Origin: Nemertoderma westbladi
Taxonomy: Eukaryota > Animalia > Xenacoelomorpha
NCBI GenBank assembly: GCA_032718475.1
Contig: JAUCBJ010003023.1
Coordinates: 1 to 58,040, forward strand
DNA length: 58,040 bases
Direction of reading: 5' to 3'
The notes under the pieces are model-generated. The model was not told the DNA's origin. It searched no databases and worked only from the letters and a program-made list of their open reading frames with translations. Positions 1-58,040 of this stretch are shown here, piece by piece (position 1 is the first letter of the stretch; each line of letters opens with the position of its first letter). Position numbers and translations under genes: made by a program.

Positions 1-14
1 TTTGAATTTGAATT

Positions 15-370
15 TTGAGTGATTCAGCCTTAACCTTGGTGGTTGGTTGGCTTTTCCACCCAGTAAGCAAGTTGATCGATTTCCATGCATGGGATGATTG
101 CCTGCTGTCGTCAGCATCATTGATGGCATCAACCTGTTGGTTTATTAGTTCCTGTAGATTAACAGAGTACTGCCTGTTCAGGGACCTAGATGCAGCCTTA
201 ACTGCATTCTTGGCTGCTGTAGTTTGTTTGAGTCGGGACTCTTTCTGCGCCTTATAGAGGTCATTTCGGCACTTATGAATTTTGTTGTCAGTCCAGGGGG
301 CCCTTTTCCTGTTTCGAGGGTATACAGTAACTGTTTTTGCAGCTTCTAACTTAACTGCTTCTACGGCAGT
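15..370 (-). mobile_element. RTE-clade LINE fragment
   Basis: 15-250 is a near-identical reverse complement of about 16335-16570. Confidence 0.85.
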
Positions 371-689
371 AAACTTCGGCATGTTTACTTGTTGAAAAAT
401 AGGAACATAAGATACAAATTTCTCATCGCATGTTAAAATAATATCTAGAACATTTTCATCATGGGAAGGTTTGCATTGAAGCTGAGTGAAAGCATTTTGA
501 AATAAAAAAAAGTTGAGAAAATACTGCAGGGTGGACGATCAGGGTGAGAAAATTGTATCCAGTCGAATTGTGGAAAATTTGTCACCTGAAACAAGACGAT
601 GAAAATCAACATCACATAGTTCTGATAAGCCCTTATAAAGCTGCGAGCTGTGATCATATATGTCTGGGCGAGATGGTGGTCTATAATAA

Positions 690-867
690 CAAGAGACAAA
701 CCGAGATTTGAATCTTCCTAGCAGGTCAAATGCTGCAACTGTAAACTTTATGATTTTTAGGAAAAAACATAAAATTTCACATTCCCAACTGTGTTTGTTT
801 CCGAGTTATAACAAAAAAAAAGGGGGGGGGGGGGGGTCATATTGACCATCCCCCGGGTTTAATAGGG
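690..867. mobile_element. End of a piggyBac-like non-autonomous element
   Basis: Ends ...cccgggtttaataggg|TTAA; same terminus and subterminal sequence as 51040-51168. Confidence 0.55.
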
Positions 868-3143
868 TTAACGTTTAATTTTTTAACTTTATTTATATTT
901 ACTTAATTTATATTTACTTCATTTATATTACTTCAATTAATTTGATTTGTTTATTTAGGAAGATGCGGTTTCATTTTAATAATTTCAACCAAGTGTTTTT
1001 GGTTAGTTTCCCTAAGTCCGTCAAAGAATGTAAGAAAGTTTTTGTAGGGACGTTTCTTAAGGAATTCAATAAGTTCATTGTTCTGTGTAAAAGTATCTGG
1101 ATGAGATATAATTATTTCTCTCTCAGTTCAAGTTTAAGATGTCAATATTTAAATTCCAGAGACGAATTAGAAATTGCTGTTTATTCATGAGGATGTAGGT
1201 TTGGACAGTTTCTCAATGAATGTTAGGAATAGATGGATTCGCATCCCATTGGGTGGGTTATGTCTGTGGCTGAAGTGCAACAGAAGTTGCATAAAGATAA
1301 GGCATGAAAAGTTCAGACTTTGATTGATCATGTAGTTGCTCGGTCACGTTTTTATTTCTAAATACATATTTGTAATTTCACAAAATTACTCCAAAATAGG
1401 CCTGTAACATAATATTATAATATACAGTAGTTTATTTAATAAACCGGTATAATGTTTAGTATAGGACAAACATATTTTTAGAATTTTACATTAAATTGTC
1501 CCCCCTGGACATAGTGATTTTCTATAAAAGCATATAAAGTGTCCTTGGTTTTATTTCGATTTCTGAAATAATAATAATAATATTGACATGGTGTTTTAAC
1601 TATCAATGGTGTTTTAACCTTTAAACTAAAAATGAAATTGAACAAGGGAATACTCTTTAAAATCATAAAATATATAAAAATTATCTAATCTATATAAATA
1701 ATAAATATCTGATTCACACTTATGGAATCGGAATGCTGCTATGTGAATGTTATGCCGGATTTTAGACAAAATTGCACCGCCACAACCTATCACGAGATAC
1801 TCCACATCTTCAGGACCAGTGCAATTTGTACAACATCTAATAAGCTGGTGTGCCTATTTTGTCCTTGTGTCGGAGGACTTTACGGGTAAAGGGGTCACTG
1901 TCAGATTGGGTAGGCCTTTAAACATCTGGCGGAAAAACCATGAATTACTGTAATAATCGAAATCTGTAAAAATACAATAAAACTAAGACCGTTATTTGAC
2001 ATGGTCTTTGTGGAAAAGACCATTAAATACTGTTTTAGCCTATCTCGCTTCACTTGGAAACTTTTATGGCACTGCGAACACTTCGACCTTGTCACTGCCT
2101 AAAATATAGATGGAAAAATTACAGGCAGAGTCAACTAGTGAACTGTATTCAGCGAGAAGGTATTAAAAAACTAGTAGTTCTTTACCGCCTGTTTCTATAT
2201 TAAATAGGTTAATTCATAAATTACATTAATAAACTAAAGTCCGATTAATTTCTCCCCTAGGGGCATTTTCAGGGCATCACTTCACTAGGCACCAACAACA
2301 TCACTAGAGACTCAAACTGGCATAGGCCTACCGTGGTAAAGAACTCCTAGTTTCTCGCTGACATTCTCGCTGAATACTGTAATTTCGATTTTTAAATAAC
2401 TAGTAAATTGGGCGGGGCAAGGGTGGTAACTAGTGCACTGAATTGTCTATCTTATATACAATCTTTATACTGTTATTTGGCGGTAAAGCCCTGGCTTTGT
2501 CTTGTCATTGGATTGTCATTCTGGAGAGTAAGTGATCTATGGTTAAGATGTGCAAACCACCAGGATTAATTATCACCTCTTGTCATATGATGTTTGACAG
2601 CGTCATGTTTCCCATTGGCTCTGTATCACTTTGAGTAACCTCTTGTTGAGAGTTCAAGGTGATTCACTCTCTGTAGCTGATGGTGGCAAGATTGTCCCTC
2701 TGCGGCCCCAAAACTCGAATAAAGCCAGTGTCAGTTAAGAGGAATGTCATGAGCTATGTCTACCGGACGACTTGATTTTCTCTATGAGATGTTACTGACT
2801 GGTCCTCACAGCAAGGCAATAATACCCAGTACTATGATTCTAGGTGGCTCAGTACTTGTATATGTATACGCCATTCAGAGATTTGGTGTCCTTATCAGTC
2901 AGAGCCCAGCAGGTCTCACATTCACATATATGAATATAATTTCTAATATTTTTTCCCTCCCATATTCTGGACAGTGAAGAGTGCACGCTGTACTGCCCAT
3001 ACCTTTCTATTTCCTATTTGAAGGAGTTCTCACCATTTTTTTAGTCTCGCACTGCATGTTCAGTGCGCGGCATCAGTCAAGCTGGCATTTATTTAATTGG
3101 TTCATAGATATGAGACATTAATAAAAACGAGACTGAAATAAAA

Positions 3144-4050
3144 TTAAGAACAAGCATATCTAAAAATGGACTGTTGTGTCCCACAATTTAAAATACGGTC
3201 ATGCTTCACTTTAAAAGGTACATTTCTGAGTTCGTATGTGAGTCTTACAAAGTTTGCATTGCACAGATCCTCTGGAAGTGGATCGCCTGCAGCTAAACGA
3301 CTGATTAGGGATTTATAGTCATAGTCAAAGTTCAAAAGAGAAGATAACGAGGGTAGCAAACATTTACCAATTCGTGCTCTTAATGAGCTCCCCAATCCGC
3401 AGTACTGCCTTGATGGTGCGTTCTGTTGCAGTGCTGATCGTAACACTGTTTGTAGGCATATGTTGGGACATTTCTTTGCCCTAAACAGAAGTCCTAGAGA
3501 AGCTCTAGCTACCATTACTGATAGTGGCATAGAATCCATTAACTCTTACATGAGCGAGTTATTCGCATATCTTCCCAAGCATAACAGATTTCTCAAAATT
3601 TGATGGTGTTGCGCATCTATCTTGTCAATTGATGTTGTTGACAGAGAACCCAAATGGAATCTAAGGCCATACATAATTTTTCGTTCAGCAATGGTTTTCC
3701 ACAGTTTGGAAACAGTATTTATTTGGTACCATCTTGCTGTCCAACATTTCTTATAGAACAGACTTACTACAAACGCAAGTTCCTGATGGATATCAATAAT
3801 TATTTCCTTATCAGTACCGGTAGCAAAGAGTTTTAAACCAAGAAAGGTGATCTGATTCTTGCTTTGAAGTATATGTCCCAAAATATTGATATTTTGAGGG
3901 CAATCGGATGATTTTATCCCATTCGGTTTGCAGACCATCCATTCTGTTTTTGTTTCCTCTATGCCAAGCCCCACCTTGTTCACTTCATCGTTTAAAATGC
4001 TTGTTATAACTTGTAAATCCTTCAGAGATGTGCATATAACTAAAAGAGAT
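3144..4050 (-). mobile_element. Degenerate non-LTR retrotransposon reverse transcriptase C-terminal fragment
   Basis: ORF 3546-3983 has VGL.I...KT..M, ITFLG and YG motifs typical of RT end/thumb; broken frames. Confidence 0.7.
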
Positions 4051-4287
4051 CAATGATCAATGACATAGATCAATGAGTCCAAGTCATACTTGGACCTTAT
4101 GCTCATATGATCAGACATTTTCTCATGACTGTCGATGTGAATTGTTAAAATGTTGGTCTTCTTGGCATTAACAAAAATACCAACACTAGAAGCGGCCTGT
4201 TCTAATTGAGTTAGGTGAATTAGTGAATCTGAGAGTACTCCTAAGTCACCAGCAAACTATAGCTAGATTAGAAACGTAGTTGGAATC

Positions 4288-4650
4288 TTAGAGACGATAG
4301 ACGGAATCGTAGACAGAAACCATTGTCGGAGAGATTGTAGATACCTCCGTGGCCGAGGCCATGTTGCCGATCATGATGGCTATGAAGATGCATTGGAGGA
4401 GGAACTTGTGGGATCTCGGCTCCTGAGTGACTGCTATGCGGTGGTTGCCCACCTCCTTGAGGATCACTGCAGTCTCAGGGCTGGGTCGACCGAGGGTCTG
4501 GGTCTCGAAGGCTACCGGGTGGAATAGGGAGCCTTGGTCAACTAGTTCCTCATACTCTGCGATCTTCGTATTCTCTCCCTCCTCGACAACACGGCCGCTG
4601 CACTCGCAGTGAGATGACTGGGAGCGTGGGGGTCGATGACGGTCACATCC
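4288..4650 (-). mobile_element. Restriction-like endonuclease C-terminus of a CRE/R2-group non-LTR element (fragment)
   Basis: E..K...Y......FHPVAFET.LG...FLLQ.I.IAI..GN motif; GC-rich island. Confidence 0.7.
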
Positions 4651-4981
4651 CATGTCAGCAAAATTTAAAAAAATTGAAATGTAAAATAAAATTTGTACAC
4701 CCAGCCCTTATTATTTTTTACATTACTCACTTGGAAGATATATTCCAACTATATCAATATGCGATCAATCGCCACCCATCTACCCCACCCACCACAAAGA
4801 ATAACGATACTTCCAATAGGCCAGGATGCCCTTACATCCTTTTACCATACAATATCACATAAATTTGGCGTTTTTTATTAACGTAAGAATACAATGTAAA
4901 CATTAAAACTCAATAGCACTTACATCTAAATAAATGATGATATTTGGTGATTATAATGTATTATATTTAGTAAATATATAA

Positions 4982-5165
4982 CTAGACGTAGCGATGCCTC
5001 GGATAGTATATATTTGCATCGTTATTAATATTATGTGGCGAGCTACCCGTACCATGTATCTGCATTACTCTGGACGGGCTCTCTTGGACATGAGCGACAG
5101 TTACATCTTCCCTTTTCCGATCGACAATGGACATCCGCTTCTTATTGAATATATCATTATCATCT
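4982..5165 (-). CDS. Probable iGluR terminal exon 17 (cytoplasmic tail [10 protein letters not shown]...YYPRHRYV*)
   Basis: acgcag acceptor in phase 2 matching the exon 16 donor; hydrophilic ORF to TAG; AATAAA on the minus strand at about 4874-4879. Confidence 0.65.
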
Positions 5166-8100
5166 CTGCGTAATAAATAATTATTATACAATTAGCTGAG
5201 CAATATTAGTCACATACTAGTAAAATGTTTATTGACAATATTAATTATCTATGTACCGTAAGTGAAATGGTTGTAACCGAAATGCACAAACGATAATGGC
5301 ATTAAAATTAATTGAATTGGACTTCAGTTGATAATGTAACTAACTGTAATTAATACAGAAAATATTGTTATCGTTTTGTCCAGTAGTGCCATATGCCATC
5401 AAATTTTCGGGCTAGATTATGGTGCAACATGATGATTCCGTGTTGAAGGTTACAAAAAGTCAAAGGTTACAATGGGACAAAGGTTACAAACTTGCTCTTT
5501 CGAAAAGGGCACGTCAAATGTTACAAAATACCGAGTCAATGGCTACAATTTGCAAGTCACAGGTTTTCCCATTCAATTACATTACTCCAAGTTTTGCAAC
5601 AATAATTTGTTGATAATGCCAGGTCAAAGGTTACAAATTGCGAGTAAATTTAAATATTAATTATAGGATAGTAATATTTCCAATAACTCCATTGCATTGG
5701 GTCTGGGGAAGAGTGCAATTGGGGGGCATGGGTGGTTGAATACTGGTTCATTCAAAAATTAGAATTACAGTGCATCATTACGTTCTTCGTAATTTAAGTA
5801 AAAAAAAACAACTTTTAAATGATAATATACACTTAACTTAACTTAACTATAGATTGTAATAATATCTCTAATAATTATATATTGTCTCTATAATATATAT
5901 ATTATATGTCTATCTAATACGTCTATTATAAAATGTCTCTAATCGTTTAAGTTTTGACCAAGAAGTACAATTTCACTTATGGTAGTTATGTATTGTATGA
6001 TGCCAGTATAATATACTCCACAGGGTGAGTACAAAACAAAATACCAAAGTCCCAAATAATACTAAAGATATATATAATATTGTTGGCATAATATTGTAAA
6101 TGTGTTAACCTTCGTTTATTGTTTTGGTTCCTTCAACACTCTTTAACCTGCTCCTTTACTAACCTGCTCCTTTAAATGACAATGAGACATAACGCACTTT
6201 GGGACCTAATGCGACTTTACCTCTTTGTTTTGTGCATATTGGGCTGTAAAGACTTTGGTCTTTGTTTTGTACTCATCCCACTCCCACAGCCTGCTGCCAC
6301 TATTGATAGAACCATGCCTTTTCTAGCTGTAACTGCTGGTTTCTATGACGAATGTTAGCTGGTTGCGCCTTAGAAATAGCATTGGGATCTTGAAGCAATG
6401 CCTGAATACGCTGTTGATTCGAATGCTGAGCTATCCTAATAAACGAGATGAACTCCGATAAGGTTGGGTGTTGACGGCTCAGCTTCGAGTCTAGGCTGTC
6501 GTTCCTTCAACCATGTTCGTGGTGCGAGGAATAGCCCCCAAGAAATTATATATTGCTTGATTATCCAACCAGAAATTGGGAAAGCATTCCACAAACTGGG
6601 TTACCCAGTTCAGTAACCTGTACTGTTTGTTACCTGTTAACCTCCGCTTACGTGGGAGCTTATTTTGACGTGTGTGATTTTGTTACCTTTGACTTGTCAA
6701 TTTCTTTTATGTATTTGAATGGTGTAACCTTTGACTCACTAATTGTTACCATTGACTCGGTATTTTGTAACCTTTGACGGGCCATTTTCGAAAAAGCAAT
6801 TTTGTAACCTTTGTCCCATTGTAACCTTTGACTCATTGTAACCTTTGACTTTCAGTGCAACATGATCGGTGCAACATGGGTTGAGGTTTTGGTAATTGGT
6901 TAATACTTTTGTGTGACATTCTCATTATGTTGGTATTTAACAATGGGCAACTGGCAGAAATGGATTTTTGAAATTATAAAAAGTAATTAAATTAGTAAAT
7001 ATATAGATTGATCTTGATCATCAGTAAATACAGAAATATAATATTTACTTGTCAGGAACACTCAGATATTTATGCCAAATAATTTCCACAAATGCGGCGA
7101 AGAAAGCCAGACCACTGCCCATTAGGAGAATGTAAAATACCCCAGCAACATTGTGTATCCTTATACCGGTAGCTGCTCGTGATCCACCATCAGCCTCATC
7201 TCGACATTCAGACTCTTGTTCGAACCAGCGCTGCCGAATCTTCTCTAATTCCCCACTCTCTTGCAGCCGCAATATGCTGCAAATGATGATGAAACAATAT
7301 TAATTAATAATAATAATAGTCTATAAGCTGATATATGGCAAATGTTTACAAATGCAAAGGCAAATGATTAATTATCGGTAGCAGTTCTTTCTGATAGTTT
7401 GTGGTAGTCTGTTTATAGATGAGGTCGTGTAATAGTCTGTGGAGGTCAATAACAAGAGTAGGGGGAGTAGGGGGTTGCTGCAGGCCTTGTTAATATGATA
7501 TTGAGATAACATAGTACAAAGTACATAATTACAACTAGCTCAGCAATAAATAAAAAGAAATATATATACGATTATTGAAAATAAAACGATATGAATTAGA
7601 GTTGAATTAAAATGAACTAACTTGGAGAAAAATTACAATAATTATTTTAATTAATTAAAAAATATATTCATCCATATTAAAGACCACATTGGTACGTTTA
7701 ATAGTGAAATTATTTCTTAGATATATCTCACCTCAGTGTGATTTCTTCTCGAATATCTGAACCTTTTTGAACAGCGAACGAGTACTCTTTCTGATTGAAT
7801 GGCTGGCCAACGATCATTAGCTCGCACTCCTTGTCCATCTTCTTTTGATATTGGAGGACTGGATAGTCCCACATAAACGCGTAATCTTGCTGAAAAAGCA
7901 AAAACCACTCCATAAGAGTACGGACTACAATTAGGTTTTAGGTTATATATCACAGTATAATATAATCTGGTTGTAGTTGATTTTTAATTATTCGGAGGGC
8001 TTAAGAGGGAAAGTACAAAACAATTGAACATGTTCTCCTCTTTTTATATTATCTTGAGGGTCGCAGCAAACTCGCCCGCGTCCAATCTTCGCCCGGAGCA

Positions 8101-11100
8101 ATCGTTGCCCTCAAATGTGAGCAACTATCGCCTGGCAGAATCCTTCGCCCGCGAGCAACCTTCGCCCCATAATCATTTATTGTTTTGGTTAGAATAAGCC
8201 GTCTCTGTAACCTCCTCCTTCCCTTAATTAGTAACACCATCGTTTATTTTTTTGGTTAGAAAAAGCCGTCTCTGTATCCTGCTCCTTTCCCTCAATTTGT
8301 TACTAATATGGTTACTAACACAAATCTTATTGAGCGAAGGTTGCTCGCGGGCGAAGATTGCCTTGCTGGCGAAGGTTTCCCCCAGGCGCAGGTTGTACGC
8401 GGGCAAAGATTGGACGAGGGCAAAGGTTGCACCCGCCCATCATGAATCTTATAATATGAATTACCTTCTTAACACGTGCGTACCCGTCCTTATCGGCAGA
8501 AACCATTGGACTAGGTGTGGTAGTCGACATATGTGACCACAGATTTTCATACAAAGTGTCAACTTTTGCCTGCTCCTTAAAAAACACTTCCAAGCTTGTA
8601 TCTTTTATTGTCCCTGTAATATGTACAAATAAAATTTATCCTTTTATCCTAATTTAATTAAACTTTAAGGTTTAACATTCCAAACATTCTATGAGTAATG
8701 AAATATTTAAACCTCGCTTGCACTAATCGAGATAGGTAACTTACCATATTTTATTTTAGACTGGTCACTAAGTTTTTGTAGGTTGTCAATAGGATTTACC
8801 ATTCTGGTAACGGTCAGGAATGCTGCCAAGTTTGCAGTGTATGTAGCGATAACAATTAAGGTGAAGAACCACCAGAATGCTCCTAATATTCGACCTGATA
8901 TCGATTTGGGAGTGTGATCACCTCCTATGCGTGAAAAATATATTATAGTAATTGATCACCAATCTTATACGAAAAAATTGGGAAACGAAGTACTTCTAGG
9001 TCCCCCCTATAAAACATTTGAACGGCCCAGTGTTTAAAATTCAATCAGCTGGCCTCCCACCTAACATAGCAGCGAGTAACCTATATTATTCCCATAGGAT
9101 TCAATGGGAAGAGTTATCAGCTGACGGGGTAATACAAACCTATAAAACATTTGAATGACCCAGTGTTTAAAACAATTTTTTTTAATTAAATAGATATTCA
9201 AACAAATTAGGAAAATACATATCATCCGTAAATTAACATTTAAAGGAGAAATAGCTAAATTTATTACATTACGTAAAAATATATAGGCCTAACTAGTAGA
9301 GAAGAATACTTAACTGAATATAATACATAAGTTTAAAGAGATAAAAAGTAGTAGCACAAAAATACTGGGTATTAATACGTTAGTCGCTTCGCAGTCAGCT
9401 GTTGGGTTGATGGAAGTCCTGCGCCATCTTCAAGCCCAAGTCCACTTCGCCACTTAACTCTTGAGCCTCGTATGGCCTGGGAAGCTCGACGAAGGATGCG
9501 TATTGGATCCGCCGGCGGACCCACCCCATTACGTTGCTGTAGGGGCGCTGCCAGGAGCGATGGAGCTGGTGCGCGGTGATGCGTAGGATCTTATCCGCCT
9601 GGGGGGCAAGGACTCCGTAACAGGACACAACAAACGGTGCAAAATCCGCCCAGAGTTTAAAATGCAATCAGCTGACCTCCCTCCTAACATAGCAGCGAGT
9701 AACCTTATAGATATTGTCATAGGATTCACTGGGAAGAGGATGGGGTAATACATTTCAACTTTTGTGAAATAAAAAAAAAGAAACTTTAATAACTTTAACT
9801 TGAAACGATTGATATAACTTTCATTGACGGACGAGCTATAGCTTGGGAGGAGTTTACATGATATACATACATAGATACATACAGAATACTTTTATAGTAA
9901 TAAGCCCTAACTGGTCTTCTAATTACATTAAATGAATGTAGAGTAACTTTTTATGAATAGTTATATGATGGACGCAATCAATTAATTACTGCACATTAAG
10001 ATTAAATTGACATAAAAAGACATAAAATTATAAATTTATTATTAGCTAAGGTGTATCATATATATTAAATAAATTTAAGGTCATTATCGGATATGAGAAG
10101 CAGAAGAACGATGGAGTAGTCAAACATATCGACCGAGGCTGACCCATCGATTGTAATAAAGATGAGATTCTCGTGGAGATCTACTTGTTCTAAAAGAGGG
10201 GATCTAATTGGGGATTAAATCCAAAGCGAAATGATCTTCAGAGGACCGAGTGAGACCCAAAACTTTAGATGGAGTCTGAGGGGACTCGGGTTGGCAATAT
10301 TGTGACTGGCGTATTATTGGCAGCTGTCAGAGACACCATTAAAGACCGCATAGACACCAATATTAAGATGCGTCTGCAGACGCTATTAGACAGAGTATAA
10401 ACCGGGTTTAAGAGCAAATAAACGAAATTATACTCTGCATTATTTACTCTAATTTATTGTTTTGGTCAGACTGTCACTGTATTTTCCATACCTTAAGTTA
10501 TTAATCTATTTATACTAAGTCGTGAAGTTCTTTTGATTTTTTTGAAACATTTACACAATAGTGTCGTGACCTTATACTATACGTAATAGAACCCCCATCA
10601 GCCTAAACTTTGGTATGCATGGCTCGCCCCTTTTATTGGACTGTCAGACTGTATGTTAGTACAGTACACCACGGCCTATAAGAAGCTGTGGCCCCATACC
10701 TACCTATACTGTACTCATGTAGGCCTATGATATATATATGTTTACTTGCTTATATGATTGGTATTAACGATAACATTATTGGATGAATTATATTACATTT
10801 ACACGGTGATGGAGCATCATTCTTTCGTCCATAACAAATAAACAATATAACATCGTATTCCAACTCGGTTTTGATCGTCTATAAAGGGGATACTTTCCTA
10901 CATTGTCGGATCTTCGAGCAGGACCTGATCAGATTTTCATACATTTCATTGCAAACCTAAAAGCTCACCTTGCTGCATGAGAGATGCGAGCGCAAACCTA
11001 ATAACTCACCTTGCTGCATGAGAGAGGCGAATGCAAACCTAAAAGCTCACCTTGCTGCATGAGAGATGCGAGCGCAAACCTAATAACTCACCTTGCTGCA

Positions 11101-14100
11101 TGAGAGAGACGAGTGCAAACCTAAAAGCTCACCTTGCTGCATGAGAGATGCGAGCGCAAACCTAATAACTCACCTTGCTGCATGAGAGAGGCGAGTGCAA
11201 ACCTAAAAGCTCACCTTGCTGCATGAGAGAGGCGAGCGCAAACCTAATAACTCACCTTGCTGCATGAGAGAGGCGAGTGCAAACCTAATAACTCACCTTG
11301 TTGCATGAGAGATGCGAGCGCAAACTTAATAGCTCACCCTGCATGAGAGATGCGAGTGCAAACTTAGTAACTCACCTTGCTGCATGAGAGATGCGAGCGC
11401 AAACCTAATAACTCACCTTGCTGCATGAGAGATTCGAATGCAAACTTAATAGCTCACCCTGCATGAGAGAGGCGAGTGCAAACCTAATAACTCACCTTGC
11501 TGCATGAGAGATGCGAGTGCAAACCTAATAACTCACCTTGCTGCATGAGAGATGCGAGCGCAAACCTAATAACTCACCTTGCTGCATGAGAGATGCGAGT
11601 GCAAACCTAATAACTCACCTTGCTGCATAACAGATGCGAGTGCAAACTTAGTAACTCACCTTGCTGCATGAGAGATGCGAGCGCAAACCTAATAACTCAC
11701 CTTGCTGCATGAGAGATACGAGCGCAAACCTAATAACTCACCTTGCTGCATGAGAGATGCGAGCGCAAACCACATAGAGTTCTTGAAGCTAAACTCATTG
11801 GAATCGTCCTCCCCTTCATCCTCACGATTCGGATATTTGCTATACGGCGACATTTTCGACACAACGAAAAGCATTAAACCAATAGCAAAAGTTGCAACCC
11901 CAATGCACACCCACACCTGGGTGTTTAGTGGTTCTACAAATCCAAATACAGTTACCTGAAATAAAAAGAAGAACGCCATACTACAAATTCGAAATAACCT
12001 TGTGCATCATTAAAACAAGGGATGAAGTGTTAGGCATTCACCAGCGGTAACATAGTGGATAATAAAAAATTAAATGATGATAGTCTAGATGGTTATTTAT
12101 ATTAATAGGATATAAAGTATAATATTATTAAATAGTAAACATTTTAGTTTCCATGGGAAAAACGAAATTCGGCAATCATGGAGAATCACGAAGCCTGAAA
12201 GGACCTCATTCCACTGTCTGAGCTTTCTAGAACCAGTAGTAGTAGCAGAAAATGTACCATTATAACCAGCTAAAGAACCTCAAATCATTCAATTTTTAAT
12301 TATCCACATAATATGCATTATGCCCACGGGGATCATGTCATAGGAAGTTAGAAATTCAAGTTACCATGTTTTAACAACTAAAAATTATCTTTTAATTAAA
12401 TAAACTACCGAATAGTTGTCAGTAAGTGCAATTGTTTCAATTAAATTGTTGATTATACCTGTTCTTCAGGTTTCCGTATTAAAATTCCAACCCCATATCG
12501 CATAAACGAGGCAGTAAAGTCAACAACAGTTTCTCGTTCGTAGTTCCGGATCATACCAGCAACTGCTATGTCCGCTTTCTGTAAGAGAAACAAAACAATA
12601 ATATTTGTGGTTCCAATTATAATAAATAAATGTTTTATCTTGATGCTTACATAAAAATCCTATCTTGGATTTTCGATTTCATCTTTTCATCATTTCATTT
12701 TGGATAAAAATATATCATTGAAATTTAAATTATCGCAAAAGATTTAGACACGAATAACCCGAGAAAACCTAATGGCTCCTCTTGGCTGTTACCTGTATAG
12801 CAATGAGGAAGGAAGCCATACTAACTGATAACATCGAATACTCCCACTATCAAACTAAAATTACAGTATTATGCTTCGAGAGAGGAGAGAGTGTGAAGGG
12901 GGGTGGGGGCTTTACGCAAATCCAATCTCAGCGAATTAATATTTCACCTCAATGTTTAATTATCATCAATTAAGGGAAATGAGGAGGTAATAAGTGGCAT
13001 GTTATTCTAACCAAAACAATAAACTAAAGTCAATAGATTGAATATATTATATTTTCATGTAACATTCCCCCCCCCCCCCCCCCCCCCTCCCATATCTGTA
13101 AACATCCACTTTCATTGGGTATATTACGCAGGTATATGCCCAATATGCCAAATTTACTGGTCGATTACAATAAATAAATATACATAAAATATATATAACA
13201 CAAAAATTATAAAGTAAAACAAGAAGTAATAAACACAGAAAAGTTAAGCATGCAGCATCATATCAGATTAGTATGCATTATAAACAAATAGATATTATAG
13301 CAGAGCATGCAACAAACAATTAAAATCGCAATCATATAATGCATAGTTAGCGAATCATTTTATCCAGCTTTTAGTAGAACATTAGTTGACTCCTGCAGTC
13401 TCGTGGATTGTTAACTCGTCAACCAAGTTAGTTTTCTGACTATGGTTCGATTCCGATTACAGCAGCTAAAAATATTGTATCTGAAATCTTCTAACATATT
13501 TTATTCAATTAACTTATTTATAATGATTATTTCAACAAAAAACTAAAACTATTTCGATGTTAAAACAAATTTTTGTGTTGAACTTTGAAATAATTTTTAA
13601 ATTATGGATTAAAATCCCGTGACAAGTGTGTAAAGAAATAAATAGCATTGCAGAACTACTTCCTAGGACTTATAGGTTCCCGGTTCATAGGACTTATCCT
13701 CCAAGGATTCCCCACTTGCTCTAATAAGTAGTCCTTTACACAAAATATACCATGATATAGCAGGTATTTTACAAACCAAATCATGACAGTGAATCGTCAA
13801 CAAATAAGTATGTATACTGTATGGTATGGGTTACATTAATGGATTATAACGCAGCAAAATAAAATCAATGTTAATGTTAATGTAATATAGAATTATTTAT
13901 AATATGGTTATGTATAGAACTAGTATTATTATGTGAGGTAATATGTTAGTTTGGTACTAATGGTTTGGTACAGCTGCGTAGCATCCCGTACATGGACTGT
14001 TTGGGAAATTGATGCAGATGTATTTGCGCCATTTTTATCGCCAACTTGAAATAATAATTTAAAAAACTAAATTGTATCTTCGAACCTTATTTGGGAAAAA

Positions 14101-17100
14101 TGTTTTATGCCGTTCTCTTAGGCAACTGTTGCTTAAGCAACTGTTGCTTAGGCAACACATAAAAGTTTGAAACCTTTTAATGCTCACAAACATTATAATC
14201 CAATAATGCAACATCGAATTCAAATACGAATTTATTTTCAAAAAAAAAATATTATTATTCAAAAATTAATATTCATAACTGTGGTGAGGGTACAGGGAAC
14301 TTACTGTCAATAACTTATTTGCATCTCAGCCACCGTACCCCACAGTGTCCTCTATTTATAACGGAACGGCATTATGTAACTGTTTGTTTACATGGCATTC
14401 GATCAGGAATTAATTATTTGTTCATATAGTTAACATTTTGTTCAAACAACTGTTCAGTGTTCACAGACGAAACTTCTAAAATTATAGTCCTGAATAAGTG
14501 CTCGACTCCGAAACTGAGTTAGATTATGCGAATTATATTCTGGAATATAATTGTTTGGCCCTGCAACAACTAACAGTACTAGTAGGGGTTGTATCAGTAG
14601 CAGCTCTTTAGTGAACTGATTCGAGTTAAATAAAGTGTTTTAGGCAGCAATAGCGAGAAGCCTAATTCGGTTGTCATAAAAAAGTTTAAAAAAGTAAGCG
14701 GTTCAAACACTCTCATCTGATAGATCAAAGTCAACATGCGATGCCGGAAACCAATGGCAATATATTTGCGATAACGTCAATATAGTATTCCATGATTTTT
14801 CTGTGTATCTTGCCAATACATTTAATATCATTATATTATGCTCGTGGCAAATTAGTAAAGTAAACAGCTTCTGAATAATAAAATTATGCTATTTGGGCTA
14901 CATTGTTAAATTGGTGATAATAGTATACCTGATGATAATCTTTCAAAATTAGAAATAATTAGAAATAAACGTTATCCAGTGTCTGCTATACAAACAGGAC
15001 ACAAATTAATTATATATAACACAGCAACCTTGACTTCTCGATTTACAAAAAGAGCAAATATCAACGCCAAAAGAAATTATAGATAGATTATCTACTATTA
15101 TAAACAATATGCATGTGTTTCTTTCTTCACGCCAAAAGATTCGTTGTTTTTGTTAGTGGTATACAGCTCAGTCTCATTCATGTTAACTCCTCCATCTTGC
15201 TAAAATGTAACAAACAAATAAGCATGTATTGTGTATTTAACGAGCATGTATTGTGTCGAACGAGCTCGGGCAGTGGAAATTATGTATTCATATAATATGG
15301 AATATATTAACTAACATATTATCTACCAGGCTTCTCTGTAATTTCTTGTGTTGGAAAATATTTTTGGTTTAAGAATGTACATTTTTCACCCTGTGTGACG
15401 ATAATTTTGAAGTTAAATCATCTACATCCACCATACGTACAGCATAAATTTAAATTGTTGTGAAGAGGTGTTCGGGGGTGGCTGTGTGGCGTTCACCAAA
15501 ACAGAAAAAGGGACTATCCACCAAAAAAAGAAAAACAAAATTCCAAGCCATGCACAACACACTCGTGTGGTTATACATTATTATACACATGAGTATTACC
15601 CCTTCCAAGACTTGGCGTACAAGTCCGGTCCACTCGCCATTGCGACGTATACCGTAACTATCAACGACATGAACTTTGTATGAAAACGTTCCTTTTTTAT
15701 CAGAAGAATGTTCAACAATATCTGCTCTGACAGCGTCAATCACATCAAAGCAGTATCCAAAAAACTCTTGTGATCCATTATCATGGGTCATTGCCATGGA
15801 GAAGGGACTTTCCTATTAATTTCAGATATAGAACAAGTTATTCAAAGGCAGACATGTTAACCTGAATAAAATTTAATGTAAATCTTAACCTAAACATGGC
15901 AACAGATTCCATGCCAGATGTTTTCATTACCAAAGTTTAGAGATAAGTATCACGCAAAACATTTCGTGAATGGTGTCTTTGGTGTCTAAAACTGAAGTTC
16001 GAATGTGTTTAAAACTCAAGATTCGTTATGAAATATATTAAATATATTACATTACTTAAAAGTAAGAAAAAGAGATTCAATTAAAATGTAATTAATCAAT
16101 TTCTGGCATAACGGACATGGGCATCACAAAATATAAGTTTCAAATTTATTGAAATCCTATACCAGGATTGAGCATGTGCACCTGAGAAAATCGTAAGAAA
16201 AATATAAGACATAAAACATTTAATTATAATAGAACGAAAAATAGAAAAATGTGGGCTATAAAGTGCAACAGGTGGTAAAGCAACATCACAGGAAGAAGAG
16301 ATGTATCAACCTTCAATAATTACAAATTTTAAGAGAAGAAAGAGTCCCGACTCAAACAGACTACAGCGGCCAAGAATGCAGTTAAGGCTGCATCTAGGAC
16401 CCTGAACAGGCAGTACTCTGTTAATCTACAGGAGCTAATAAACCAACAGGTTGTTTGCCATCAATGATGCTGATGACAGCAGGCAATCATCCCAGGCATG
16501 GAAGTCGATCAACTGGCTTACTGGGCGGAAAATCCAACCAACCACCAAGGTTAAGGCTGATTCACCAGCCGATCGCCTCAATGGTTGGAAGGCCCACTTT
16601 GAAAAGCTCCTCAATAATGACAGGGTATTGCCTGATAACTTTATAGAAGTAAAAGTGTCTGAGTCTGTACTCCCAGATATTCCCATTGACGATATCTCCT
16701 TTGCAGAAGTGAAGGCTGCTGCAAAGACCATTAAGACCAATCGTGCCAGTGGAGTAGATGGTGTTCCCCCTGAGGTCTTTAAAATACCTGAGTGCTTAAA
16801 GCTCATCTATCCCATCATAGTAGACATGTACCGAACAACAAGAGTCCCACAAGAAATGAAAACAAATAAGTTGGTGCCAGTTCCCAAGAAGGGCAACCTA
16901 AAACTCTATAGTTCTTTTCGGGGAATTTCATTGATCTCGATTGCTGCAAAGCTATACAATAGAATTATAATAAATCGCATCAGGGATCCCATTGAGAGAC
17001 TGCTCCGTGGAAATCAGAATGGGTTCCGTAAAGGTCGTGGGACCATGGAGCCCATTTTGGCGCTTAGAAGGATAATTGAAGAGTTATCAAAAAAGAAAGA

Positions 17101-20100
17101 CAGGCATCTAGCATCTGGCTGTTTGTTATCTTTGTTGACTTCTTCAAGGCCTTTGATTCAGTCTCTCGCTCACGTATGTTCAGCATACTTTCATTATATG
17201 GGATTCCTGATGAAATTATTGCAGCAATCAGATCAGTATACGATGGTTCGACAACATTTGTGTCTACTGTTGACGGTGACATAGATCCATTTGAAGTGTT
17301 ATTGTGGTTGACTATGTTCTACGCATATCCTTAGATCATCATAATGATGATGGGGTGATGATAACTCCACCTACTGGCTCCAGAAGTCGAGGAAATCCTG
17401 CCAAGTACCTTACTGATCTAGACTTTGCTGATGACTTAGAAGTACTCTCAGAATCACTAGACGGAGCCCAACAGCTCCTCAGCTCATTAGAACAGGCTGC
17501 TTCTAGTGTTGGTCTTTTTATTAACTCCAGAAAGACCAAAATTTTGACAGTTAACTTTGAAAGTCCTCAGCAAGTCTCTGACCGGCTGAGCATAAGCTCA
17601 AAGGATGGTAAGCTTGATCATGTGGACGACTTCTGTTACCTGGGATCATGGATCCGGAAGTCAGGTGAGGACCTTCGAATACGTAAGGGAAAGGCATGAA
17701 TAGGCTTTCCAGGTTTTGGAAGTCACCGAGAATTAATCGGAAACTTAAGGTCCGATTATTTAGAGCAGCAGTAGTTCCAGTACTACTCTATAGGAGTCCA
17801 TGCTGGGCTCTAACTGCTGAGGACACCAAATCTCTCAATGGCACATTCACAATAATGCTACACCTGGTTCATTGTGTCAAATACAATGTACACATCTCCA
17901 ACCAGACACTATATAACATTGGAGGTGTCTCATTGGTTCCCCCAAGCTTGACACTAGAACAAAATCGCCTCCGCTTTGCAGGACATTGCTTTTGCCGTGA
18001 GGGCCAGCCAGTGCATAATCTTGTACTTTGGCAGCCTCATGGAGTGAATAAGCATGGTGGACAGCCCATGACTTTCTTGAGACGCATCTTAAAAGACAAT
18101 GGCCTTGAAGATGCGGATGTTCTAGCAAATGTCATGGGTGATAGGGAGTTGTGGCGGCGCAATTTTGCCGACAACCCGGCACAGCATTCTTTAAAATGCA
18201 GCTGCAATGCAGCATGCCGATCCTAGTAGTAGTAGGAAGAGATCTAAAGTAAATGCTCATACAAATCATACATTGGTAGCCCCGCACCATCCTCAATCCC
18301 CAGCCCACTGGGTAACTTAGTAGCCGAGCCCTGCACCGTCCTCAAACCCGAGCCCCCTACGCCACTTGATAGCCCCGCACCAGCCTCAATCCCCAGCCCA
18401 CTGCGCCACTTGGTCGCCGAGGCCCGCACCGTCCTCATCCCCAGCCTACTGCGCCACTTGGTAGCCACACACTGTCCTCAATCCCCAGCCTACTGCGCCA
18501 CTTGGTAGCCACACACCGTCCTCAATCCCCAGCCTACTGCGCCACTTGGTAGCACCGCACCGTCCTCAATCCCCAGCCTACTGCGCCACTTGGTAGCCAC
18601 ACACTGTCCTCAATCCGCAGCCTACTGCGCCACTTGGTAGCCACACACCGTCTTCAATCCCCAGCCTACTGCGCCACTTGGTAGCCCCGCACCGTCCTCA
18701 ATCCCGAAACCACTGCGCCACTTGCTAGCCCCGCACCGCCCTCAATCCCGAGCCCACTGCGCCACTTGGTAGCCCCGCATCGCCCTCAATACCCAGCCCA
18801 CTGCGCCACTTGGTAGCCCTGCACCGGCCTCAATCCCCAGCCCACTGCGCCACTTGGTAGCCGAGGCCCGCACCGTACTCATACCCAGCCCACTGCGCCA
18901 CTTGGTAGGTAGCCCTGCACCGGCCTCAATCCCCAGTCCACTGCGCCACTTGGTAGCCGAGCCCCGCACCGTCCTCAATCCCCAGCCCACTGCGCCACTT
19001 GGTAGCCCCGCACCGCCCTCAATACCCAGCCCACTGCGCTACTTGGTAGCCCTGCACCGGACTCAATCATCAGCCGACTGCGCCAGTTGGTAGCCACACA
19101 CCGTCCTCAATCCCCAGCCTACTGCGCCACTTGGTAGCCCCGCACAGTCCGCAATCCCCAGCCTACTGCGCCACTTGGTAGCCACACACCGTCCTCAATC
19201 CCCAGCCCACTGCGCCACTTGGTAGCCGAGCCCCGCGCCGTCCTCAATCCCCAGCCTAATGCGCCACTTGGTAGCCCCGCACCATCCTAAATCCCCAGCC
19301 TACTGCGCCACTCGGTAGCCGAGCCCCGCACAGTTCTCAATCCCCAGCCTACTGCGCCACTTGGTAGCCCCGCACCGCCCTCAATACCCAGCCCGCTGCG
19401 CCACTTGGTAGCCCCGCACCGTCCTCAATCCCCAGCCTACAGCGCCACTTGGTAGCCGAGCCCCGCACCGTCCTCAATCCCCAGCCTACTGCGCCACTCG
19501 GTAGCCGAACCCCGCACATTTCTCAATCCCCAGCCTACTGCGCCACTTGGTAGCCCCGCACTGCCCTCAATACCCAGCCCACTGCGCCACTTGGTAGCCC
19601 CGCACCATCCTAAATCCCCAGCCTACTGCGCCACTCGGTAGCCGAGCCCCGCACAGTTCTCAATCCCCAGCCTACTGCGCCACTTGGTAGCCCTGCACCG
19701 CCCTCAATACCCAGCCCACTGCGCCACTTGGTAGCCCCGCACCGTCCTCAATCCCCAACCTACTGCGCCACTTGGTAGCCCCTCACCTTCCTCAATCCCG
19801 AGCCCAATGCTCCACTTGGTAGCCGAGCCCCGCACCGTCCTCAATCCCCAGCCTACTGCGCCACTCGGTAGCCGAACCCCGCACATTTCTCAATCCCCAG
19901 CCTACTGCGCCACTTGGTAGCCCCGCACTGCCCTCAATACCCAGCCCACTGCGCCACTTGGTAGCCCCGCACCATCCTAAATCCCCAGCCTACTGCGCCA
20001 CTCGGTAGCCGAGCCCCGCACAGTTCTCAATCCCCAGCCTACTGCGCCACTTGGTAGCCCTGCACCGCCCTCAATACCCAGCCCACTGCGCCACTTGGTA

Positions 20101-23100
20101 GCCCCGCACCGCCCTCAATACCCAGCCCACTGCGCCACTTGGTAGCCCCGCACCGTCCTCAATCCCCAGCCTACAGCGCCACTTGGTAGCCCCGCACCGT
20201 CCTCAATCCCCAACCTACTGCGCCACTTGGTAGCCCCTCACCTTCCTCAATCCCGAGCCCAATGCTCCACTTGGTAGCCGAGCCATGCACCGTCCTCAAC
20301 CTCCAGCCCACTACACCACTTGGTAGCCCCTCCCCTTCCTCAATCCCGAGCCCACTACGCTACTTGGTAGCCCCTCACCTTCCTCAATCCCCAGCCCACT
20401 GCGCCACTTGGTAGCCGAGCCCCGCACCGTCCTCAACCTCCAGCCCACTGCGCCACTTGGTAGCTCCCCACTGTCCTCAATCCCCAAATTGTGGCAATTA
20501 TTTTTCTCTTTGTAATCCGCATTTCCTCAAAAAGGTAGGACAAAAAAATACTACTTTCTTTTTTGTAAATGAAACAATTAATATTTTAAAATCTTATATT
20601 ATTTTGGGAATACATAGTGACAAAGATCCGTTTGCGACTCCAATAAACACCTTATGTGTGAAATTTTTATAAATTAAAATGAATCAGTTGTCAGTGATAT
20701 TAGTACTAAAGAAAAGGAACTACAGCTATTTGTTTCGTTTACAAACTTTGTTCTGAACGTCGCCAACAATTCCATCAAATATTTTAGTAGTTTCATTCTG
20801 TACACCGTATTTACCGTCTCCTAGTGCATAAATTTGGTATGAAAATATCTTGCCATGCGTCTTTTTAATGTCATCTTTAATTGAATTGATAACATCAATG
20901 CAATACCCAACATATTGAGGATCATTATCCCTGGTACCTTTCATGACAAATGGTGCCTCCTGAAAGTCAATTAATATAAGTTCTACTGGTTTCATGGCGA
21001 ATTCTAAAAGTAAATATTAAACATACTATATTGTTTTTTTTAAGGAATACTTTATTAACACTATTGGGGCCAAAGGAACACTACATGGCGCTCTAAATGG
21101 CAGATTAAATTACAGGTACTTTCCTGGATCAATTTTATTGATCGTTCATTCCAAGATAAACGATTTCACAATGACTAAATCTGAGTCAATCAGAAGTGGG
21201 GGTCGATCTGTTCTTCTGCTGTTATAGATAAATAAGACATCGTACATTTTTTGAAGATTTGGTTATTCCGGGCAGCAGAAGAGTGGTGCCCCATACCACA
21301 AGATGCTGCTAGGCAAGTGTTTATCGCATAGGATACACAGTTCATTAACGAATGAGGCATAATTTCGGTTATATCTTATTACCAAAAAACAATGGGCGAG
21401 TCTTCCAAGGCCACGGCTATCGTTAGAACAGATCAGATATGATATTATTCTTTGACAGCTCGCATGTGAGATGAAAATATGGAGGTAAGCCATTTATTTT
21501 CTTAATGCATTTGCTAAAATACACCAGTCTAGAGTGCTCATGATTTTGGGAAATACATGGCATCATATTCATTAAATTTAGTTTGTGTTGGTTCGCAAGA
21601 ATTTATGTGAATTTGATGTACTCTAAACATATCAAACGCAATAATAAAATATGCATATTATATTGTAGTTTTCTTAGTAAATATTTAGATTTATTTTTTT
21701 AAAAAGCAGAATGGATATGCAGCAGAACATTGTATTCGTCACTGAATGTACCTAAATGGACAGATTGATATCTGTACTCTAGAAACCACCACCCCAACCG
21801 CAAGACTAGGAAGAAGTGCAAGAGGGACTTTATTGTTACCTCTCCCAGTCATCATCGTAACTATGCAAACTCTTCCAAACTGGCCTGAAGATTCTCAAGG
21901 CCTCTTTCTGGAAGAGGTAGTCATTGCCAGTGCTTTCTAATTGTTTCACATTATTTTTGAGCTCTTACTGCGTTTGCTGCACATCACCACATTTGGGTAT
22001 TATGATATATGGCTTGGTGAGTTGGGGTGTGTACTCGAGACCATGACACCATGATAAAGCTGTCCACCAGTTTCTCATCATTGTGGAAAATGTGCTTGGT
22101 CTCCAACATTGTTCGAACATCATAGGATTTAACTAAGGGCATTAGGGCAACGATTTTGAACAATTCTTCGCGATTTTCGCGATCTTCGCGATCTTCGCGA
22201 TATTTTGTATTTAACAATACTATAGGTGGAGCTTCGCAAACGTCGCGATCTTCGCGAAAGTTCTTGAACATTTTTAAAAAAATAAGTTTTTAAATAAAAT
22301 AGCCAACATGTTCTATAGTATGTATATGACACTATTAGTATTAGTATTGTTCACAGAATTCTAGAATGTTATATATATACAGACAGATGGTATAAAATTG
22401 TATTCTAGAAGTCCATGTATTTGAGTAGGCCTTCCAGAAATATTGCTATTTTTGCGTCGCTGTACCTATAATGGTATTAATAATTAATATTATTAAAGGT
22501 TGAGAAATTTTTTTATCGAAGCTCCACCTATAGCATTGGTAAACACAAAATATCGCGAAGATCGCGATGTTTGCGAAGCTCCACCTATAGTATTGGTAGA
22601 CACAAAATATGGTGAAGATCGCGACGTTTGCGAAGCTCCACCTATAGTATTGGTAGACACAAAATATCGCGAAGATCACGACATTTGCGAAGCTCCACCT
22701 ATAGTATTGGTAGACACAAAATATGTCGCGAAGATCGCGACGTTTGCGAAGCTCCACCTATAGTATTGGTAGACACAAAATATGTCGCGAAGATCGCGAC
22801 GTTTGCGAAGCTCCACCTATAGTATTGGTAGACACAAAATATGTCGCGAAGATCGCGACATTTGCGAAGCTCCACCTATAGTATTGGTAGACACAAAATA
22901 TGTCGCGAAGATCGCGACGTTTGCGAAGCTCCACCTATAGTATTGGTAGACACAAAATATCGCGAAGATCGCGACGTTTGCGAAGCTCCACCTATAGTAT
23001 TGGTAGACACAAAATATCGCGAAGATCACGACATTTGCGAAGCTCCACCTATAGTATTGGTAGACACAAAATATGTCGCGAAGATCGCGACGTTTGCGAA

Positions 23101-26100
23101 GCTCCACCTATAGTATTGGTAGACACAAAATATGTCGCGAAGATCGCGACATTTGCGAAGCTCCACCTATAGTATTGGTAGACACAAAATATGTCGCGAA
23201 GATCGCGACGTTTGCGAAGCTCCACCTATAGTATTGGTAGACACAAAATATGTCGCGAAGATCGCGACGTTTGCGAAGCTCCACCTATAGTATTGGTAGA
23301 CACAAAATGTGTCGCGAAGATCGCGAGGTTTGCGAAGCTCCACCTATAGTATTGGTAGACACAAAATATCGTGAAGATCGCAACGTTTGCGAAGCTCCAC
23401 CTATAGTATTGGTTGGTAGACACAAAATATCGTGAAGATTGCGACGTTTGCGAATTTTCGCGATTTTCGCAATCTTTGCAATTATCACGACGTTTGCGAA
23501 GATCGCGAAGACATATTATATTTAGATTGCTTTTGCACATTATAAATTCGATTTGGGTGTGTTGTTATTCAATTAGTGTCATTTAAATTTGATGGTTAGT
23601 TTTAAGTAACAGTTACAATAACCCTGTAACAACTGGGCTTAAAAATGCTTACATCTACACAGCACCATATGACTACTGGTTACTACTGCTATTCACTGAT
23701 GTCCCTTCTTGATGATGCCTTCATTTATCTATATTTATATGATCACTATATTATATCTCATAGTTTACTTAAAATATTAACAATACTATGTATTATTACT
23801 TATTCACTGTACCGGTATATAATTATTTTAAATAGAAGGATTAAAAAATATAGAATTTAATTGCATGATACATTAATTCATCAATCATTAATTCATCAAC
23901 ACATAGAGACAGGCAGGAAATAATAAAATTATAGTCGAGAGTTTATAGATGTCAGAATTAATGCGAAATACAGAAAAGTTAGATACAATTTGTTAATTCG
24001 CGCATCTAGGCATATCAGAATGAAGAGTATGGAAAACCACCATTCAGAAACGTTATTTTGTTTTCCATTACACCAAAAAAAGGGTTCAGATATTGAAGTC
24101 TAATCAATTGATACATGCATCGAGTACAGACACAATATCAGAAAATAAATAATAATGCATAGGATATACAACAGTAGTATCAGGGCCGCTTTGACGTTTA
24201 GGCTTACTTGGCTGCAGCCTAGAGGCCCAGGCTTGAAAGGGGCCCAAATTTGAATAAAACTGATGAGTGGATGAGTAATCCATATATAGGTATTCCTTAA
24301 AAAAAGGTCCATTATTTATATCATAAAAGTATAAACTGTTTTTTTTTTATATCCACTCGCGTCGCTCGCATTGCACATGTTGCTCATGTTTACTAAACTA
24401 ATACAAAAGTTTTGTTTAAAACCACTGAAAATTACGACTGCAATTGAACAACTGTCCCAAATGCGAAATTCTTACGAAAGTTAGTAATTTTCGTCAAAAT
24501 TAAAAACAATTCAAAGGGGGGCCTCTAGTTGAGAATAGCATAGGGGCCTTGAAAATGTTAAAGCGGCCCTGAGTAGTATCAACCCACAAATATATATAAA
24601 TAATATAGTCACACACACACATCCACATAATTATATTGCATACAATTCAATAATATAATCAATATCTTAATTTCTAACAAATATATGTTGAATGTTTTCT
24701 GATTTTATTGATTTTTCTAATTGTTATGTATGAATTAATACCAGTACATCCAATTCTTGTTTTTCTACTTTGATGGAAATACAGAAAGATTTCAGGTTAT
24801 GCACTATGCAGTGTCCGTCCTTATGGTACTATGTCTGGTGTGGTATCTAAAAATGTAGATCGTCTACTTTTTCAACATGACAGCTCTGTTGGAAGGAGCA
24901 CCAATTAGTAACATTTATACTAGGTGTAGAACTAACAATAAACATAAACAACTACTTTTCAATTAATTACCGGTACTAACAAATGCTATCATTCTCTTTA
25001 GTAATAGTACGTAAAGACACGCCCACGTTACCCAGTCTACATTAGTGGGTATCATTGAAATGGGTTTCTAACACTATAGCATAAGTATTAGCTTCATGCC
25101 GAGATACATCACCAATCACATACGTCATTCATAACGTCTCCAACAACTCCTGTCCAAATCTGTGTCTTTGCATCTTTTATCCCGTAACTATTTACCATAT
25201 GTATCTTATAATTAAAATGAACTCCTTTTATCTTATCGATATCTACTTTTATTGCTTCTAAAACCTCTATGCAATAGCCAACATATTTTGGTGGATCATT
25301 CGGCTTGGATTTTGGATCAAGCATTACGAAAGGCTCCTCCTTGCAAGCATTAAAATCAAAATAAATTATCAATATATATTCGTGAAACTATATAATTTGC
25401 ACAATCGCGAATTATCAATATATATTCATGAATTATCAGACCGTATCATTTGCACAATTATGATATACTTTTTTTAAGAACCAATAGTAAGTATTACTTT
25501 GTCTCATGCTCAATGGTATATTACATGATTGTAAGGACATGTCTGCACATGACATATCTATCTATGGTAACAAAAGTATTATAGAATTTTATAAAGCCGT
25601 TCTGATTTTAAAACAGAAAATGTTAGGACTATAATATTGTTACCGTAATGAGCAGAGGAGTGTCGCAGTTTCATGTGCTCTTGTTTTATTACATACATAC
25701 CAGAGTAGATTTAGTACAAATTCATATCAATCGGTGTTAAAATAGAAAACTATTTGCTTTGTTTTGTGACTTATTATTTCTATTAAATAATTTAAATATA
25801 AATTAATTAATAAATTAACAATTTAACACTGTAGGTATATATATATATATATATATATTGCTATATATATCGGGCTGTGTATGTACGCCTCGGAATACTG
25901 AGTAAGCTTTTGTATAGACCAATACCATATCATGACTATACAATGACATAACGCAAATGGTTAAGTACAACAGAATGGAGAGCATCCCCCAATCAAAAAG
26001 TAATAGACTAAAGCCCAGTTCACTGATACACTTTCAGTTACAGCGTGTTAACAGCACTGAGAGTGTGTGATGTCATCACCCCCAAACTGCCACTGCAAAG

Positions 26101-29100
26101 TGTATCTGTGAACCGAGCTTCTTTCCTTCATACTACTCCAAATTATTATAATTATTATTGGTATTTAGTGGTTTATGTTATTCCAATTTTGTGGGGAACA
26201 GCTAAGCAAAATCGGTATTGATGTCCAGATGGGATCGAAAATGTGAGCTCCAAGCATCGAACCTGAAGGTCACCAGTTTGATCCAATGTGGAAACCAAAG
26301 CCGACTTAGCTAAATTGTTCCAAACGAAAATTACTCGAAAGCTTCACCCTCTCGGTGATCATCTCACATATTGCCTGAGAAAATGTAATGTGAAAAATAA
26401 ACACCTTTAAAATTTTTAAAATTTTAAATAGCAACTAACAGCTGTTATTACTTTCTTGTTAGATACGCATCACTTACCAATGTTGTAACCACTTTCAACT
26501 CTCGCCCTTCCAACCCTTTTGTCTTATCTTCAAACAACATGGATGTCAGATTAAAATTCATATCTCGTACTTTTGGATGGGATAACCAAGTTCCAACCTT
26601 AAATACAAAATTATAACAGTTTAATATAATTTACTGATGTAGGGAGAAGTGATTATTAATTTTTTAATTTGAATTAATAGGCCTAATCTATGAAAAAATT
26701 AATTAAACAATATGAATAATAATGATAACAACAAAATATTATATATACAATAATAACTATACTAGATATGACGTACATCAATCAGCCTTAATACTGGTTT
26801 CTAATTATAATGTATTTTGTACTTATAAGGTTTCCATTATAATGTACGAAATTAATAATATAAATAAAAATACTGTAGAAATGGAAACCATATACCTTAT
26901 TCCACAAAGTTGCATTTGCTTCTTTGTTGTACTTCGTGCAAAGTAGATCAATAGATGTAGACAACCGATAGCCTTCTCCATCTTCAGTAAATTTTAATTG
27001 TCCTGTTCGACCACTGATTGTCAAATTCTAACAATATAACATTTATATAGATTGAGATATATAAACTTATGACCTGAGAAATGTTGAATGCATCAATGTC
27101 GAAAGGAGTCAAGATATTAATTCACTTTTGTAATATTCACTGCCACCACTACTGGTAGTACTGATAATGGCTAATGATTATTATAAATTTGATAAAAAAA
27201 ATCGCATCCATGAAGGCAAAGCATTAATCTATTAGTTTGTCACTGTTTGTATATTTAGCCATATGGATGTTACCTTTATCATACTGTCTCTGAGTATCGT
27301 TCGAACATTTCCAAATTCTTCAACAATATCAGCACTGTAGTGCAGGCAGTTCTCAATTGGTTTGACATTGTCCCAGTTTAGTGGCCTTCTATAATTTTGA
27401 ATTGCTGATGCTATAATTAGAATGCTGTCGTAGATATGATCATAAATTTCATCCTAGAAGCAATAGTTTAAAAACATGACTTTAAGAACAGACTGCGAAA
27501 ACATATATATAAGGTGAAAAATAATTATTAATAAATAAAATAGTGCTTCATTTCCAGGTGTACCTGATATATAAAGATCACCCATGGTGGTGAACAGGCA
27601 TTCCTTGACTTAAAGAGCCAAAAGATTCTCCCATTCATTTCCAGAGCAAGACATCTTTGTCAGAAAGCCTTCAATAAATACCTTCACGAGTTGATTTGAT
27701 TTGTTCTTCTTTGTTCTTATCCAGGCAAACGCTGCAGCATCAGAATTTCGTTACTTTTAGGATGAAAAACATTCCATACCAAACAGCAAATAAATATTAT
27801 TTAATAATGCGACTTACCTTCTCCCCATAACGTTGCATTGTGCCTGATCCTTCTTTAGATGCGGTTCCATTTGTACCATCTTCTGATTTGTTAATAAGTA
27901 GACCATGTGGAACAATCCAACCATTTGTATAGGAGCTCTCTTTCCTGGATCGTGCAATTGCCGCTATACCCGTGCTATTTTGAATATTTTGCAAGCTGGA
28001 TAGGCTGTGTTCTGGATTGGCTAGGATCCAACGATTTCCAGAACCAGTTAGCCCCATAATCTTTGCCTAATTTTAACAATAATTATTATACAGTAATATT
28101 TGGATTGTACTGTCATAAGGATTACACTGGGGAAAAAAAAGAAATAAACTGCAAAGAAAGAGAAAAAGATGACTGAAGAAAAAAGAGCTAGAAAAATAAG
28201 TATATACCAATGGAATGGGAAATGAAATTAATTGAATGTCTACATGTATCTGAATGTCATATAATATGCTAATAATGGGCTAAATATTTGTGCTATGACT
28301 AGCCTATGGACATGCTGTATTGTCACACTGCCATATAAACTATTTTCAACCGACCATATAACCACCATATATATAGTTCTACATAATATATGTGTCCTAT
28401 GGAGTCATACTGAAATAGTTACTTGGTATTCAACAAAATTGACTCAAATCCTATTACCCATGAATTTCGCGAGATTATCCAGATCTCAAAGACTAGTACC
28501 CTGTAGTGGGTGTCTCAAGAAGTCATGGTTGTCCATCGTGCTTATTTTCGCCATGCGCTAAACCAGAAGATCCTGCTTGGTTTCCACGGAGAAACAATGC
28601 ACTGCAAAGCGGAGCTCCATCCAAGTATCAAGCTAGGGGCAACTAATGAGACCCTTCCCATGATGTATATAGTCTGGTTGGAGATGTGTTCATTGTACTT
28701 GACAAAATAAAGAAGGCGTAGCATTATTGTGAATGTGCCATTAAGAGATTATAATTTATTATTGGTGTTATAGGCGAATGATTGGTTTCATATCATTATA
28801 ACTTTTTGTTGGGCACAGCTTTTTGCATAGTCGGAAATGACTGACATGGCAATGAGTCAGCATTGGTAAATTGCGGACATACAGTACAAGGTATCAATCA
28901 GATAGTATTTCCAGGTCTATATTTTACCTGAGCCACTAGCTGAATGGTTAGAGCGTCAGACTTCCAACCCGGAGGTCACCATAGTTCGATCCCACCTGGA
29001 CGTCATTGCCGACTTTGCAAAAAGCTGTGCCCAACAAAAAGTTATAATAGAGATTAGTTGTCCTCAGCAATTGGAGATGTTAGTACTGGTTCTACTGCTG

Positions 29101-32100
29101 TGGTTCTCTAAAGAAACGGACCTTGAGATTCCGTTTTACTCTATGGGTGACTTTCCAATCCTGTACAGACCATTTAATGCATGCCCACGCTGCCTGCTAC
29201 CTTACTTATCCAAAGATCTCGTCCACCTTGCTTCCAGATACAAGAGTGCACTGCACAATCATACAAACATAGGTCAACACAATACTATCAACAATCCTTC
29301 AAGGGCTTCATTACTCCCTGGAAAATGTCAAATGACGAGATTTCGAATGCCAAGGTATGAATACTGTAAAATATCAGCTGAAAATCACTTCGTGCAGGTA
29401 TATGTTCTACCTACGACGTTATATAATATTTCCATTTTCGAACTCATTGATCGTTTAATCTATGAAATACTAATGTAGTACCGGGTGTACACGCACAAAC
29501 TTGGGTAAACAGAAGACTGTCAAGCATAAAGGCTTCACCACTGCCTGTAAAATGTCAGATGGTGAGAATCCAAATGCCACGTTACAGCTACAATCAAATA
29601 TAAATCCGAAAGCATATTGTTACTATAAAAATATCAGATAGAAAACGTTCAACTGTCAGATAGCAGATCGCAACTGCACTTGATCCAAGTCAAAGCACTG
29701 ATTTGTACTGAACTACAGCATGAGAGTGCTAGTAGGCCTACTGCTGTATAGCGAATATTGGACTCTCTAAACGAATTAGAGCTCAGTAGGACTCTGCGCT
29801 CTGCAGCACAGAGACCCTCAGTGGTCACGCACATTACCGGTACTTCATTTTTCATTCAATGATCATTGTTACTTGATTGTTGGAGCTGGGTCTTACCAAA
29901 GTCTGAAAATTTTAAATTTGAATTTGAAATTCGAATTCAATTGGTTTTGACAACTTACCATTTTTATAACTTCTTCAGTATTTTCTTCATTTCCTAATAG
30001 TATAAATTTTAATCCAATATTACTATTAGAGTTACTTCTTTTCAACAAATTCTCCAATTGCCATCTGTGGGATTAAACAGATATATCGTATTATTTCAGG
30101 TTGAATTATTACTTTGCTTAAACACTGGCTATATATGTTATAATTTGTAACGAAATGTAACAACTGTTATTTATGCAGTACTCATAGTACTTACTGAAGA
30201 TTTTTAAATTCACTATCTAATGTTTTATTCATAAATATTCTCAAATGATTGCATTTCACTGGCCCACCGTCTTCAAAAGATATAGCATTCTCCAGAGTTT
30301 CTTTCATTTCTCTGACTCTTTGGTAGCCTGGAAATAGTTGATCAACATTAATGGTTGAGTTCAGAGTAACAATAAAAACTTATATGACAGGAATGATAGC
30401 TACAATAGCATTCTACAAGTATTCCGGGTTGCTCCATGATAATTCTACATAACTGTTAAATTAATATTAAAAATATAAATTTTACAAATATTGGTACGTT
30501 GCTTAACTATGAAACAGGAGATATATCATTCGCATTGGTCTGGTGTACTGGTTCCTATTGACGACTGATGTCAAGCAACGTTCACAGCATTTATAACTGA
30601 TATAACTGATGTATATATATATATCATATATCTGATGTTAATATAACTGTCCATTTGACCATCACAGCATATTGCCTTGCATCATGAAATTTTCACAATT
30701 TGTTCTGTATGAAATTTATAGGTCAATAGTTTTGTTGAATATTGTACTACCATACATGGATAAGATATTATTAAAATATAATTTCATTAATATTATATTA
30801 ATTGTATTAATATCACTTGAACTTACTTATAGTATCGTCGTAAAGGATCGTAATATCTTTCCAAAATAAATTCTTTACTATCCCTTCAAGAACATTGTCT
30901 ACATGTCTTGAGTTTATACTCAAAGAGAACAGATAATCGGTGTCTCTCATTAAACTGCATTTAGTCCTTGGGAGTACAATGTGTGGAATCTGAAACTCTT
31001 CGCTTAGTGATTGCAGAGTGAGTGAGGTTGAACATGTTGATGACGATATAAGAACAGCGGCCTTATTGGCTAACATTGCGCAAGCTATAACACAATGAAA
31101 GTTGTAATATGATAATAATTCATGGGGTATGAATTCGCAAAATATGCGGAAATAATGCCAAATATTTAGGGTACTTAGAAGTAACAAATATTTGTAAAAT
31201 AAATTGTAGTCATTGTGATTTTAGGATCTGATTTTAGGCCTATCATCTGAAGGAAACACTGGTCTCTTCGATTCTTTCCTCGAGAGAGTCAGACAAGGAA
31301 ATGAAATACATTGTATAATATATCTTCTTCATCCTGGAACTTATTATTTTTATATAATACTGACATAACGGCTAAGGCCGTCAAATTACCAACAGTCATA
31401 CACACGTTATGGTTATGACCAGTTAAACATCGATTACAATGAGTGTGAGATTATATATATGACACAGCAATAATATAAAAATAGTCACCCAGAAAGAATT
31501 GGATGTAGGACAATTCGGTCCCGGACAATTCGGTCCCGGACAATTCGGTCCCGGACAATTCGGTCCGGACAATTCGGTCCCGGACAATTCGGTCCCGGAC
31601 AATTCGGTCCCAAAACACTAAATAAATGGGACCGAATTGTCCGGGACCGAATTGTCCGGGACCGAATTGTCCTAGGACCGAATTGTCCTAGGACCGAATT
31701 GTCCGGGACCAAATTGTCCGGGACCGAATTGTCCGGTTCCTGATAGCAACTTTTTAGTGCTTTTTTGATATTCGTGAATGTTCTAGAACATTAGTAGAGA
31801 TATTTGTTATGGTAGCTAGTGTTATTTACTTGCTAGAACTTTTTGAAATTTTAAAAATACTGTATTTTTTTTTATTTTTGTTATTGGTAGTGTTCGAGAA
31901 CATTATTATATATTATTTATTAAGGTGTAGCTAGTGTTTTTTTTACTAGCTAGCAATTCTTTGAAATTATAAAAATACCTGTGAAAACATTGATATTTCA
32001 GAATTAGGCCTAAACTGTTGCTGATTATATTAATTACCAACAATATTGATGATAAAATTATAACAGTCCCTGAATGAGATCCAGCTATTATCTAGGATAA

Positions 32101-34745
32101 TAATTTAGGCTTGTTAACCAACCAACAACACATACAGTATACTTACGCAATATATTAAAAAAATCAGCTTTAAGCATTTTAAATACATACTATTACTAGC
32201 TAGTAAATAATTAACAAGCTCCATAAAAACACCTAGCTACCATAAATAATAATGTTAACAAAAAAAAAGTAAATTTTTTTTATTTAAAAAAAAATACTAG
32301 CTAGCAAAAAAAACACTAGCTACCATATAATAATATATATTAAGGTTCTAGATCATTCACCATTATATAGTACCAATTAAATTTGGTCCCGGACAATTCG
32401 GTCCCAGACAATTCGGTCCCGGACAATTCGGTCCCATTAATATGCATGTTTTGGGACCGAATTGTCCTAGTCAGTATCCGGACAATTCGGTCCCAGACAA
32501 TTCGGTCCCGGACAATTCGGTCCCGGACAATTCGGTCCCGGACAATTCGGTCCCAAAACATAAAATTAATGGGACCGAATTGTCCGGGACCGAATTGTCC
32601 GGACCGAATTGTCCGGGACCGAATTGTCCTGCTTCCGAAAGAATTGGTTAATATTAACCAATTCTTTAGCATACTTTCATTAAAGAAGTATGCTTTTTTA
32701 TACTGTCGGACTTATATAACTTCAAAACAGCTGTACTGCTGTACATAATATTACTAAATACCTTTAATTTAATTCTAACAAAAATTATATTGTGCTGCAA
32801 CTAATAATGCTTTAATATAATAGGGTTGGTGCGGGAAAAACAATTAAATAAGGGGGAACAAGATGCTCTGAAACAAGTGGTGGTGGCGGGGTGTTTTTTT
32901 TGTAAAAACACGAGGAAACGGTCTCTTATAATTTCTTATCTTGGTTTCTATGGATAGAGATTTTCGATCGATTCAAATACATATTAAATATATAAGCCTA
33001 TTACAGTATCTGAGTATTGCAGCTTTACTTCATTAAGTTGGGTTTACCGGCAACATTTTTAATATGCAAGTGTAGCCTACTGACAATTATTACTGTATTA
33101 TAGTACCAGCTGACCGGTATTAAAAGTTTAATGTTATTTTAAATCTAATAATCTGTAGGCCTTACCGTCAGACAATACTCAAACAGCTTGGAATGCAGTA
33201 TTGCTGATGGAAATACTGCTGGAAACAACATTATATAATACATATATATTATAAATAATATACAAAAGACGCACAAGACTCTCCGCTTTCAATTAATATA
33301 AGCCACGTGTCAAATGATTGGGATTTAATATGTATTTGAATCGATCGAAAATCTCTATCCATAGAAAATCCATAAAAAATCCATAAAAAATTATCAGAGC
33401 ACTGCGTAATGACGTCAAATATGTAGCATCCAATCACAGCCGATTTTCAAAATTGGCTTTCCGCGCGCTTACTTAAACCCGCCATTTAGACCGCTTCCTC
33501 GTGTTTTTAGACAAAACACAACCCGCCACTAGATTCAGAGCACCTTGTTACCCTTTATTCGATTGTTTCTAGCCCAGCAATTGGTTCGCGCACCAACTCT
33601 ATTGAGATATATTGTTGGAAACATGACAGTTCCTAAGCTATTAACTTTATTGTATCCCATGGTAATAGTAACGAAGAGATCAATGAAGTAGTTGATGATT
33701 CTTATAAGGATTATTAACTTACTAAATAAATTGTGTTGTTTGTAGTCAGTCATGTGCATCCATGTGCGTCCATGCAACGTACCTGATTTCATAACTACGA
33801 ATGGTTCAACAGCTTCATGAATTTTTATCGTTGTACTTAAATGAACCTTTATAGTATTTTCAAATTCTTTGTTTATATCATCTCGAATTTGTTCTATTAT
33901 CTTGTGATCCATTGCTACATCCTCTAACAATATTCCTGAAAGAAAGATAATTATTATTCATAAAGAACTTAATATTTTCATGATAATCCACTCCATAACG
34001 AAAAAATTATTCATCCGTCCTGGTAGCTCATATCTTTGGACACACACACTCGGCTGTTGGTAACTGGAAGTTTGAAACCTAAGTACCATGTTCGAGCCCC
34101 AATAGGGTCGGTTGATATTTTTCGCTATGGAGAGCATTATCATAACATAATATAAATTTAATTCGCCGTCACCCCACCCAACAACAATTCAATTACTGAA
34201 TCTGGTCATTCGACCCCTAGTGGCCGACATAGGAACTATAGCATTTCTAAACTTTTAATAGACTACACGTGTACCAGATTTCGATCCATTTCATAAAAAA
34301 TTGAGGGATCCTGACCGCATTCCATCTCAATCCCCGCCAACCTAGTCACCTCCCACCATCATGCAGATCGGGTCGAACAGTAGGCCCCACTGTACCGCAC
34401 GCAACACTAAACCTCGATATCACATCACAACCATTTTGGCGATGAATGGCCCTTTCGCTTAGTACATTAATTAAATGTGACATTTAGTTCTATACTATCA
34501 TAAATTATAAATTAACTGTTTAATTCATAGTAACTTAATCAAATGATGAATTATTACTATTATCCTCATTCCGTTATCTTTTTCAATTATGTTTTAATAT
34601 AAATATTTTAGATAATAAATTTACCAATTCTTATTATGTTTCGATTGTAATTGTCATTAATACACTTTACGCCATCTTTATTAGCAGAAGTTAATTGAAA
34701 TTGGGTCGCATACATAATTATAATTAATAGACAGGAATACTTCAT
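4982..34745 (-). CDS. Ionotropic glutamate receptor family subunit (non-NMDA, AMPA/kainate/delta-like). Multi-exon gene with 17 coding exon positions, of which position 10 has three alternatives; about 966 aa
   Basis: Exon chain with GT-AG boundaries and consistent phases. Summed CDS is 2901 nt using exon 10A. Motifs: [90 protein letters not shown]4 VAGVFYIL. Subfamily not assignable without a tree. Confidence 0.95.
5434..6854. mobile_element. Non-autonomous Mutator-like (MULE) element with long TIRs and a transposase remnant
   Basis: About 5445-5560 is an inverted repeat of about 6720-6850. Minus strand about 6370-6535 reads [10 protein letters not shown]...[12 protein letters not shown]. 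Flanking direct repeat gtgcaacatgat at 5422 and 6855. Confidence 0.7.
7049..7276 (-). CDS. iGluR exon 16 (end of S2 and M4)
   Basis: [18 protein letters not shown]...C...[12 protein letters not shown]. Ends at donor AA|GTAAAT, or at in-frame TAA (7045-7047) if unspliced. Confidence 0.94.
7732..7889 (-). CDS. iGluR exon 15 (S2: [14 protein letters not shown]...[19 protein letters not shown])
   Basis: ttttcag acceptor, GTGAGA donor, phase 0-2. Confidence 0.95.
8040..8440. repeat. MITE-like element with inverted arrays of (gggcgaagattg)-type subrepeats
   Basis: caatcttcgccc-like units at 8070-8170 mirrored by gggcgaagattg-like units at 8335-8430. Confidence 0.5.
8465..8613 (-). CDS. iGluR exon 14 (S2: [12 protein letters not shown]...DGYARVKK)
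   Basis: ttacag acceptor, GTAATT donor, phase 1-0. Confidence 0.94.
8745..8924 (-). CDS. iGluR exon 13 (M3 gate: [41 protein letters not shown]...KYG)
   Basis: TYTANLAAF gate motif; catag acceptor, GTAAGT donor, phase 1-1. Confidence 0.97.
9390..9655 (-). mobile_element. 3' fragment of a CRE-like non-LTR element (RLE C-terminus)
   Basis: [19 protein letters not shown]......[13 protein letters not shown] motif. Confidence 0.7.
10951..11770 (-). repeat. 41-bp tandem repeat (about 20 units) of the exon 12 3' end plus splice donor
   Basis: Sense unit GTTTGCGCTCGCATCTCTCATGCAGCAAG|GTGAGTTATTAG; 20 donor copies counted, including the authentic one. Confidence 0.95.
11742..11955 (-). CDS. iGluR exon 12 (pre-M1, M1 and M2 pore loop ...[11 protein letters not shown])
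   Basis: F.F.EPL...VW and NS.WF...SLMQQG motifs; GTGAGT donor, phase 0-1. Confidence 0.95.
12459..12578 (-). CDS. iGluR exon 11 (rest of S1: [40 protein letters not shown])
   Basis: ttacag acceptor, GTATAA donor, 120 nt; contains the ligand-binding Arg motif. Confidence 0.94.
15600..15812 (-). CDS. iGluR exon 10C, S1 segment variant C (ESPFSM...FFGYCFDVI...DSYG...[11 protein letters not shown])
   Basis: 213 nt, phase 0-0, aatag acceptor, GTAATA donor, no stops. Confidence 0.9.
16330..18235 (+). mobile_element. 5'-truncated RTE-clade LINE with frameshifted reverse transcriptase, antisense within the intron between exons 10B and 10C
   Basis: [45 protein letters not shown] and RLRFAGH motifs across three frames; (TAG)n tail. 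Confidence 0.93.
18275..20485. repeat. GC-rich minisatellite, about 40/45-bp unit (cccagcctactgcgccacttggtagccccgcaccgtcctcaat)
   Basis: Directly visible tandem array of roughly 50 units. Confidence 0.95.
20747..20959 (-). CDS. iGluR exon 10B, S1 segment variant B (EAPFVM...YVGYCIDVI...DGKYG...[11 protein letters not shown])
   Basis: 213 nt, phase 0-0, tttcag acceptor, GTTTGT donor, no stops. Confidence 0.9.
22165..23510. repeat. 57/59-bp tandem repeat (22515-23510) with an inverted partial copy at 22165-22260
   Basis: cgcgaagatcgcgacgtttgcgaagctccacctatagtattggtagacacaaaata units; the reverse complement tataggtggagcttcgcaaacgtcgcg occurs at about 22220. Confidence 0.92.
24181..24571. mobile_element. 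hAT-like MITE
   Basis: TIRs cagggccgcttt...aaagcggccctg with a perfect 8-bp TSD agtagtat on both sides. Confidence 0.88.
25124..25339 (-). CDS. iGluR exon 10A, S1 ligand-binding segment variant A (EEPFVM...YVGYCIEVL...NSYG...[11 protein letters not shown])
   Basis: 216 nt, phase 0-0, gcaag acceptor, GTATGT donor, no stops. Confidence 0.9.
26011..26120. repeat. Small hairpin or MITE-like inverted repeat
   Basis: aagcccagttcactgatacactttcagt pairs imperfectly with actgcaaagtgtatctgtgaaccgagctt. Confidence 0.65.
26478..26597 (-). CDS. iGluR exon 9 (VGTW...[10 protein letters not shown]; ATD-S1 linker)
   Basis: VG.W and L.VVT motifs; aag acceptor, GTAAGT donor, 120 nt, phase 0-0. Confidence 0.92.
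26896..27027 (-). CDS. iGluR exon 8 (ATD: [18 protein letters not shown])
   Basis: G.TG...F...G.R motif; ttag acceptor, GTATAT donor, 132 nt. Confidence 0.9.
27274..27453 (-). CDS. iGluR exon 7 (ATD: [18 protein letters not shown]...ENC...)
   Basis: YDS..i motif plus conserved Cys; ctag acceptor, GTAACA donor, 180 nt. Confidence 0.87.
27818..28066 (-). CDS. iGluR exon 6 (ATD: [17 protein letters not shown]...)
   Basis: A..mGl.....WIl ATD motif; ttag acceptor, GTAAGT donor, 249 nt, phase 0-0. Confidence 0.87.
28510..29230 (-). mobile_element. Degenerate RTE LINE 3' remnant interrupted by the fold-back insertion
   Basis: Reverse-complement similarity to about 17620-18080 on both sides of the insertion. 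Confidence 0.7.
28752..29048 (+). mobile_element. tRNA-derived (SINE-like) fold-back insertion within an RTE remnant
   Basis: A box TAGCTGAATGG, loop CTTCCAA and B box GTTCGATCC at 28930-29005; 47-bp inverted arms 28795-28841 and 29002-29048; flanking direct repeat agagatta. Confidence 0.65.
29959..30064 (-). CDS. iGluR exon 5 (ATD: WQLENLLKR...[17 protein letters not shown])
   Basis: ccacag acceptor, GTAAGT donor, phase 2-0. Confidence 0.82.
30195..30327 (-). CDS. iGluR exon 4 (ATD: [15 protein letters not shown]...)
   Basis: ttccag acceptor, GTAAGT donor, phase 1-2, open frame. Confidence 0.8.
30827..31084 (-). CDS. iGluR exon 3 (ATD: [18 protein letters not shown]...[13 protein letters not shown]...[10 protein letters not shown])
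   Basis: Typical ATD motifs (IPHI; W..I.ILYD); ttatag acceptor, GTAAGT donor, phase 1-1. Confidence 0.92.
31505..32635. repeat. Foldback-like element made of inverted arrays of a 15-bp unit (ggacaattcggtccc)
   Basis: Direct and inverted arrays at 31508-31737 and 32383-32630, flanking an AT-rich core that is itself partly palindromic. Confidence 0.8.
33783..33935 (-). CDS. iGluR exon 2 (ATD: [12 protein letters not shown]...EPFVVMKS)
   Basis: tttcag|GA acceptor, G|GTACGT donor, phase 1-1, open frame. Confidence 0.8.
34625..34745 (-). CDS. iGluR exon 1 (probable signal peptide [21 protein letters not shown]...IIRIG)
   Basis: Hydrophobic N-terminus; donor G|GTAAAT, phase 1. An upstream in-frame ATG at 34793 is an alternative start. 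Confidence 0.75.
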
Positions 34746-37329
34746 GACTATATATTTGAATTCATCGAAGTTAAAATTATATACTGTAATCATTCTTAAT
34801 AGATTTTAAAAATATATTACATGTTGCTACAACATAATACAACAATATTATAAAAAATGTTTTAATTTATGTTTGTTATGTTACTAAAAATATTCCTTAT
34901 CATAAAAAAATTAACCATATCAAAATTGGATCATTTCGTACACCATGTCCTGGAATATAGTGTCGTTATTCAGGTACCCCCACCCCCCTCCAAATTTTTC
35001 TCAACAAATTTGTATGAGATTGCATGAAATTTGAAACAGAGATAGATTCTCCTCCCTCCTCCTGGCTGCTGGGTGACCGTGAAATTTTAATTTTGTTTGA
35101 ACTTATTATTTACAAGCCTTTGAAAAGGGGGTTCCCGTTAATTAACCAGTTATTTTACCAGTTACACCGCAGTTATTCTTCACCCTTATAGTGATTTGTT
35201 GGTTCCGTTAGAAATTAGAAAGCTGTCCATGTAATGATTACAAATATGTAACATATTCTGCATTTAGTCACAATATAGCTGAGATATGAGGGTCAAAAGT
35301 TACATGGTTTTGCACCTGCTGTATGTACCTGTTATATATTTAGAATCCTTGCATGGCCAGCTTTCTAACAGTACCAACACGAGTGGGGCCTCCGTGCAGC
35401 AAAAGCTGCAAGCCATCTTAGCGAACAATTATAACGAACCTGCCTATTAATAGGCCAGGGTAGTTCTTGTCAAGAGTTGAGTCGTTCAAAAACACGATGT
35501 GGTTGTGTGTGTGTGTATGTATAACCATCCAATATCTCAAAAACTCAAGCAGGTGCGTAAAAATTTTAATAACAAACTCTACATAAATTTTGGTTGCGCA
35601 CAAGACTGTATATTTTTTGTAGCGTTTCGATCAAAGGGTCACTGAAAAATAGCGGTTTTGAAAATTTAAAGTCGAATTTCACCGATTTCAACACGTCGGG
35701 TATGCACCAACTTTTTTATTTGGGCTATTCAGTCATTTGAGCAACATATTTTTGCCTCAGAATCTTGTCAAATATCGCCAATCTCGCACAGAACGTCGCC
35801 AAGATTTGTTAGTCCGGCAAAAAAACGCACTAATTCGTCTAAAAGAGTAAATAATTATTGGTTGCAGAATAATATAATGTGATTCAACTTGAAAAGTCAG
35901 ACAACTAGACAAACGTAGTGTTAGTTGGGTCCCTCAGCATTCATTATCATCAACCTATAAAACATTTGAACGGCCCAGTGCTTACAATGATATTCCCAAA
36001 GAATTCACTGGGAAGAGCTATTCAGCTGGCGGGGTAATACATTATACAAACTAACATTTGATGTTTGATTACTGTCTGGGGTAAAGTGAGGGAGTAATAA
36101 ATTTAGTAAGTAATATACTTCTCTGCAGTTTGGGCCTATCCATTCAATAAAATAGTAGTAGCTTACTAGGCCCTCATGAGTACCAGCAGCTGGTGTTTCT
36201 ATCGTTGAGTTGATGGCAATTTTCGTGTTTTCATTTTCGTTCACTCAGGGTACTGGTTTGAGGGGCAGGTTCGTTTAAAGCCAGCTTGCTGGCATTCTAG
36301 TAATTATACTGAACTTGAGAGAAACGAAATTGCGACAAATATGGATGGAGAATGGATCCTGGAAGGATCTCATTTCCACTGTCCGAGTTTACTCGACATG
36401 TAGTACTGTAGCACAGTAGTACAATTATACTATGGTGGTTATATCTTGGCTCCGACACACACATTTCATGAAATCTCATTAAAATTAGTAGAAAAATTTG
36501 GGGAGGATCCAGGTAAATGAATAACGACATTATATTCCATGACATGGTGTATAAAGTTAAGTTGTCCCTCTGAGCAGTTTCTAAAGGGTATCATCACAAA
36601 CTCACGACACAAACAGGTTCCAAAGTGGTAGATGCTAAATTCACTCCACAGACTTGACATCTTCAATAGGCACCAGGGCTTCATCCATTGGATGTTGCCA
36701 TGTAAACTAGCTCCGCCTACTTAACATAAATCAGCTGATTCTTTGTTCATTCGACAGCAGTAGTATGTAGTACTACCGGTAGGTTTGATTTGATTACACA
36801 ATTACCAATTACCGTACTGAATTAGGCCTACAACATGAAGTAAGTGAGTCTGCTAGTATACAGGTATATTTGCAGATGCGAGCGCGATGCCTAGCCTGCA
36901 TGTACGGGTGCCAGGGTGCTGCAGCCACCATCCGAACGGAACTTGCGTATCAGATCAGCAGATAGATATACTGATATAGATCGTACCGGAACTGGTAGGC
37001 CTACTGCAGTACCGGTCTGCCGGTAGTCAGTCATGAATTTATTTCAGATTTATAGCCTACCGCGCTACCGGTTAGCCGGTAGTCGTTTTTTTAGTCTTTT
37101 AATTACCGGTAACCATTCTGCCGTTGACTCCTCTTTTAGCCCATATGCTGAGCTGATATGCCTATTCTGTTGTTCATGTATTCTGACATTCAGGCATTAG
37201 CAATATTTAGGGCCCTAATTCATTTGCTAATTCTTCTATATTCTAATTCGTCTATACTGCTAATTCCTGTACAGCTGTAGGCCCTACTCGTAATATTTCA
37301 GTATATTATTAATTAATTGATTATTAATT

Positions 37330-39304
37330 ATGTCTGGATCGGGTTGCCCTTGCGCCTCCAAGGACCATGTTGAGGCCGTAATTTCGGCGTTTGAGGAAGC
37401 TGGTGGCTTCCAGTACACCGTGCGTACCACGTCGGTCCCGTTATCCCAATTCTGGGACCCGGATCCGGGTGTGTTCGTCGGTGCGCCATACACGCACTGG
37501 ATGACACGTGGAATGGGCGGAGTTCCTGACGTCGGCATACCGTTCGTCAGTGTGGCTCGCCAACGACGGTTTTGCATATTTGCAAAGGACTACCACGGAA
37601 ATGTATGTGAACTTTATTATTATATAGTGTTCTTTGTTCTAGAGTTCTACAGCTCTACGAACTATTAGTAGTACTATTTATTAGTACCGGTAAAATAATT
37701 CTACTAAATCTTACTTTGTAGGCCTATGACACATATATTTATGGTGATTAGGTGATATACAATACATGTACCAGATACACGGACACGATACACGTGTACG
37801 GTACAGAGTGGTTTGCTATACAAACCTCAATGAATACTGCTCACTGTGATTGATTTAAACACATCCTTGAATATTATTCTCAAATTTTAATAATTTATAA
37901 TAATATAGCCTACTCGACTCACGCAATGCATTGTTTATTCTTTTTTGATATAATAGATAGTAATTTTATCTTTATTATTGAGTCAACTTAGTTTAATTCA
38001 TTATGTTTGCATTGCATTCCTTAGGCCGGCGTCAGGAATAATACGATGAAGGGGGAATGTAAGTCGGAGATTGCAATCAAGAAAGTTGTTGCGTTCCCCG
38101 ACTTTGCTGTTGGTGGCAACCCCACCAGCAGAATGAAGAGGAAGGCTGCCAGTGACGTCAAGGAGGTCCTTCGTCTTGGTTCTGTCACCGGGGAGTGCCA
38201 CTATGGCGATGTTGGGGGCCTAACAGTCTACTGGGTTATGGTCCCCGACGTACATTCCCACGCCGCCCACTTAGTCGGTGATGCGGCCCGTCCATTCCAG
38301 CGGACTACGGATGACGTCATGGCCTACATGAAGTCGCAAGTTGCTGCTGGGTTTTACTCCATTCCCGCACTACGCCGAGCCAACGAGGTCTTCGTGGAGG
38401 GAATGGTGTCGGACACGCGTCTTGCAGAGATGCCGGACTTGAGCTCTAGGCGGTTGGTATTGTTGGTGGCAGGTGGCAGGCCTATCGTTATTGTTTGAAG
38501 TATACCTATATATATATATATATTTTATATTTAGTTTTACCAACGTTATTTGGTAGTCAAACAAATGATAATTTGTATACAGGTAGTGATAGAGAGTTGA
38601 GACGATAAAAATACACTATAGTAATTTAGACAGCTGATAAAATCACAAAAATATATTTCCGTTATTAAATTGACATACCTTTTAGCTATTATTTAATTTT
38701 ATAGTTTTTCATATTATTTTTTATGGTTTATTAGTTATAGTTATATATATATAATGTGTAATGTCCTTTAATTGCTTAATTAATAAATTGGTTAATTTTT
38801 CAGTCTGTAAAATTTACTTTATATTATGCTTTTACAGGTACTTCATGACACCTAAGGACCTCAGCAACATGGTCCAAAGGCATCGGCGAGACGTCGGGAC
38901 CCCGAGTACGGAGGCTCACGATGTCGCCCAGTTGGCGAGTTTGGTGGACCACTACCGGAATCGGGGCTGCTTCGTGCAGGTCCGGTACCCGGCGGATGGC
39001 CAGCATCTCGCCATGGCAGTAGTTCCGCGTCAGGGAGTCCAGTTGTTGCGTCGCTACGGCGACATGTGCGTACTGCTTGACGGGACGTACAAGACAACCA
39101 GGTTCAACCTGACGCTGAATTTGCTGGTTGTGAAGGGCAACGTCATGTACGTGCCTGTTGCCCTTCTCCTGGTCGACGCGACGGCGAAGAGCCGTTGTCT
39201 TTGTGCCTGCGTTGGGTCCGTGAGTGGACGGGAGTGGTTCCTAGAGGAGGAATGACTGACTTCTCAGCGGCGGAGAGACTTGCTCTGAAGGGCGCATGGC
39301 CGGG
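37330..39304 (+). pseudogene. Intron-containing Mutator-like (MULE) transposase gene, disrupted; exons about 37330-37602, 38025-38452 and 38838-39304
   Basis: Phase-compatible GT-AG junctions; C..K.EC...HSH WRKY/GCM1-like motif; RRYFMTPKDLSN; LLRRYGD..LLDGTYKTTRFNLTL.LLVV (first catalytic Asp); frame lost after about 39185. Confidence 0.78.
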
Positions 39305-39344
39305 TTAGTTGGTTTAGTTAGTTGTAGTAGTTGTAGTTAGTTAG

Positions 39345-41060
39345 TTTTAACTATATGTAACTATCTAACTATATGTACCTATCTAACTATATGTAACTAT
39401 CTAACTATTTGTAACTATCTAACAATTTGTAACTGTCTAACTATATGTAACTATCTAACTATTTGTAACTATCTAACTATTTGTAACTATCTAACTATTT
39501 GTAACTATCTAACAATTTGTAACTATTTGTAACTATCTAACTATTTGTAACTATTTGTAACTATCTAACTATTTGTAACTATTTGTAACTATCTAACTAT
39601 TTGTAACTATTTGTAACTATCTAACTATTTGTAACTATTTGTAACTATCTAACTATTTGTAACTATCTAACTATTTGTAACTATTTGTAACTATTTGTAA
39701 CTATCTAACTATTTGTAACTATCTAACTATTTGTAACTATCTAACTATTTGTAACTATTTGTAACTATCTAACTATTTGTAACTATCTAACTATTTGTAA
39801 CTATTTGTAACTATCTAACTATTTGTAACTATCTAACTATTTGTAACTATCTAACTATATGTACCTATCTAACTATATGTAACTATCTAACTATTTGTAA
39901 CTATCTAACTATATGTAACTATCTAACTATTTGTAACTATCTAACTATTTGTAACTATCTAACTATTTGTAACTATTTATAACTATCTAACTATTTGTAA
40001 CTATCTAACTATTTGTAACTATCTAACTATTTGTAACTATCTAACTATATGTAACTATCTAACTATTTGTAACTATCTAACTATATGTAACTATCTAACT
40101 ATTTGTAACTATCTAACTATATGTACCTATCTAACTATATGTAACTATCTAACTATTTGTAACTATCTAACTATTTGTAACTATCTAACTATTTGTAACT
40201 ATCTAACTATTTGTAACTATTTGTAACTATCTAACTATTTGTAACTATCTAACTATTTGTAACTATCTAACTATTTGTAACTATTTGTAACTATCTAACT
40301 ATTTGTAACTATCTAACTATTTGTAACTATCTAACTATTTGTAACTATCTAACTATTTGTAACTATTTGTAACTATCTAACTATTTGTAACTATTTGTAA
40401 CTATCTAACTATTTGTAACTATCTAACTATTTGTAACTATCTAACTATTTGTAACTATTTGTAACTATCTAACTATTTGTAACTATCTAACTATTTGTAA
40501 CTATTTGTAACTATCTAACTATTTGTAACTATTTGTAACTATCTAACTATTTGTAACTATCTAACTATATGTACCTATCTAACTATATGTAACTATCTAA
40601 CTATTTGTAACTATCTAACTATATGTAACTATCTAACTATTTGTAACTATCTAACTATTTGTAACTATTTATAACTATCTAACTATTTGTAACTATCTAA
40701 CTATTTGTAACTATCTAACTATTTGTAACTATCTAACTATATGTAACTATCTAACTATTTGTAACTATCTAACTATATGTAACTATCTAACTATTTGTAA
40801 CTATCTAACTATATGTACCTATCTAACTATATGTAACTATCTAACTATTTGTAACTATCTAACTATTTGTAACTATCTAACTATTTGTAACTATCTAACT
40901 ATATGTAACTATCTAACTATTTGTAACTATCTAACTATATGTAACTATCTAACTATTTGTAACTATCTAACTATATGTACCTATCTAACTATATGTAACT
41001 ATCTAACTATTTGTAACTATCTAACTATTTGTAACTATCTAACTATTTGTAACTATCTAA
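39345..41060. repeat. AT-rich satellite, 18-bp unit (aactatttgt+aactatct)
   Basis: Directly visible array. Confidence 0.97.
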
Positions 41061-42769
41061 TACGATATACGACTACAACGTAACTCTAGGAACCCTTGCT
41101 CAACCAATCAATGTCAGCACATGCGTGACGACCCTTACAACCGATTTGCTTGGATACTGTTGTTTGTGCGCCAATACCCGCATACGGTTAGACCTAGATA
41201 TATAGCAGTTAATTATGAACCGAGACTTACTGAATCTGAAAGTAATGCTATTAAATAATTGGATATGCTTCATGCTTCTCAAGATATGGCTGTCTGTCCG
41301 TTTTACTGTCGGTCTGTTTGTCCCTATGTCTCCGAAACAATAGGAAACATATGTCAGTGAAGGTTGTTTATTCTTTAGGAGCGGTGGATTTCCATTCGAG
41401 CACCAGTCCGGCGTTATCCGATGTATAATCAACACGATCAGCCCCAATGTCGACGCTATGGTCCAAATCTCCGATGTCGCCTTAGATAATTTCCCACTCC
41501 AATCCCCTCCGTCCTCCGTCCTACCTAAGATCCGATCCAACAAATTAACTTAATTATTAACTATATATATAATAACGTAACTATTAATTATGTTACATTT
41601 GATGTTTAAATTTGTTCTGGGGGAGGAGGAGGAGGAGGGGGGGGGGGGGGGGTAGTTTTGTTGTTGAGGGGAGTGGATTAATATTTTATGTGTCGTTCAC
41701 GAGCAAACTATTTCATACAACTGCTATTTCATTAATGATCATCTGAACTGACTTGGATCTTTAATTATCTATGTTACTCTAAACGGCGGTAAAATTAACT
41801 TTGAATTCCAGTTTGGTAAATACATGGATCATAATGTGCCTTTAAAAAAATTTAAATGCCTTTAAGTATTCATTATAGTCACAATAATCATACATTATCT
41901 CTATCTAGCCGCCGCGTCTCTCTTTGCCAATTATTCTCTTCATCATTTCCAATATAGCCATTCATTTCACCTGGGCTGTCAGTAACCCTATAAACGGCTC
42001 TGCTGTCCAGTTCAGTTTACCGTAGAAACTCATCATCATCATCTTCGCTCACTTCCCCTAAAGGTAGCTGAGTCATATCATTCATATCATTGGCTTAGGG
42101 AATCGTTGATTGAGTTGCATTGGCTTGAAACTCAGGCCTTGCTGATGTGATAATTACGCGAACTCATACCAACAAATATCACCCAAGATCCTTTATATTG
42201 CAAGAAAAAACAAATAGTTCGGAAATAAGATATTTAACTTTTATTTTTACCGCCGTCAATGTTATTTAAATTGTATAATTGGAAAAGTATTTTAGGGTTT
42301 AAGTATAATTGGTCATAGATGTATATTGTTTGTCAGTTCGTCCGTCTGTCTGTCTGTCAGTGACCTACAATTTTAGTTATAAATTGGCACAACATCAGGA
42401 CATATTAGTAAATGTGTTAGCAAGCTGTGTTTTTCGATGTGTTTGTTATTAAACATTTTGTTATATAAACTGTTCTGTTATTAATCTTGATTGTGACTTT
42501 GTATTTCCTTTTGTCAATTTCGTTATTACCGTCCTTTATATTGAACGCAATTTCATAAATTAATACATTTTCAATTTTAACTCTTTCACAATTGAATACC
42601 TCCTGCTATACATTTTACCAGTTTATACACATTCTGAAAACACAGGAAAATGCAAGTAGAGTAAACACTAGAAACAAGGTGATTCCGGCTTTTAGTTGTG
42701 TTTAAGTGGTTCGGTGTCTTGTTGCCTGTTTTGTTCGTAATTGTAAATACGGGTGAAGTATACTTTTCC

Positions 42770-43507
42770 GGAAATTCGGTAACCAAGTTCTGAAATTAGT
42801 AACCTGAGACTGAAATTGGTAACTGGGTGCACTAATATGGAACTGGGTGGCAATTTGTAACTTGATACTCAAATTAGTAACTGCGGGAACTATAATTTGT
42901 AACCTGAAAGAGAAATTCGTAACCAATACTGAAATTAGTAACCTGAGACTGAAATTGGTAACTGGGTGCACTAATATGGAACTGGGTGGCAATTTGTAAC
43001 TTGATACTCAAATTAGTAACCGCGGGAACTATAATTTGTAACCTGAAAGAGAAATTCGTAACCAAGTACTGAAATTAGTAACCTGAGACTGAAATTGGTA
43101 ACTGGGTGCACTAATATGGAACTGGGTGGCAATTTGTAACTTGATACTCAAATTAGTAACCGCGGGAACTATAATTTGTAACCTGAAAGAGAAATTCGTA
43201 ACCAAGTACTGAAATTAGTAACCTGAGACTGAAATTGGTAACTGGGTGCACTAATATGGAACTGGGTGGCAATTTGTAACTTGATACTCAAATTAGTAAC
43301 CGCGGGAACTATAATTTGTAACCTGAAAGAGAAATTCGTAACCAAGTACTGAAATTAGTAACCTGAGACTGAAATTGGTAACTGGGTGCACTAATATGGA
43401 ACTGGGTGGCAATTTGTAACTTGATACTCAAATTAGTAACCGCGGGAACTATAATTTGTAACCTGAAAGAGAAATTCGTAACCAATACTGAAATTAGTAA
43501 CCTGAGA
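42770..43507. repeat. 120-bp tandem repeat, about 6 copies, built from gtaac-containing subunits
   Basis: Sequence lines recur with a 120-nt period. Confidence 0.95.
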
Positions 43508-46500
43508 ATCAAATATCATATGAACTCAAATATCATATGAACTCAAATATCATATACATTAAAAGCATAATTGCTCTCGTTCTGTATATCTGATCACCAA
43601 TTAGACATCTTACAACATTCCACCTGTTATGAACAAATTCATATAATTATCTTTCAGTGTGCTGAACTCTGAACGCTGGTTTAGGAGTATATTCAACGTA
43701 TAATCTAACATGAAGTCTAAGACAATGTAGAGTGTAGGCTAGGGCCTACATTATGATATGCCTCAAAGGCAAAGCTGTTCTCCAAAATGTAGGGCTTGCT
43801 TTGGGGGACATACTGTACACTATATCTGTATCTGGTATCCCTTGGACGAACACCACTCGCTACGTTCTCCCGACATCAAACACAGCGCAGGGATGGACGT
43901 TGTTGTTTGTTTACATGTTACGGGTATCTATTCTATCAAATGTTGAAGTGAAAGCCGTTTTGGGAGATTATCACTACTACTTGACACATCCGAGGATTCG
44001 GAATATTCGGATTCATGGGAATCACTGGCCTCGTCGTCTGTTATGTCGTAACCATACTACAATGTAGTTTAGGGACATACGTTGCCTCTTTGGGATATGG
44101 TTCCATCATAAATTATACTGTACGCTAAATGAGGGGGGGGGGGGGGGGGGGGTGGTCTAATTATAAAATATAATCAAATATATAAAATATGCCCGCACGA
44201 AAGGGTTAAAAAGCATAATTGCTCTCGTTCTGTATATCTGATCACCAATTATACATCTTACAACATTCCACCTGTTCTGAACAAATTCATATATTATCCT
44301 TCAGAGTGCTAAACCAGCTGGTTTATGAGTATATTCAACGCAGTTTTCGTATTCATTAAAACACTCGTTGCGCTCTTCCTGTACATCTTGTCATCAAAAT
44401 ATATAACTTACAACATTCCACTCCCGGTTTTGAACAAAATGATAACTCTTTCAATATGCTACTGTATATCAGGCGGTTTAGGGTTATATATAGTAAACGC
44501 AGTACTCGTCTTCATTAAAAGCCTCGTTGCGCTCGTCCTGTTTTGACTGAGAGTATTTTTCACAAACTTACACTTACGACCTTTATAACTATGTAAATTC
44601 TCGAAACTGCGCGTGGAACTGCTGATTTATGGCAGATGGACATATACTGTACAATATAGTTCATACCAAGCTTTTGAGAAAATACCGACAGCGTTACATA
44701 TACGGCAGGTTGGTTAGAAATAGCTGCATTGAAATGGAAATTCTAACCATAATATTCTGTATAAATTTTAATACGACAGATTTCGATAATTATTGACGCC
44801 GACTATGCCGTAAGACTATGACTATATAACTAAATATAATACTTTATCAGAAGACAGTCTGTAAGTAAGCAATCAGTCTGTGATGTGTAACTGCAAGCCT
44901 ATTTAATCCCAGCTGTTTATGTTATTATTTATACCGTTGTCTTGACAGTGCATCTTAGCAACTAAGCGCCTCCTGTAATTGTATTGGCTGTTACTGCTTT
45001 CTACCTTACCCTCAGCTTATGTCGAGTCTGTGGAGTGAATTTAGCATCACCCTTCCAAAGTCATGGCTAGTGGCTAAATCTCATAGTTGCTAGTCCTAGT
45101 AGAACAACAGAAAAAGTGTGGGGGATATATCTGACGTTGGATGCTATTTCTCTGCTAAGCAATCGCAAGTTTTCACATTTTTATTCGAATACTTTTTTCA
45201 TGAGAATAAACATTTGTAGCAAGAAACCCATTTGGAATATTCAAATATGGAAATAACACCGAAAATGAAGAGAAGATATGTGTATAAATAATGGTTAAAA
45301 AGGAACTAACAATACAATACAATACAATACAATACAATACCAGTATATTTGTAGTTAGTTCTATTTACTGTTGAAAAGATTTTGAATTCATTTAAAAATT
45401 CGGCAATGGTAAAAGTTCACACTTCACATTAACAGGAAACAACTAGCCATATAAATTAACCAAAAAATCAAAAGCTATCCGTAAAAGCAATCCCGTGGGG
45501 GAATGCCACAGGTGATACGGATCCCTTTCATTAATCTGACACAAAAGGTTTTATTGAATAAATTCCTACTAATCAACACAATAATGTCGTGATTCATTGC
45601 ATTACTAATACACAAAGGCAGACCGAAAATCCACAGAATTAACTTGTATAATTCAAAAGTAAGGTGAAATAATGAATAAAAAATTAGCAGCGGGTGTAAA
45701 TACCAATATTAAATTGAGGTGATAATCCCTAACCACTACCAGGTCAGGGAAATGTTGTCCAACAAATTCAGGAAACTAAAAGACTGTCAATTATGGCCAT
45801 AATTCTAAGTCCTGAATGACATAGAACAAGGAACGCAATCAAGGAATTAAACCTAATTTCATATAACAGCAGCACACCTTTTATTCCACACCCTTCTCTC
45901 AAAGGAGAAACCGATCTGCAGTTTGTTGATGTATGTTTATTTGGTATAGGATTTCCCAACCTGCAACGTTTTCTATCGTCTTCGGAATATTAAAATCTAT
46001 TTTTTTATCAATGTTATAAAGTCGAAGTATGTTAGAGGATAAAAGTAACACAAAATGGTATCATTATGTGCGCAATAATCATTGGTTCAGCGTCACAGTC
46101 AATTAATTCACATGGGTGAGTAATTCATGGGGAGAGTTCCATTGCAGAATCAAAGTTAATGACATGACACCAATAAGTAGCAGCATGGTTTCCTAAATCA
46201 CCTACCAACATATAAATGGTATGATTGGTTTGGTGAATATGACAGCCTCCATCCCCTCATTAAAAAGATAATTGGTAAATAAATGTTTATAATAGTAGCC
46301 TTATAAGCGTAAAAATGTTGAACTGGTGAGTGGATAATGAATGTATTCAATTAATTACGTTTAATCGTCGATCTACTTACATTTCCGATTCACCTAAATA
46401 CTAAATTTGAAACAGAATTTACAAGTAAGACTTAAAACACTGCCAACACTGTCCTTATCACTGTTGATGAGCCCCAGATTCTGACCCTGAATGATATATG

Positions 46501-46669
46501 TTTATTTTCTATGGAAATATTTAATCTGAGAAAATTAGAACCATCAGAACCCATGCATTTTATAGTTCAATGAACTCATACACCACTTCCTGGAATATAG
46601 TTATTAATTCACTGCCAATGATCGAGAGGGGGGGGGGGGGGGGGGATTATGGTCTTATTGAGTGATGGT

Positions 46670-46890
46670 CAAATAATAAATTCGCAATTACAATCCTACA
46701 TCTCCAAATACTTCATCCTGTCAAATTCTCAATATGGTTTTCGCCCTAAAACATCCACATCGCATGCCCTCCTCTCAGTCATTGAAAAAATTCATAAAGC
46801 ACTAGACCAGAAACACACAACAAAAATTTACATTGATCTGAAAAGGGCCTTTGATACAATCAACCATAAAATCCTACTAAATAAATATAG
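46670..46890 (+). mobile_element. CR1/L2-like reverse transcriptase fragment
   Basis: QYGFRPKTSTSHAL...IDLKRAFDTINHKILL motif. Confidence 0.85.
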
Positions 46891-48627
46891 AATTTCTTAC
46901 TAGAATATCCTACTCAATATGCATAGAATTTGAAGCAGTGAATAAATGGGAATTTTGTTGAAAATGGTAGCGATATGAATGTTTGAAAGTTACATGCGTT
47001 TGTATCCGCTGGAGACCTTGTATTCTAGTTAATAAAATGCGATATTGGAACATTTATTTATCTCACTACCAGATGGACAACAATGGCATGGATATACACG
47101 CTATTCTATAAACACATGAACAAAATGTTCCAGAGCATTGAGTATTAAACCAGAACAAATGGCCTCCAGCTTAAGAGAATTCAAGCAATCTTCAAACTAC
47201 CCATAATTCAACTGTTTTTCAACACAACTCAAACATTTTGATATTATTTTGAATCTTTGTAACTCATAGAATTAAAAAAATCTACGATAATAAAAATCAA
47301 TACGATGGGGGCGATTTCACGAAAGACACTATTATAAAAGGCAAAATCTAAAATTATGTCTAATCGTTGTGTTAAGTTAATTATGTTTATAATTTCAAGC
47401 AATATGATAAAGATTTGTAAAAAAATTTAGAGGGCCGTGTCACCAGTGACGTAATATTACGCACCATGTGACGCCATTGGTATAAAATTGTATTAATTAG
47501 TTATTTTTCTATTGTGCTTGATGACTGGAATTCTTTTTAGAATTTTAGTAATCATTTTATTTATCAATAATTGTTATATAATAAAAAGTACTGTTTATAT
47601 TTCCATTTAACTTCTTATATTTTTAATAACATAACATGAATCAATTATATTAATTGTATAATAAAATATTGAGCAAAATTTAAAGAATATTATTAAAGAA
47701 TATATTCGTAATATTCTGTAGATTTTTTTCTATTAATAATTTTGATTTTGACTTTATAATCTGTAGAACTAGAAATTTTCCATCAGAAGGATAGAATATT
47801 ACTCTCTTATCAATTACAAATCGATCACTTCGTTAATAAAATTTAATTAGTATTTCAAAATAAAAATTACTAAAAAATAAAATTAATCTCGATCCATCAC
47901 ATAATCAATGATGATAGTGTGCCCTGTTAGATAGCTTCCGAGAAGCGCTTTGGAAAGTCACACAGTGATTGGTCAGAAAATGAATGTTTCCAATACGATT
48001 TTATTTGTGTGATCTTGGGTGAACTACTGTCGAAACTTTATGGTCAGTGCAACAGGCAGTCATAATGTAATATTGATTACTGGCACTACATTGTTCTTAT
48101 CAGTAAGCTGGTGTATAAGGGAATATGAATGTACTTCAATATGTTCGGTTCAATTCCTTCTTCTCCTGGCTTTCACGAATTCGTCAACAAAGCTGATCTG
48201 TCAGCTGATAAGTCTGTGGTAATGGAGTTGGAAGGTTACAATCAATAATAGCATCCGATTCTTTTATACTCTAATGCATTACGCAGGTTAATGCAGGGAC
48301 GATTTACAGTAAGCACGTGATTGGAAAAAAAAATATTGAATTAATTAAATTATGGAATAAATAATTTATAATATAATATATATATTATATATATTATATA
48401 GTTAAATCGTTTATATAATTTATTTACACGGTTTTGATTCGGACCTTGCCGTTGTAAAAGGTGTAAATGAATCCCCGTTTAGAATGAATCACCAGTGATC
48501 AATGATATTCATAAGTTAAATAGTGACCTGCACACTTAATAAGATGTGATTTATTCCCACGCTTTTTATAAGTTTTTTATACTAAAGGTCATGAGAAAGT
48601 GGAACGTTCACATTTCTCATTCTGAAG

Positions 48628-49795
48628 TCTATATCTATATATATATATCATGTGTTTGTTTGTTTGTTTGTTTGTCTGTCTGTCTGTCTGTCTGTCCAAG
48701 CTATACGTTTCTACACACAAGCACCAATCTGAGCTCGCGATACATCGAACGAAAGCTACCACGAGTCATATTTTACGCGTTTGTTTGCGAGAATGAACAT
48801 TTCGTGAATTCGGTACCGGTAGTGCAGTAGGCCTAGCAGTTCATTCTGTCGCTCTACACGTTGGGTCCCGACTATTATGCTACTTTATGATGCGCATCTA
48901 CGTGAGACAGAGCTTACGTGCCCCGAGCACATAGACGCGAAACGTCGTTATATCGAGGCTAATTTTTTGCATAATTTACGTGTAAATGTGTATTTGTGGT
49001 CAAACACTCTATAACAGTGGTTGCACCATCAGACTCAATCTGATCTAAATGATACTTTGCAGATGTGTTCCCGACCATACTCTGACAAATCTGCAATTCC
49101 TCTGTCTGCCGCTAGGGGGCGCAATGTCTGAAAGTGAAAACCTTCACCAATTTCGTTATTAATAATGCTTTTATGCTGATACTTTGCAGAGGTCTACTGC
49201 ACCATAGACTCCTTATTTGGGGAGGTACTAGAACCAGTCTGCATTTCTCCAGTCTACCGCTAGGGGGCCAAATGTCTGAAAGTGAAAACATTCTCACATT
49301 TATTTATTAAAAATGGTTTCAGGCTGATAATTGTCAGAGGTCTACTGTACTACATCATAAGGCTGCATCTTTATGAATGACGTTGACCAGGCTGCAGTTC
49401 TCCAGTCCGACACTAGGGGACGAATTGTCTAAAAGTGAAATCCTTCTCCCATTTTGATTCTTGGCAGCGATCTAAAAGTACCTACTAAACTAAATAAACT
49501 ATAGGTTGTGTTTACGAGGATGATAACCACCTGCAGTTCTACAGTTTAACCTTCTTCCATATTTTTACTATTTGTAATACTTTGAAAGTAATATTTGGCA
49601 GCTATCGACTACAACCTGAGCCTATGTTGTATGTAGTAGTAGTATGTAGTAAAACAGCTTCAGTACTTTTGTTTGAGAGAACACTCAATCATGTGACGTT
49701 TTGTTAGGTTAAGTGAATTAATTAATTAATGTTTGGAATGGTGAGTAGGCTTGTGAACTAGAAAGCCGTGGCCCGAAGGGCCACTGGTTTTCTAG
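48628..49795 (+). mobile_element. Non-autonomous Helitron/HINE-like element
   Basis: 5' TCTATAT start followed by (gttt)n(gtct)n; 3' hairpin gtggcccgaagggccac then CTAG|T. Confidence 0.65.
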
Positions 49796-50161
49796 TTGTA
49801 AAATAAATATGAAGGACAAAGATTACGATGAAATAAAACTCGTAAATACAAAATTTATGTTGGAAGTGACAAAGAAAGGTAAAAGATCTAATTTCCGTAG
49901 GAAATGCTTAAAATATGAAAGAATTATTGGCAATAAAAAAAATGTCGCTGCATTGAGAACCTGGAAGAACGGAAAATTTTAATAAATACATTTAATAATG
50001 ACAATGAAATTAGTGGCGCACTGGCAAGGAGAGATTGGAAGAATTGTTGCGAGAAGGGTGTTTATTGGTGGTCAATGGCAGTCCGGCGATGGTAAAAAAT
50101 GAAAATATTATTTGAATACAAATAACTGAGGAATAGTAGATCTATAAGGGGATTCATATAA

Positions 50162-51164
50162 CCCTATTAGTACCGGCTATAAAATGTTGTACAAATACTG
50201 GGGGGGGGGGGGGGTCATATTAAACCCGTATAACGCAAGAAACAAGATGATACTATCTACTGATCAATTTGCTTATTTTCAAAAATTTGGTGCTGGCACA
50301 ACAATATTCACCCACCGGCGAAAAATACAAGTTTAAAAACTCGTATGAAATTTTTACTGATTCCATTGAATTCAGAACCCTCACAAACCCGTATAACGCA
50401 AGAAACAAGGTGACACATTCAATTGATATATTTGATTGTTTTCAATATTTGGTGCTAGCACCACATTTTGCACCCACTTCCGAAAAATACAAGTTTGAGA
50501 TGTCTATTTCGATAATTGTATATTCCATTGAATTCAGAACCGCAATAAACCTCTAAAACGCAAGAAATAAATTGTCACAAGCAATTTTATCTATTGAATG
50601 GATTTTCAAAATTTCATGCTGGCACCAAAATTTACACCCAGCACCGAAAAATACAAGTTTGATACGCTTGGTGCAACTCGTATATATTCCATCGAAACCA
50701 GAACCCCAAAAAACTCTAATTGCGTAAAATACAAGTTTCAAATAATCAATTGACAAAATTGACATATTTCAAAATTTGGTGCTGGTACCAAAATTTGGCA
50801 CCCGTCGAAAAAAACAAGTTTGAAATTTCTAAATTAATTTATATGAATTCCATCCAATTGCTAACACCAAAAGACCGGTATAAATCAAAAATAGAGATGT
50901 TACAAATCATATTTAATGAAATGTAAATTTCAAAAAACATCTCAAAAAAAGTGCCAAAAGTAGGGTTAAAAAATGGTGCTATATCTCGAAAACTACCCAA
51001 TATTTTTGAAAACGGTTTTCACTACTAGGAAGACAATAGATTTTTAGGAAAAGTTTTAAAATTTCAGATTCTCAACTGCGTTTGTTTCAGAATTATAACA
51101 AAAAAACCACGGGATGGGTCATATTGACCCACCCCCCCCCCCCCCCCCCCCGGGTTTAATAGGG
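50162..51164. mobile_element. piggyBac-like non-autonomous element with internal degenerate repeats
   Basis: ataa|CCCTATTA...TAATAGGG|ttaa termini. Confidence 0.6.
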
Positions 51165-51179
51165 TTAAACCCAGAGACG

Positions 51180-51362
51180 TCTTTTAAACCAAGGTTGTAT
51201 TGAATTCCATTGATAAAGGGATTCTTTTAAACCAAGGTTGTATTGAATCCCGTTGATAAAGGGATTCTTTTAAACTAAGGTTGTATTGAATCCCGTTGAT
51301 CAAGGGATTCATTTAAACCTAGGTTGTATTGAATCCCGTTGATCAAGGGATTCATTTAGACC
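51180..51362. repeat. 44-bp tandem repeat, about 4 copies
   Basis: ttttaaaccaaggttgtattgaatcccgttgataaagggattc units. Confidence 0.85.
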
Positions 51363-52055
51363 TACAGTAGGTTTAAATGATTTGGGAGTCATTTTTTATG
51401 GGATTCATTACAAAACAACTACCCAACCTTCGAAGGACATTCATTTCAACCTAGTTTAGAATGAATCCCCAATCAAGGGAGTCTTTTTTCGGGGGGATTC
51501 AATATAAACTAGCACACCGGTTAACTCTGCTGTTATATTTCAATATGAGGTTTACCCCCATGTGAAGTATACCAGGTGTACATTAAAAACCCAGTTTACA
51601 GAAGAGCTGAACCTAACCAAAACCATAGCCGTAGGAGGCGGGGGGGGGGGGGGGGGGGGGAGGGTAATTGCACCCCCAGCAAATTTCTAGGGGGTGAAAT
51701 TACAGGCTTAGAGAGGGGCGAAATTTTTTAGTATTAAACCAGTAAAGCGTTTTCCTGCAGTATTATATTACTGCAGAGGTGCAGTAGGTCCACTGTTATA
51801 TACCGACCTGTGATGTAAAGTCATTAGTTTCATCAAAGTATTATATTGATAAAAAAGTTTGATTTAGATGTGCAAAATCTCAACATTGTTTAACAAATTT
51901 CAACTCGCTACCCTCGCATTTTCTTCCTTGCTATGACATTCACTTATACAGTTATATAATCAATATTCCTATACGGAACTATATTAACATCCACAATTTC
52001 CTTCCTAATTATAATGCCTTCATTACCCCCTCCTTCAATTATCTACTTTCATATT

Positions 52056-52313
52056 TGTACCATGTGTGTGTACCATGTGTGTGTGTACCATGTGTGTGTG
52101 TACCATGTGTTTGTGTACCATGTGTCTTTGTGTACCATGTGTGTGTGTACCATGTGTGTGTGTACCATGTGTTTGTGTACCATGTGTGTGTGTACCATGT
52201 GTTTGTGTACCATGTGTGTGTGTACCATGTGTTTGTGTACCATGTGTGTGTGTACCATGTGTTTGTGTACCATGTGTGTGTGTACCATGTGTTGGTGTAC
52301 CATGTGTGTGTGT
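52056..52313. repeat. 14-16-bp minisatellite (tgtaccatgtgtgtg)
   Basis: Directly visible array. Confidence 0.95.
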
Positions 52314-52519
52314 AGCACACCTTTGCGTTTGTCAACGTCATCTTTAAACTGTATTCATTATTTTGTACCCTCATGGTTTATCATACTCCTTGACCGAAAC
52401 TTAAATGTTGAATTATCACGAATAACAGTAGAGGCCTAACTAACAATGAAAAGAAAAGCTAAATAAGAAATAAAGTGATAGAAGTTGCACTAAGATTTAT
52501 AAATGTTTTGCGTTATTTG

Positions 52520-55500
52520 ATATTATTGGTGGCTCCTACACCACACCGCACTATATATTATTGGTGGCTCCTACGCGACACTGCACTATATATTATTGGT
52601 GGCTCCTATGCGACACCACACTATATATTATTGGTGGCTCCTACGCGACACCACACTATATATTATTGGTGGCTCCTACGTGACACCGCACTATATATTA
52701 TTGGTGGTTCCTATGCGACACCGCACTATATATTATTGGTAGCCCCTATGCGACACCGCACTATATATTATTGGTGGCTCCTATGCGACACCGCACTATA
52801 TATTATTGGTAGCCCCTATGCGACACCGCACTATATATTATTGGTGGCTCCTACGTGACACCGCACTATATATTATTGGTGGCTCCTATGCGACACCGCA
52901 CTATATATTATTGGTGGTTCCTATGCGACACCGCACTATATATTATTGGTGGCTCCTACGTGACACCCAACTATATATTATTGGTGGCTCCTACGCGACA
53001 CCGCACTATATATTATTGGTGGCTCCTACGTGACACCGCACTATATATTATTGGTGGCTCCTATGCGACACCGCACTATATATTATTGGTGGTTCCTATG
53101 CGACACTGCACTATATATTATTGGTGGCTCCTACGTGACACCCAACTATATATTATTGGTGGCTCCTACGCGACACCGCACTATATATTATTGGTGGCTC
53201 CTACGTGACACCGCACTATATATTATTGGTGGCTCCTATGCGACACCGCACTATATATTATTGGTAGCCCCTATGCGACACCGCACTATATATTATTGGT
53301 GGCTCCTACGTGACACCGCACTATATATTATTGGTGGCTCCTACGCGACACCGCACTATATATTATTGGTGGCTCCTACGCGACACCGCACTATATATTA
53401 TTGGTAGCCGCTATGCGACACCGCACTATATATTATTGGTGGTTCCTATGCGACACCGCACTATATATTATTGGTGGCTCCTATGTGACACCCAACTATA
53501 TATTATTGGTGGCTCTTATGCGACACCGCACTATATATTATTGGTGGCTCCTACACGACACTGCACTATATATTATTGGTGGCTCCTACGCGACACCGCA
53601 CTATATATTATTGGTGGTTCCTACGCGACACCGCACTATATATTATTGGTGGCTCCTACGCGACACCGCACTATATATTATTGGTGGCTCCTACGAGACA
53701 CCGCACTATATATTATTGGTGGCTCCTACGCGACACCGCACTATATATTATTGGTAGCCCCTATGCGACACCGCACTATATATTATTGGTAGCCCCTATG
53801 CGACACCGCACTATATATTATTGGTGGCTCCTACGCGACACCGCACTATATATTATTGGTGGCTCCTACGCGACACTGCACTATATATTATTGGTAGCCC
53901 CTATGCGACACCGCACTATATATTAATGGTGGCTCCTACGTGACACCGCACTATATTATTGGTGGCTCCTACGCGACACCGCACTATATATTATTGGTGG
54001 CTCCTACGCGACACCGCACTATATATTATTGGTAGCCCCTATGCGACACCGCACTATATATTATTGGTGGCTCCTACGTGACACCGCACTATATTATTGG
54101 TGGCTCCTATGCCACACCACACTATATATTATTGGTGGCTCCTACGCGACACCACACTATATATTATTGGTGGCTCCTACGTGACACCGCACTATATATT
54201 ATTGGTGGCTCCTATGCGACACCGCACTATATATTATTGGTAGCCCCTATGCGACACCGCACTATATATTATTGGTGGCTCCTATGCGACACCGCACTAT
54301 ATATTATTGGTAGCCCCTATGCGACACCGCACTATATATTATTGGTGGCTCCTACGTGACACCGCACTATATATTATTGGTGGCTCCTATGCGACACCGC
54401 ACTATATATTATTGGTGGTTCCTATGCGACACCGCACTATATATTATTGGTGGCTCCTACGTGACACCCAACTATATATTATTGGTGGCTCCTACGCGAC
54501 ACCGCAATATATATTATTGGTGGCTCCTACGTGACACCGCACTATATATTATTGGTGGCTCCTATGCGACACCGCACTATATATTATTGGTGGTTCCTAT
54601 GCGACACTGCACTATATATTATTGGTGGCTCCTACGTGACACCCAACTATATATTATTGGTGGCTCCTACGCGACACCGCACTATATATTATTGGTGGCT
54701 CCTACGTGACACCGCACTATATATTATTGGTGGCTCCTATGCGACACCGCACTATATATTATTGGTAGCCCCTATGCGACACCGCACTATATATTATTGG
54801 TGGCTCCTACGTGACACCGCACTATATATTATTGGTGGCTCCTACGCGACACCGCACTATATATTATTGGTGGCTCCTACGCGACACCGCACTATATATT
54901 ATTGGTAGCCGCTATGCGACACCGCACTATATATTATTGGTGGTTCCTATGCGACACCGCACTATATATTATTGGTGGCTCCTATGTGACACCCAACTAT
55001 ATATTATTGGTGGCTCTTATGCGACACCGCACTATATATTATTGGTGGCTCCTACACGACACTGCACTATATATTATTGGTGGCTCCTACGCGACACCGC
55101 ACTATATATTATTGGTGGCTCCTACATGACACCGCACTATATTATTGGTGGCTCCTACGCGACACCGCACTATATATTATTGGTGGCTCCTATGTGACAC
55201 CGCACTATATATTATTGGTGGCTCCTATGCGACACCGCACTATATTATTGGTGGCTCCTACGCGACACCGCACTATATATTATTGGTGGCTCCTACGCGA
55301 CACCGCACTATATATTATTGGTGGCCCCTATGCGACACCGCACTATATATTATTGGTGGCTCCTACGTGACACCGCACTATATTATTGGTGGCTCCTACG
55401 CGACACCGCACTATATATTATTGGTGGCTCCTACGCGACACCGCACTATATATTATTGGTGGCTCCTACGCGACACCGCACTATATATTATTGGTAGCCC

Positions 55501-56122
55501 CTATGCGACACCGCACTATATATTATTGGTGGCTCCTACGTGACACCGCACTATATTATTGGTGGCTCCTACGCGACACCGCACTATATATTATTGGTGG
55601 CTCCTACGCGACACCGCACTATATATTATTGGTAGCCCCTATGCGACACCGCACTATATATTATTGGTGGCTCCTACGCGACACCGCACTATATATTATT
55701 GGTGGCTCCTACGCGACACCGCACTATATATTATTGGTAGCCCCTATGCGACACCGCACTATATATTATTGGTAGCCCCTAAGCGACACCGCACTATATA
55801 TTATTGGTGGCTCCTACGTGACACCGCACTATATTATTGGTGGCTCCTACGCGACACCGCACTATATATTATTGGTGGCTCCTACGCGACACCGCACTAT
55901 ATATTATTGGTAGCCCCTATGCGACACCGCACTATATATTATTGGTGGCTCCTACGTGACACCGCACTATATATTATTGGTGGCTCCTACGCGACACCGC
56001 ACTATATATTATTGGTGGCTCCTACGCGACACCACACTATATATTATTGGTGGCTCCTACGCGACACCGCACTATATATTATTGGTGGCTCCTACGCGAC
56101 ACTGCACTATATATTATTGGTG
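52520..56122. repeat. 35-bp satellite, about 100 copies (tattattggtggctcctacgcgacaccgcactata)
   Basis: Directly visible array with no unique spacers. Confidence 0.97.
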
Positions 56123-56724
56123 CCTCAATTTGTTGAGGGGGGGGGGAATTGGCAAAGGGGGCGAAAATTTGGGTTTTGCCCACCCTCCCACCAGTGGAAG
56201 TGGTTCCCTTACGCACGCTTATGACCAAAACAGTAAACAATTTAGTATCTCTACAGGTTATACATGTGAAGTGTATCAGAACAGGGAACAATAGTACGTT
56301 TTTAGGAGTGTACGTTCATATGAACTAAATTCTGCAAAGAAAAAATACCGAATACCAACGACATGAACAGCTGTACTCATGGAAATTTATTGAAAGAAAA
56401 TTGGCCCACTATACTGTTTAACAGATCGGTGACATCAAGAACAAAAACCTCTCTTTCCTTTTGAGTCATGTTTATCATGTTTACATATTAATAGCAGGTA
56501 GGGGGGACTTTGGACGCAATCAAAATTCATCCCTATCCAGGGGAAATCAGAATGCAAAAATCGGAATCCAAATAAACTTTAGCTTGTTCTTTTGGTTAGA
56601 ATAACGTGCCACTGTAACCTGTTCCTTAGACACCTATAAAATGACAATAGCGAGAAATATCGGAAGGAAAGAGTTCCTGGTACGAGGAACAGGAAGGTTG
56701 AGATTATCTCCAGGATCCTATGTT

Positions 56725-57345
56725 AACGATGTCCATCGGTGTTATCTATTATATGTTTTCTATGTCCGTCGATGTTATCTATTTTATGTTATCGATGTCC
56801 ATCGGTGTTATCTATTATATGTTATCGATGTCCATCAGTGTTATCTATTATATGTTTTCTATGTCCATCGATGTTATCTATTATATGTTTTCTATGTCCA
56901 TCGATGTTATCTATTATATGTTTTCTATGTCCGTCGATGTTATCTATTATATGTTTTCTATGTCCATCGATGTTATCTATTATATGTTTTCTATGTCCGT
57001 CGATGTTATCTATTATATGTTTTCTATGTCCATCGATGTTATCTATTATATGTTTTCTATGTCCGTCGATGTTATCTATTATATGTTTTCTATGTCCATC
57101 GATGTTATCTATTATATGTTTTCTATGTCCATCGATGTTATCTATTATATGTTTTCTATGTCCGTCGATGTTATCTATTATATGTTTTCTATGTCCATCG
57201 ATGTTATCTATTATATGTTTTCTATGTCCGTCGATGTTATCTATTATATGTTTTCTATGTCCATCGATGTTATCTATTATATGTTTTCTATGTCCGTCGA
57301 TGTTATCTATTATATGTTTTCTATGTCCATCGATGTTATCTATTT
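56725..57345. repeat. 30-bp tandem repeat, about 20 copies (tatgtccatcgatgttatctattatatgttttc)
   Basis: Directly visible array; alternating cat/cgt variants. Confidence 0.95.
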
Positions 57346-58040
57346 TTAACGCGTGTTAGTCCTCTTTGTTTTTGTCCCCTTATGTGTAATTGATGGAAGA
57401 ATTGTGGTCGACGGAAATACCTGATGAATTTATCTTAATGATTCATACATAAATCACAATTAACAACACAGCTGATTGAAAATTTGCCATCAATTTCCAC
57501 GACAGATCGAATTTTCCATCAATTTTCACGGCAGAAGTTCACGGCAGATACTAACCATCCATAACCGTTGCGGACCGCCGTAACTTAGTGATTCTCTACG
57601 AATAATATACTCGGGGATTTTAACATATGATTAAGGTGACTAAATACAATAAAGCCTTGAGTCTTACATGTTGGTATTTTCTTGCGTCCATCCCTCCTCC
57701 TAAGCCAACAATTACAATTATTTATAAAGTTTCCTAGAGTTCCATGGTGCATTCTTTTCCTCAACTTGTTTATCATCATTCTAATAGCAGCACGTATAGC
57801 AGCACTACCGAGAAGGTAAGCATGTAACTGAAAACTATGGCGACAAATGTAGATATTCATTCGTTATTATTTCATTCACTGCTTTCCGTTAGGTGGCGTT
57901 ACTATTATGGAGGAGTAATCACGAATTTTGAACAACAGAAACCTACCGTTGTACCCTTGTACCACTCTTACGCTACCGCTGACCGGTGTAACCGGAAAAT
58001 ATCCCCCCTCTGCTGACTCTGAGATTGTATGTGAGACAGG

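Follow-up and report, generated by a model that had tools for sequence, protein, structure and literature searches.

Either-or exons in ligand-gated channels

Exons used in an either-or way are already known from ligand-gated channels, and the described glutamate-receptor case is the flip/flop pair of the AMPA receptors (GRIA1–4), which lies in S2. In the relevant parts of PMC8257547 and PMC13520880, flip and flop are tandem homologous exons within the ligand-binding domain, which are used one at a time and tune gating and partner modulation, much as could apply to the locus described here. Flip and flop, however, are two 115-nt exons at the end of S2, whereas the present locus has three exons of 213–216 nt in S1. 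Of 38 flip/flop residues, 8–10 differ, whereas half to two thirds of the 71–72 residues differ here, with in-frame indels. Including both flip and flop shifts the reading frame, whereas every combination of the present copies keeps it, and the host gene is a xenacoelomorph delta-class gene rather than an AMPA receptor gene.

Insect Cys-loop receptors (nAChR alpha6) likewise carry duplicated either-or exons in a ligand-gated channel, a three-way set included (PMC1919356). Their superfamily and fold are unrelated to those of glutamate receptors. The alpha6 exons are named 3a/3b and 8a/8b/8c.

Exact-word searches of the open literature found no S1 cassette in any glutamate receptor. The accessible portions of PMC6720082 and PMC4244043 deal with odorant and gustatory receptors, binding proteins and Dscam rather than with exons of iGluRs. 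A human RNA-seq survey gives delta receptors a C-terminal cassette only, in the sections consulted (PMC8257547), and in the accessible text the authors describing xenacoelomorph AMPA receptors leave splicing in their species for study (PMC13520880).

Here, we describe three tandem copies of one S1 exon (10A, 10B and 10C) in a delta-class gene of Nemertoderma westbladi. We consider it probable that they form an old cassette in which 10A is spliced alone and 10B and 10C are likely used in the same either-or way, giving three predicted GABA-sensitive channel subunits that would be alike except for the upper-lobe module.

The host gene and its exon layout

The window, meaning the whole 58,040-nucleotide stretch of N. 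westbladi contig JAUCBJ010003023.1 that was analysed, contains an ionotropic glutamate receptor (iGluR) gene on its minus strand. Exon numbering assumes one coding exon upstream of exon 2.

7046..33935, minus strand: host gene, exons 2–16 (open frame with AG/GT junctions; exons single-copy apart from exon 10)
33783–33935, 30827–31084, 30195–30327, 29959–30064, 27818–28066, 27274–27453 and 26896–27027, minus strand: host exons 2–8
26478..26597, minus strand: constitutive exon 9, ATD–LBD linker and first S1 strand (ends KVVTTL; phase 0 donor GTAAGT)
12459..12578, minus strand: constitutive exon 11, remaining S1, R485 equivalent and the AGMIRNY motif of xenacoelomorph delta receptors (starts KADIAVA)
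12459–12578, 11742–11955, 8745–8924, 8465–8613, 7732–7889 and 7046–7276, minus strand: host exons 11–16

The iGluR architecture is complete (ATD, S1, M1–M3 with the motif YTANLAAF, S2 and M4), and the frame from exon 2 to exon 16 stays open over 864–865 codons with any one copy of exon 10. Exon 1 probably lies outside the window, since short-motif searches did not find the N-terminal peptide of the published transcript within it; a candidate exon 1 at 34625–34745 was dropped because the published N-terminus differs. No second copy of any of the 14 other exons tested was found in the window. The S2 exons 14–16 are thus single-copy, and the cassette sits in S1.

Three copies of exon 10

Between exons 9 and 11 lie the three copies:

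25124..25339, minus strand: alternative exon 10A, 72 codons, 216 nt, S1/D1 module (splice sites, frame, Pfam; spliced alone in Nemertoderma_43846.0, PMC13520880 Data S1 and S3)
20747..20959, minus strand: alternative exon 10B, 71 codons, 213 nt, use predicted (strong acceptor, weak donor GTTTGT)
15600..15812, minus strand: alternative exon 10C, 71 codons, 213 nt, most diverged copy, use predicted (splice sites, frame, Pfam)

Each copy is preceded by AG and followed by GT, is in phase 0 at both ends and is free of stops, which confirms a preliminary description of three exons of 216, 213 and 213 nt between single-copy neighbours, where no strand was stated. All three match positions 10–76 of Pfam PF10613 above its curated cut-off of 30 bits (45.3, 45.5 and 32.7 bits, the lowest being 10C). 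Over ungapped codons, the three pairs are identical at 34/69, 27/68 and 23/67 residues (49, 40 and 34%), a slightly wider range than the approximately 35–45% estimated earlier; the in-frame indels stand. An allelic or haplotype duplication was dismissed as the source of the copies on this divergence. A six-frame search of the window, using a profile built from 101 homologous segments with the three exons themselves left out, recovered exactly three copies (i-E 3e-18, 9e-19 and 7e-12) and no fourth or decayed copy.

When the exon is aligned with the binding-core chains of GluA2, its first residue falls on residue 13, which corresponds to E402; residue 61 corresponds to Y450. On this numbering, the earlier placement of the segment in the upper (D1) lobe, starting at the E402 equivalent, holds. 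The loop before YG has its ancestral length in 10B (DGKYG, the same in GluA2).

The introns between the copies are 4164 and 4934 nt long, with ordinary GT-AG ends. Exon 9 lies 1138 nt from 10A and exon 11 lies 3021 nt from 10C, neither interval containing a long array. Donor scores of the copies are 4.3, 3.7 and 2.5 (lowest in 10C), against 3.5–12.5 for 13 constitutive donors; low-scoring donors are common among alternative exons. Among 809 intronic GT sites, the 10C donor ranks at the 87th percentile; among 752 intronic AG sites, the 10B acceptor ranks at the 99.7th.

Receptor class and predicted ligand

By its sequence, the gene is classed as a xenacoelomorph delta-class (AKDF subfamily) receptor. 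Exon 15 best matches GluD1 and GluD2 (the first 16 of 32 PDB matches), and the best full-length match, P0130, is itself closest to GluD1/2. A 14-row tree separated the gene from the AMPA- and kainate-like rows and left it next to P0130 without resolution. In the portion of the published alignment consulted, the gene's transcript is listed next to DioGluD, in a block running into AcaGluD. By eye, the gene shares with DioGluD (c29957), Meara_10635.1, Nemertoderma_52195.0 and AcaGluD/SacGluD an AGM-aliphatic motif that follows the ADIAV segment, WD where E705 lies, serine at the position of AcaGluD S713 and a hydrophobic residue at that of V548/T480. All comparisons with paper-supplement sequences were made by eye, and such sequences are in none of the trees.

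Several differences accompany these likenesses. The gene has probable alternative S1 exons, whereas the parts consulted of the papers on DioGluD-type and AcaGluD/SacGluD receptors mention none. Acoels enlarge the delta class by gene duplication, with several paralogs per species, whereas here it is an exon that was duplicated. Acoel-type fragments have other intron positions, and P0009 runs unbroken through the exon 10/11 boundary.

DioGluD, a xenacoelomorph delta receptor, is described in the relevant part of PMC10861852 as GABA-gated. By analogy, the present receptor is likely to be GABA-sensitive and to pass a cation current as in tested invertebrate members, the GABA-gating step of this analogy drawing on one tested acoel paralog among many. 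The same source, in part, indicates that binding residues do not by themselves set selectivity for GABA versus D-serine in delta receptors (PMC10861852).

Conservation, selection and age

Identity at codon positions 1/2/3 is 0.62/0.74/0.43, 0.56/0.68/0.38 and 0.52/0.58/0.42 in the three pairs. Rough dN/dS values are 0.37, 0.43 and 0.52 at a dS of 1.2–1.4, which is near saturation and averages over history. DNA likeness is limited to the exons, with none in 400-nt flanks. At 21 family-conserved columns, 10A matches the consensus 15 times and 10B and 10C 14 times each, and the copies are pairwise identical at 15–17 of these 21 columns versus 4–5 of 22 variable ones; this test leans toward the three exons, because its 101 segments came from a three-exon profile. 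The count used 101 proteins covering the entire segment, P0001 (a repeat artefact and the top match) and P0089 (5720 residues) having been dropped beforehand. In simulations of neutral decay at 0.6 substitutions per site, an intact exon survived in 0.3% of 3000 runs without indels and in 0/3000 with them. The earlier proposal of an old duplication under selection is supported by the codon-position pattern, the decayed flanks, the consensus match and the simulations of neutral decay.

One ancestral S1 exon may have been copied in tandem, with 10B retaining the ancestral loop before YG and the ancestor of 10A and 10C losing two residues there. Because the transcript of a sister gene, Nemertoderma_52195.0, uses a 10A-like exon, the comparison suggests that the copies predate the duplication that gave the sister gene, the whole gene having been duplicated later than the exon. 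By eye, this exon aligns gap-free with 10A and agrees with it at 40/72 positions; 10A is nearer to it than to either of its own neighbours 10B and 10C. In Meara_10635.1, the corresponding exon shares the loop length of 10B; counted by eye from YVGYC onwards, it agrees with 10B at 25/56 positions and with 10A at 21/54. The two-residue loss also occurs at the same loop in some acoel paralogs, so it is not a unique marker.

Transcript evidence and rival explanations

Among published transcriptome sequences, Nemertoderma_43846.0 corresponds to this gene; in it, exon 9 runs into 10A and 10A into exon 11. Since 10B and 10C are skipped in this transcript, obligatory co-inclusion of the copies is ruled out. 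Mutually exclusive use, as originally proposed, is supported at least for 10A and predicted for 10B and 10C; because a published transcript uses one copy alone, three receptor versions would likely arise by splicing.

Peptides of 10B and 10C had no matches in the published supplements searched, whose source paper removed sequences >95% identical; the three isoforms are 94.1–95.3% identical over the modelled part. A search of the three-exon alignment against proteins scored 0/1014 longer and 0/11 similar-length candidates, missing 10A likewise. These blanks carry little weight, because the protein searches missed 10A too and >95% identical sequences had been removed from the paper's set. A protein search with exon 11 scored 5/8 candidates, all fragments, and among the matches listed in a scan of metagenome contigs was one unrelated 1.1-kb locus with 37% identity.

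It is distinctly unlikely, in our judgement, that use has narrowed to 10A, perhaps together with 10B, and that the remaining copy or copies, long functional, were silenced recently and are now intact-looking pseudoexons. The sole transcript seen uses 10A, 10C combines the weakest donor (2.5) with the lowest profile score, and intact frames are compatible with recent silencing: after simulated loss of use at 0.1 substitutions per site, the exon was still intact in 5–25% of runs. This account, however, requires that one or two exons, conserved for a long time, were lost only recently, and 10B, with its acceptor at the 99.7th percentile, reaches the score of 10A on two profiles.

Much less probable still is that the copies are spliced independently of one another, as in-frame cassettes open to co-inclusion, and yield subunits in which two or three S1 modules follow each other; such subunits would act as decoys or non-conducting regulators. 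The gene anatomy forbids no such co-inclusion, as all combinations are in frame and the 4164- and 4934-nt introns between the copies have ordinary GT-AG ends. Against it, the known transcript skips 10B and 10C, each copy preserves a complete module core, as it would if all must occupy one slot, and a doubled core segment would be unlikely to fold as one clamshell.

An assembly artefact that brought in 10B from another delta-receptor locus is equally improbable: 10B does sit on a 1.7-kb island flanked by tandem arrays (18273–20486 and 22517–23454), but two misjoins through two unrelated arrays would be required, the window holds no other exon of a second gene, and the copies are far too diverged for alleles. 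At least two copies would remain even then, because only 1138 nt separate 10A from exon 9 and 3021 nt separate 10C from exon 11, with no long array between.

How exclusivity might be enforced

The introns around the cassette contain the following elements:

26005..26126, minus strand: stem-loop of ~120 nt in intron 9, candidate splicing element or microRNA-like hairpin (folding energy)
22517..23454, unstranded: 59-bp tandem array, 16 copies, intron 10A–10B
18273..20486, unstranded: 44-bp tandem array, 49 copies, intron 10B–10C
16300..18225 (approximate ends), plus strand: broken LINE-like reverse transcriptase remnant, antisense to the gene, intron 10B–10C (open frames 16442–17281 and 17687–18223; family assigned by reading the translation)

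Frame-shift decay, short introns and U12 sites cannot give exclusivity here. The intron-9 stem-loop folds at -58.5 kcal/mol (z -8.1; 0/200 shuffles as stable), compared with -38.6 on the opposite strand. No Rfam family was found at gathering score, the stem-loop included, and one chance-level match was to a TA run. A single ungapped, single-species scan, which masked the arrays, the LINE remnant and a TA run, found no competing docking/selector pairing above 6 shuffles; the only pairings above the shuffles' best (26.6–31.7) were the intron-9 hairpin (38.2) and those of a poly-G run. Exclusivity would most likely come from weak donors under regulatory proteins, possibly aided by RNA structure, and double-inclusion products would be cleared as misfolded protein.

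What the alternative modules may do

The ligand-contacting residues within the exon, namely the glutamate at its start and the tyrosine of YG, are identical in all copies, and the remaining pocket residues are encoded by exons 11, 14 and 15, which all versions have in common. Variation among the copies is located in loop 1, the helix B–C linker and the residues around YG. According to the relevant part of PMC12580572, the CUB2 domain of Neto2 is bound in GluK2 by loop 1 of D1. Differences between the copies would tune agonist potency, deactivation or desensitisation, or extracellular partner binding. Given that no copy departs from the others at the contact residues within the exon, altered potency, kinetics or partners appear more likely than a different ligand.

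A bolder reading, which we hold only tentatively and consider unlikely, is that three excitatory GABA-gated delta receptors arise from this one gene and that exchanging their upper lobes alters the agonist profile itself (e.g. GABA versus glycine, D-serine or glutamate), with a cassette that predates the Nemertoderma delta gene duplication and is present in both gene copies. If true, this would be a splice-based switch of the ligand site in the glutamate-receptor family, where acoels multiplied whole genes.

The probable either-or cassette concerns a narrow lineage, and the use of 10B and 10C in it is predicted. If all three exons are used, they would form natural chimeras, in which three upper-lobe modules that are 50–65% different are set on an identical lower lobe and channel. 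Such chimeras would bear on GABA versus D-serine selectivity, because pocket residues alone do not explain it, according to the portion of PMC10861852 consulted. Exon duplication in a nemertodermatid would then do the job that gene duplication does in acoels.

Three S1 exons fill one slot in the receptor gene

Exons 2–16 of the iGluR gene were rebuilt on the minus strand of the window with AG/GT junctions and a single open frame. The rebuilt model upholds the preliminary description of three stop-free S1 exons lying between exons 9 and 11.

Exons of the S1 cassette and its flanks
26478–26597, minus strand: exon 9, constitutive, precedes the cassette
25124–25339, minus strand: exon 10A, 216 nt, phase 0-0, stop-free
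20747–20959, minus strand: exon 10B, 213 nt, phase 0-0, stop-free
15600–15812, minus strand: exon 10C, 213 nt, phase 0-0, stop-free
12459–12578, minus strand: exon 11, constitutive, follows the cassette

Since 10A, 10B and 10C each match PF10613 positions 10–76 above cut-off and exon 11 resumes at position 78, each copy fills the same slot. The introns 9–10A, 10A–10B, 10B–10C and 10C–11 measure 1138, 4164, 4934 and 3021 nt. Exactly three copies of the S1 exon occur within the window, where no second copies were found of the 14 other exons tested. The three-exon feature is real, and a misassembly is very improbable.

Identity of the host gene

The AGMIRNY motif in exon 11 is common to five unnamed fragments of the protein collection, two of which have NF for NY, and by eye it is also encoded by the construct of DioGluD, an acoel delta receptor, in PMC10861852. 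GABA was the sole agonist reported there to elicit a response from DioGluD, with an EC50 of 180 μM. Among solved structures, the best matches of exon 15 are GluD1 and GluD2, and P0130, the top full-length database match of the gene, is itself nearest to GluD1/2. A tree built for this analysis gave no resolved placement of the host gene relative to GluD; the AKDF classification of iGluRs is taken from PMC6307864. Several delta paralogues with the AGM motif are present per acoel species, against two in Nemertoderma and one in Meara (PMC13520880 Data S1, parts 9–12).

Transcript evidence

The published transcript Nemertoderma_43846.0, present in Data S1 and S3 of PMC13520880, agrees with the window gene in the stretches compared; in PMC10861852 the Nemertoderma species sampled is given as N. 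westbladi. The transcript joins exon 9 to 10A, which is read over its full 72 residues, and 10A in turn to exon 11. It is direct evidence for single inclusion of 10A; 10B and 10C are presumably used as well. Peptides of 10B and 10C had no matches in the PMC13520880 supplements searched, from which the authors had removed sequences more than 95% identical. The three isoforms are 94.1–95.3% identical to one another over the modelled part.

Nemertoderma_43846.0 ends soon after the start of M4, through a frame shift and stop at window position ~7135 in exon 16, whereas the window frame is open through M4 in that exon. The transcript assembly likely contains a one-base error or an allele here. Short motifs did not locate the transcript's signal-peptide exon within positions 33936–58040, and intron 1 probably exceeds 24 kb. 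On the plus strand, a 7-residue match at 31877 probably arose by chance.

Age and selection

Protein identity between pairs of copies is 34/69, 27/68 and 23/67 codons. Third codon positions are the least conserved among the three exons, dS is 1.2–1.4 (near saturation), rough dN/dS is 0.37–0.52, and DNA similarity ends at the exon edges. Compared with 101 homologous segments, whose retrieval by a profile built on the three exons biases the consensus toward them, 10A matches at 15 of 21 conserved columns and 10B and 10C at 14 each, with mostly conservative departures. In simulations free of selection, 0.3% of 3000 runs without indels still had an intact exon at 0.6 substitutions/site, and no run with indels did; at 0.1 substitutions/site, 5–25% of runs left it intact. 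Together, these results bear out the earlier proposal of an old duplication under selection.

Because simulated neutral decay rarely leaves an exon intact at 0.6 substitutions/site, and does so often enough at 0.1, the sequences indicate that all copies were functional during most of their history, and that a loss of use would have to be recent. Recent silencing of one or two of the exons is unlikely, though it is the strongest of the alternatives.

Exclusive splicing

All three exons are probably used, in a mutually exclusive way. Every exon combination is in frame, the cassette introns are long and their splice sites are ordinary GT–AG. Co-inclusion of exons, which these open frames would tolerate, is nonetheless most improbable; 10A stands alone in the published transcript. 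The donors of 10A, 10B and 10C score weakly (4.3, 3.7 and 2.5, vs 3.5–12.5 for constitutive donors), and no competing long-range RNA pairing rose above shuffles. Intron 9 contains one hairpin:

26005–26126, minus strand: stem-loop of ~120 nt, single-copy; the transcribed strand forms 11 G-U pairs

This hairpin folds at −58.5 kcal/mol (z −8.1) on the transcribed strand, vs −38.6 on the other. It has no Rfam match and may act in splicing, be the precursor of an unannotated microRNA or represent a palindromic element in decay.

An S1 cassette in an iGluR was not found in the literature searched; subscription papers, genome annotations or bioRxiv supplements might mention one. PMC8257547 places flip/flop in S2 and gives delta receptors a C-terminal cassette only, and according to the authors of PMC13520880 splicing has yet to be explored in the species they cover.

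History of the cassette

The sister-gene transcript Nemertoderma_52195.0 has a 72-residue S1 segment that, by eye, is identical to 10A at 40/72 positions, ungapped, and is nearer to 10A than 10B or 10C are. By-eye alignment also shows that the loop before YG is two residues shorter in 10A, 10C and this segment, and that the longer loop of 10B recurs in GluA2/4, most acoel paralogues and the Meara delta transcript Meara_10635.1; a few acoel paralogues share the shortened form. From YVGYC onward, the Meara_10635.1 exon agrees by eye with 10B at 25/56 residues (ungapped) vs 21/54 with 10A. On the simplest reading, 10B and the common line of 10A and 10C would have diverged ahead of the gene duplication, with 10B retained ever since. 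As acoel-type fragments have different intron positions, the cassette is probably restricted to nemertodermatids.

Other elements in the window

A 41-bp minisatellite of ~20 copies (10951–11771) has its origin where exon 12 meets the intron, in the pore Q/R region, and carries the full CAAG-GTGAGT donor at 14 places, the true donor among them. The real exon 12 donor is followed by identical decoy 5′ splice sites, the later ones leading to a frame shift or stop; the published transcript is spliced at the first.

Repeats and mobile-element remnants
31508–31736 and 32380–32629, intron 2: a pair of inverted arrays with a 15-bp repeat unit, forming very stable palindromes, probably small foldback elements
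24180–24572 and 13830–14212, cassette introns: two MITE-like elements of ~390 bp, bounded by 20–23-nt inverted repeats
2–538, 3147–4049, 16300–18225 and 37321–39252: broken retroelement-like or transposase-like frames, read from translation

The frames near 37–39 kb are transposase-like. Close to the start of the window, one stretch is similar to the LINE-like remnant in intron 10B–10C.

Ligand pocket and function

The first residue of 10A lines up with residue 13 of the GluA2 binding-core chains, in which E13 and Y61 are taken here to be E402 and Y450. E402 and K449 of GluA2 make cross-cleft contacts that influence affinity and deactivation. All three copies share the first-residue glutamate, the P-F next to it and the YG motif without change, and the remaining pocket residues lie in shared exons (Ile at the T480/V548 position, the exon 11 Arg, Ser at the S713 position, and WD). 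In rat GluD1, the equivalent glutamate adds to GABA potency without setting selectivity (PMC10861852). The copies differ at loop 1, which contacts Neto2 in GluK2 (PMC12580572), at the helix B–C linker, which is three residues longer in 10C, at the residues before YG and at the loop 2 hairpin. Because the differences lie in these regions and the pocket residues are constant, exon choice is expected to tune potency, kinetics or partners rather than to switch the ligand.
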